Positions 1 through 64,000 of a stretch of 64,000 bases of DNA are shown piece after piece. Position 1 is the stretch's first letter. Every line of letters starts with the position of its first letter. The position numbers and the translations under genes were made by a program. Below the pieces are notes generated by a model. It searched no databases. It saw only the letters and a program-made list of their open reading frames with translations, and was not told the origin of the DNA. The stretch is from NCBI GenBank assembly GCA_977862235.1, contig OZ374558.1:124001-188000 (forward strand), given 5' to 3'. This DNA is from Dudresnaya verticillata (Eukaryota).

Positions 1-119
1 GCGGGGCGGAAGCGGCGCGGAGGCAGGAGGGCGGAGGGCGCACTGCGTAAATTAGGGCGGCGGCGCAGCGCAGCAGCGCAAGCAGCTGGCGGATACGGAA
101 TTGCGGAGAGGGGCGTTCA

Positions 120-318
120 GCCAATCACAAGCAACCAGAACCAACCACGACCAGCTGTGCACCAATCGTAGCCAGCCATTCTCGGGCACTCACCTTCCAC
201 CGCGTCACTCCGCCACCGCGATGGCCTTCCATTGGCCGCCAGCTGTCAACCGCAGCCAACCACGGTGGACCGCTGCCCGACCTCTGACCAACCACCAGTC
301 GACCACGGTTTCTCGGGA
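120..318. repeat. Cluster of short CCAAY(C/G) motifs (CCAATCAC, CCAACCACG), possibly subterminal repeats of an element starting before the window
   Basis: At least five copies seen (agccaatcaca, accaaccacg, accaatcgta, agccaaccacg, gaccaaccacc). Function is not assignable from the window. Confidence 0.3.
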
Positions 319-399
319 GAGGGCGCGGAGCAGAGGGCTTGCACTTGCAGACAAGAGCGAGAGACCTTTATTGAAGAACAAGGTAAGCGTTGAGCAAAG

Positions 400-1260
400 T
401 ATTCAGTAAACTCAGCGAGAGATAGGGTACCTTCTCAGAGCAGGACTACCCAGTGAAGAGCAGATGGGATCTATATCTCCCGCCGCAACCGCTATCTCTG
501 GGGTGACGATCCGCGCTTGCACAAAGTAAAGACATTCGCACGCTAACGCTCCGCGAACCCAATCGCTCGCACAGGAAGAACGGCAACACCTCGGCGCTGC
601 AATCGCGCGTCGCGCGCCCGAGGTCAGTTTACCGCCCGTGGCAATGCCGCTCGGACTCGGGCATCGTGCCCAGCGCCCAGGTTGTCTGGTCATGTTCCTA
701 CTCGGTGTGGCGACCTCCAGAGACCACCCAAGAAGGTAGTTGGTCTTGTTCTTCGTCCCCCGTAGTCCTCTTCTGACTGACGGTCCCTGGGACTCCCCCT
801 TGATCAAGAGCCTGTTGCATCGCCTTCCACGCTTGTGTACCGCATGGGACAGGGTGTCCCTTTCACTTTATAGCGCTGAGGAACGGCTTACAATATTCGT
901 CCACACTGTTGACGAGGAGATGAGGTGCTGGGCCTCACACTATGTAATATCATCACGTACCCTGACCATCTTTAGTGCTTGCTATGTCAATGGCCATGGA
1001 GTCAATTCCATGCTCAGAATCCTACAAACACGGCGATAGTGGGGCTTTTCGACGCGCTCAAGAGCGGTAATGAAACAAGTTGCCTGTAGAAGGTGATAGC
1101 AGGAACTTTTCAGCCAAGCAATATGGAAGCAAACTCGATCGCCGCCCCAGCTACGGTGGAGCTAGTGTTGGTACTGGCTGAGGAAGGGCGTAATTACTGC
1201 GTCGAGAAACAGCATAAGCACCCTGGGACGAAAGATTCCACTCGGCTCCACAACATATTG
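400..1260 (-). pseudogene. Highly degenerate non-LTR reverse transcriptase fragment
   Basis: Frameshifted minus-strand motifs resembling GV.QG.PLSP.LF (~1030-1060), followed ~30 codons later by GY.DDIT (~945-965). Boundaries approximate. Confidence 0.4.
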
Positions 1261-1396
1261 ATTGCACACGGCTCAAACTTGTTTGCAAACAAGAGTATTC
1301 ACTCTATTTATCAAAAAGCTAGTAGCTCAGAGACAAACAGAACACATCGTTACTTTCTAAAACTCACTAGCTTTATCCACTCAATCAAGCCTTTAC

Positions 1397-2506
1397 TCAG
1401 TATGACTGTGCCGGATCCTTCTCTTCTAGTTTTCTCTTCAGCTTCTTGCGGCGTCCGGAAACAATCAGTTCTGCGACTTCAACCACAGCTGTCTGGTCGT
1501 ATTCCATCCGTAGTCCTGCAAGCTTATACCCTAGCGATCTCTTCGCATCCTTCTCTACATCTCCCAGCACGAAAAAGACCTCGGCAGTTCTCTCTAGAGC
1601 CAGAACCTCGTTGCACAACGCCTTGGCTCTCGCGGCATCCTGCGCTACCTCCGATGCTCCCTCACCCAGAACACGAGCAAGTCTCAACTTTGCCTGGGTG
1701 CTCCCCAACGAGGTGGCACACTCCAGGAGGTTGACGGCGCGCTTCTCATCTTTCGAAAAAATGACTTGGGACAGGCGATATGGAGCATCAGGGATCCTTG
1801 TGCCCTCAACGGCACGCTCGAGAAGGGCATTCACCTCGGCTGTATCGCCATTTTGAGAATCAGACTGGTCCTGGATTCCACAAGCCAAATAGTAGCAAGC
1901 TTCTATAATTCCTTTCTCATATGCCGCCTTTCTGAGGAACGTCATGGTTCCCTTCTGCCTCAACACATTCGTTGGCCCTGGACGGAGCATATTTCTGGTC
2001 TTGCGCATTGCTGCACCGCCCACGTCCTCACCGAGCTCAAAGAATTCCATGTAATAAACCAAGGCCAGCAAGCCCTTTCTGCCTTCTCCACGGAAACCTG
2101 CCTCGAGGAGGTCAGCCAGCGTAATCATGGCTTTCGTATCCCCCAACTCCTCTACGAGTCTTCGATACGTTTTTAAAGCCGATTGATACGCACCTCGAGA
2201 GCCTTGCAGTGAATTCTCACCGCGAGTCGGGTCCCACAACTTCTGTGCGACGACCTTGAGCATCTCTGCTTCTCCACCTCTATTATGCGCCTCCTCGAGA
2301 AATTCCCTCGTCTGTTGCATGGATGCCGCGTCCAGGATGTCGTCCTCGTCTGTTTCAGTGAGAATCTTTCCGAGTAGCGTCACGGTTTCTACGTATTTCA
2401 CCCGATACCACCTTTCCCCGTCTCCCCGGTCCGGCAGGGCTGCTCCGAAAAGATCAAGAGCTGCCTTGAAGTGTTTTAAATACTCCGATTCAGGATCACC
2501 GGACAT
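1397..2506 (-). CDS. Sel1-like (SLR/TPR-type) helical repeat protein, 369 aa, uninterrupted ORF
   Basis: Open ATG-to-stop ORF with repeated Sel1-like units: AMITLADLLEAG, ACYYLA, APYRLSQVIF...DEKRAVNLLECATSLG, AKLRLARVLGEGASEVAQDAARAKAL. Confidence 0.8.
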   Translation of the reverse strand: MSGDPESEYLKHFKAALDLFGAALPDRGDGERWYRVKYVETVTLLGKILTETDEDDILDAASMQQTREFLEEAHNRGGEAEMLKVVAQKLWDPTRGENSLQGSRGAYQSALKTYRRLVEELGDTKAMITLADLLEAGFRGEGRKGLLALVYYMEFFELGEDVGGAAMRKTRNMLRPGPTNVLRQKGTMTFLRKAAYEKGIIEACYYLACGIQDQSDSQNGDTAEVNALLERAVEGTRIPDAPYRLSQVIFSKDEKRAVNLLECATSLGSTQAKLRLARVLGEGASEVAQDAARAKALCNEVLALERTAEVFFVLGDVEKDAKRSLGYKLAGLRMEYDQTAVVEVAELIVSGRRKKLKRKLEEKDPAQSY

Positions 2507-2711
2507 TTTACGTTGTCCGAGGGTGCACGGTGAAAAAAATCAGTTGCACGAAAGGGAACCTGCAGGAGGTGTCCTCAATGTTCAAGGTCCGCAACGCAAA
2601 TTGAATGAACACACGCAGGAACTAGTGGGAAGTGGGCGGGTTCACCTTAGTCTTGCAGCTTCCGTTGCTGTTTGACTGCGACTCGCCGGCGGTCGACGAG
2701 AGAAAGGCGAG

Positions 2712-2767
2712 GGTATTGAGCGGAGGGTGTTGAGCAGACGGTGTTGAGCAGACGGTGTTGAGCGGAG
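2712..2767. repeat. 14-bp tandem repeat x4 (GGTRTTGAGCRGAS) upstream of the Sel1 gene
   Basis: Units start at 2712, 2726, 2740 and 2754, with a partial copy near 2776. Confidence 0.9.
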
Positions 2768-3249
2768 GGAAAAAATGTTTGAGCGGACCGGTGCCTACGA
2801 TGGCCTTTTATGTTGCGACAAACGTTTAAAAAGTGGTAAGCGGGAACGGGAACGCGTCGGGGAACGTTCGACTGGCGCTCCGACAGTTGTGTTGTGGTGG
2901 TCGGAGAATTGGCGGGAAGGTGAGAAAACCAAAAGTTCTTTACCCAAAAATGATTCGCCGGTTTGAATGAAGTCGCCCGCAGTGCTCCGTCAAGGCCGCG
3001 TTGAGGTCTTGGCCGTCCTCCACCAGGCTCGAGCTTGCCGCCTCCATCATTGCCCTTAACCTACGGTAAGAGAATTGTCGTTATCGTATCAGGAAATAGT
3101 CCCCTCAACCTCGCTCACGAAGGGCCTTCAGGCAACCATTTGAGAGTTGCGGGACCCGAGTTGTGTTGTTACTGCAGAGTTGCCTTGCTTTTTCATGATA
3201 GCAACCAGCGCATCCGACTAACCATCTTCTTTCACCATGTATTCCGCAT

Positions 3250-3875
3250 CCATGGTGTCCGATTGCTACTCGAGCGCCACTTCTCATGTGAGGAAAAGCA
3301 TGGTAATCCCTCTGTTGCATCGAATCCTGCTCGTTCTGATTCGGAGAGGTGGCGTGATGAGATAATGCACGACACCTCCGCGGCACCGACGCCCAACAAC
3401 CCGAGCTTCGTCGACACCAGAGCATCGTATAGACTTTTTCGTGTATAACGGTGGACTATTTATTGGGTTCGCATCCACTCCTCAAGCGTTTGACGGCTCG
3501 GACATTACCCCTCAACCGTGCTCTTCTCATGCTTCGTCTCGAATCCATCTGCGATTCAATCTCGGAATGTGGGCAAACGGCCCTCCATCATCGCCTTATT
3601 CGCGAAACCAACCCTTGCGAACTATATTCGATAGTTTTGAACATATATGGAAACATCGGCCACGGTTTCGATGGCGGGGCGCAACGTATCTCGAATTTTT
3701 TCGCTGAGAAGTGTGCTCACCAGAACTGCCCCATCTAGTGAGATCCCGTTTCTCACAATTCTTACCTCATTAGTGTTATGGTGCGTGGTAGTCTCAGTCA
3801 ACACGTGTAAACTTGTTGATTCCCGTTTTAGGTACAGTGCATATTAAGACCTTTTCAGCGGCTTACTCTCAACTC
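3250..3875 (+). mobile_element. 3' (RLE endonuclease) fragment of a CRE-like non-LTR retrotransposon; inverted diverged copy of 4036-4640
   Basis: QAFDGSDIT...SSHASSR...LNIYGNIGHGFDGG matches QAFDVSVV...SSHSSSR...MEIYGAMDHGLDRG on the minus strand. DNA match visible, e.g. acagtgcatattaag and gcttactctcaact. Confidence 0.7.
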
Positions 3876-4035
3876 TTCTGTTAAAGGAGTGCTTGTTGAT
3901 GATGTTTTGCCGACGGGCGACCGTGGCAGCAAACCTCTCTCTGAATCCTTTCAGTAATTTGTCGAATGAGAAACATTGCTTGCTGATGAACAGGTCTCAC
4001 GTGATATTTACAGAAGCATCCCTTTATTCTCAAAG

Positions 4036-6640
4036 TTGAGAGTAAGCCCCTTAAGGGGACTTAATAGGGACTTAATATGCACTGTTTCTAACACAGAAGC
4101 CAACAAGTTTTCGCCGGTTAACTGAGACCGCGACGCACTGTAACACTAACGAGGTAAGACGCGTGAGAAGGGAAACCCTCTCACTAGACGTAGAAGTACC
4201 CTTGTTCTCAGCCAGGAAATTTGCGATACCTTATGTACCGCGATCTAACCCGTGGTCCATGGCGCCATAGATTTCCATAACCATCGGATGTAGTTTGAAA
4301 TGATTGACTTCACACAGCCGGCAATAATGGCGGACCTTATCGTCCTCTAGAGATTGAATCGCACGATGGGCACGAGATGAAGAATGAGAAGAGAATGAAT
4401 AAGTGGCGACGACCGAAACGTCAAATGCTTGGAGAGTGGGGGCGAAGCTACTTTCATTTACGAAAATGTGCATACAAAGCTGATCACGGCGAAGCTCAAG
4501 TGAGTCGTTGGCGCTCCGAAGGTTTCGTTCATCGCGGCGCCTATCTGAAGCCGAAACAGCAGGATACCATGCAAGAGATGATGGATCACCATGTTCTTCC
4601 TCATGGGAGAAATGGCATTCAAGTTCGACTCTAACAACATGATTGTGTTAGAGACAGGGATACTTGGCCGCATCAGATCCAATCACAAGGAGGAACAGAT
4701 TAAGGGACCCCACCAAAATGAGTCTGGAGGCATGCAGTTGAGTCAGAGGACATCACGGCCATGACAGAACTCATCCATCAGAGGACATTTGGAGCGAGAG
4801 TGCCAGGTAATAGCCTAGTACTTAATACCGGGAGAGTCATGGAGAGCAAGGGGGCTGGAGCCAAGTAAAGGTCAGGACTAGTATAAGTACTGTAGACGGG
4901 GAGGTAGAATCGAAAGAAAAAAGGGTATCGAGGCTCAGGAGTTGAAAGTTGCTATGTGCGGATTCAGTGGGCTCGGTCAGGAACATATCTACGACGTAAC
5001 TTGATGCTGTGTTTACTGAAGGACAGAAGGTTGACACCGGTAGCTTACAATTGCGGGCAAGATTACGAAAGAAGATGTCTAGATGGTAACGAAGCCTGTC
5101 ATGGCGACGTATTGGACCGGAATTAGCGCGGCAGACCGTAGCATGGGTTTATCTAACACGGGATACTGGGAAGATGTTTCAGTATAACAGTACATGAAGT
5201 GAGTTTCAACGTTAAAGATGGCAAGTCCCAGGTGAAGTTTGATCATTGTGACCCAAGCTTCCGGCTCGACACGAGTACCTGAGTTCGCATAGGGGTGGTC
5301 CCGAAGGGGCGAGTAGAGTTGACCGTACTCGTTGCGAATTCTTGCACGAATCTCTTTCTCTCTCTCGGTATTGGAAACAGTATTGGATATGATTCGATAT
5401 ATCATATAGGATGTTAATTCATCTCGCAGGCGCGGAAGAAGCTGTAGAGGCTCTCCACGTATTCTTGACAGAATTGTTTCAAACAAACAAGAGCGAGAGT
5501 CGGCAGGCGAAACTTGATAGTTCTGAACATGGAGAAGGGCAGGCTCTATTGTGCGATGCAGAGTAAGTCCTGAAAAGGAAATGATTACTTTATTGGCTTC
5601 AGTAATCAGAAACCCAATGCCTGTTGAAGGGCAAAGCGCCCTATAAAAGGACGTTGGTGGTACTATGTAGCTAAATCGAAGGAAAGGACTTGAAGTAGGC
5701 TTAGACGATGGAGGGAGGGGGGAGAACGAAGGAAAGAACTTGCCGGGGCTAGAGGAGCGGCACGTAGGCAGTCTTAAGTACTCTACTCTGAGTGTCTTCG
5801 GAGGGAAAAGGGGACAGGAAGCGGTGGCCTATTTCGTGTCACCATCACAAGCTATCCCCGCAAAATTTCAGTAGCTTCATTGAGAGTCAAACATCGTCCC
5901 TTTCCAGCACGGTCGGCAGGCTCCCTATCCCTGGGAATTCTTTTCACTTGTGTAAATGTCTTGAACACATACTGTAAAAGAAATCAGGCCACGGATGCGG
6001 GGTAAGGATGCAAGAATGCAGCTTATTTAGAAGAGTTTCGGAAATGACGTCAGCAAGGTAGAGCTTCTGATTGGGGAGCTTAGTCTGTTGAGCATAACTT
6101 CGAGAGGCCTTCCCCAAGAGACCCACATAAAAGAGCAGTTATAGCCCTTGAACTACCTGTAACACGCCCTCAGTTCGCTCCGTACACATAAAATTCTAGT
6201 AAGCGGTCAGAGCCACCAGCTTTCCGAAATTCTTCCCTGCATCTCGGAAAAGAATCTGTGGAATTTAATGAGAGAGAGATGGACCTTTACTCAGTGAAGC
6301 AAGGGCTAGCCCCGTAATGGCTAAAAGGAAATAAGATCAGTAGTACAATTTCGAAGTTGCTGGCACTTAGCGCTGACGGCATAGACTGAATAAAACGTTT
6401 GTAAGCCAGCTGAGGAGAGAAAAGTCTTCAGCGACGAGGGAGGTTCTGCTCTTGGTAGCGAGGAAGTCGCCAATCTTCCGATGCCAAACTGGAACCCTGT
6501 ACCGATTTGTGGATTTGCACTTGGAGCGCTGTAGCCGCCTACGGTAAGCGAATTTGAAAAGGAAATTACCCGAATTTGAAAAGGAAATTGGTCCAATCGG
6601 GATGGTGGTCTACTGCAGCGGAAGTTAGCGTGACGTATTC
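4036..6640 (-). mobile_element. Degenerate CRE/RLE-type non-LTR retrotransposon (RT, Zn-knuckle, restriction-like endonuclease)
   Basis: Motifs in order on the minus strand: FQFGIG (~6480), EGVLQ..LLF (~6160), LYLADV (YLDD-like, ~6050), KLHLGL upstream of a decayed CCHC (~5230), and AFDVSVV...EDDKVRHY...HPMVMEIYG (4231-4473). Many frameshifts. Confidence 0.7.
5571..5790 (-). repeat. Diverged, partial, inverted relative of the ~415-bp repeat (6644/11784), inserted in the non-LTR element
   Basis: tgaaaaggaaatgattactttattg and cgaaggaaaggacttgaagt...gagaacgaaggaaagaactt match the reverse complement of the repeat. Confidence 0.65.
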
Positions 6641-6643
6641 AGT

Positions 6644-7056
6644 TTGTGTCTCAATGCGTCTACACTGGTGCAAAGACCTTACTGGGGACAGCGAGCCCTG
6701 CCGAGCGTCCTGAAGCAGCAACAACCCCATACACCATCTACCCGAAAGGGGTTTCTACGGGTCTGTGCAACTTTTAGCACTATATTTGGCACTTCACTGT
6801 TTGGGGCTGAACCATATGGTGTTACCAAATGTATAGGTTCTGGAGGGGATATAAGCACTACAGTCTAGCTTAGACAACCCCTCCGTCTCCCCTAAGTTCT
6901 TTCCTTCGTTCTCTCGCCCACCCACCCTTCATCTTTCTCGACTTCAAGTCCTTCCTTCGTTTCCATAATTTCTGTTGAGCATTCTTGCTGTTTGTTGTTA
7001 GTCATTGCATTCGACTACTCTTCTTCTGCAACAATAAGAGTAGTTATTTCATTTTC
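6644..7056 (+). repeat. ~415-bp repeat, copy 1; candidate terminal repeat of the adjacent DIRS-like element
   Basis: Near-identical to 11784-12199. Contains a TATA-like GATATAAG, a CT-rich tract and an AATAA signal near its end. No TSD. Confidence 0.85.
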
Positions 7057-8301
7057 ATTGCACGTTCAGCCGGGATGAGATTGCAAATCAGTTATGGAAA
7101 CAGCCACCGAGCGGGAGGATATGTGGTCTGACGTAATGTGCACTTGGAATGCAGCACCGTACAGAACACGTGGTCCTGTGTGGGGCATGGTATAGGGCAA
7201 ATGACACTAGTAAGCCTGTCTTAGTGTCACATAGACGCAGTTTAATGCTATGTGTCCACCGCGGCCTTCTCCGTAGAGTGGTGCACGGGTGTGCTTTCGG
7301 GTAGTCGCGGTACGCCGGCTGCACCACATGGAGTCAAAGATCGCGGGCTCAGATCGGGCAGCACGGCCTTTCTCCGCAAGCTGTGCTCATCTAACACCAC
7401 TTACGCTTGCCGGCAGCTTGAGGCCTGGGGCCCTCACTCGGACGCAGACCTTCCTCACGTTTTCCTTTCTCTTGGTTTGGAACTCGTTTCACCTTCCTGT
7501 GCACTGGGAAGTCCACTGCGAACTCAGCTTCCGATTTATTTTCTGGATGCAGCACGCTTGGATCTTCCAGCAAGTGCACCGCCCCTTCATTCCAGCGTGT
7601 GGCTTCCCAGAATGCCTCAAAATGTCCGTGAGCTCTTCGATTCCGTCGACCTCCCACCGATCGTCTCATCAATTATGGATCATCTCCGAAATTATACCTA
7701 AGTCCCTCCCGCTCGCGTACATTCACACGCCGGTCATTACGGTCGTAGTCTTTCACGCCTACATGCCGCAGGCATGCTGGAATGGTCGAGCCTGAAGAAA
7801 GAGTCTACAGCCTACTTGGAGTTGGCTAACAAACTCACCATGACTTCTTTTTCTGTGGTAAAAGACTCAGCGAAGGACAGAATGATTAGCTGGCCGAGCC
7901 TCCAAAACGACGCTATGCCCGATCCGCCGCATACTGAACTTCCGCATCCTGGGGATTTCTCTCGAATCCGTAACGAAACTTACCGGCCTCTATCGGTATT
8001 CTTTCTCTATATCGCCAACATGTTTCAGAACATCCGATTGACGGCTGGGATGGCCACACTCTTCCCACTCCGCACTATTCCATTTGGAGACCTTCCGGGG
8101 TCCCTTCAACTGTCTCTCTCCAGTGCTTTGGGCTATCGCCCGAGACAGCAGGATTTGATCCGACCCCTTAAAGCAACGCTTCCCATGGGATTTAAATGGG
8201 CAGTACTAATCGCACATACATTCGTCCAAAGCTGTTATATGGAGGCTTTTCATTGCTTCGTTTCATCGTCGTGGTACTTTTTGTGATACCGGAAAGGTTC
8301 C

Positions 8302-9403
8302 TGTGGTGCAAATTGTCCCACGCCACTGGCGCTCTGTATCGTCCTAGACGGATAGCTCCCGTCTTTGACGTTTCTACCGCCTTTGGCGACTGGGATCGAG
8401 CTCGAGGCGCGAACCCGCTCGTGATCCTGTTTCCGCCGATTGCGCTAGTCATTCGACTTTGTCGGGCAACTTGGTCAAGAACCAGACTTCCCGCTCACAG
8501 CGGATAGTGACGGCAATGTCGGGTTGAGAGAACGCGTGAGGTGTAGTTACTGGGTCACGCTGCCGCGCCCCGTGGCATGCTTGCACACGTGGCACATGTC
8601 ACAGGGCAGCGGAGGACAATGGGACCAAGAGTCTGTAAGCGCGGTGCGTGAACACGTGTAGGTGTAAGCATTAGCGCGGCGCGCGCGGTGGCGTGGGCAA
8701 ATGTGTCAGGCGCACGGCTGCATTCCGAGGGCGCTTGTCAGACGCACGACGGAACGACACGTGTCCTGAGTTCCCGCGCGCCGCAGCGCCACCGCCGTCG
8801 CCCACGCAGCAGTATTAATACTTAGGTAACCCGTCTAGGACGTCACAGTAAACCCCGGCAAGCCGGCCTGCCTTCACACTTCGCCCCTTCGCTCGTTAGC
8901 GTCACTGCCGCTAACGACGTTGGCTACGCGTTGCGACGATCGCGCTTCCGCGTCAATGTCCGTCTTTGACGTGTATCCCCTTTTGTTTTCCCCCGAGAAG
9001 CTCGGTAGTTCTTCACCCCCAGCGCTCAAGAGCGGACATCACCGCTATTAGCGTGGGCTACGTGCCGGACTACCACGCACTCATCCACTCCGTCGTGGAC
9101 GTTTGTTTCCCCTTTATGGCCTTGGTAGCCGAATGCCCCTTCCCGCTAGTGTGTGCGTCGCCACCGCTTCCGTTAGGCAAAGCGGCGGTACCCCCGTCCC
9201 TCCACGTTCAACACCGTCTTTGACGTGTTTCCATTTCCGTCTTGTTTCGTTTCTTTGGTTTCGACCTACCTACCGCCCAGGGCGTTTACAGTCCGCCTTG
9301 TGGCGTTGTCCATGCTCTACCACCCCTACCGTCTCTGACGTGCTACCCGCCGGGTCTCGAACTGCCCGGGCGTGCTTTTCCGTCCTAGACGTTTTGCACC
9401 ACA
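8302..9403 (+). mobile_element. Solo LTR, 1102 bp (family A)
   Basis: Termini TGTGGTGCAAA...TTTGCACCACA with a perfect 5-bp TSD GTTCC (8297-8301, 9404-9408). Splits the DIRS RT between LPMG and IDD. Second copy at 53003-54101. Confidence 0.92.
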
Positions 9404-10789
9404 GTTCCCGTTTTGCTGCTTCTACATCAGGGTCACGAGATATTACACCTCGAAGAGCTCACAGTGCTGACCCTGCACATCATCGACGACGTGAACATGG
9501 TGTTCGTGAATTGGCCTGATAGAGAAGTATCAGCACTGCAAGCTGCCATCGAGTGCACGCTGGAGCGTCATTTCCTCCCTGTCAAGCGAACAAAGTCCTC
9601 CCCTCCCGGAGTCGTTGAGCGCAACTTGATGCCATTTATTGGTTGGCTGTGTAACCTGAGAAGTGGAGTGCTTCGTCCCAATCCGATCAAAGTGCATACT
9701 GCATCACAAGAGGTATCGAACCTACTCCTCTATCCTATCAGCCAAGAAAACGTGCGGACGACCCTTGGACGACTTGTGTGGATCTCACTCGGGCGTCGCC
9801 CACTCCTTTCTATACTCTTCCGCACCTTTCATTTTCTGCAGACGGACGCCCTTCCCCAAGTCCCTCCCGCAATGCAGCGGGCAACACGAAGAGAGTTGCA
9901 CCTTATTGCCACTCTCGCACCCCTATCCGAAGCCCGTCTCCATAGACCCACGTGGTCAACCGTCGTAGCCTTTGGCGCCAGCCAGGGCGCAGGGGCTGTC
10001 GTCTACGCGCATGTCGAATCAAGATGGATTAGCTCCCTAAGTCGGTTCACCACCTCAGTCCCTCTTCAACCCCAACCGCAGCACTCTACCAATGGACGCC
10101 CTTACGATTGTCCATCTTCCCTAAAGTTGGCGCATTTTGTGCACTCTCACGTCTGGAAGACCGCTTTTGTTCATTACTGGCGACGGACTGAGCACATCAA
10201 CGCATTGGAAGCACATACTGGTATTCTCGCCTTCGAGTAGGCTGCATCGTTTCCCGTCGCAGGCTCGCGTCGGCTCTTTTTGTAGGACTCCCTCGTTGCT
10301 ATATCGGCTTTCCGCAAAGGCCGTTCTTCGTCTCCCTCTTTATGCTTTCCATGTCGTCGTTATGCTGCTCTGTGCCTCGCACATGACCTCGAGGTTTACT
10401 TCATTCATGTTCCCCCTTCAATTAACCCCGCTGACGGACCTTCTCGAGGAAAGGTGCGTAACCATAGAGTCTCATAAACGGTTGAATTGCCAATTCATGC
10501 TGCACGACCCCACCGCCAGTGCGGGAACCACAGCATTACTTAAAACCATGAGGCTGGGAGTACAATTCAAAGGCCCCGAATTGGTGCCATTCGCGGAATG
10601 ATACCTAATGGGGTGTGCGTTGTAAGACCCTGGGCATGTTCGCTACCCCTGGTACTTCTTTTCATAAAGCTATTAGGGCACCATCTGAAAATCTAAACCC
10701 GTAACAGGGTAGTTTGTGAACCCTGTGGAGCATACTGAGGGGACGGAAGCGGAGAACGCGAAGGATCTCGAAGGGACAAGAAATAGAGT

Positions 10790-11010
10790 CTCATGTCCGT
10801 AGAAGGCGAACACGAGAGTCAAAGTACACATTAATGACCATGTCGCTGCTTCGCTGGCCGCCACGAGGCGTTATATCTGGCCTAGGAATATTGAGGAGGA
10901 CTTGTGCAGTTACAATTCCGCTGCGGAGGCTGTGCGATATGCAACTCGCGAAGGGTGGTAGGATGACTTGAAGATCCGCCAGGCAGGCAGAGCAAGAATC
11001 GCACACAACT
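10790..11010 (-). pseudogene. Tyrosine recombinase C-terminal fragment
   Basis: SHSLRSGIVTAQ...RGG....MVINVYFD carries the HxLR box and the terminal Tyr. Truncated by LTR sequence at 11014. Confidence 0.75.
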
Positions 11011-11013
11011 TGT

Positions 11014-11200
11014 TGTAGTGCAAGGCGTGGATCTCCCTGTTTTCGCTCCGAGCAGGTTAATGACTACTCGTCGACCGACTGGAAACCGCCATCGCTGCGC
11101 TCACCCGCCTGCCAGGCGAACACGCCACCGACGTATGCCGTTGGACACCCTGGGCCAGAACGGCCCATTGGTGTGGCAATACGGCACTGTAAGCGGTCGG
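11014..11200 (+). mobile_element. 5' fragment of an LTR related to 13111-14000 and 27571-28493
   Basis: Starts TGTAGTGCA and aligns by eye with the reverse complement of 13830-14000. Confidence 0.6.
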
Positions 11201-11654
11201 GAAAATACGCACAGTGCTTACAGAGAGACGGAAATAGCGTGGCATGAAAATGGATAACTGTTTTGTTGGTTGTGTGTTTGTCTGTGTCTCTGTCTGTCCA
11301 TCTAGCGGTCGCGGCGCGCCCGACCGGCTCATATTGGACTTTTCTGCATACCATAGCTATCCTATTCTTAACAACTCCTATTATCAGCTGTATTGACAGT
11401 GAAAATAAGCTATATTGACAGTGACAAACGCCCATTCTAAAACAATAGGTACACCACTACGATTAAAGTGGCTGCATTCTAATACTAAACGCCAAAGTAA
11501 TAATCGGAGAGCAGGTCTATAAACCTGCTCTTAGAATAGCAATATTACAGTTTCGCGACAGTCCCACTACCGTTGCTGGTTATTACTTTTCCACATTTGG
11601 TTATGATTTCTTGTTCCAGTCTCTTATAACCCATTGGTCAATCGGATGATCACA

Positions 11655-13110
11655 AATCCCACTAGAAACAATATCATTCAGAATTTTGTTCGGGCCTTCC
11701 TTGGTGAAAGCATCTGCCGGGTTTTATTGGGATCTAATAAACCTGACGTCTAATATCTCGCGTTCATCATAAGCATTTCTAGTTTGTGTCTCGATGCGTC
11801 TACACTGGTGAAAAGACCTTACTGGGGATAGCGAGCCCTGCCGAGCGTCCTGAAGCAGCAACAACCCCATACACCATCTACCCGAAAGGGGTTTCTACGG
11901 GTCTGTGCAACTTTTAGCACTATATTTGGCACTTTACTGTTTGGGGCTGAACCATATGGTGTTACCAAATTTAGAGGTTCTGGAGGGGATATAAGCACTA
12001 CAGTCCAGCTTAGACAACCCCTCCGTCTCCCCTAAGTTCTTTCCTTCGTTCTCCCGCCCACCCACCCTTCATATTTCTCGACTTCAAGTCCTTCCTTCGT
12101 TTCCATAATTTCTGTTGAGCATTCTTTCTGTTTGTTGTTAGTCATTGCATTCGACTACTCTTCTTCTGCAACAATAAAAGTAGTCACTTCCTTTTCACCC
12201 GAGGTAATGTCGATCATTAGACGCTTTTCAGCAGTGGATGATGCCTTGGTAATGACATCAAACAAACTCTTAGAATCAGTGAACATAGTGAGCGGAATGT
12301 TCTTCTTCAATATCTCACCAAGGTCATACTTCAGAGTAAATGCGAAGTCGATTGCGTCAGCAAAAGCGTAGGCCTCCCCTCCTAATACTGACCTGACAAC
12401 CCTCGGGCTCTTGTGACTTGAGAAATGGATTGCATTGCACTTTTCGGAAGCGTCTGTCAGTAGTACCAGATATCCAAGCTGGGATGTTTGGTCTTCGTTA
12501 TTGGCGTAAGAAGAGTCAGCGTATACTTTGAGCTTCAGAGTAGTCAGATCAAGCTTTTGGTACTCGACACCGAGGGCCGAATTCTTCAGCAGATGTTTAA
12601 TGATTCGGTTGAATCTCTTCACATAATGCCCATCGAATTTTTCTTCTGTAACCTGAGCTAATTTGTTCACAAGGAAGCAGATTTCTGGTCGGGAGTGAGT
12701 GACCCAGGATAACTTCGCTCTTCCGGACCTAAAATCTGAGAACGAACATTCCGAAGGGAGAATAGAGAGATTTCGGATGTAGTCTTCTTGCCCTGGTTTA
12801 AATCCGTCGGACAACGTTTTGACAGCAACTCCTGTAAACATTAAATTTTCAAATAGCCGTTCTCGTGACTCAAACTTCTTAAGAGATTTTCCCGAGAGTT
12901 TCAGGAAGTCACTGATTCCACAGAGTAGGGAGTCATCAATATAAGAGCCAGTCATACCTGCGAACTTTCCGTTAATGTATCTGAAAAACAAAGATACATC
13001 GCTTACAGTCTGCAGCATTAGTAGGTCCGTTTTGAGATGAAGTAGCATAGTTTGATTCCAATAATCTCCGGAATCGGGTAAGCCGTAGAGGGGCTTTGTA
13101 GTAGAGCTGT
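11655..13110 (-). mobile_element. Ty1/Copia RT-RNaseH remnant
   Basis: KPLYGLPDSGDYW, GSYIDDSL, YADSSYANNED, TDSKSLFD, KRLMIDITS, then after the insertion RNAYDEREI...NPADAFTK. PPT-like AGTGGGATT then TG at ~11654 marks a putative 3' LTR extending leftwards. Confidence 0.9.
11784..12199 (+). repeat. ~415-bp repeat, copy 2, inserted without TSD into the Copia RNaseH
   Basis: Removing it rejoins ...MIDITS-(T/A)RNAYDERE in frame. The flanks are not duplicated. Confidence 0.88.
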
Positions 13111-14000
13111 TGTGGTGCAAACGCGTCCGATGACGAACTGCACCTCCGGACCGTCCATTTTCCGGTGGGTGGCCGCTGGAAGCGGGTAGGGTGGTAGAGC
13201 AGAGGGAACTCGCCGAGGGCGGACTGTAAACGCCCTGGGCGGTAAAAGAGAAAACAAGAGAACAAAGGGGAAAAAGGAGGGCAGAGAGAAACACGTCGTG
13301 GACGCAGTGCGGACGCGGAAGCGCGGTAGGTCAGACGCTTAGGCCTCAAGGCTAGCGAGTAGGTACGCGTAGCGCGAGAAGGGTGGTCTGGACCAGGGCC
13401 GGCTTGCCGGGAGTTTACCTCAACGTCTGGGACGGATCAACTAAGTATAGAACTACCTAGCGGCGGCGGTGCGTGCGCGCGCGCCGCGCGGGAGCTCGGG
13501 ACACGTGTTGTCCCGAGGCGTGTCTGACACATCACGCGTAGGTCACCGCTCGAGCCCTTACACGTACACGTGGATGTACCTCCTTACAGCCGCACGCGTC
13601 CTGTGGGGCGTGCGATCTCGATCCGTACTAATCCCGATCCAATCCGGATTCGGGCCAGCCACGCGGATGCGCCAGGCTTACAGGCGCGTGCCTTACACCT
13701 CTTGATCCCGATTTCTGATCTCGATGCGGGATCCCGATTAGATCCGGATCCGGGCCACGCTTACAGCGAACGTTCCCGCCACTGTGCCATGCGCGTACGC
13801 GTGGCGCCGTGCAGTGCTGCGGAGTCGGGCGTGCGGTCTGTACGCCAAATGAGCCGTTTTGGCCCGGGTGGCCAGCGGCATGCATCGGTGACGTGTTTGC
13901 GCCGCGGGCGGGTTGAACGCGCCGTTGGCGGTCGCCCGTCGGTAGACGCGGACATTTCAACACGCTGAAAGCGAAAAAGGGGGACCCCCCTGGCACTACA
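13111..14000 (-). mobile_element. 3' LTR of a minus-strand LTR retrotransposon (family A-related)
   Basis: Termini TGTGGTGC...GCACTACA. A polypurine tract (GGAGGGGA on -) lies adjacent at ~14004-14011. Shares the GGCGGACTGTAAACGCCCTGGGCGG motif with family A. Confidence 0.8.
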
Positions 14001-14780
14001 CGATCCCCTCCGAAAAAGCGAACACGTCAACCTGCTTCAGCCTTCCTGCTTTGCTGCTTCTTCGCCGGTCGCCTTGGTCTTCCGCGCCTACGCGTTTGCA
14101 CTTGCCCGCCTTTGGTGTTGTTTGAGCCCCGTCGAAGACACGCATTCAGCTTCCCCCGCCGTTGGCGTAAAAACGTTTCCCGTCGAAGACGTACAGTTGA
14201 CTAACTTCGCCAGTGGCGTTCGTGAAACCCCGTCTTTGACGTCGTATCTGTGCGCGCGTTCGTGCACCCCCCACCTAGGGTGTGTCTTTGAGTTCCGCCT
14301 TTGGCGTTGTTTGGTCCAACGTCGTTGACGTGTGTTTGTTTGTTTCCGCCTTTGGCTTAATCGACTCAACTTCGGAGTAAAGACCGTCGTTGACGTATCC
14401 TACGAACTCCGCCAGCGGCGTGTGATTGTTGAGCGTCACAGACGTAATGGCGCAATTGAACGGCCTGCAAGTGGCTGCGCCTTCGACGGCGCCGGTGTAT
14501 CCGTCACCATTCGACTTTGTCTGGAGGACTCCCCGCAGCGATGCACGATTATTTTCGCGGGCCCCTGGTTCGACCAGGAGGCCCTGCGGCACTAGGATCT
14601 CATTACCCGTTACGCTGCGAGCGGATTTTTCCAGGGGAGTTACCCTTGGCCGTTGTGTGGACGAACGAGTGGCGTCATCGGTGGGCCATTCCGAGAGGCT
14701 GGCTGCGTATTGCAGCCGGTCAGACGCGTGCAGACGCGCATGCGCACTTCGTCGTGGACGTATATCGGCGGTTTACCAGC

Positions 14781-16179
14781 TGATACGCGGCGAATGAGCG
14801 ATGGTCTCGATGACCACTGCGCAATGCCGACGGAAGCGTCCGGATGACCCTCCTCAAACATTCTTGTTATTGCAGTCCCTCTTAAACCGTGCAACACCAT
14901 ATGGTCCTTTCCCCCAGATCCAAGAACACAACATTGCCGACATGCATTCTTCATGTAGGTACGGAATGAGTTCCGCCCCAAGTTGCAGTTCTTAAAAAAC
15001 TTTTGCTTATCATTCTGACGATGATTAACTGCAGCGAAAAAACTTCTGATCTCCTCCTCGAAATGAGCGCACTATTTCCACATACTCTTCAATATCTTTG
15101 TAGACGTTGACGAGGCCGCCTACCTGGGTTTGGTCCCAGATGTACATATCTGGTGTTTTGTCGTTTACGGCTTGCAGCCCCCCTCTCCGATTTGTAGACG
15201 ACCCATCCTGCCCACCAATCCTACCCACAATCCGCCAAGCTGTCTTGCCTCCAGCATTGACCTTTTCACATCTTCAAGCTTTATGCTGGACAATTCGGAA
15301 GGCCTGAATGCTGTTAAGAACGCGATGTTGAAAATCATGCGTGTGATGAAGCCTTTTGGGTGCGACTTGGAAAGTGCAGTGGAGCTATACAGTTTCTTGA
15401 TATCTGAAGGCGAGCATACGTTGTGACTTTTGCGCGTCATTCCGTTGCCCTGCAGATACCGGATCTTGTTATCTAGAACTGTCATCACACCATTCTCCCG
15501 ATTACCAAAAATTGGTCCCGACATGATATTGACTTCCACATTCCAGACCTCGAGAATTGCTCTCTGTATTCCTGCAATGTAGCTACGCAGGGAAGTGGGT
15601 GATAGGTCTTGTTTGGAGGAATGTTGCCTGCAGTGAGCCACATATTCCACGAGAGCGGCATTCAGGCTCTCAAGTTGGGAGCGGCTGAAAACGCCGGGTG
15701 CATCCAGCTCTCCGAGAAGTAGATAGAGTTTAATGAGGGAAACACACTCTTCTAACAGATTGCTGCGTCTCGCCGGGGGCAGTGCTGGATCTTGTAGCTC
15801 ATTCACCTTCTCTTGTTTCCAAACCTTGTAATGTGCCACATAAAAAGCACAGAAAGAGCGGAAGGATGTACGGGTGGCGCGCTGTGTGTTCTCTGGGACA
15901 TACTGTCCAAGAAGTGCTTGAGCTTCCGCTGTGTGTGGTGTTTTTCCACCTGAGATTATGTCAGGTCCGAGAGCTGAGGCTTGGCTGGGTTCGAAGAAGG
16001 AGGAAGGGCGCGGCAAAATGGGAATCGAAACGTCTCGCTCTCCTTGGACAAAAATGCATTCAAGGAAAGCATCGGGATCCATTTTTGACACACGTGACCA
16101 GATGAGAGCCCCGTTAGAAGGTAGGGAACCTACGGTAAGGCTGGAATCAATTTTTCGCCAGTGCGACAAGCACGTGATA
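14781..16179 (-). mobile_element. Crypton-like tyrosine recombinase DNA transposon bounded by TGATA direct repeats
   Basis: TGATA at 14781-14785 and 16175-16179. Excision restores the host frame (GGLPAD|SPALRTLIGPRL). Encodes a YR with no RT and no TIRs. Confidence 0.8.
14783..16082 (-). pseudogene. Crypton/DUF3504-like tyrosine recombinase (frameshifted)
   Basis: ATG at 16082; VPENTQRAT; LSPTSLRSYIAGIQR; AFRPSEL (R, 15303-15305); NRRGGL; HGLRGTAIT (H, 14889-14891); RSGHRD; AAY (Tyr codon 14783-14785). Frame breaks near 15250, 15020 and 14828. Confidence 0.85.
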
Positions 16180-18639
16180 GCCCCGCCCTTCGAACGCTCA
16201 TTGGACCTCGTCTCAAATTGGTCCACTCGGCTCCGCCTCGTGGACCGATTTGATTGACGCCCGCCGTCTTTGAATTTGACGCAGCGAATTACCGCACCAA
16301 TGGTGAGGTTGGGTATGGGGACCGTCTTGAGACGTTGGCACTGAGCCATGTGGCTGTTTTGGCTGAGCCGCGGGTGCTTCAGGAGCCTAACCTCCTTTCT
16401 GTACGCTTTAAAACGGATTTCCGATACCTCCATAGGACAGGCACCTTCTATTGGGAGCGCTGCGTCCGTTGCGAGTGCGAAACGCGCCGCCGCAAAGGCG
16501 TTTTAGTGCCGTATCAAGATATGCAACTGGATCGCATTGAGCATGAAAAGTTGCCGCACTGTTTCATCCGTGTACCGCCGTTGTGGCGGGACTTTGAAGC
16601 CTGCGACGGCTTTGCGGCTGAACTGCCTCCGTGTGTCACGTATATCGGCTCCGAGTTGCGGACGGATCCGTACTCCCGATGTGTGATCGTATTCTTCACC
16701 GAGTGGGTTATTAATGTGACCTACGCATGGATGCGGGAGGTTTATGACACCTTCCGCATCTATTACGTACCGCCACGGGTGGTCAGCCTCTTCGGCGGGC
16801 TCGACTGAGTCGAAGTGCTGGGCGGTGCCAAGAATTGCCAAGAGTTTTGGGACCTACGCCATGTGGCGGATAACGTCAACTGGGACGATCCGGCTATAGT
16901 GCTGCCGAACAACAGTCGCCGTAAGGAAAACCGTCCGCGTTACGCGATGAGTAGAAAACCTTCCGCCTGTGGCGATTGGGTGTGGTATAACCCGTGGACC
17001 AAACGTCTTACGACGGAGAATATTGCCGAAAGCCATCGTCGTACGGACCGCTTCATGCCAGCGAATCACTCACGCGGGTTACGCAAGAACTGCGACTTTG
17101 CCGGCGACTTCCCGCCCCTCTTGATCGCCTTGATGGCAGAGAAGGATGCGTTCCACGCTAACAGCAGACCGGTTAACCCTTCTGGGACGGAAGTCAGTAC
17201 ACCTATGGCGGTTGAATCTGCTGCGGGGGCCGTGGCCCCTTCGACCACTTCGCCAGCGGCGGTAGTACCGGCGGCTGTCGATCCCGTTGGCTTGCCGTCG
17301 GTTGCGCCGTTAGACATCGCGGCGCCCATCAGTGACGGTGATGATGATGTCATCATGTCTACGCCAGCGGTGAATTCTGCGTCTGCACTTACGCCTCAAG
17401 GCGGATTGCTTAACGTCGCGGACGGTCCGCATCGCCCCTCTGCAGTGCCCGTATGGACTGAAGAGCAGCGCCGCACGGTGCTCGAATTCTTGCGAGCGAC
17501 CGGTGTCGTCACTGTCGGGTCAGGGCGGAACATCCACGACGCCCCTTGGGCACTCGCTTCTCGCTGCTCTGCGTCCCAGCGTTGCTGTGGTGCCGGAGTC
17601 GACCGTCGTTGCGATTGTGCCGTCTAAAGAAAGGTGAGGCGTCTAATGACGGAATGGCGAAAAAGCCGGTGTCGCCTAAGGCGGGTTGCGGGGTTCGTCC
17701 GCCATTGCGTCTACTGAAGTTGTTAGAAAAAGTCCGCCAAAGGCGAGTTCGGTGAAGGCGCCTACGGCGGTTCCGCAGTCTCCAGTACCCTCTTCGTCAG
17801 TGATGGGTGTTGAACGTTCAACGCCTTTGGCGGTTAATGGGGTCCCGTCACCGGAGGTGCCGGGGCCGTCGACTTCTCCCAAGGCGGTTGAGGATGCTCC
17901 GCCGTCAGAGGCGAGTGAGCTCCCTGGTGCAGCGCCTAAGGCTGTTAACAAAGCGTCTTCGCCTAAGGCGGGGTTGAGTCAGCCACGTCGCCAGCGGCGG
18001 ATGTCGCGACTTCGACACCGGTGTTTGTGGCGGGTCCCTTGCGGTCTGTCCCTGCACCGGCTGCGAGCGCACCGTCGGTGACGGAAGGCGACCTCTATGA
18101 AGAGGCGTTAAGAGAGTCCGCCAATGGCGTCGGGGATGATGCCCCATCTGAGCCGTCTGCGACGAAAAAGCCGTAGCGTTATCGGATCGTTAGAACGGTT
18201 AGCAGACGCGAGAGCGCGTGTGGTGTCGCTTTGACTACCCCGCAGCGGGGTGGTGAGCGAGGAATTCATATGTCATAGACGGTTAGTGCAGCGTCTCGCG
18301 ACGTAGGTCTTCAAAAACAAACAGAAGTATACATCTCAGCGGCAATGTATCCATTTGGTACCACAACAGTTTCTACGCTTCCCATATTATATGTAATATT
18401 CACACCCGCAGTGCAATGAAAACTCAGCAGCAGCAGCAAAGCTCACCACGTATTGGCTCAGACATGCTTCTTACAGCCGACACGTGATTTCTTAATTTAG
18501 TCCTTTACTTTTGTGCGATTGCGACCCCGCGCTGAGGACTCGGGGCGTACCATACCAGCACTTAGTGTCGTCCCACTCCGGAGGTGGGGGTCTACTAGCG
18601 CGTAGCGCCACCCCCGCCGAAGGCGGTGCAACTTGCCTT

Positions 18640-19400
18640 CAGGTAATCATTTGTGGTAGCGCTTGTGGAAACTTGGGGACTGTTTGAAGCAAATGTAAGT
18701 GGGAACTGTTTTAAGCAGATGTAAGAACGGAAATGCTTTGTCCGTTATCCAAGGTAGAGTTGGCAAGGAGCACGAATGCAGTAAGCGATTCAGGGAGCGG
18801 ACTATTGCTTGAATAAGCGTTGAAATTGGAAATATATAGCATGTAGGCCCCCTCTTAGAGTTCAGGAGGGTAATAACATTTTGGTAGACTTCACTGACAA
18901 CTGACAGACCATCTTGCTTGAACACAGTGTTGACTACGGCCTTAGAGTCGATTTCTGATTCTATGCTATCATCTGGAATAGAATCTCATAGATCTTTCGC
19001 TCCGCCGTCCAACTGATATTGTAGGATAACCCCATGTAGCTGAGCGGGTATCTTATGTGAGTTAGAATCGCGCAAACGGTCATGAAATGCATTCCACAAA
19101 CTCACGGATTGGGCAGAGTCCTCTTGATTACCTTTTCCATCTGTCCACGGTACGTTCCTTATGTCCCAAGAAAATAGTGCACGAGAGGGCAGGATGGTGG
19201 TTGATTCTGGGCCCAGAACTGTGGACAGAAATGAAATAAGGGACTCCTTGATACCATCCTTGCCGCATGCGAAACCTGTTTTGCTCTTCACTGTTCTTCT
19301 CAAGGTTATAAATCTCTCTGGTACAGCAATTCATTATCTAACCGTACCTGTTTTAAAACGTTCTTCGTTGTTCCCCGTGCCCCTATTTCTACATGCTACT
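18640..19400 (-). pseudogene. Copia gag remnant, possibly from the same element as 11655-13110
   Basis: VPWTDGKGNQE..SVSLWNAFHDRL...GVILQYQLDGGAKDL and FKQDGLSVVSEVY...LLNSKRG look gag-like. Same strand as, and upstream of, the Copia RT. Confidence 0.6.
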
Positions 19401-22249
19401 ATCCTATGAACAGTTCTTCCCCCCTCGGCCACCGTTCTTTTCCTGGTATTGTCTTGTCCATTTACCGTCAAGACCACTAGAGGTTTGCGATGGCTCCTGG
19501 ATATGGTTCTATCTCTCTTTTAGTCTGGATTGGATTGAGGACACTTGGGTTCCAAATCATTTACCATATATCTCTGCATGTGAGTAGAAACACATACATA
19601 TCTATGTATGCCTTACTACTCACCTCTTATTACGAAGTGTTAAATGCGTCGTTGGAATTGATGAGGGAGATATTTCTAGTTGATTGACGTCTACACAGGG
19701 CCAGAAGCCCCATCTGTTCCGCGCATGTTTTCGACCCACAAGTGATGTCGTGAACGATAGAGCGCCTTTATCGCGAAGAAACGCTGGAAAATCGAGCTTG
19801 GGTGAAAATGATTAGGACTGGGGGAAGTACCATGACAGGTACCATCGCAACAAAGTTGCCTATAGCTCTCCCCAACCAACAGTTTTGGAATGATATTCGA
19901 TGTGTGTGGGAGAATGAGCCGCTCGGGGCTGTACTCCCTACACGTGGCGTGCACTTGCAATATACTGTAATGCCGGCGCGCACTGGCCTGCTATAAGTAC
20001 CAGAACATTGCTAGAAGCACCGCGGTGCGGTTTTTAGAGTTCCCTGTTATTGGCCGATTTATCATGACCGTGCGCACAGGCATGCGCCCGATTCGTGGGC
20101 ACGGTAATCTATTCTCGCATGCGCGAGGACGGTGTACAACCACTTATTTACTAACTGCAATTATTATGCTAACTGAGATAGCTTAGAATGGGAATAGCGA
20201 CGAAGGCGCTTTCGGCCTTCGTCATATTTATTGCGCCCCGACTAGTATGGGTCTGTTGAAAAGAACCCACAGTGGGTTTCGGGTTTGTACCCTTTTTCTG
20301 GTTTCCATGGGCTCTCCGTACCTTTTGCCCCTTCCAGTGCTTTTCGGACCCTCATCACGTACGACTACGTACTCTACGCAAGTTAGGGTGGGGCCGCCCC
20401 TTTCCCCTTTCATTTAGGTCCGTGTTCCTGTTTCCCTTACTTTTCAAGTGTCTACTAATCCCCTTTCCTGAGATACCCAAGTTAGGATGTCTGCGCCACC
20501 AGGACTGGTGATGGTATACGTGGGCGTTCGGTGTTCGTGCTTACGAAATCATAATGCGTGTTAGGAGTGGCACAGGAGTTGTGACGGACTGTCTAAGATT
20601 GACAGGAGCCATTCAAGAGGTGTAATGTTTACGTCTGAATTTTGATGAAATCTTAATGGCAGCTCCCTGGAAGGGATCAGGAAGCGATACGGGAATTCAA
20701 GCAGACATAATCTGTGGCATGAAATGTTTATCAGGAGACTTCGTAAGGGTCTCTTGAACTATTGAAATCAATCAGTTCTATAGATATTACTTTACGTTCA
20801 GTAGTACAGAGTGGGTACGGAATGTTTATTATGTTCCTGGCGCGTCTCCTGCCACCTTCGCGGTGCGGAGGACAGGCGGAGTTCAGTTTAGGCTGATTTC
20901 CCTCCACTCAAAAGTACATATAATGCACTTGAGGAGTTGCACAAGTAAACGCAACAACAAGGCAACACAAAGCACCAGTTCCTGACTCTCGTTAACGCCT
21001 TTGCCCATTTTTGGTCCAAAATGGAGCGGTAGCACTTGCAATAACGTAAATAGACCAAATAGTAATACGGAGTATCCAAGACTGGATGGTACACAGGTAC
21101 ACAATTCTAACCGATAATGGATTTCTAACGCGGAAAAGGCCATTTGCGCTAGTCATCTTCTTATGTCCATGTGGTTTTAGTTTTCGTTTCAAAAAACTCC
21201 TTTTTCCGTTTTTGGTGCTCAGTCTCCTCACAAGATGGATTCTGAAAGAGGGATAGACCTCTCCCCTGTCGAATTGAGAAGCTTGCATCCCACAACTACT
21301 ACATAGGGTCTCGAAAAACGAAGCTAGTACTCCGCACCAAGGGGCTCTGGGGAATTGTTTCGGGAACCGGCCAGAGGCCGCAAGATGCTTCTGCTCACGA
21401 CGATGAGAAGTTCCAGCGTCTCCATACTCACTATGGATAACTCAATTGGTGCCCGTGTAGTTAGCCTCTGTGAAGCTCAGAAAGTTTGAGATACTCTTGA
21501 GTATATGTTTCAGGTTATCTGGGAAGAATCCATTGATGCACATCTGACGCAGTACCAAGGTAGAAGACGTTTGTGATGATAGCGGGCACAACGTGTGAGG
21601 AGTGCATCTCCCAACTCGTCTTTGAGTCAATTATCATCTTGCAAGATGACGGAAGTTCAGAAAGTGAGAACGTTATTCGGCATTGTAACTGCAAACAGAA
21701 ACAAGAAATTAAACTACTGGAGACAACCCGGTCATATCAAGTTTTAGGGTTTCGACAACCCAGAAAGCCCGCGATACTGGCCTCTTGATGCAAATGAAAA
21801 CCCATAAGGTCGTTTCCGCAGCCAAAGCTCGAAACATGAACGGAAGGGAACAGAAGAAACTGATTCTGCTGACACCGCAACGAGTGGATCAGGCTTCATA
21901 ACGTTTATCTCAAAATGTGAACTGCTAACACTACTGTTCCTCCTTCGTCACCATATGAATGGTATTTTAGCAGAAGCAGTTTTTGATTGCTGCAAGAAGG
22001 TTCTTCGAAGCCATGGAATACGCTCTGCAGCTCATGGACAGACTCTCCAATCAGACTGGTTCGAATGAAGGGTCACGCGGCTTTGGCAGCGACCCTGTGT
22101 CAAGCTCTTGTGCAGCGCACAGGCTGCACACCGCCGCTTTCCGGCAACCGCAGCATAAGAGGACAGGTACGATCACAGTCCCTATTACTTGAGGCTGCTC
22201 GTCACCTTTGCTTCATCTCCCCCACCCACCCCAAGCACCTTATTTATAT

Positions 22250-25200
22250 CCCTAATGCCATTATTTACTGATCGGTATACTGATTCCAGACTTCAAAAGG
22301 GCACTAGTTCGGCGCACGGCGACGCGTCGTAGTATGGATGACATAAATGCATAAAGGGTGTTTCTCAGTGACGCATGACGAAGTTTCGGGAGCATTTATG
22401 CAGAAACCGTCCCACAGCAAGCTGTCAAACTTGAGTCGCCAGGCACAATTCCGAGGCCCTTAAAAAGGCATTCTGATCACTATACTGATCAATAGACGCA
22501 GAGAAAAGGGTTCCCGAAGCACTACAGATGCCGTGTGTTGACAATCCATCAGACGGACGGAACCGGTTTTTTCTCGCCTCTGCCTTTGCACAGGCCGCGT
22601 AGAAGGGCTATCACTGCCTGCAGATGTTGTTTGTGCCTGCAGCATTCTACCCAGAAGTCGCTTAGAGGCTCGTCGCGGCGTTGCAGGTGTATCGGAATTT
22701 GCTCCCTTTGTCGGGGCGTACTTTCTGGATTGTTCTCCTCTTCATTCCCTCCTCCCGCTCCGTCATCTGCTGCTTCGTTTCTATCGCTCGTTGAGGTGCC
22801 TGCAATGCGAGGAGTCTTGTGGTGCTTGAATAGCTTGGAAGAATGCCAGAGATCCCAGCAGCTCTTTCTCAGCCGCGGGTAGGTCCTCATGCAGAGCGGC
22901 ACACTGCAAATAAGGCAGGAATAGGTCGAACGGTGTCCCCCCATTCACCCTTGTGTTGTCCACACATGACACTGTAAAGATCTGGGCCTTGTTTGGGTGT
23001 GTGGCCGGGGACCCCGAAGCGAAGCTTCACACCATCCGCGCTATTAAAGAACATCATCCTCTTCCTTTTTTGCGCCTTGGCAATAGCTACTAATCTCTCA
23101 GCCTCCCTCCTGGGTAGTGGAGCACGCTCTTCCGCTTCCTGTCTTCCTTCTCGCATCGTTAACGTCTCCGCGTAGCACAGAAGCTTTTTATACACATCGT
23201 ACATGAATTCAGCAGTTGTTTGGACCTTGTTTAGCTAGCTACGAAAGTTTTCAAGAGACTTGAAAGTTTGTGCTGACTCCAAAAAGTCCTGGCGTTCAAA
23301 CATCCGCCACGCGAAGAAAGCATTGATTGCCACCGTCTTGAGAGTCTGAGACACAATTTTCTGTTCCCACTTAAAATGCGACGTTCAGCTGCAGAGAATA
23401 GCCCCTTGTTGTTTCGCTCTATCCACGTATGCCTTCGTTTTAGAATAGAACGATTGTGGGGCGTGTTTGAACAGCTTGAGGGGCAGAACTGTGCCGTTTT
23501 CTGCCACGTGCCGGTCGACGATGCTCCAGAAGCTTAGCTGACTAGTAAGCATAGGATGAATGTCGCTGGGTACAAACGCCGGAATACCCGCTCTCCATCG
23601 TGAGACGAAGCAACTAGGGGTTCCGTAAGAGTCTTAATTGTCTCATAACAGGACACTTGCACGCACTCGGGACACTTAATAACAACTGTATACATAATGC
23701 CGGTCTCGGCGGCCGCGACGTAGATCGCATAGCCGAAGCCCAGCACCAACATCTGGTGCAAAAGCTGCCCCATGTGCTCTTTTGGAACGTACTTTAGAAA
23801 CTTGTCATCCCCGACTTCGCACTGTATCGGTTCAGAGGTTGATAACGCGACGCTCTGACCGAGCGTCGACGCAGCCACTCGCGTCTTGATTTCAACTGTA
23901 GCAATTACCAGGGTATTATCCGAGCCAGGTGCTGAAGCGGGCGCTGGGTCGATACCGGTATCGGAAACAAATAGCTGGAGAGAATCCTTTCTGAGGACGG
24001 CTATGCCGTCCGGAGAGCAGACGAGGTAAGGGGGTTCTCTTCGAGACAACAGCCCAGTCTCAAAGACCTCATTCAGGAAAGGAAGCGCACGCAATGCGGC
24101 CAGCACAGAGTCCTCGTCCACTGTCCCGCGCATCATAGCCTCTGTAGACCTCTTAGACGAAAACCACCCGTCGTACAGAGCCTTGAACCACTCCTGTGAT
24201 GTATTCTCTTGTCCTAAACCCCCAAGGACCAGCGCGGCCCGTACCCTATCGCTGCTCAGCAGCATCAGTCCTGCGTTCGTGCCCGTCCCTCTAAACTTCC
24301 GGAGCACGAACCAATCTGCACAGCGTTGCCCGATAGTGAGAGGCACACAGTTCACCTTAATCGCCATTTCCAAAATGTCCTTCTGCTCCACAATGCGTTC
24401 TCCCTCAGTGCCCCGCCTCGTATACAAAACCTTGTTAAACAAATAGTTCGGTTTGGGAACAGCTATCCCCGTGTTCAATCTTTCTTGAATAGGGGCTGGA
24501 ACTGTATACATGAACCTTAAAACCTTTGCGAACTTCTCTGTTCCCCGCTCGCGCACCGTAACAGCGGTAACTCTCTTTTGCCCAACCCCCGCCGCAGCCG
24601 ACGCTCCGACATTCTTGGTTGCGAATAACGCTTCCGGCTCGAGCGCCGGGTTATCGTCGACAACAAACTCTCTCCGTCTGTCCAACTGCACGTTAGATGC
24701 AGTGCCACCACCCCTTTCCTCCCTCCCATCTGCTGCTAAGACTTCTGCCGCCGTGTCGGCTGTGTCTTGCTCCTCCTCCACATCACCCCTTCTGAGGTTA
24801 AGATAAGAAGAAGCCACAAAGGGGTGCACGCGGAGAAGGTGGTCGGGCATTACGAACACTGAGCTGAAGCCGAACTTAGTCAGAAGCTCCATAACTTTCC
24901 CTTTGCCATAGCCCCTATCGGCCGTGACTATACAAGAGTTGGTCGCACCCTCCCCGCAACCCTCCGTCAGCACCTCAAACAAGCGCCAAACGGAATCAAG
25001 TTCAGGTTCTCCTCTTCGTCGGAAGTGCAGGGCGAGAACAATCCTAAACAAGGCATCAGCCACTGCATCTGCAGAGTGATCCTCTTTGTCTGCCTTTCTC
25101 GCGCTTAGCATCTTAACTTGATTGTCCTCTGCTCGCGTGCCGTAGGGATCGTCGTCCAATGTCACAAGGAGGTAGAGTGGAACGAAGAATACCTTCTTCG

Positions 25201-26537
25201 TATCCCTGAAAGCCAACTTCTCAAATTCCCCAGGTGTTGCGTCTGGTCGCGCTGCGCATTCCACTCCATTTACCAGTCTCTCCCACGGCCCGTAGCGGAA
25301 TAGGCCAGAATTTTGTCTGAGATTAACCGTACCGTATCGAGAGACGGTGTGGAACTTCCAGACTGACGTAGAACATCGATCGTTTTGCGGAAGCTGAAGC
25401 CAGTTGTGTGCGACAACAGCAGTACCGCTACATAGCGGTGCATTTCCGACAGTCTAAGGACATCAACGTCGAGCGCACGCAGCCTAATGAGCTCATTGAG
25501 CCACTCCATGAGCTGTAAAAGGACCTTGTTCATGAAAAAATGACAAACCCACTCCTACTGGGCGTGATGTCTCTCACAGCGCACTCTAGCTTGACCTTGC
25601 CCACAGCCGTTTTGCACAGGATCCTCGCGCGCTCTCTCAAGATCTTGTCGGCAAAGGTTTTCTCCAGATTTAGTGAGATGCATGGAGAAGTATTTAGCGT
25701 CTATCCTTCACTGGCGTCTGCCCTGTTAGTGCGCGCACTTCGCCCGATACGTGCGCCACGTTCCCTTCCACGACCTCTACCACGACCACGCCCCCTATCT
25801 GCCCCCTGCCTCTCCCCCTTCCCCTTGTTCCTGAACGTCCAACAGTTGCAACTTCTGCATCTTGAATCGCGCCTGGTGTCTCACCGGGCAGTGCCACGGA
25901 CGGCGAGTCGTTCTCAGCGCCGGCCTGCGTATTTAATCCTCGCCCCTACCCCTCCCCTCGCTTCCCGTTTGACCAGCTGCATGTTGCTCCGAAGGCGCTG
26001 ATACAGTCCGGAGTACATGCGGCGCGGCGTCCGAAGGGGACGATACAGTCGGTAGTAGATGCGGCGCGGCGAGGATGGCCGTTGAGTGTCCGTTACTCGA
26101 TTCCGGTCGCAACTTTTCGGCGGACACAGTCTCGTCTTCTTGCGCCATGTCCGATGGAGTAGAACGCGCTTGCGGAGATACCCAGTTGCTCTGTGCAAGA
26201 AACGGGAAGCCCTCAACAATGCGGAGCGCGTAGCGAGATGATGCGGGAGGCGGGGGGAAGGTCGTGCCGTCGGGATGCGCTGCATCTAGCACCACTGGCA
26301 GTAGATTTGCGAGATGTTGACGGATTTTGGATCTGGAAGCAGTGGCCGGCTGCTAAAACGCAAGAGATTCTTTTGAAGATCAAGCCAATGGGATTGAGGG
26401 GATTTTAGAAGACAAAAATGGGTCAAAGTGACGCTATTCTGGGCCCTTCATGATCACTATACTGATCCTTGGGCGTGTAACGGCAAAAATCGAAAAATAG
26501 GCTATGATCACTATACGGATCAGTAAAAGCATTGGGG
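22250..26537 (-). mobile_element. piggyBac-like DNA transposon with ATAT TSD
   Basis: Termini CCCTAATGC...GCATTGGGG flanked by ATAT (22246-22249, 26538-26541). Imperfect ~40-bp TIR. Subterminal TGATCACTATAC(T/G)GATC at 22474, 26451 and 26505. Confidence 0.85.
22750..25700 (-). pseudogene. piggyBac-like DDD transposase with inserted YqaJ/lambda-exonuclease domain and C-terminal Cys-rich domain
   Basis: VTLDDD (~25155); VTADRGY (~24920); YqaJ-like block WFVLRKFRGTGT...MMRGTVDE...SPDGI...VEIKT...QLLHQM (~24320-23710); FYSKTKAYVD (~23425); CLICSVPLC...CWDLWH (~22840-22915). Several frameshifts and stops. Confidence 0.85.
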
Positions 26538-27570
26538 ATATCGTATTTATTTCGAATGTAGTAAGAACCTACTCCTCTGGGCGCCAGGCAGCTCGATGCG
26601 CAATGTGTGATTCCGCCACGAGGAGTCTCGACTTCCTGAAGTTTCGACACTAGCCGGATTAAAACCATGAACCTCTGGTCCTTGGCTCCAATCGAAGAGC
26701 ATAATGCAGAATGGTGCAGTGATTTCGGTTACACCTCTCATATGACCAACAGCCGAACATACTTAACTGCCCAGGATATCAATCAAAGCCAATCATCTCT
26801 AATGGTGGGAACGGAATTACAGTTTCCCGTTGCTGCCGTTGGTGACTTTTTCTGTGTCGCTAAAATCGGCGACCATAACGTTAACATCCGAACGACCAAC
26901 TTTCTGCATCTTCCAGGACTCATATGCGACCTCCTCTCAGTTAGTCGTCTCCACAAGCATGCACGTCGCGTTATCTTGGCAATAGATACGAACGGTCAAG
27001 GAATCTGTACTATGTCAGGTTTCCATAGCGATAAAGTCATTCTTCAAGGTCATAAACATAAGGACGGACGGTATCAAGTCAGCACGAATCCAGAAACGTC
27101 GGTAGCTAACACGCAAAGTGCTGCTTTTGCGTCGAAGACAGACAGAATCTCTGGCACTGGCGACACGCTAGCCCTGAAAACTTCAGCATTCCCTTCCACT
27201 GGTCAATGGGGTGGACATATTGCAATGTAAGTTACCATCAAAATGGGATAAATATCTTAAGTGAAATTCGACTGGAAAGGTGCTTTTTGCGGCCTTAGGT
27301 GAATGCAAAATGTCTACAAAACCCTTAAACCTTGTCTACTCCGATTTAGTTGGCCCCTATCGTTGTCGTTCCCTTAAGGGTGCTCGGCATTTTGTGACTC
27401 TACTCAATGGCAACAGTTCCTTCTCCCTCGTACGTTTCGTCTCCTGGAAGGGCAACACCAGCAAAGAATTGGAAGAGATGATAGAGGAGTTGGAAACTTC
27501 ATTCGGATCTAAGTTGAAATGGCGTAAAGCCCGTCGTGTAACCCTATATGATTACGACCCGGAGAGCTCC

Positions 27571-28493
27571 TGTTGTGCAAACATTCGCAGCGGGAAAGCA
27601 CACCCGAGCAGTTCGTGACTCGGTGGGCAGGACCGCCTGTGGCGGTATTTCTAGAGCTGGGAGCAGCGCCTTGGGCGGACTTTAAACGCCCCAGGACCTA
27701 AAAGAGAACAAAAAGGACGAAGAAAGAAGCACCTCAACGACGGGGTCGAGCGTAGAAGCCCGGTAGGTCAGACGCTTAAGCCTGACCTAGACAGCGGTAG
27801 GGTACGCGCATGCGCGAAAGAGAAATCAAAACCAAGACCGCCTTGCCAGGGTTTACTGTGACGTCCTAAACGGGTTACCTAAATGTTACTACTAGCATGG
27901 GGCGGCAGCGACGGCAGTGCAGAGCGCGGGACCTCAGGACACGTGTTGCCCCATGGTGTGTCTGACAGGTACCATTCGGCATGCAGCCATGAGTCTGAAA
28001 GAGTTTCCGTGTGCCGCCCTGACGGGTGCTTACACACCCATGTGCACACGCGTTCGTTACAGGCGTGCGCACGTTGCCGCACGCGTGATCCCGATCCCGA
28101 TCCCGATTCACTCCAGCATTACGGCGCCAGCATTACATTGCCATGGATTCAGATTCCTGATCTCGATGAGAGATCCGGATCTAGTCTGGATCTGGGCTAT
28201 CCTTACAGGTTCCTGCCTTACACTACCGTTGATCCCGATATCACCCGGATTCGTACCATCGTTGGCATGCGGCGCTCCGGGGGCCACGTCTGGGGCTGAA
28301 CAGTACCGCCGCACCGCGAAGTGCGGCATCCGTACGCGTGTGGGGCGTTCTGGCACAAAGGCGCCCAGAGGCATACGTCTGTGCCTTGTTCGCGCCAACG
28401 GCGAGTGAGCGCGCCGCCGGCGATATCCGTCGGTTGACACCACCGCATAATACGCTCAGAGCGAAAAGGACCGGGTCCTTCCCTGGAACTACA
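27571..28493 (-). mobile_element. LTR (probably solo), related to 13111-14000
   Basis: Termini TGTTGTGCAAA...GGAACTACA, inserted in the Copia integrase. TSD is degenerate (GCTCC/GTGCC). Confidence 0.75.
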
Positions 28494-29220
28494 GTGCCCG
28501 CATCAAGAGGCTACGTACTGATCATGACGAGTGGTTCGCCTCAAACAAGTTCAAGATATGGATTCCGAACCGAGGTACAGCTCACGAGCTGGCCTCTTCG
28601 TACTCTTCCGAATCTAACGGAAAGGCTAAACGGATCAACTGTACTTTGTTATATATGGCTCGGACCACGCTTACGGCTAATTCAGGTATTCCTTACCATG
28701 AATCACTGTGGGTTGAATTTGAACATGGCTAAATGCCTTCGAAACTGCTTGTATAACCGTTTATGCAATTCGTACGGCAAGAATCCGTACGAGGTTATTA
28801 TAGGTGAGAAGTCAGACCTAGCTCACCCTCCCAAGTTTCGCTGTCGGGTCTATTCACATATTCACAAAGCTATTAGGAAAAGAAATTCAAACCACACGTC
28901 AAGGTAAGCTTCCTAGTCTTATATGAAAGGAGTCTCAGTTACAAAGTTGACTTGGTTACGGGTGGAAACGTTGTTACCTCCCGAGATGGCATTTGCGAGG
29001 AGCCCTACACTGTCCTTACCGCCGATTCCGAACCAGAAGTGGACACCGAACATAGTTTTATGGAACTACTTGGCTCTCAGGATGATGACACATGTCTCTC
29101 GGATATTGTGGAGGACTCCGATGAAGAAGTAGGAGAAGAATCCGATTACGAAGAAGCCGAAAACCGGGACAGTACGTTCCCGAATCCCGTTGACACTGAG
29201 AAACTTTCTCCCTTCCCGCG

Positions 29221-30014
29221 TGTGGCATAGACATCAGATCGAACTCAAGTCTAGTGCTGCCTGGTACGAGTGAGAGTACCCTAACCCGTATATGGGCGGT
29301 GTGGTGGTGGTAGATTGGTGATAAATCGGGGTGTCGGCCTCGCGCGCCGTAGAAGGTCTCGGATCTCAAGACATAGATGTCTCAGTGCGCACGAGGCGTA
29401 TCGTACGCGGACAGCAGCAGCCGGATACTAGTGTCCTCGTCGTGGGGTTGACACGAATCCGAAGGCGGGAAAGGAAACAGAAAAGCCTATAAGGCTAGGG
29501 AAAATGGAGAAATCCGTAGGCAAAAAGAGCATGCATCGAACCTGAAAAGAAAGGGACAAGCTGCAGTGTAGGTCAGTGTTTGTCTGCTTTACATACCCAT
29601 GGGAGACTACCATCCTTGAATAGGCTAACTTCGCGTCAGTGGTGGTACCAACCCTGAAGGTAGGCCGTCGCGCCTCGACACATGTCGACAAATACGTGTA
29701 ACGGCTATCCGGGGGCGCGCGCAGGCGTAAACCCGCCGCGTTCAACGGCCCGATGTCGGAGTGCGCGTGAGGGACAGCAAGGCGTTGGATCGTCGCTTAA
29801 ATAAAAATCTAACCGTACACGCAAAAGTTAAACGTAGAAATTGCACGAGTGTGAGAATTACATGCGTACGCATGGGTGCCATATAAGACGTGCTTACAGC
29901 TCCAGCAAGGCTTTGACGCGACCGACTGACAGCGTGGCAAAGTGTGGCACGGCCTGTCACAGCGTGGCATAGCATGGAACAGCGGGGCGTAGCTGGTCCA
30001 ACATCTATGCCACG
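29221..30014. mobile_element. LTR (probably solo), family C
   Basis: Termini TGTGGCATAG...CTATGCCACG. Flanks CCGCG/CCGTA are compatible with a CpG-decayed TSD. Similar to the 44268 and 57898 LTRs. Confidence 0.7.
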
Positions 30015-30849
30015 CCGTAGTCATCAATGAGTGGGAATAACATAAAGCATCGGTACTGTTCCGCGAATTGCTCGGAGGTATATTGTACCATGCAGACACT
30101 ACCCGTCCAGGCGCGTTTGCAACTTCACAACTTTCGTGTTTCATTCAAAATCCTTCTCAAGCGCACCGGAATTACGCCAAGTACGTGTTCCGTTATCTCA
30201 AAGAAGCACACGAGAATGGCATCTCGTTTGGATTAAAGAGCAAAGTCCGCATCGGTTTGCATGGCTTTACTGACTCTGACTTTGCCGGATATCTCGAAGA
30301 GAGAAAATAAACAATTGGATTCGTTTTCTTGAGTTATGCCAGGCCCATTCCAAGGCGTAGCAAGAAAGACAGTATAGTAGCACAGTATATTATTGAAACC
30401 GAGTATAATACGACTTCATTTGCCGTTCGTGCGGCTTTATGGCTTCGCCGCCTGGCCAAAGAGTTTTGCAGAGTTTCCGACGAGACTGTGACGTTATATG
30501 CAGACAATCCAGACACGATAGCGCGGGGCAAAGGACGGTGTCTCCAATAAACGCACAAACACATCGTCGTCAAGTACCATTTCATTCGTGACCATATCGG
30601 GAAAAGGCCTTCTACGTACAGTACATCTCAACTGAGGAAAAAGTGGCAGCTTTTATGACTAAGGCCTTGCAGAAATATAATCATACAAAGTTTTCAAGTA
30701 TGATGGGGATCTCAGTCGACCGTTGCTGAGGTCAAGTGGGAATGTTGGAATGGTGTTCGATGTATGACGCATTCATCAAGGTCAACAACTATAGCATAGG
30801 AATGTAGGAAGCTGGCAATGATAGAAGTGAGGCAACTATGTTGCAATGT

Positions 30850-31400
30850 CATGTAGGCGACTCTCGGGGAATTACCACACGAAGATGACTCTCCTGTATT
30901 AGATGCGACGGTGCAAAATGTATCGATAGCACTTGTACTACCGTATTAAGACGACCCAGAAACAAGGCGTAGCCCAGAATGGATGGTACAAAGACACCCA
31001 ATTCTAGCAACAACGTAGCATATTTCGTTCCTTGTCTTCCTGAGAGCATTATCCGTTTACCCGAGGCTTAGGTAATGTATAATCTTGGCTGTGGACTCAA
31101 TTCTGTCAAAATCGTACACCTTTCCTTCCTTTCCATCAAAGGAGAGCTTGTGTTTATACTTTCCTTCTACTACTGAACGTGCCTGGTGTAGAGGCACTAC
31201 GGCATGCCGTTGGTGACGTTGGCAATGAAAATATTCACCAGTCACACCTGCCCATCTTGAACTATTGGGAACAATCTAAATGTTACCGGGAAGCAACATA
31301 AAATCGGTCGTTCACGGCTTGAAGCTTCCGTTCCCTCTAGTACTGTATCTGCTCTCTACACGGCCCCATGCACGCTCACTGGTTATTATCCCATATCATT
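30850..31400 (-). pseudogene. Possible Copia protease/pre-integrase fragment
   Basis: Weak motif order only (WHxRLGH-like and LVHSD..GP-like remnants). Confidence 0.3.
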
Positions 31401-32099
31401 AATAATGGTACATGAATTGGAATAAGGGGCTTCGCGCAACGGAAACCTCTTGATAAAACGAGCTACTATATCGAAAGTATAGAGAAAGACCGATATAACG
31501 TATGTTGAAACGGTCTCCGACAACAGCTATAACAGGGACACTTCCAACCGTTACCAGGACGACCGTAACAGCAGATGGGATGGGATCTGCGCTCGCCAAT
31601 AGGTTTCACTCAAGCCACGAACATTTCGCAAGGGGATATAAGCGCCAACCAGTCCAGCTTCTCACAAAGTCTTTCCCCAAGTCGTCGCCTGTTTTCCCGC
31701 CTTCCCACCGTTGCGTACGGTGTCGGCACGCATCAAACAAGTCATCATTGTTTCTCTATTTCTCTTTCTTTTTCTCCGTTACATACTGAAGAGGTTTTCC
31801 TCAAGTTTCAAGTCAAATATGTTGTTTTCAGATTATCACTGCGTGATACATACGCAACCGTGACGTGAACGGAAACAATATGGCTGCATAAAAGGAACCG
31901 ATATCAAGAAGCTGTAGAATGGCTTCTCTCTCCGGCCTCCTCCGACCTTTGATAAGGCTTTCGTAGTATTTGCCTACTTAGGCGCTCACATAACGATGCG
32001 ACTGTCTAAGCTTTTCAACGTGAAGTAAAACAATTGTAGTTTCTTTCAACATTGGTGTTCATGCGTAAATATAGAGAGAAGTTCAAAATCTTGCAAGAT

Positions 32100-35000
32100 T
32101 TCTGTGCAAGTTTCTTTTTATTAGTCTTGCCCAAGAAATGCGGTTCTTTCCCCAGCAGATCATCATATAATTCGGTCATTGATTGCTACGTCCATTGAAC
32201 GTTGTCTGTCTGGCCAAGCCACTAAACTTGCACAAAGATTCCATTATCAGCTTTGCAAATGTCATAATGCTCATGAATCATTTCGAAACGCGATTCAATA
32301 TGTTCGGATAGCTGAAATAGACTCTCCAAATCCTGAGCCTCATCGAGCCTAGCGGGATAGGGCGTTAATCGCGCTATATGAACCAGTTCCAATGTTCCAT
32401 ATGTTAGTCCAATGACTTCATACATCATATCACCCAGTGGTATTTGAAACCCGGCGAGATCGCAACCATTGAAACCGCAACTTGTGTGCCTGGTCTTGGG
32501 CGAGACGAGCAAAAAGAAGGCCCTCAAATTCAAAGTTCGGGGCTACCGAGTTAGTTCTCTTGATATAATGCTCTACTTGCTTGAGCCGGTTTTTTAGCAC
32601 TGGAGTTGACTTCCTTGTGAATTAAATCAAGAAACTTCAGTAGAACACTAAAATAGATTACCTGCGTGCTCTAATTTGAGAAATCGCCTTCGGCTTATCC
32701 ATTACAGCATACACGACCAGGCCTGACCGTACCCGATTTATCCTGGTCATTCCCTCCAATGGCATCCGATAGGTCCGTTCCGGACGCTTTCCCAACCGCT
32801 TGAGAAGTGCTTCATGAACAACGGACTTGAAGGTCCCTATCAACAAAGGCCAGTCACGAGGGCCCAAAATAGGCTCAGATAGTAACGCAGTGCCTGCTAC
32901 TCTAATGTGCTTCGTGCATACCTCCAGTGTCCCATTCAACCAAGTTGAAGATACAACAGTGAACTGATGCTGGATCCTGTCCGATTTTGATAGAGCTTCC
33001 ATCACTTGATCTCGAAAAATGGATCCTTTATCGCTCACCCAGAACACCATTACTTTGAATACGGGAATCAATTTATGGATGCTTTCCCGCTGCAGTTGCA
33101 TTGGCACCCACGCATATGAAAGGCCATAGATAAGCTTAAAGATCATCTCTCATCGTTAGCACGTACTGTAATACAGTCGATCCGTGCCTAGACCCATAAT
33201 CAAGAAGTAGAAATGAACTACCTCGTTTGGCGATCAATAACATGGATGATAGGTGCAATTAGCCTAGAAATACGTAGACCGCTCTTGAGTACAATAGAGA
33301 GTCGAAAACTATCCACAAACACCCGCATATGATCATTGATAGATCGACCGCATTATTTTATCGTTTGAGCTGCTCGAGATGGAGTCAAAGCCACGGTGCC
33401 CGCCAGTATTACAATGCTTAATAATCAAAAGTTTCATTTGTAGCACAACACCTTGAGATGGTATCCACATCAGGCCATTATTCAGCGACACCCATAAACT
33501 ACCGGGGTGGTCTTTAGTACCATTCTTAGATTCTTTTGAAGCACTGATAGGAAGTCCTTTTCACTCCTACTTAGCAGTAGACTTGACCAGGTTTTCTGCC
33601 ATCAACAAATGTGTAACAACCCTTGCCTTTTGGCGCTTCCCGCAATACCCGAAATACCAACGTGTCATTAAAGATGCGAAGTCGTTGCGTTCCCCGTCAA
33701 TGAGCTCATAAATAAATATATTGTGGCAGATACAATTTCCACCTCTGGCCCATATTGGTAATAAGTCTCGCTGTTATGGGCTTCAAGGTCAGAGGATTGT
33801 AAACGAGGAGAAGATTGCGATGGTCAGTATATAGATATATATCAACTTTGCAGGCCAGCACATAATAAGTTTTCTGAAACTATTGAAACCCAGCATACAA
33901 CTCCTTCTCAAACTGACTCCAATGCTGTTGAGTCTAATTGAACGCAGAACCTGTAAAGGCCAGGTGTTGATGCCTCTTCTCGTGCACCTGGGGGCTATAT
34001 CAAGATTCATAACTCTGAATGAATACTGCAGCACAGTTCTCGTTAGATGCATACTGGTCCCGTTGAGCTAACTTGATAGCATTTTGAAGCGGCCTTTAAA
34101 GATCATCAAATCCAGGCACATGCTCAGGGACCCATGACAATATAGGAATCCTTTTCTATTGAATGGAGTTGGATTTCATATTCCCTTGTTGGCGGTAGGT
34201 GTTCTAGATCAATTTTCGTAACGGTGCTACACGAGCGGTGAAGTCCGGGAGATAAATATAAATCCATTGAAGACAGCTCACAAACTGCGACAGCTCTGCC
34301 GCATTCACTGTGTATAAACCAGTATTTAAGCCACTCACAATACGAGGGTCGCACTGTACACCCGTCGAATAGATAATGTCGCAGCACTGTAAGGTACGAT
34401 ATGAGAGCACCGACTTGTTAGTATATACTTTCAGGTTACCGGTTCTACAAATAGAAAAGAAACTCCAAGTCGTAGAGCATTCTTGCATCTGAGTTGGGGT
34501 GAACCCTGCGAAATCATTCAGTCAGGACTTTATGTACTATCCCATAGGTAGAAAACATGAAAAGACCCTTACATGAACGTCCTTCACAGCCTTCATGCTA
34601 CGTTTCAGAGTTCTCGTCGGCTTGTAGACGGCAGTAGGTGCAGCAAAACGGAAGAGGCTTTGAATTTTCGGATGCAGTTGCATCTGCCAGTCTGCGGCAC
34701 AGACTAGCGAAGGATTCATTACTCGCAAAGTGTAACAGTTCGGACCGTATATGGGCCATAGGCAATTTAATGTGTTGAAGGTACTGACTGACGCGCCTAA
34801 GGTCAAGCGTTGGACAACACTTGCCGGTCTGTACATTCGGGGCAAATAGAGGGGGAGATTTGCTTTCCGTTTGTTTGTTTTGCTTTGTTGCCCTTCTGTG
34901 CTAAACTAGTGTATCAACAAACCGTTCATGTAGTCCCGTTGCTTTGCGGGATAACGCCTAACTTTAGAAATGTATTGGAAAGCGTGAGACGTAAGCGTTA

Positions 35001-35600
35001 TACACATTGATTCAACTCTGGCTCGCGTTACGGGCCCACTCTAGAACGGAAGACGTCACGGTACTCTTCCAGCGGCACGTCGAGGTGAAACCTCCCAGAA
35101 TCAGAAACACCATGCTATACAGGACTATTTAGTATTCCTTGGAGTGCTGCATCGATCCCCTCTTCTAAATCCGTGCCTATTTCTGTTGGTTTGAGGAAAG
35201 ACCGACTGCCTCACAATCCTCGGCCGCGCGGTCGGAATGGACCGGTACAGGAGATATTATGCATGCGACAGAGCGCTCAGGGTAGTTCTTTTCCCGTACA
35301 TCTGTAGAATTAATTTCGCCAAGATACCGATGAAATTCTGTTTGCAAGGTTTCTATTATGGTCGAAATAAGCGCTTCCTGTATGTGTCTGCCTAAAAGAG
35401 GTTCATCGACATTATTGACGGCTACAACCCAACGTCAATTGCGAATCATTGCACACTTTCAACGTCATATGCGCAGCTCCATATTCGTGATGACCTCCCG
35501 GGTACGAGTTACCAACAGATCTAATGCCGTCAGAGCGACTTTTCGAGGCGTACTATGTTTCCTCACGGTGATACTTTCCCGATTCTCAACAAGTTCCGTT
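32100..35600 (-). mobile_element. Degenerate Ty3/Gypsy pol (RT, RNaseH, integrase, chromodomain-like end)
   Basis: WQMQLHP (RT); YLPDFTARVAPL; WVSDKGSIF...HQFT..WLNGTLE (integrase, 32658-33146); WNGPWR-like and VHIARL motifs. Confidence 0.75.
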
Positions 35601-38600
35601 AACTCAGCCAGAAGAGGTTTATGTCCGAACCTGATTCCGAGCCATTTCCAAGCACAAATCTTGGCCTCAACTAGGCCAGCGGGGGTAACACTAATGTTGA
35701 TTGGCTTGTACTGATCACAGTCCCCCCTTTATGGTGTATTGATACACATTGTGGCACAACGGGGATTTCCGCCATACTGGCATTAAAAACAGTGATTCAC
35801 AACGTTCACCCCCCCTGTAAGTCGTGATACGTGCTGGGCCATGCCAGGATGAGGTGCTTGATTGGTGACCGACGCAGATCAATTTGCGCCTCCAGCGCGC
35901 GTCGAGCGCACGCTCATTGGTGCGGCGACGGGTATGATTCTCGATTATTCTTCTCCACAGAGGCCCGTATCCGCCACTCATTGCTTTCTGTAACTAGTGT
36001 ACAGTACACAGCAGTAGCTTTTTATTAGCACGGGCACAAACCCTATTTATTGGTCCCCTGAGTAGCAGGGCACCCCTGATTGAACCATACGGGCGTTTCT
36101 CAGTTTCAACCGTTTCCTGGTGTCGGACGCTTCCCGTACCCCTTTACGGACGACAACTACAGGTTAATCACTGTACGGCTGGTTCCCTGCGGACCACATA
36201 GTCACGTCCTCGATTTTCCCTTTTTTCATGGCCTAGTTCCATCCTTTTCAAGTCACTACTAGCGCCCCGACCTACCTCTGAGCATCCCGTATCCGGACAG
36301 GTGTCCTTTGCTGTTCTTTTATTCCTGACCTGGACCCGTTGTGCCACAGACATATATATGCATCGATCCTTGGTGTAGCAGTATATCGTATTAGATAGGA
36401 TCGATACCCAATATACGAAGCTGAAAAACATCAGTACTATGTTCAGATTAATTCCGGAGTACTGAAGTCTTATCTTTCCCTGCTCAGCAGTACAGGATCC
36501 AGTATCGCAGTTTATCAGAGTGATCACTACGCAACTCTCCTCATCAATCAATAGGACTGATTCCGCTCCGTCCGCACAGCATTCTGCGTTAGTCTCTACA
36601 GCTGTCGACTATCGACGACTTTTCAAGCATCAATAGGAGTCAGTACGTGTTTTCTACCTTTGCAAGAGCAGTATAGAAACGAGGTGACTGCCAGAGCTCT
36701 ACATTCTGCAGTCGGACATTTATCGCCGGCCGAGCGGGTGCGACTTGTTAATCTCATCCAGAGTATTTGGAGTCAGCTATTTCCCTCGAAATTATCCCGA
36801 TGCTGTCTCCAATGAAGATCTTAAAGATGACCAGCTGCGTCTCCTTTTGGACACTAAGGCGGAGCAAGCTAAGGATATCTTCACATTATCGACTCTTTAA
36901 TCTATTCTCTAGCGAGAGTTACGACTCTAAATGAGCGACAATATTGAAAAGTTGCGAATAAATTCCCTGTTTTTGCTTACCATTCCCTGCTCAGGAGTAA
37001 TGAGCTTCTTTGTTACTGGAGAATAATGAGAAAGTGGTAGTCCCACACATCTTTTACGCATCAAGCCCTCTTCTTCGCAGGCAAGATTGAATGAAGATCT
37101 CGAGTTTTCGCGTTATGATCTCCCGGGAAGATTTCAACTTTGGTGAAGCCGGCTATCAAGCTCTCAGAAGCATTCCAGTTGATTGACAAAATTGTCCTCA
37201 AAAGAATAATGATGGAATTCATCGAGTTTCTAACACCCAGCGACCCATCGGAGGTTCCGGAGGGGACAATGCCACACCCATACTGCCGCATCAGGCTGTA
37301 GTAGACTGGCTCCAAACCAATAAATTGGGAAACACAGAACGAAAGCTGTACTTAAGCTTAAATCTACTCTCAGTGGTTGGTAGCTCAAAAGGAGGTGGTA
37401 GAGACTTGGATGGGTTAAAAACGAAGCCAATAGGGACAGAGAAATGGAAAACGAACCCTGCTGCTCATCCTCTATGCAATTAATCATCCAATAGCGCATA
37501 ACCATATCACTCGTATACACAAGTGGGTACCACGCCTCACAGGGTTCATCAGTCCACAATTATCCTTACAGAGCTCAAGTTCTCAAAATACCATTTAGGC
37601 TCTACGAAATTAAAGAAGAATCGGCCGAAAAGTAAGGCCCACAGAGGATCCTCTTCGTGCCTTTTCCAGCCCTGCACAATCAAGAGCATACGCCATTTCC
37701 TGAAGGATTGCGCAGATTGTCCTCAGGAGGAGAAATGAGGTTCGAAAGGAGCAGATCGCACAAAAAACGGTCCGTGTAGAGCTACTAGAGCCGAGATATC
37801 TCAAGTCGGCGTCAGTCGAGATAAAATGGATGCTAAAAAGGATCACGGCATGGAAGGAACTACAACACGGATAAAAGGCATCCAAATCCTGCTTCTTCTC
37901 AGATTCGCGACTGTCCATGTGATACTTCCTTCACGAATTGTGGTGCAAACATGTAGACATGTGGTTGCTGTGATGATGGAAGTGATAGCAGTATTTTATC
38001 TCCTCGCCTCACAGAAGTTGCTGCAGCTGAAAGAGTTCGCAGAATTACGAATATTATCACGGTGAAACTTCAGGTGGCTTTTCAAAGATAGGATCAGATT
38101 GGAACGTTCTCTATTCTCGGGCTTGGTCTGTCCCTCGCACTTTACGCCACATATCCTCCCCGCAATTAGCACTTGTTCATGTATTCTTCTCGATCCCAGA
38201 TGACAAACTCGCCTGCGAACGTATTTTCATTCGACGTCCAGTACAGTACGATACAGTAACCTTGGCAGATTCAAGTAGAGAAAAGGGCTCTGCTAGAATC
38301 TAGCGGTGCCGTGCTCGATGTGGTCGACTGCTCTGCAGTTGGAAACCGCAGAGCACTACAAGGGGCGGTTTCTTCAGTCTTCTTTTTCAGTCTTATCCTG
38401 ATAGCTCGCATCAACGGAAGTACAGAGGACACATCTGGTGATGTTTCGGTGGCTTCAGTGTAAAATCGGCCTGTCGCAACTATTTTTCCGCTGAAAGAGA
38501 GAAATATCCGTGACCCCTCTCTATTCGGTGTGGTTAACGCTGGACAGCGGGAGTAGCTTGAATCCGCCGTGAAAAGTATGATAGAGAAGGCGAAGTCAAC

Positions 38601-39027
38601 GATCTTCCCTCTGCTTATTCCTCCTAATTGGAGCATTTTTTTAAACGCTACTTTGCAGTATTTCGCATTGACCTGTCATCAGGCACCCATGCTCGTTTTG
38701 GCCACCCAAGCTCGAATTAACGCACGCATGTGAGCCCAGAAAGCGCTGCTCATAATCGACTGACTACGGTTGGATTGCCGCTGGACCTTCAACAACGGCC
38801 TCTTTACACAAAAGGGACATATACTGGGTGGACCCAGAAAAAAACAAATCGCCACATCGCTACTTCTGATATCAATCCAGAAATTCAATGTTTTGCCAAA
38901 TCGCTAGAACGCCAAACCCGGGAATTGCCTTACTCACCAGCCGCCAATCCCCGGAATGCGGCGTGCCTTACTCACCAGCCCCGAACCCCCCCATCTGGAC
39001 AGGCAAACGCGCCACTGCCGCCGAGAC

Positions 39028-39927
39028 ATGGGCAACGACAATCCCGCCGGCATCGGCGCGGATCCCATTCCACAGCAGGCCCCTTCGGGCGCTGAGATCC
39101 TTGATCTCGTCGAAGCCCCTACCGCCGCTACAAATCCATCGCGTGGCGCCATCCCTCGAGCCGTGCAGCCAAGAGCAAAAACGCGCACACAGGGCGGGAG
39201 AGCAGGGGCTCCAAACTACTCATCTGACGATGTCACGGCAATGCTTGACATTATCGCAGAAATGGAGCCTCTCGGCTCTAACCACTGATCTGCCGTTGGC
39301 AAGAAGTTCGATGAGTGGGCTGTGGATAATTCGAGACCAAGCCGAGACAAAGACTCTCTTAAAAAAAAATCGACAAGCTCGCCAACAGCAAGAAGAAGAC
39401 CGGTAATCCGTCCTGTTCACCCCTCGTGCGCCGAGCTAAACACATTGCTAGAAACATTCAAAGCAATTGTGCGGCGCGTCCTCGGAAGTGATGAAGAAGC
39501 GTAAATTGGAATTGGATCTGATGCAAATAGCTTGAACGGAGGCGGACGATGGGAAACGGAAGAAGAGGATAGCGACGTTGGTGTACACGCCAACAAGCGC
39601 GCAGCGGGTTCAACAGGCGTTGCAACACCGTCGAAGCTCTCCAAGTTCGATACGGAGATCCTGCAGCACGTCGGAAGCCTTACCGAACATGTTGGAGCTA
39701 TCTCCAAGTCGTTTTCCAGATCGTGGAATGACGAAGAGATGCATTCAGACGCCACTTCAATTCGCAAGGTGGTTCAAGAAGAAGTATCGCAAGTAAGAGA
39801 GGAGGTAAGAGACATTCGACGCGACGTGCAGCAGGCCTTGCAACCTACACAGCAACTCACCGAAATGATGCTGCAAATGAAGGGCATCATCGATGGGCTA
39901 AATGGTACGAACCAAAAAAATGGTTGA
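39028..39927 (+). pseudogene. Harbinger second ORF (Myb/SANT-like DNA-binding protein), disrupted
   Basis: GGRAGAPNYSSDDVTAMLDIIAEMEPLGSNH*SAVGKKFDEW...RDKDSLKKK, with an in-frame TGA at 39286-39288 and a frameshift in the A-run at ~39361. Coiled-coil-like C-terminus at 39532-39927. Confidence 0.8.
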
Positions 39928-40106
39928 CACGCAGAAGCAACAGGCGCGAAATTTCGGAGGCCCTCCGCCGAGAAGCGGGGATCTGGGGGCGGAGCCCCCA
40001 GCCGCTGACGCACAGCGTCAGCGGTGGTGTTCTGGTGTGCTCACGCGCTTCCGTGATGTGCGTAATGGGTGCTAAGATGCGTAGCAGTTCAAATAATGCA
40101 AGATGT

Positions 40107-41321
40107 TTACATGTTCGTTTGCGGACGTCCATATGTGCTTCGTATCTGGTTAAGGCCAACAAAACGAGTACGAAAGTTAAACAAATGGCAGCATACGGTA
40201 AGAAGTCTTAGCCGTTTGTTTGCGTCAGCTGGTAAAGGCACTTTTAGGCGCGCAAATGGCCCTTTAATCGCTCTGATACCCCATTCTGCGCTTTGGCGCT
40301 CACTGGGCATGGCGTGTTGAAGCACAATGTCCACAGCAGCTAAATAGGAAGACTCAGGTATGTCAGAAGTTTCGTTCGTCTTTCTTCCACGTAGGACTTT
40401 TCCATTCGTGGCGTTACTATTGTTGACGAAAGCGCTATCCCCTAGTATCGCCATGCCGGGAGGGGTCATCTCATCACTGAGTTTCGGGTAGTACAGGCCT
40501 GATGCCATTGCCAGTTTGTTATCGTGCCAACTTCCCGGGAAGTTGACCGCCGCGTGTATCAGTTCCCCAAAGAAATTGAAGACGAAAAGGTTAGTTACTT
40601 CCACTGATTGCGTGTATCCTTCGTAGTAGGCATTCTGCATGTTTACATCCGTGTAATCGGCACAGGGCATACGTCCACCGTCCGTAACCGCAAATACTCC
40701 TTTAAGAAGCGGTCTGTTCCTCCTATTTCTTTCTAAAAGTGACGCCGAGGCCTTCATTCCTTCCAGACTTGGCCACTTGATCTCAAAGTCCGTATGATCT
40801 TTCCGTCTAACAACCCTGCAAAGAACCTCGAGACTGTAATCCAACCACACTCCAACGCTCGTAGACACAATTCCGAAGATGGGTGATAGGCTGTAGATTG
40901 TATTACGCGTTTTTAAGTACCAAAGTGACATACCCAACAAGTCAAGAGTGTTGAGAAGCGGCCTTCGACCTTGTTTCTTGATACCACGTCGATACGGGCT
41001 GCCAAAGTTGCACGCTGCGCGCTCACTTTCGAATAAGGGGAGAAGTTTTGCTGTAATCAGCTCCTTTGTGAAGTTTGTAGAAACGAGGAAATCATCCTCA
41101 ACACCGCAGCTTAGAATCTGTTTCCATGGTGTGGCTTGGTCTGAGCGCACTGGGCGGACAAGCGCTGCCCGTCGGTATTTCGCTGGACGTCTTGAGCGCC
41201 TGTCCGTCCTGCCACGCCTGCGCCGTCGCGACATTACCAACGCTGTTAGTGCAGCTGTTAGAGCCGCGACAGCGGATGCTAAGACTGCAGCTTGGGCACG
41301 TCGTCGCCGTGCTGCGGACAT
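40107..41321 (-). CDS. Harbinger (DDE_Tnp_4-like) transposase, intact 404-aa ORF
   Basis: AVTDGG, NFPGSWHD, ILGDSAF, RQSAEWGIRAIKGPF, CCHLFNFR. Confidence 0.92.
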   Translation of the reverse strand: MSAARRRRAQAAVLASAVAALTAALTALVMSRRRRRGRTDRRSRRPAKYRRAALVRPVRSDQATPWKQILSCGVEDDFLVSTNFTKELITAKLLPLFESERAACNFGSPYRRGIKKQGRRPLLNTLDLLGMSLWYLKTRNTIYSLSPIFGIVSTSVGVWLDYSLEVLCRVVRRKDHTDFEIKWPSLEGMKASASLLERNRRNRPLLKGVFAVTDGGRMPCADYTDVNMQNAYYEGYTQSVEVTNLFVFNFFGELIHAAVNFPGSWHDNKLAMASGLYYPKLSDEMTPPGMAILGDSAFVNNSNATNGKVLRGRKTNETSDIPESSYLAAVDIVLQHAMPSERQSAEWGIRAIKGPFARLKVPLPADANKRLRLLTVCCHLFNFRTRFVGLNQIRSTYGRPQTNM

Positions 41322-41589
41322 GGTGATGCTCCCTCCCGTGTGGTGTTCTGGTGTTCTGGCCTTATTTCTGCTGGTATGTGCCGCATGTAATCACAGTGCG
41401 ACTTATTTCTGCATCTGGCGATCTGGAAGGACCCCAGGGCTGCCCGCCACTTTTAAAGTGCACTGATTGGCTAAAATGTGGCGATTTGGCGATTTGTTTT
41501 TTTCTGGGTCCACCCACTGGTTCAAATGTTTTCCATCCCAGGCGGCTAATCTAGCTGCGTGGCGATAGCATAGTTCCGAGCTGGGGATA

Positions 41590-42910
41590 CAAGTTCTCCT
41601 CTAGCCACTTAGCGCTTTTCTTGGCATTGGGAACCTTGAAAAGACTGTAATGCTACCCTCCGAGTGATGGTCGCAACAAACACATCAACGAGTCCGACGT
41701 GGGAGGGTAGCCACGGTAACGCATGGGAGCCAGTCGGCGCCTGGTGTGGTAGAGCGAGGGGAAGGCCCCAGTATGCGGACTGTAAACACACATAGAAGCC
41801 CGTTTGAACACGGAGTGTGCTCGAAGGCGAGAGCGCCGGAACAATGCAGGAGTGTGAACACAAATGGGAAAGGGTTGTCATCACCGCCGGCGTACGTAGC
41901 CCAGCTCCGCGATGGGGTCACTTGCCAGGCGCCTAGAGGAATGGGGTACCCCAAGTTCGGAGACGAAGATTGGCTGGGTTTACTGTCGGAGTTCGGTCCT
42001 AGCCCGTTACGTCCCGCAGCCGGCGCCGCCGCCGCGGTGATGGCGACTAGCAAGTTAAATAACACTGGAATACAATAAAGTAACACTTCAGTAGCACAGT
42101 GTACCTACTGTACACCGACACCAGCACGCTGTAAGACATGTAATGACGCGTGCGTGCTTGTGCCCGTTTCACGCGTGTTGCGCGTGTTGTGGGTGCGCTT
42201 GTGTGGCGGTGGCGGTAAGGCGGCGAGTGCGGCCCTGTAAAGGCGGCGCGGGTGATGGCCCCCAAGTGCGGGCGCGGGCCCGCTATGGTGGTTGACCATT
42301 GCCCAATGGGTGAGGCCAGCTTCGCGATTCGCGTCGCGGACGGACGTGATTTCACGCGCAAAAATGGGGTTATCAATCCCCAGTACGGGGAGCCCCAGCG
42401 TTGCACCACAAAAACCATAGCCTACTCCCTCCAACCGCTCGAAAGTAACATGCGCGTACTGTAGCAGACGAGCTTTCCGATCCGACATAGCCATCGGCAT
42501 CCAGACACCTTTCAGAGCTTGTTCGGTTACCCTTGAGTCTGTCTTGTCGTCAGCTTTTTTGACACGATACATGTGACGTAGGCTTCCATCTGATCAGACT
42601 TTATGTACGCAAACGCCATAACTTCAACCAAATAATCCAGTTCTCCAAATCCAACCAGAGTTTTCATCAAGCTGCGGTCCACCGATACCTTGAATGACGC
42701 AGCAGACATTGAAGGCACCTCCATCTGTTTCTCGAGTACGTTGTCGACATGCTGCTCTTTCTCCCGAATAAAGATTACAACTCTTTGCGGGTCGACTCTC
42801 CTCACTAGGGGATGTTGCATCGGAGCAAAGGGTGCGCTCTATCCAGGATCATTTGAGGGACCATCAGCTTCACGGTCGGTAAACGCCCTGCGTATTGACA
42901 AGCTATATGA
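41590..42910 (-). pseudogene. Gypsy gag remnant split by a solo LTR
   Basis: QHPLVRRVDPQRVVIFIREKE...; ARLLQYAHVTFERLEGVGYG is cut at 42411. Confidence 0.6.
41646..42410 (-). mobile_element. Solo LTR, 765 bp (family B)
   Basis: Termini TGTAATGC...TTGCACCACA. TSD AAGAC/AAAAC (1 mismatch). Homologous to 57063-57851. Confidence 0.85.
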
Positions 42911-43203
42911 GTAACACACGGTAATTCACCTTTTACAGCGTATCAAGATGTCTTGTATAGACTTCTGAATTAGTATGTAAATTCGGATTGTTTTGATTTC
43001 GAAACAGGGGATCATGAAGCCACTTGTACGTATGCTTCTGAGCCACGTTATAGGCCTGGATTCTGATGTAGTTGACAATTGGTAGGCCCATTCGGGCATC
43101 TACTGTGAGGCGGACCAAAATCCAAAATGGATTGGTGCACCCACAATAGGTTGGCACACAACACTACATTACCGTCAAACAACAGCCCGCGGCAACATAA
43201 CAG

Positions 43204-43793
43204 GGCCCAGTCACTGATTTATCGGGCCCAAGCTACCCAGTGGAGGACAGCGGTAGACTAGTTCGAGTAGACAAACGGCCTTTTTAGTACTAATTAAGCA
43301 CCGTTGTGAGTAGCAGCTGTGACTAGTACTAGATTTAGGCTACTTCAGCTGCATTACAAGTTACACGTTTAGTGCCTCCAAGACCTGCTTAAAGCCGCTT
43401 TGAAGCTGACTAGCGGCGCGGGCCTGGCATCACGGACAGCACCAAACCTCTGAGTAAAACCAGGAAGCATCGCCGCCGCCGCCACAACCGTTTCGCCAAC
43501 CGCTTCAACGCGACATGCTCCGGCCCTGTCGTGCGCCCACCCCCCGCGCATCATACCGTGTGGACCGGGCCGGTTATCATACCAAGACCCCGACCGGTCC
43601 GATATTGCGGCCATGCAGTACCACTTCAAACAGACCGACCCCCCGTCTCGACCCGCAATCGCGATTAAACGGCCGAACGGTACCGCCGTCGGAAACAATT
43701 AAAATATTTTCTGTTAGATTTGTACAGTCTCTAGGAAGGAACGGCCCTGTCTTCCATCGCTCCTAGAGGCGTCGAATTACGCCCGACTGGGCC
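43204..43793. mobile_element. Putative MITE, 590 bp
   Basis: 9-bp TIR GGCCCAGTC/GACTGGGCC flanked by direct TAACAG (43198-43203, 43794-43799). No credible coding capacity. Confidence 0.6.
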
Positions 43794-43799
43794 TAACAG

Positions 43800-46300
43800 T
43801 AGTTTCTGTAACAGTACGTACTGAAGTACTGCATTGTCACTGGAAGAAACGGGCTAGATTTATCAGAACATCTAAACTTTTCAAACGCAAACGACCTGGA
43901 GGTCACCCATGCTTGCATACAGCGCGAACGTGAGGCCCTGAGACGCCGCCGAACTGAGCAACCATCTAATGTGGCCGCCTTTGATTCTTCTAGCAAATCT
44001 GTCGCCACGCACCCCTCATCGAATTAGAGGTTGAAGGATAAGATATTTCTGAGAGTGCAAGCAGTTTATTCTTTGCTCCCATATCGCCGCATCAGCCAGA
44101 CCGCCGCCTGCGAAGCTCGCCACGCCCATTGGGCCACATTAGGCTGCCAGTAACATGCGCACAACGGAATTATTCTATTATAGCACATCAGGAGGGAGTA
44201 TCGTGTACGCCACTGTTGCACATACCACTGTCAGCCTTGGAACTTGGCATTCTCTACAATTAAGCATTGTAGTATAGACGTCGGGTTGATCCGACGTCTA
44301 ATACTCGCTGGTCCGAAGCCGCCACACAGACCCGTCGATGGGTAGCTATTGTGTGTGGTAGAGCGGTGTCGGCCGCGTGCGCCCCGCAGGTGCGGATCGA
44401 CGGCGTCGATGCCGGAGCGCGCACGGGGCGTACCGTACGCGGGTAGGCAACGGCCGGATCCCAGCGTCCATGTCGAAGGGCGGCACGAAGCCGACGGAAA
44501 GGAAAAGGAAAGGGGAAAAGCCTAGCGAGGCAAGAGGAAAGAGGGAAACCGCCCGCTGGCGTAAGGCAAAGGGATCGAACCCGAAGAGGCTGGGGTAAGC
44601 TTCAGCGCGAGCTGTTGCTTGCCCGGTTTACTGAGCCGTCGATGCCCGACGGCCTTAAATACCCTACACTATGTACAATACGACTACTCTACAGTAGGTG
44701 CGCCCCACAACACCAACGCGGGAGGTGTGCGAGCGCGCGTCCATACACGTGTCGACACGTCCGGGTAACGGCTATCCGTGGGCGCGCGCGGGGCGTAACG
44801 GGCAGCGGCCCTCTCAACGGCTCGATGCCGGAGAGCGTGACTGGGGCGCGCCGTGTGCGGCACGGCGCGCGGCCGCTGCCGGCAGCAATGTGGTCGACCG
44901 CTACTAAATCAACGAAAAAACTAAGGGCACGCTGGCCAACCACGACTCGCCAGCGTCATCGTGTGCACCATTATAGTGCAGGGCTGCCAGCATACCTTAC
45001 AGCCGCTGCTGATAGTGTGCTGACAGCTATACTACACGCATCACGCCCAGCAGCTTGTTGGAGACCCGCATCGCCGCGCATTACAACGCCGCGCATAACG
45101 GCTACAGAACCCGCGCCGCGATGTGTGCAAGGTCACTTTTGCCTCTCGCCATGGCATCCAGGGGCACTTACAGGGCGCTTTTCACCGCTAAGCCTGCGAT
45201 CGGACTGAATCTCCTGAAAGATCAAACCAGACGTGGCATGAAAACAAATTTCTTTACGAGTTTCTGGCGGACATAAGGTGATCAAGTGGGACCATCGAAC
45301 GCCCGCGAGGTTTCCAAGCCCGTAGTCTGCTATGGACTCGTTTCGGCTCTATTCTCGCCTTTTGTCTCTACATTAATCTAGAACTTGTTTGAAGAAATCC
45401 TGCAGCTAAGTACGGCATGCACACATGCGGGTGGGATCAGAGACCATGAACATTTCGATCTCCAATCCCCCAAAGTCCCTGTTGTTGAAATAAGCTTTCG
45501 TTGCAAGCGCAATGGGTGGGAGTGTGGGAAGGGAAAAGCCCTGCCCTTCTAGACGGAACGAGGGTGGCAGACCCAGTATTTAACCCCAAGATCCATGACT
45601 GGAGTCGCGAGCAACGTTCCCTCGTCCAGGGCGGCGTGCAGTCGACGGCTGATCGTCGACGCAGATGCTAGCTTGAAGTACAGCCTCGACGACAGCACAG
45701 GAGTGCCGCTGACTGATCCGCAGCTTACAACCGAAACTGGTTTCACGGGTGATACAGAACCGCAAATATGAAAACAATAGACCGCCTGTTGAGGAGGTGG
45801 AATGTTAAAAGAAGATGGCGCTGTGTGAACAGAACAACTTACTTGCCGCGATGTCTCCTCTCCCACTTCACGCAATGAAAACGGCTCTTGCGCAGCAGGG
45901 CGGAAACTTCAGAGAAGAATAACAAACCCGTAAGTACAAACACGCAGAGTTTCGAGCGCCGGATTACCGGTAAGCTTCGTTTCGAGCCCGCGCCACACCC
46001 GAGGATGGCAACGCCCCTGCATTACTCTTGGTTCAATTCGCCCCCTTTGGTCGCGTACGCAATCGCGCCAAGATTAGTACGAAAATATCGATTCTCTGGA
46101 GAACAAGGCCCGCTGCATTCGTAGCCACGCTCCAAATGTCGACTGAGTGCCGTGTTCGTCTCCCTGACCCTTCGTTACAGGCCTGTAAATATCAGTACAC
46201 TCCGTTTTTGACCTTTACAGTATCTTTCCATTATCTGGTGCTATATTAAAGTATTCCGGAAATGTATTCAGCAATGTTGCTCCTCTTATCCCCACCGGTT
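43800..46300 (-). pseudogene. Possible very degenerate MULE transposase remnant
   Basis: SWIM-like LNCRECQ...VVC next to 44267 and Zn-knuckle-like traces near 44070. Weak. Confidence 0.25.
44268..45036. mobile_element. Solo LTR, 769 bp (family C)
   Basis: Perfect 10-bp inverted termini TGTAGTATAG...CTATACTACA. TSD AGCAT/CGCAT (1 mismatch). Confidence 0.85.
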
Positions 46301-46689
46301 CCCGCGTACTGTTATCTCTGCCCTGTCCATTCATCTCGCTCGGGCGCTCTTCTGAGCTGCATCCAACGCGAAAGACCTTAAGCGTGCGAGGACGGTGGGA
46401 CTCCTACGAAGCCTTAAACAGCAGTAGCTAGTTTAGGAAAAAGGGGTTAGTACTTTACAATCCTGAAACCCCAAAAAGAAGAATAGAAAAGAGAATGAGA
46501 TATAAAAAGAACCGGAAGAACACACAGAAAAGGTGTTGAGAAAAGGGGATTAAGAAAAAGAGATTATGAAAAGGGGTTTAAAAACAGTAGTATATTCAGA
46601 TAGGATACCATGGTTACTTTGGCGTCTGTAAGAGGGACACAAAAATGTTAATTTCCCAACACCCCATTAAAACAGGATACTAACTTGTT

Positions 46690-47955
46690 ACAGCCGGGGA
46701 AGCCAATGTCTCCACTACCTTGGACTGTAACAGTGCCTACTGGTAATTATTAATCAATTCGGCTATAAACGTATGCCTTTCGGCCTGAACAATGCGCTGG
46801 AGATGTTCCAACGGGCCCTGGATATCTTACTCACTGGTTACAAATGGTGGTCGTGTCTCGTCTATTTGGATGACGTTATCTTAGTCTCGAAGGATATCGA
46901 TCCCCACTTCCATATATGGACGAGATTGTCTCGACCCTTCAACACGCCGGCGTGACCCTCAAGTTGACGAAGTGCGACTTTTCTCACCGACTGTCAACTA
47001 CCTAGTGCATGTAATACTTCCAGGACGGTTGGAAGAAGATAGTACAGTGACCATTTCCCTACGTGAGCCGAAGCATCCACGAGACCAGAAGGAGCTCCGA
47101 AGCTTTCTAGGGCTATGTAACGTCTATTCACGTTTTGTTTCGCGTTACGCGCATGTTGCCGTCCGGCTCAATACGTTGTTCTGGAAAGATCAGGAGTTCC
47201 GGTTGCCACTGTTTGACAAGGTTGAAGCATCGACATTCAAATCTCTGATCGAAGCAGTGACCAGTCCGCCGGTTCTGACTTTACCCCAACCGTGTTTGGC
47301 ATATTCCGTCGATTGTGAAGCGAATGACTACCAGGTTGGGTACACCCTCTTTCAGACCCAACCTGATGGAGAGCGCAAACCGCTCGGCTTCTGGTCATGC
47401 TCGCTAACCGCCCCGGAGCTCAATTATTCCGTCTCGGAAAAGGAATGTCTTACGGTGGTTTGGTCCATTACTACCCTGCGGTCATACCTCCTAGGTGGTT
47501 GCTGGAAATTAATGACCCCTCAGGACGGTTAATGCGCTGGAGATTCGGACTGTCGGAATTAGAATTCCTCTTTCAATACAAGAAGGGGTACCTGAACACT
47601 CAGGACGCCCTTTCACGTCTATCGACGATTGGAGGCATGGTCGAACCGATTGATGATGATATACCGTGTTATCAGGGTGAAACTGTCGAGGACTGCAGGA
47701 TCCGCCATCCCTCGAAGTGACAGGTAAGGGTTAAGAAGTAGATTTCGCGGAACGGGAGTTCGACGGATTTGATGAGATGTTGCTCGCGAACGCAGATGAT
47801 GACGCAGAACCGCTCCTACGTCCGTTCACATACGAGGAACGGACGTATGAAAAACACGGAGACGCGTATTGCTCGGGAGTACGTAAGCACATAGACAACG
47901 GCGAAACAATACCGTTTGCAACGGATGAACAATAGTTACTAGTCAGGACGGTAGA
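46690..47955 (+). mobile_element. Ty3/Gypsy RT-RNaseH remnant
   Basis: TLDCNSAYW, MPFGLNNA, LVYLDDVI, LRSFLGLCN, NYSVSEKECL, GRLMRW. Confidence 0.9.
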
Positions 47956-50900
47956 AGACCTTTGCCTGCGTGAAGATAGCGGCGACAAGAGGACGCTGAT
48001 ACCCAACGAAGCTTGCGAATAATTTCGGTACATGCCATTTCGTGTAGGTAGTCAAAGGTGGCGCCGCCGTGTCGGAATGAGTGAAGAGTAGACCCAGATG
48101 TGTGTAGGTCCAACGCTGCAAGTACCTCTTTGAGGGCCGATGCCAGCTGACTGTAACTGTAGCGGAACAGACGATGCGATGCGCGTTGAGCGTTCTGGCA
48201 GGAGAGCTGGTATATAATCCTTCGCAGTAAACGTCTGTCACATAGAGGAACGAACGGAATGTGACCAGCTTTCGCATCCCTAATGGTGCAACCGTCACGG
48301 GCCGTTACTCGCGATGAATATAGCCGTGGGTCCCCGGGAAAGAAAGGTCTGTAGGTCGCAGTGATAGGATCTCCATTATTAGTAGGTACCCGTGAAATTG
48401 CAGCGAAAAGAGTAGCGCAAGGTCTACCTGGCCATGGTGGAGGTAGTATCCCGCAATTGTCTCCATGGGTTTTCCGTAAAGCGGTGGCAGTGAGCAGGAA
48501 GGCACCAGGCGGTTCCATCTCTGTAGCGCGAGACATGCCTCCCTGAAGAAACGATATGATTGTTGCAGAAAGGACTCGACACCGCAGAGAGTATTTGTCA
48601 TGGCCTGTCGTTGTCCACGTCTCGGATTGGCGTCGAAGAGCACCACTGCGTATTCGGCAAGGTCTCTGTCAAGGCCGGTGAGGAGAAGTATCTCTGGATG
48701 AGCGTGTCGTAGCCACGTCGAAAAATTCGAAGCGGCTTTGCGGTATGCCAGTATGGTGGCAGGCTTGTAGCCAGCGTCCTGTAAGAAGGGTGGTCTACAC
48801 AGGGCCTCCCGAAGGAGGACGTGTGCCGTGCATGCGAGGCTTTTGCCGCCCAGGCGTTGCGCGCGAGGGGCCATCGGCCGGGTTTAACTCGGACGGTACC
48901 CAGTAGAGAAGTATTTGAACGTCCACCAGCCGTTGAGCCGTGGCAAACCGTCGGCAAAGTTTGTTCAGTGCCGAGGACGAAGAGCGACCCTTGCCTAGGT
49001 CTCCCAAGGCGGAGGTGTTGTCAACCAACAACATCACTTTCTGGTCTCGGATGGCAGGAGAGCGGCGCATGTGTCGAACTGCCAAAATAGCCGCCTATAT
49101 CTAGAGAATATTTATATGCTGTTTAAACCGCCATCTCGTGGAAAAAGCGGTGTTGATGTCTGGCGCCCGGACAGCTGCCTCGAAACCACGAGGTATTGGA
49201 GTGGGCAAGGCCTTCAGCGTCTGGAGAGCTGAATTCGACACGACCTCTCAGAGCCGAGTACTAGACCTTTTGAATTCTGGTCTCAGCAATAGCCCCCGTA
49301 AACATTTCCAGCTCAGAAGAAGTTAGGTCACAGTAGACCACGCCACCTACAGTCATACTAGCATCCGAAGCGTAGACCGGGGTGCTGCTTGGCATTCGAA
49401 GGTCGGAATGCATGAGTGGGAACAAATCCAGGAGAATGCTGAGTTATACACGTACATCAAGGGGCAATCGAAGCGGCTTGTCAGACCTGGGTAGCGCCAC
49501 AAACGCGAAAGAGGCGTCAAGGACGGAGAGCAACCCTCGTCTTAGCAAACATTCCCAGATCCAAATACCCAACAAACTCCCCGACACCTTTGGGGAGGCA
49601 AGTCTACTCGACAGTAGCCGTTCTGTCCGCGTCTTTAGTCTCCTCGAATTCAGGGGCTTGATAGTGAGGGCGCCTTCCGGCCACCACCATAAACCCAAAG
49701 CCTCCCCAGGCCTGGTGGTTGGTGCCAATTGGCGCTTGTGGGGCGCGTCGGGAAGGTGGAACGCGGCTAGTGTCGCTATCAGCTTCTGGGTAGAGCGGTT
49801 AGCCTCGAAAGAAAAATTGGACATGACCGTCATATCATCGACATAAACCAGAAGCGTGCCCATTGAGTGGCGTACGACGCGCGGGTGCAACTCGGACGAT
49901 AGAATCGAGCGAGAGACCCCGGCCCGCCGAGCGATTGCGAGAGAGGCGGCTTGCGCCAGACGGACAGCAAAGGTAGCACCCATGGGGATACACTTCAGGC
50001 AAGGGACAACGAACTCCACGCCCAGTTCCACACACACGAGTGACGCGCGCACCCGAGGCACACCCAAAAAGGGGGTCAAGAAGGCGGGGGGCCTGAGTCG
50101 GTCGTAGAACTGCGCAATCGCAGCTGGCCAAGTGGAGCTGGTGACCCGGGGGTAAGAGTAGGGTTGAGCGAAGGGCTGAGCTGGGAAGCTCGACATGGCT
50201 GGCCTCACTTCTAAACAGAGCGTTCGAATTATTCCCTCCCCAAATAAGCCTCTGGGACTTTCCGACTTCTTTCCATACTCCAAACAGCGAATTCTCGATG
50301 ACGTCTGGGTCTGGTGCCAGGAATGTCACCATGCTGCTTTCTGCCATCTTAGTCAAAAGCGCGGGGTAGTGCCCCTGCTTTACTCCAAAATAAACCCGGC
50401 CTCTCCCGGCAGGCAGCATTGGCCACTCAGACTTGGGTTTGATCAAAAAGGATTTCTGTGATAAGGTATTGTTCCTCCGGGAACAAAATGTCCCGGAGGT
50501 CAGCGGTTACGGCTATGAACGGGCCGGGTATGGCCGCCAACTCTGAATCCAGTCGGCCGTAGTCCCCCCGGTCCAGGTCCCCACAGTACGCGAAGGGGGG
50601 GCAGACGCGTCATATTCACGTGCGACCTCGTTGTCCAACACAGCGGTGCGGGTAACCGCCTCCCACCACTGCGCACGGACCTGTTCGTTCGAAGTTTCGC
50701 GCCTGTCAGGCGCGTCATCGCTCGGCAGGTCCGGTTTGCCCGTCTCTAACCATCTCATGGCAGCTGCCAGTCTCGTGCCTGGTGATAACTGGTAGCCCCA
50801 ATTGCGAGGTGGAAGAGACTTGGGGTCCGGCCGAATTGTTTCTTTCTCTAGCTCAGCTCCTCCGGCTCCACCACGCTTCCTGTTCCTACGCCCATGCACC

Positions 50901-52560
50901 CCAGCATCTTCACCAAGTAGGCTCCGCGAAATCTTCTGTCCATTGACATCGACTTCTCGATGACCCACAGACGCCTGACCAGCCTCTCGACCGTCCCGGA
51001 GTAGATGATGTGGGTGGGGGTGAAACTTGTTGAGAAGACAGGCCAGGATCAGTCCCGCGATCACGATCTCCCGCGCTATGTACCCGTCGGCGGAGTCCTT
51101 CTCTGGCGGCCCGGCCCTGGCCGCACGGCCGTTGAGCCAGTGGATGAACGAACTGTGGCTCATCCACTGATGAAGGAGGCGTGGCGCTTTCTGGGGACTG
51201 GCCGGGAAGGAGAGAATGTCCGCCAGCCGGCTGCCCGGCCTGATCTTGTGAATCTTGCCGTCCTCTAGCTATTCCAGGCAGTGGTGCGGGTCCTCTGTAA
51301 GCCCAGTGGATCGGCACAGTGCCTTCTTCACGCGCTCCCCTTCGCTGAAATATTTCAGGAATTTGTGAAGATCTTTGGGGTGGTGATATCTAGCGGACGG
51401 GCTCGAAAAGCTCCTCGAAGTGCTTGCCCCCCTGAACAAGAATGCCCAGCATCTTGCTCGAGAGGCCAGAGAACTTTGGGTGGGATCTCCGTCCATGAAC
51501 GGGGTGCTTCTCGCTAGCATCCAGGGAGAAATTCGAACCCGCGTCAGAGCCATCATCGTTCCCAAAGCCGTTGCTCGAAGTTGAGCTACGGACAGAGCGC
51601 AGCGACCGCTGAGCTGTGGGCTCGCGGTGGTCCCCACGGCGCCGTTCCCTGCGTGATGTCCGCGGGCCCCTAGTGCCTTCGGATTCGTCAGACTTCCCGG
51701 GGCCCTTGCCGGCCTCGGCCAAGAATCCCCCATCGTTTTAAGCCTCCATCTCGCGCTCGGGTTCGGAGCCCGTCAAATCTCCGCCATCTCCTGGCCCCTC
51801 GGGTTCCTTGAGATACGATTCCAGAACTCGCCGACAGGATGCCGATCACGGTGAGGAGGGCTCCGCTCCATTGGCTATAAAGGCATCTAGAAACCTTGTA
51901 TCTGGAACGTCGAGTTCACGCAGGGCTTCACAGTTCCAAACCTCCCGGAATATCCGACACTTCTCGGCAATTGTAGAATCGTAGAGCCGCCCCACAAACC
52001 CATCGGCAGTAGAAACTGGGACGCACGAGGACCAGAACGCGAGAAGCCTCTTGGCCGCTTGAGCAGGCCATATCGAGGGCATATGGAACCAAGACGGATT
52101 GTTTGAAGCCGTGGGGACCTCAGAACACTTCAGAGCAAGGGCGTTCAAGGCACGGGATATCGGCACAGAAGCTCTGTGCGGGCTTTCCTTAATGAACGTT
52201 GCGCAAAGAGATTCCCCCACAGCAATTCGCCCAGACTCGTCTTCTACACGGGCGCTCCAAGCACGCCGAGCATCAGAGATAATTTTTGGTGATGTTCGAG
52301 TATGAGCACTGTGCAGCAAGTAGACGGCCCTGATTTCCGCCTTATAGTCTTCGGCCCCCGCTTCGTTAACAGGGACAAGGATTTTGTCGCGGAAATTCCC
52401 TGGAAGCGCACTGGCAAGCTCGAACAGCATCGTGCGAAGGTCATTCTGATTGGCGTCCTCGAGGTGAGGAGCAACGCTCTCACCCCAAGGAAGAGAGCGA
52501 AAGAAAGAAAGGTACGCTGTCCCCTTCAACTGCTTCAACTGCTGTGGTGCGTCCGAAGGA

Positions 52561-55500
52561 CCCTAGTGGACATTATCCCCGCAAATGGAGGACATTGGGA
52601 GGATATGGTGAGTGGCCAGTTGGAGGACCACTGGAGCACGGTGTGAGTCCTCCATAATACTCCACGTGTCCTCCCTATGTCATCTGATTGCTCGATTTGC
52701 ACTCCAATGGCACTCCATTTCCAGAACATTAACGCCGATTTGAGGCGCCCCGACAATATTTTATATTTAATTGCAATGCTGTCTCAAAGCTCTACTTGGA
52801 TCTGCGCCATTGGTAGCGCATTACCTCGAGCTCGCTTCGCACTGGTCGAAAATACTGAGCGATTATTGGTCGAAGCCTTTGTCCACATTGTTTACTGTCC
52901 GATCAGTGCGAGCGAACACGGTAGGCCGCCCGCCTCCCCGGTACTCGCCGCCGCTTCGTCGCTCCAGCGCCCCCAGTGCCACGCCTACACCGCCGCCACC
53001 ACTGTGGTGCAAAACGTCTAGGACGGAAAAGCACGCTCGGGCAGTTCGAGACCCAGCGGGTAGCACGTCAGAGACGGTAGGGGTGGTAGAGCATGGACAA
53101 ACCGACAAGGCGGACTGTAAACGCCCTGGGCGGTAGGTCGAAACCAAAGAAACGAAACAAGACGGAAATGGAAACACGTCAACAACGGTGTTGAACGTGG
53201 AGGGACGGGGGTACCGACGCTTTGCCTAACGGAAGCGGTGGCGACGCACACACTAGCGCGAAGGGGCATTCGGCTACCAAGGCCATAAAGGGGAAAACAC
53301 GTCCACGACGGAGTGGATGAGTGCGCGGTAGTCCGGCACGTATCCCACGCTAATAGCGGTGATGTCCGCTCTTGTGCGCGGGTGGTGAAGAACTGCCGAG
53401 CTTCTCGGGGGGAAAACAAAAGGGGATCCATGTCAAAGACGGACATTGACGCGGAATCGCGATCGTCGCAACGCGTAGCCAACGTAGATAGCGGCAGTGA
53501 CGCTAACGAGCGAAGGGGCGAAGTGTGAAGGCAGACCAGCTTGCCGGGGTTTACTGTGACGTCCTAGACGGGTTACCTAAGTATTACTACTGCTGCGTGG
53601 GCTACGGCGGTGGCGCTACGGCGCGCGGGAACTCAGGACACGTGTCGTTCCGTCGTGCGTCTGACAAGCGCCCTCAGAATGCAGCCGTGCGCCGGACACA
53701 TTTGCCCACGCCACCGCGCGCGCCGCGCTAATGCTTACACCTACACGTGTTCACGCACCGCGCTTACAGACTCTTGGTCCCATGGTCCTCCGCTGCCCTG
53801 TGACACGTGCCACGTGTGCAAGTATGCCACGGGGCGCGGCAGCATGCCCCAGTAACTACACCCCACGCGTTCTCTCCACCCGACATTGCCGTCACTATCC
53901 GCTGGGAGCGGGAGGTCTGGTTCTTGACCAAGTTGCCCGACAAAGTCGAATGACTAGCGCCATCGGCGGAAACAGGGATCACGAGCGGGTTCGCGCCTCG
54001 AGCTCGATCCCAGTCGCCAAAGGCGGTGAAAACGTCACAGACGGGAGGGATCCGTCTAGGAAGGTATAGAGCGCCAGTGACGTGGGATAATCTGCACCAT
54101 AGCCACCACCAACGCGACCCCGGCTGTGGCCTGGAGGCAGTCGCGCCCACCTTACTGCTTCCCACGAAGCCAACTCCATCAGCCCAGTCGCTGCCGCTTT
54201 CTCGACGGCGATGCGGGAACAACCACGTCGGCTGGCCTCTCCATAATCACGTTCTGCCCCAAAGTGCTCCAGCAATATCAGTTCGCCTCATTCGGCGGGC
54301 GTCGTCGATTGAGGATACCACACTGCAATTCGCAGCACTTATTGTACCCTTTTAACGGATTCTAGTTGTTCCCCGGCGTGCGCGACGAGAAAGCCCTCCT
54401 AGAACCCGGTTGACCCCATCTGAGGATGCGCTGCTCTCCTCAAGTAGCCTGTCGTAATTTCGGTGAGGATCGAGCACGAACGTTTTCCGACCGGAGCGCG
54501 AGGACACGTTGCTCACATCGGGTTATGTGTGCTCCACAACCCCGATCGTGTTCCTGACTGACGCTGCTGGCACAACAGTTGCGTTACCAAAGCGTTGTTC
54601 AGGAGACCCGTCTCGGTAAACCTGCCGTAGTTCAGTCACGTTCAAGTGGTCAACCCAGTCCGCAAGCATCAGCTCCATTGTCAAAACATTCTCGCCAATC
54701 TTAAAGCCGCATGTAAGGAACTTTAGCACTCTGCCATACCAAACGACTCTCTGATCACCATCATGACAAACACTGTTGTCCTGAGCGAAGCATTATTGTT
54801 ATTGGCAGTGAAAGTATCGGTCATGCTGGAACAATAACAGCAAAGTCGAGGGTTGAAGGTTGCTGGCAACTGGAAGGGCGCTGTCAACCCACGGTTGGGT
54901 CTATCAGAAATGAGATTGCCACGAAACTTGATCTTATTGAGCTTTGAAGTTGTTTGACAGGCACGGTCTTCTGGGCCTCCACAACACTTTGTGTGTCCGC
55001 AGTGCGAGATTTTCGCACCACCTCTTTCTTCAGTTTGCAAGCGGACTCGTTATCCTCGTTGGGATTAGGGGCCGCTGTATGCCGCCATACAGACAACGTC
55101 AAAGCTCTTGAGATCTGGCCTTGTTTAGGAAGCGATCTATGGTGGCTGTCGGGGACTGAGCGAGCGGTTTTATTGACGGGAGATGCGAGCCAAACTGCTA
55201 CCTTAACTAGAAGACTCTCGCGAACGACAGAAACGGATTACCACTCGGCAGCCTGTCTCCTCAACCTTCGCTCTCCCCACCACCAACCGCCGCAAGCATC
55301 GCACAATGCCGCGCCTCGCCCCCGTCCTCCTCCTCCCCCTCCCCACGGCCCTCTTCACGCTCTCCCTTGCCACAACGCGCATGCTGCGCAACCGGGTGAA
55401 GGTCCCGCCTTTTACGGCAACGATATCACGCACCGGTTCGATCCATTTCCCGTCCATCCCGCTCTTCCTCCGCTCCTTCGATCCCTCAAACTCAAACGCA

Positions 55501-56250
55501 CCACCCGCACACGCTTTACCGCAACCTCCTCCATCCTCCCAAACCTCGTCCCAGCGACCGCCACGCTTCGCCGCGCCACCCTAACGCTCGCCCTCACCGG
55601 CGGCTTAGGCGGCCGGACCGGCTTGCGGGCACACGAAACTTCCATTGAGGGGACGGAGCTTTCTGTCAATGTACCCGCTAAGGTAGCTACCGTTCTTCAG
55701 CGCGCACAACCTGGGTAGACTGGCCTTCTGTGCCGATCGTGAGGCTTGCACGGAGTCAGGGAGTAATCTGGTCGCAGGATTATCAATTTGATATACCCCA
55801 AGCGAAGTCCGCCTTTTGCCAATATGGCAAGCTCCTTGAGCTTGCATTGTAAGTCGAACTGCCGTTGCTCGTTTGGATATCGGGTGTGGTAGCGATGATG
55901 CATCTGCCAGAGCCACCGGTAGGGGAGTGAACGCGCTGATTTAGGACACGGGCGGTTGGAGGCTGTGTTGACGATGGCGGGGGAAGATTGGTCTTGTTTG
56001 CGCCCTGACCGAGCATGCGTGGGCTGGTGCGCGGGAAGTGCGGTATCTATGACATTGTTGGACGATATGACCTCCGTACTATGATGCTCCATACGTGCTC
56101 CAAATATGTAACAAAAACAGTATCAAACCGTGCCTCCCAGACGACACCTCCAAATATCCTCCATTTAACTTTTCCGTGCTCCACACATCCTCCAATTATC
56201 CTCTATATCCTCCACGTAGCCTCCAAAAGCAAGGATAATGTCCACTAGGG
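52561..56250. mobile_element. CACTA/EnSpm-like (CCCTA-ended) DNA transposon, non-autonomous or decayed
   Basis: Perfect 18-bp TIR CCCTAGTGGACATTATCC, ~80 bp of TGGAGGA-type subterminal repeats at both ends, and a 3-bp TSD GGA/GTA. Coding remnants on - at ~54400-55100. Confidence 0.8.
53003..54101 (-). mobile_element. Solo LTR (family A), inverted copy of 8302-9403
   Basis: High full-length identity to the reverse complement of 8302-9403. TSD ACCAC/GCCAC. Confidence 0.9.
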
Positions 56251-56536
56251 GTATCGGTATCTAGTAGAGCGCACTCAATCATTTCGAGACTACACTAGGG
56301 CAAACACGACGACTCGGAGACAAGGGGGTTACGTGAAACCTATAGGTCAGAAAAGAGGGCAGCAATACCCCGCGACTCAGCTAAGCCCCTATGCACAGCT
56401 CTACTTTTACTACTCCTGACGCTCGCGCTCTAGAGCACAACCGGGGCATTAGGGTACAGAGTGCCCGACAGCGTCGGCGCAAGTGCAATTGAGCATCGCC
56501 GAATTGGCGACGTTTAGCGCGTTCCTGCCACGACCA

Positions 56537-57897
56537 CTATCGTTGAGACGCGCGAAGAGTCCTGTCTTTGGGACAGATACAGAGTCCGGCCCCGTGGCCC
56601 TTCGCTTCCTTCTTTGCCATGCTCGAAGAAATCCATTTTTCGAAAATCCATTCCTCGGCCATTAACGTAACCAAGTGTGCGGGCGGCCCGCTGTTGAAAG
56701 CCGGCGGATCCCGGAGAAATCCGTACGGAGGATTATATGGCACATTCTGCGGAACCAAGCGATGAGCGCGAGCAACCGAAGCCGTCGTTCGATGTTTCAT
56801 ACACGGATTGTACCACACGTAATCACCACATGTGGCGTGCGCCCGACGTATCAAATGTGGCGGCCTATTCGCCGTACGGCGCTTGTTCTCAAACGGCACT
56901 TCGGGCGGGTCGTCCCAGTTCAGGGCTTCCCCATAATTTCGTAATGTCCATAACTCTTCGCAGTTGCGACGGAAACCGAGTGCCTCGGACAAGTCCAGGT
57001 TCTGGAATAATTACTCGAATGCTGGTGGGAGATAGAACATATGAAACGTGTCGTATACCTCCTGTAGTGCAACCCTCCGAATGAGGTTCGCAACCAACAC
57101 AACCCACGAGTCCGACGTGGGAGGGTATCCGCGGTGACGCGTGTGAGCGCGTCGGTGCGTGGTAGGGTAGAGCAAGGGGAAGGCCCCAGTGTGCGGACTG
57201 TAAACACACACCAAAGCCGTGTGAGCACGCAGTGAGCCAGAAGGTGGGGGCACCGGCACAACAAGCGTGCGAACACGAAGGTAGAAAAGGGTGTCAGCAC
57301 CACAGGCATACGTAGCCCAGCTCCGCGATGGCTTCACTCGCCAAGCGCACGGAGGTAGGGGGTACCCGAAGTGTGGAGCCGAAGCTTGGTTGGGTTTACT
57401 GTAGGAGGTCGGTCCTAGCCCCTTAAGTCCCACCGCCGGCGGCGGCGCCGCGGCGGTGGCGACTAGGGCTACTGTACACTAGCACAAAAACTAACACTAG
57501 AGTACAATAAAGTAACACTACAACAGCACAGTGTACCGACTGTACACCGACGCCAGCACGCTGTAAGACTTGTAATGACGCGTGCTGTGCGCGTGTGCAC
57601 GTGTCACTCGTGTTGTGCGTATCTTGCGCGCGCTTGCGTGGCGGTGGCTGTAAGGCGGCGAGTAGTGCGGCCCTGTAAGGGCGACGGCGGGGGAAAGCCC
57701 CAAGCGTGGGCGCGGGCCCACTGTAGTGGGCAGCCACGGTCGAATGGGAAAGCCCAGCTTGGCGGCGCGCGTCGCGGACGCGCGCGAGCGATCACGCGCA
57801 AAATGGGGTTATCAACCCCCAGCTCGGAGAGGGCCTGGGCGTTGCACCACACCTCCCACAACCAAGCATACACCACGTTGGGGGCCCATTCCGTATA
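56537..57897 (-). pseudogene. Second copy of the LTR-retrotransposon accessory ORF, split by a solo LTR
   Basis: YTEWAPNVVYAWLWE|VYDTFHMFYLPP...NCEELWTLR...NWDDP...CGDYVWYNP matches FTEWVINVTYAWMREVYDTFRIYYVPP...NCQEFWDLR...NWDDP...CGDWVWYNP. Confidence 0.8.
57063..57851 (-). mobile_element. Solo LTR, 789 bp (family B)
   Basis: Termini TGTAGTGCAAC...GTTGCACCACA with a perfect TSD CCTCC (57058-57062, 57852-57856). Confidence 0.92.
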
Positions 57898-58713
57898 TGT
57901 GGCATAGACGTCAATACGACCTAACGTCTAGCGCGGCTGGTCTCGTCGTCGCACCAAGACCCGTCGAAGGGTGGTACCAGTAGGTGGTAGAACGGTGGTG
58001 TCGGCAAGCGCGACGTCAACGGTCGCGGATCAACGGCCTCGAAGCCTGAGCGCGCACGGGGCGGACCGTACGCGGGCGGCAGCGGCCGGATCCCTGCGTC
58101 CCCGTCGTGGGATGGCACGAAGCCGACGGTGGGAAAAGGAAAAGGAAAGCCTAGGCGGCTAGGGAAAGAGGGAAGCCGTAGGGCGAAAGACTGGGAAAGA
58201 ATCCCAAAGCAGAAAGGGGCAAGCCTGCCGTAGGCTGGCTTGCCTTTGTTTACTCAAGCCCGGAGGGGCGACTACTAAATCGACAACAGGGCCTGCGGCA
58301 GCACCAACGCGGGAGGTGCGATGGCGCGCCCCAACACGTGTCGAAGCATACGGGTAACGGTAACCCGGGGGCGCGGTCCACACGTACTCGACGCCGGAGT
58401 GCGCACGCGCGTGTCACGTACTCAGCGGCTCTGCATCGGGGTGCGTGCGCACGGCGCGCCGGACAGCAGGGCGTTCGAACGCCGCTTACACTATACTTAC
58501 TGTATACTACACAATAATAGTCTTACAAGTTACACGGGAGTGTCAGTGTCACACGCGTACATGCGTACGCGCGGGCGCCACAGCGCATCTCCTTACAGTT
58601 CAGCGAAGCTTCGGCGCCACGAGCTGACAGAATGCGCACAGAGGTGCACACGTCGCGCAGCTGGTCTAACAGCTGCGCGGGCGTGGCATAGCTGCTCTTA
58701 CAGCTATGCCACA
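57898..58713. mobile_element. LTR (family C), no matching TSD
   Basis: Perfect 10-bp inverted termini TGTGGCATAG...CTATGCCACA. Similar to 44268-45036. Confidence 0.75.
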
Positions 58714-59302
58714 CAAGCGCGAACGCCTGGGTGGCGACCGTTACAGCGCTCAGAGGTGGCCAAAGCGGCAGCGGGGTTTCCCGGGCGCCTGTCCGGGACG
58801 GACATGGATGTCCGTGAGAGACCCGAGCTGAGAAATACGACCTTCGACGGTCGTCTCAGAAAAAGGCGCGACCTGTGACGGTCGCGCTAGGGAGTGCTGA
58901 GCACCAGCCCTTGCCACAGTTAACTGTCGTGCAGAGGCCCAACGTAGTCGTTTAGGGGGCGCTCTTCCACCTTCGACACCCGCTGAGCCCACCAAAACGG
59001 GCGCTAAGAAGGGCGCCGCTAGTGCGGTGGTAGCCGTCCGCGTGTCGTCGACGCCGGCCCGTGTGGGGCGGACTCTGCCGCCCCTCGCCCTTCTGGAGCT
59101 TCACCGCATTCATAGCGTCGATTACGCTGATGCCGGGCCTTCGAAGGGACAGTAACTTGATCTCGATCTCGCGCACTGCGCTTCGACGCGAGTGCGCGCG
59201 AGGAGCTAGCTGTATAGCGGACGCGGCGCTAGATGCGCACACAGCCCCACAGCACACGCACGGCAAGTAGATTGGCGCGTGTGCCACAACACGCGGAGAT
59301 CT

Positions 59303-59610
59303 CTGCGCGTGCGGAAGTGTATTCGCGACGGTCTACGCACGCGCAATACAGTGGATGGGCACGACGCTAGACGCGCGCGTGCCCCGTAATCGGTGGCGCT
59401 AGCTGCGCACGCGGTACTGCGGTACTGTATGCGCGGCGGTCGACGCACGCCCAATACAGTGGGCGGGCACGGCGCTAGACACACACGTGCCCTGTAAACT
59501 GTGGCGCTCTCTGTGCACACGGTACTGTATGCGCGGCAGTCTACACACGCAAAATACAGTGTGGGGGCATTGCGCTAGGCGCGCGAGCCCTACAATCTGG
59601 TGCGCGTCGA
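59303..59610. repeat. Diverged ~100-bp tandem repeat x3
   Basis: Units begin at ~59303, 59403 and 59511 and share tgtat.cgcg.c.gtc.ac.cacgc..aatacagtg...gggca...cgctag. Confidence 0.8.
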
Positions 59611-61254
59611 CGCGCACGCAGAACGGGGCGGCCGCTGTGACGCGAGCCCCCCGATGTTGTTTTTATGACGTAAGGCAGCATCAGAACCGCATCGAAGCGT
59701 TTCCAACAGCTTAACGTCCGGCCACGCAGCTGTGTGCGAGCTGGGCTCTCTTTTCGGGCGTTGGAGCTTCGGCGCCGCACCCCCACTATGGGTGCCATAG
59801 TACTCGACCCGCACGAAAGTGGGGGGCCCTTATCATTGGCGTCAATTCCATAACAGGAGGGTTGCCTGCGCGTAAAGCGTCACATCGATGCGGGGCACTG
59901 GCGCAGGTTCATCCAGCAGTGAGCGTCGCGGAACTTCGAGCGCCGGGGGTCATCGCGTCGATGAGGCCCCCCGTGACGTAGCTCAGCGCGTGGCGGCGTC
60001 TGCCGAAGGGCTAAGCGTGCCTGCTGGCACGCTTTGGTGCCAAACCCATCGATGGGTTGGGCGGGACGCTAGTTCCATCGCTTGGTGCCAAGCCGCTACC
60101 GGGCTCCGGGCTTAGGCCCTGAGAGTGCTTAGGGCGGCGGTTTGCACAGCCAACCCCGTGCCAGGGGCGTCAATGCCCCTAGATAAGTGGACAGAGGCCC
60201 AGGAATGTCTAACTGCATTGGGAGATCCCAATTATTTGTGTTTTGGCTACAGTAGACACTGTAGCCTGAATAAAAACGCACGCCTCTGCGCTTTTGGGGA
60301 GCACGCGTCCCAAATTTGAGTGAGCGCGCGCCCGCGGGCCTGTATTTAGCGGGGGCCGGGCGTCTGCCGCGGAGCCCTCCGCCCTCCCACCGTCGTGGTG
60401 GTTGTGCCGCTCATGCCTCGAAGTGCTGCGGTGTAACTCGAATGACGCCAGCCTTCTTGGCTTTGGCGCCCCACATCGGGGTGGTAACCGGCGCCTGTTG
60501 GAGCCCTGCCCGGCTAGATGCCAGGGCGGTGATTGTTGGCTGTTGCCTACGAGCGACTGCAGCGCGGCGTTGTTGGAGGGGGCATCGACGCCTACCCTTC
60601 GCCATCTGCGTGCGGCTGCCACTTGACGTCAATGTCAATGGTGCTCAGGAAGGATGGCGTAGTGGCTCCTCCAGCCGTGTCGCGTCGAGATTCGACGCTC
60701 GTTGCGCGTGTTCATGTGATAAGGCTGCCTGGCCCAGTCGACTCGGCGTGCACATACCTGTGTTTTGCCTGGGCTTCTGCCGCGTGGCGTTGGGGCTTGC
60801 GCCGGCGTTGAGGCGGAGCGTCACTGCCTATCGCCATTTCGTTCGATCTTCGCTTCGGCGTTTGTCAGACAACCCGAGCGACGCCGGTTGTCTTCTGTGT
60901 AGCGGAACGGCGCCACAGTCGGGCGTCGAGCCGGCAGTGCAGAAAGGCGTAGTGCCCATAGTTCTCGCCATGCGCAGTCCGCGGAGCACCCCTGCTCCTT
61001 GGCCTCTGCCATCGGCGTGGGGTGCTTCGCCCAAGTCGGTTTGGGCTGTCGGCTTAGGCAGCCGCAATTCATGCCCATGCCGTGGGGCTTAGGCCCCACT
61101 TGTTCCCCTCGATGGGAAAATGCAAAGGATGCCTGGAGAAAGGCAATGAAAGGCAAAGAAACCATGGGTCCCCCTCCTCAAGTACGAGGCATCCCCACCG
61201 AGGAGGTGGGTGGAGGTGATGCGGCGTCTAGCCGAGAGCTCTTCTTGCGTCTTT

Positions 61255-64000
61255 GCGCGCGGAATTATTGGCTGATCATCTCCTCTGGGAGATAGGATCG
61301 AGGTTCCGATGTCGTCTTAGTGTACCCGGTCCCCTTGACGTGGAAGAATAGCGTGCCATCTTCGGCCGTCCCATCTTCGGCCGTCCCATGGTCGAAGACC
61401 TTTTCCACCGCAAACCGCGGGACGTCGACGGCCTTTGAAGCGAGATCTTCGGCGGTGGGCAAGCACGCGCTTCGATGCACGGTGTCTTCCCGCAGAGGCG
61501 GAGGACAAAGACGGCTCGGTCCACTGCGATGCGTTCGAACAGGCCGTCTCTGTCGATAAACAACGTGCGCTCGTCGTTGAGCAGTACGCGATAAGGCCCG
61601 GTGGCCGGGCTCTTCAACTGCGGTGGTTTCGTAACCCCGTCCGTTGCGTCGATGAAGACGTAGTCCCCGGCCCTGATACGGGAGTTGACCTTGCGGACCC
61701 GTCGGTCAAAGCCCTTTTTCTAACGCCTCTGCGTTTTGGCCAAGATTGCCGAAGCCTGGCCCATGGCGGTGCCTAACCACTTGAGAAAGTCCATTTGGAC
61801 ATCTTCACTAGGTTTCGGGCGGTCGACCGCCGAGTAAAACTTAGTAAATTCCGGCGGAGGCCGTGACAGAACTACGCTGAATGGTGTAATCCTCGTCGAA
61901 CGGTGCACGTGACAGTTGTAGGAATATGTCAACGCAGAGGCGTATCGATCCCAATCATTTTGGTGATCGTTGACTTAGTTCCTCAAAATGGCCAGGACGG
62001 TCCGGTTGTAGCGTTCAGCCTGTCTATTCGACTGGGGGTGATACGCGGATGTGAACAAGTTGTTTAAACCCAAATGCCGGTAGACGGCTTGGAAGAACTT
62101 CGATGTGAACTGCTTTCCGTTGTCGGAAAGAAAGGACCTAGGGGGCCCGTAGTGGAAGACCTACTGTTCACAGAAGACAACTGTGACGTTGAAAGACGTA
62201 ATGGTGCGCAGAGGCGCGACTTATGTCAGCCTAGTAAAGCGGTCCGTCATGAAGATGAGGAATTTGCGACCAGACTTCATCTCGGGCAAGGGGCTCAGTA
62301 TGTCGATAGCGACGGACTCCAGCGGCCTGGTGACCGGGAAAAGCTTCAGCATATGAAGGTGTCTTCGCAGTCAATGCGGTTACGGGCACATTGCCTGCAG
62401 TTTATTACTGTCATGGCGATGCTGGCTGCCATATGTGGCCAGTAATAGGTCTCGCGCAGGGAGTAGAACATCTTCGTCTTCCATGGGTGGCCCGCGAAGA
62501 GGGAGTGCTGCGCGATCGTGGGCAGCCGAGGCTGTAACGACTCGGGCACCACTATCTTGTCTAGCGAAACTATGACCGTATGATGGCGGCAAAGAAGCCC
62601 ATCCCCGTCCTCATAGAAATGGCTATCTCGTCGACGGGACTGCCCTGCCAGTACTGTCTAGCAGAAAGAGTCGAGCCGCTGCGCGTCCATAAATTCCTGG
62701 ACAGAAATAGGTGAAGGAAGCTTCCCTGGCCTCACGGACGTCAAGTTCGACGGCTCGTCTCCTGCGTCGACGCGGGGGAGATTGAAGAGGTCGACGTCGT
62801 CGGTGTCGTCCCACGCCGCTTCGTCGGCCAAGTCCGGGAGTTCGTCAGCCGCGACTGTTTTGGCCGCGGTGCCGGTGCTGCTGCCCAGTGCTTCGGAACG
62901 GTCTTCGCTGGGACCGGAAGTGTCGGTGCGTTGGTATGCGAGCGTGTTGTCACCAAAACGGGAGCCGCGGGTTCAGTACCCGATCTTGCCACCGGCTTCT
63001 CAACCGAGGACTTCCGCTGCGGGCGGTTGATCGCCGGGGGTCAAAGGTAAGGACGTCGTCTTCAACCTCCTCCTGTTTACGCTGGGGCTAAACCAAGCGG
63101 GGCAGGGCATCTCGGATTTGGTGTACCCGTCCGGGGCGGTACTCGATCTGGAAGTCGAATTCTGCGAGCCGCAGGCGCCACCGGGTCAGTCGACCCGAAG
63201 AGTTGGTCAACGACATCAGCCATCGAAGCGCATCGTGATCGTTTCGAACCGTGAATCGCGTGCCTTCTATGTAGGGCCGCAGGGTCGTTATCGACCACAC
63301 AACTGCGAAGCACTCTCGCTCAGTGGCGGAGTACTTGCACTCCGCCGAGTTGAGCGAGTAGGACCAGTACCCGACTGGATGTAGCTGGCCGTCATCCTGC
63401 TCCTGCAGTAGGACGCATCCGATCTGATAAGCCGCTGCGTCCGTATCGAGGACGTAGGGTCTGCCCGTCTTGGTCAGCCGTAGGATAGGGGCGATATGAG
63501 CTTCGCTCTGAGCGTCTCATATGCCTCGAGCGCGTCGGCGCTTGGATTGTCGAAATCCATATCCGCGTCTTTGCGGGTCATGTTCGTCAGAGGACGCGCG
63601 ATCTTCGCAAAGTTGCGCACAAAGCGGCGGTAGACATTGCACGCTCCGAGGAACGACCTCACCTTAGTCAGGGAGGTCCGGAACTGCGCATGGCGGAAAG
63701 CATCGCTGCTTGTCTGCGCCATGCGTAGTTTCCCTGGTTCGATGACGTGGCCAAGATAGCCAACGCGCGACTGAAAGAAGTGGCACTTCTTCCGTTTCAG
63801 GGATACTTCTTCCTTGTGCAACAGAGTCAGCACTTGGTCTAGATGACCAATGTGCTCCGCGATCGACCGCGAGAAAATGATCACATCCTCTAAATATATC
63901 AGGCAACACTGCCATCGGAATCCGCTGCGGATGATGTCCAGTGCGCGCTGGAAGTAGCGGGGGCGTTCTTCAGCCCGAAGGACATTTGCAAGTAGCGAAA
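61255..64000 (-). mobile_element. Chromoviral Ty3/Gypsy pol remnant (RT, RNaseH, integrase, chromodomain); runs off the window
   Basis: CLIYLEDVII, VRSFLGACNVYRRF, DHDALRWL...GRLTRWRLRL, HSLFAGHP...CRQC, GPYRV, and chromodomain FAVEKVFDH...EPRSYLP containing a 15-bp tandem duplication (GTAED x2, ~61356-61389). Confidence 0.92.

Follow-up and report, generated by a model that had tools for sequence, protein, structure and literature searches.

A decayed piggyBac-related transposon from a family with a predicted lambda-exonuclease fold between the second and third catalytic aspartates

Positions 22250-26537 of the window (the whole stretch of DNA analysed, 64 kb in length) constitute a 4,288-bp DNA transposon with its transposase gene on the minus strand. 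The original prediction had proposed a piggyBac-type transposase with a lambda-exonuclease/YqaJ domain placed between the second (D2) and third (D3) of its catalytic Asp residues; both parts were borne out by a structure model and by the alignments of relatives, and the internal nuclease proved to be a trait of the family. The features of the element and its insertion site are as follows.

21013..31006, plus strand: decayed Copia-type LTR retrotransposon holding the transposon between its gag-like and protease regions (LTR-like pair and Pfam)
22246..22249, no strand: ATAT flank, gene-distal, probable target-site duplication (seen in the sequence)
22250..22284, no strand: gene-distal terminal inverted repeat with the 9-bp tip CCCTAATGC, a spacer and a 21-bp arm containing the motif copy 22269-22284 (inverted-repeat and motif scans)
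22474..22489, no strand: inner copy of the 16-bp motif, gene-distal end (motif scan)
22700..25900, minus strand: transposase-nuclease pseudogene, ~1,010 codons alignable (alignment to the intact relative P0003)
22843..23006, minus strand: C-terminal Cys/His-rich domain, split by the frameshift at ~22939 (alignment; weak zf-Tnp_2 match, E 0.11)
23421-23447, minus strand: D3 motif YSKTKAYVD (YSKTKGGVD in the family), equivalent of piggyBac D447 (sequence and family profile)
23520..24355, minus strand: lambda-exonuclease/YqaJ PD-(D/E)xK domain (limits projected from residues 453-727 of the P0003 model)
23750-23767, minus strand: nuclease motif QLLHQM (sequence)
23882-23896, minus strand: nuclease motif VEIKT (sequence)
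24005-24016, minus strand: nuclease motif SPDG (sequence)
24113-24136, minus strand: nuclease motif MMRG..E (sequence)
24908-24925, minus strand: D2 motif TADRGY (sequence and alignment of relatives)
25148-25162, minus strand: D1 motif TLDDD (sequence and alignment of relatives)
26451..26466, no strand: inner copy of the 16-bp motif, gene-proximal end (motif scan)
26505..26537, no strand: gene-proximal terminal inverted repeat with the motif copy 26505-26520 and the tip GCATTGGGG (inverted-repeat and motif scans)
26538..26541, no strand: ATAT flank, gene-proximal, probable target-site duplication (seen in the sequence)

Aligned with the intact relative P0003, the pseudogene is identical in 463 of 1,023 columns and carries four frameshifts, at about 25537, 25229, 23589 (near the end of the nuclease domain) and 22939, as well as four stop codons, at 25701, 25270, 23385 and 23235. 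These lesions rule out an active element at this locus, and the copy is dead as judged from its reading frames. The original prediction did not stress this inactivity. All three catalytic Asp residues are retained, with 499 residues between D2 and D3, but the GG preceding D3 is replaced by AY, and the Cys-rich domain has Ser in place of its first Cys. The D motifs and PD-(D/E)xK motifs lie where they had been placed. D1, D2 and the nuclease block do share one open frame, as was claimed, but its limits are 23534-25453 instead of 23534-25264, with a homologous part of about 25229-23590; D3 and the Cys-rich domain are in other frames. A Pfam YqaJ match at 23741-24313 (profile positions 2-147 of 150, E 3.5e-4) agrees with the predicted PD-(D/E)xK domain, its score of 21.3 bits being just under the cut-off of 22, and none of the nine window frames passed the DDE_Tnp_1_7 cut-off. 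In the surrounding Copia element, the LTR-like pair (21013-21109 and 30910-31006) matches at 74%, and Pfam matches were obtained for Pol_BBD at 26640-27227 (E 7e-7) and, weakly, for DUF4219 at 21246-21437 (E 0.034). The Copia flanks are full of stops. A search for a homologue of the interrupted Copia protein found none.

The intact relatives, single ORFs of 1,000-1,400 aa from many independent sources, including the red algae Gracilariopsis and Chondrus, all have the order D1-D2-YqaJ-D3-Cys-rich. In a close set of 31 relatives (27 proteins of at least 800 aa and four locus ORFs), D1, D2 and D3 are present in 30, 31 and 28 members, respectively, and the nuclease residues are present in 31 (W467, R471 and T476), 30 (D569), 29 (E534, S567, E603 and Q645) and 28 (K605). 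In a distant set of 24 proteins of at least 900 aa, the triad is found in 24, 23 and 22 members, and the nuclease residues are W in 24, R or K in 17 and 7, E in 24, S in 24, D in 24, E in 23 and K in 24. Close and distant relatives have the PD-(D/E)xK core, the motif I Glu and the QxxxQ/Y motif of the YqaJ family. Six Cys columns of the Cys-rich domain are kept in 25-26 of the 31 close relatives (five are truncated), with only a weak match to zf-Tnp_2. The Pfam cut-off for YqaJ was reached by six of 15 close relatives, and that for DDE_Tnp_1_7 by none of 15 close and five of 21 distant relatives; most intact relatives fall below the latter, whose profile is split by the nuclease insertion. There are exceptions: part of the nuclease is missing from a Gracilariopsis chorda gene model (P0033), and His replaces D3 in L005/P0165.

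In trees of 30 taxa, the transposase tree reproduces each of the 11 splits that are well supported in the nuclease tree; of the 27 nuclease-tree splits in total, 14 are common to both trees, and 11 with weak support are in conflict. Given the conservation at both active sites and the agreement between the domain trees, this fusion is an old one shared across the family rather than a nested insertion, and these comparisons show at the sequence level that the two domains were inherited jointly. Against the family profile, 687 clusters (50% identity) score an E of 1e-30 or lower. Four G. chorda contigs encode proteins that are 94-98% identical, which points to recent spread in this relative. Proteins on G. 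chorda contigs include PXF43284, PXF40039 (an intact relative), PXF45321/2 and PXF46951. Among PDB sequences, the family profile matched 6x67 best, over the stretch containing D447 (E 0.001). When the nuclease stretch was searched against PDB as a single sequence, only artificial repeat proteins came up, and these were judged spurious.

The structure model is of P0003 (pLDDT 80.8, pTM 0.73) and is weak (pLDDT <50) at residues 206-213 and 524-530 and in the D3 loop (758-760). The model aligned with piggyBac (PDB ID 6x67) with a Z of 22.1 and an rmsd of 4.0 over 368 residues (model 39-852; 12% identity over the aligned core) and with piggyBat (PDB ID 9c0f) with a Z of 19.0, and has an RNase H-like DDD core, an insertion domain and a helical dimerisation domain. 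Residues 453-727 aligned with lambda exonuclease (PDB ID 1avq) with a Z of 14.0 and an rmsd of 3.4 (203 of 228 residues), and the seven best rows of a Foldseek search were lambda exonuclease. Other lambda-type folds matched well (LHK-Exo, Z 13.1; mimivirus R354, Z 11.3), and the monomeric relatives Cas4, MGME1 and Dna2 matched at Z 7-9. The model predicts two folds, a piggyBac-type core around a whole lambda-exonuclease fold. Mutation of R28, D119 or K131 inactivates lambda exonuclease (PMC12804191, in part), and R471, D569 and K605 appear to pair with these residues, judging by their motifs. In piggyBac, the insertion domain (372-433) lines the target-DNA channel, and Y439 and R275 touch the hairpin (PMC7351741, in part). 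The equivalent of Y439 is Tyr in 29 of the 31 close relatives (two are truncated) and in all 24 distant ones, and Arg is present at D1+7 in 28 of 31. The equivalent of N440, which reads A-2, is Ser in 26 of the 31 (three Asn, two truncated), and that of W465 is Trp in only eight of 24 distant proteins; the hairpin pocket is therefore not identical to that of piggyBac. Inspection by eye found no aromatic residue at the offset that Y283 of piggyBac has from D1 (D1+15).

The CCC...GGG ends with ATAT on both sides, as originally described, are present. The tip CCCTAATGC starts at 22250 and GCATTGGGG ends at 26537, the terminal 9 bp of the two ends match at eight positions, and the short terminal inverted repeats (CCCTAATGC and CCCCAATGC) begin with CC(C/Y), as the piggyBac superfamily requires. 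The region's longest inverted pair of high identity is subterminal (22264-22284 and 26507-26527; 21 nt, 90%), and the spacer after the tip is 4 bp longer at the 22250 end than at the 26537 end. A 16-bp quasi-palindromic motif occurs at 22269, 22474, 26451 and 26505, always within the ends of the element, and is absent from the rest of the 64 kb (seven strand-matches versus 0.11 expected; 0 of 100 shuffles); by analogy with piggyBac, it is likely a candidate binding site for the Cys-rich domain. An unbiased scan of the window for a tip plus 4 bp recovered the true end pair and one chance pair, and the frequency of ATAT in the window is 0.0031 per position. The canonical TTAA duplication of piggyBac is absent from the sole copy examined, and the target site, from this single copy, is probably the 4-bp ATAT.

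No second copy was found elsewhere in the 64-kb window, and no credible element ends were found in nine metagenome loci (L001-L009, from 158 pattern matches), where the same scan gave nine weak pairs in L005, two in L007 and none in L003 or L006. The point at which L006 and L007 diverge shows no clear duplication. No relatives of the element were found in 35 viral or 28 genome contigs, and a search for the end motif gave no viral matches and three bacterial ones without a transposase, taken as chance.

Our preferred reading, held tentatively and with slightly less than even confidence, is that this is an inactive piggyBac-related copy whose intact relatives move by hairpin cut-and-paste, probably into ATAT, with the nuclease resecting the donor 5' strands and so leading to copying-back. 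As in piggyBac, the DDD core would nick each 3' end, make and then open a 4-nt hairpin, and join the ends to a palindromic 4-mer. The nuclease would by analogy hang off the end of the native insertion domain and point towards the flanking DNA and away from the ends of the element itself. It would load onto 5'-phosphorylated overhangs left at the empty donor site and digest them, which would block piggyBac-type seamless re-ligation and favour homology-directed gap filling, in which the host would use the sister chromatid or homologue as the template for restoring the element, with a net gain of copies. The excision of piggyBac is scarless, so that repair of its donor site adds no copy. Lambda exonuclease works as a trimer. 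piggyBac acts as a dimer (PMC7351741, in part), so lambda-like processive resection cannot be assumed. Since ATAT is a palindrome in which the central T-3/A-2 of piggyBac's base-specific reading is retained, no trimming would be needed for a matching overhang, which weakly favours donor ends as the nuclease substrate.

It is rather unlikely that the nuclease instead acts like Cas4, which trims prespacers beside Cas1, and, once the hairpin has been opened or the strand transferred, removes the 4-nt 5' flap from the non-transferred strand of the transposon. Opened piggyBac ends do bear a 4-nt 5' overhang (PMC7351741, in part), Cas4, MGME1 and Dna2 are among the structural matches, and the N440 equivalent is altered in the close clade. 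However, the whole lambda-exonuclease fold fits better (Z 14) than the trimming enzymes (Z 7-9), and the one observed site has an identical palindromic 4-mer on both sides, as untrimmed overhang pairing predicts. If flaps were trimmed, a donor/target match of the 4-mer would be unneeded, targets would vary, and ATAT would be a preference or chance.

A further reading, which bears on the target site alone and which we consider unlikely, is that the ends are ATCCC..GGGAT with an AT-only duplication (ISL2EU-like, A/AT/T), or that a TTAA family made a one-off non-TTAA insertion here. ATAT is a palindrome, so a single copy cannot tell a duplication from an inverted repeat, and ISL2EU, the other YqaJ-bearing group, duplicates AT (PMC4482050, in part); against this, 4-bp duplications and CC..GG termini are common to piggyBac and IS1380 (PMC10045372, in part), and the fold here is that of piggyBac. 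Rare non-TTAA sites, including ATAT, are on record for single copies of ordinary piggyBacs, but the two sides of such odd sites are mostly unlike (PMC5381638, in part), whereas they are identical here.

It is improbable that the PD-(D/E)xK domain cuts the non-transferred strand in a TnsA-like manner and replaces the hairpin step. TnsA and TnsB of Tn7 provide a precedent for pairing such a nuclease with a DDE enzyme, the nuclease residues vary no more than the DDD triad does, as expected of an essential step, and D1+15 lacks an aromatic residue by eye. However, W-x3-R-x4-T-G-T and a Ser before PD typify end-loading, 5'-phosphate-dependent exonucleases, and both are kept in 29-31 of the 31 relatives; the Y439 hairpin contact is also retained. 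That the YqaJ block is a chance insertion or an assembly artefact of this decayed copy, surrounded as it is by nested repeats, is practically refuted by the residue conservation, the agreeing trees and the intact single ORFs from many sources, which carry the nuclease in the same order and not, as a nested insertion would imply, in this copy only.

An active-looking exonuclease kept in a transposase over deep divergence suggests control of donor-break or transposon-end processing. A single protein and a handful of point mutants would be enough to test the role of accessory nucleases in eukaryotic DNA transposons (ISL2EU, KolobokE). If ATAT is the family target, intact relatives would be vectors of the piggyBac type for a different target site, and also a natural test of tetranucleotide reading. 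Weighing against this importance, this copy is inactive, and Repbase may already have a name for the family. It is doubtful that the family is an undescribed, widespread piggyBac-fold lineage with a phage-type resection exonuclease in its core, in which cut-and-paste gave way to gap-repair copying and, in a red-algal branch, TTAA to ATAT; if so, it would provide a naturally occurring transposase-exonuclease fusion as well as a piggyBac-type tool for a new target site.

Repbase piggyBacX entries come from Chondrus and oomycetes. Our relatives include a Chondrus protein and a look-alike Atlas cluster with oomycete labels (phylum known for two members), and the family is fairly probably piggyBacX, likened by class name and hosts. 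piggyBacX and piggyBacA, called PiggyBac-X and PiggyBac-A by Dfam and RepeatMasker, are listed, as names without descriptions, among atypical classes of the PiggyBac group (PMC7805219, supplement 3, rows 60-61), and DNA/PiggyBac-X is annotated in the clubroot genome (bioRxiv 10.1101/2025.07.30.667784, in part). A literature search, with Repbase Reports and Kojima's review outside its scope, brought up no published description of a piggyBac that carries an exonuclease internally, and piggyBac entries are absent from the supplements of PMC8969392.

The family resembles piggyBac (Trichoplusia ni, 6x67; Myotis piggyBat, 9c0f) in its DDD core fold, YxxTKGGVD third-Asp motif and C-terminal Cys-rich domain, and at its ends in CCC..GGG, the asymmetric spacer, palindromic subterminal repeats and four identical flank bases. 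It differs in a D2-D3 distance of 436-557 residues versus 101, which is explained by the added nuclease of about 275 aa, in a protein of 1,000-1,400 aa versus 594, and in ATAT at this site versus TTAA. With ISL2EU (PHIS superfamily) and KolobokE it shares a YqaJ/lambda-exonuclease-like nuclease in a eukaryotic DDE transposon, but here the nuclease lies within the catalytic triad of a piggyBac-fold enzyme. ISL2EU encodes its nuclease in a second ORF, duplicates AT and has GG ends (PMC4482050, in part), and membership in that group is ruled out by the single fused ORF of the relatives, the piggyBac fold and the CCC termini. In KolobokE the nuclease is downstream from the transposase domain and the ends are RR..YY; Kolobok membership is ruled out by the nuclease between D2 and D3, CCC..GGG and ATAT. 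Lambda exonuclease (Red-alpha), LHK-Exo and mimivirus R354 share the whole nuclease fold, PD-(D/E)xK and the N-terminal W/R motifs, but they are free-standing recombination nucleases, whereas the domain of this family is tethered inside a transposase.

The element is a piggyBac-type transposon copy in which a lambda-exonuclease/YqaJ nuclease domain of the PD-(D/E)xK type lies between D2 and D3, the second and third catalytic aspartates of the core. The original prediction had drawn this anatomy correctly and the feature is real, with every motif it named found at its position. D1, D2 and the nuclease share a common open frame as claimed, with limits at 23534-25453; D3 and the Cys-rich domain lie outside it. 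The proposed Pfam check gave a YqaJ profile match at 23741-24313 (E 3.5e-4), but slightly below the cut-off. A frameshift-aware alignment with P0003, an intact relative used as the reference for numbering, revealed 463 identities in 1,023 columns, four frameshifts (about 25537, 25229, 23589 and 22939) and four stops (25701, 25270, 23385 and 23235) in the copy. Upstream of the alignable coding region, a 42-bp tandem pair (25988-26071, 86%) lies in the low-complexity N-terminal frame. The element was inserted within a decayed Copia-type retrotransposon (21013-31006), which has an apparent additional nested insertion near 27667-27998. The window is rich in remains of other transposons, and RT-like and recombinase-like ORFs (9389-10237 and 47946-50325) near a 1.1-kb duplicate suggest DIRS-type elements, a label given by eye.

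Features of the window
22250-26537: the element, 4,288 bp, gene on the minus strand
Left of the element: gag-like sequence of the Copia host, weak (E 0.034)
Right of the element: protease-region domain of the Copia host (E 7e-7)
Copia host: LTR-like pair, 74% alike
38825-41516: Harbinger-like DNA transposon, 39-bp inverted ends, 95% identity
40110-41390, minus strand: its intact 427-aa DDE_Tnp_4 ORF
8301-9405 and 53001-54102: 1.1-kb inverted duplicate, 95%
6641-7057 and 11781-12197: 417-bp direct repeat, 97%, adjoining a Copia-type RT fragment
12158-13330, minus strand: Copia-type RT fragment
1400-2539, minus strand: 380-aa ORF, no Pfam match, resembling SEL1-type repeats by eye
3268-4624: 1.35-kb stretch that matches its reverse complement at 65% similarity

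The element is flanked by ATAT on both sides, and its tips are CCCTAATGC and, reversed, CCCCAATGC. ATAT occurs in the window at 0.0031 per position, which makes a chance match of the right flank improbable. Because ATAT is its own reverse complement, this single copy fits either a 4-bp duplication or a 2-bp duplication with longer ends. Internal to the tips is a 21-nt inverted pair (90%), with a spacer that is 4 bp longer at one end. A 16-bp quasi-palindromic motif is present in two copies at each element end and absent from the rest of the window. Its 7 strand-matches compare with an expectation of 0.11 (0 of 100 shuffles). At its one known site the element departs from canonical piggyBac, which is defined by TTAA. 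Single piggyBac copies at rare non-TTAA sites are known, usually with two unequal sides (passages of PMC5381638).

A search using the window ORF revealed 26 relatives among 7,994 scored candidates, and one using the family profile revealed 64 among 7,993. Named relatives come from Gracilariopsis chorda and Chondrus crispus, which makes a red alga the probable host. Many relatives are encoded by one undamaged ORF of 1,000-1,300 aa, in which D1 and D2 are followed by the nuclease, then D3 and the Cys-rich domain. One G. chorda family occurs on four contigs (94-98% protein identity among them); the family member of 1,022 aa shares 52% identity with the window copy. The profile search yielded 687 clusters (50% identity) at E <=1e-30 and 4,377 at E <=0.001, many of them fragments and the weaker ones possibly ordinary piggyBac or YqaJ proteins. 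The best 150 included 130 new proteins, of which the 24 of at least 900 aa were examined as a distant set, and all 24 aligned with the identical motif order. Additional distant members were found on seawater metagenome contigs, and none in the viral or prokaryote collections searched.

Both active sites are conserved. In the 31 close relatives (27 proteins and 4 locus ORFs), D1, D2 and D3 are Asp in 30, 31 and 28, respectively, the misses being one alignment gap, two truncated sequences and one His. In the nuclease (P0003 numbering), W467, R471 and T476 are kept in all 31; E534, S567 and D569 in 29, 29 and 30; and E603, K605 and Q645 in 29, 28 and 29. Most of these misses come from three sequences, namely the truncated metagenome locus L008, the G. 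chorda gene model P0033, which has a partial deletion, and the degenerate locus L005. Among the 24 distant proteins, D1, D2 and D3 are kept in 24, 23 and 22; for the nuclease residues the counts are W 24, E 24, S 24, D 24, E 23 and K 24. D2 and D3 are 436-557 residues apart in relatives having both and 499 in the window copy, compared with 101 in piggyBac (D346-D447; part of PMC7351741). L005 (3996-7448, plus strand), a distant member in which D3 is replaced by His and the ExK motif of the nuclease is altered, adjoins a cellular-looking gene on a 31-kb seawater contig, has no evident ends and is possibly a domesticated copy.

Nuclease and transposase trees were built separately for 30 taxa, leaving out L008 and P0033. 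All 11 nuclease-tree splits with support of at least 0.9 recur in the transposase tree; of all 27 splits, 14 are common to both trees and 11 weak ones conflict. The distances of the two domains correlate at 0.86 (0 of 2,000 permutations). The agreement of the trees indicates that the fusion is old and has been passed on as a unit.

The structure model of P0003 (pLDDT 80.8, pTM 0.73; weak at 206-213, 524-530 and 758-760) resembles piggyBac 6x67 (Z 22.1, rmsd 4.0, 368 residues, model 39-852), piggyBat (Z 19.0) and Tn5 (Z 14.2). It also matches lambda exonuclease (Z 14.0, rmsd 3.4, 203 residues, model 453-727), which fills rows 1-7 of a Foldseek search. The best PDB sequence match of the family profile is piggyBac, over the D447 stretch. 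A beta-rich block (358-425) stands before the nuclease at the place of piggyBac's insertion domain, suggesting that the nuclease was appended to the native insertion domain, directly before the D3 helix.

In piggyBac, the first nick yields a 3'-OH that attacks the other strand at a point 4 nt inside the flank, and the resulting hairpin is then opened, leaving the donor with complementary 4-nt overhangs for scarless re-ligation; the insertion domain lines the channel holding target DNA, and the tetranucleotide is read by Y439 and N440 together with a pocket that accepts the methyl group of T-3 (passages of PMC7351741). The palindromic ATAT has T-3 and A-2 in common with TTAA, and the Y439 equivalent is kept in the relatives. 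The N440 equivalent (P0003 position 753) is Ser throughout the red-algal-type clade; 15 of the 24 distant members have Asn there, and the position is a candidate marker of target-site differences. The family presumably uses piggyBac-type hairpin chemistry. Paired by motif, the nuclease keeps equivalents of lambda exonuclease R28, D119 and K131 (part of PMC12804191), which suggests an enzyme loading on 5'-phosphorylated ends. Our best reading, held tentatively, is that the nuclease would strip the donor overhangs and resect the break, repair from the sister chromatid or homologue would restore the element at the donor, and the excised copy would insert elsewhere. It is less likely that the nuclease trims the 5' flap of the transposon itself. 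Cleavage of the second strand, for which TnsA is a precedent, seems improbable.

The family is fairly likely to be Repbase piggyBacX, as judged by class name and hosts; the piggyBacX entries are presumably from Chondrus and oomycetes. Dfam lists PiggyBac-A and PiggyBac-X (Repbase piggyBacA and piggyBacX), without description in the part of PMC7805219 consulted, and DNA/PiggyBac-X repeats are named in a section of a clubroot preprint (bioRxiv 10.1101/2025.07.30.667784). In the searchable literature we found no paper describing this fusion of a piggyBac transposase with an internal exonuclease, and the accessible portions of PMC5718144, PMC10045372 and PMC6431247 do not mention it. The family is probably already catalogued, and the fusion is apparently unexplained in searchable papers. 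Membership of ISL2EU or KolobokE was ruled out by the placement of YqaJ, which is a second ORF in the former (part of PMC4482050) and lies downstream of the transposase domain in the latter (part of PMC9587614). The element is a variant of the known piggyBac superfamily, which it resembles in its fold, its triad, its Cys-rich domain and its ends; what the locus contributes is a clade of red-algal type and one ATAT site.
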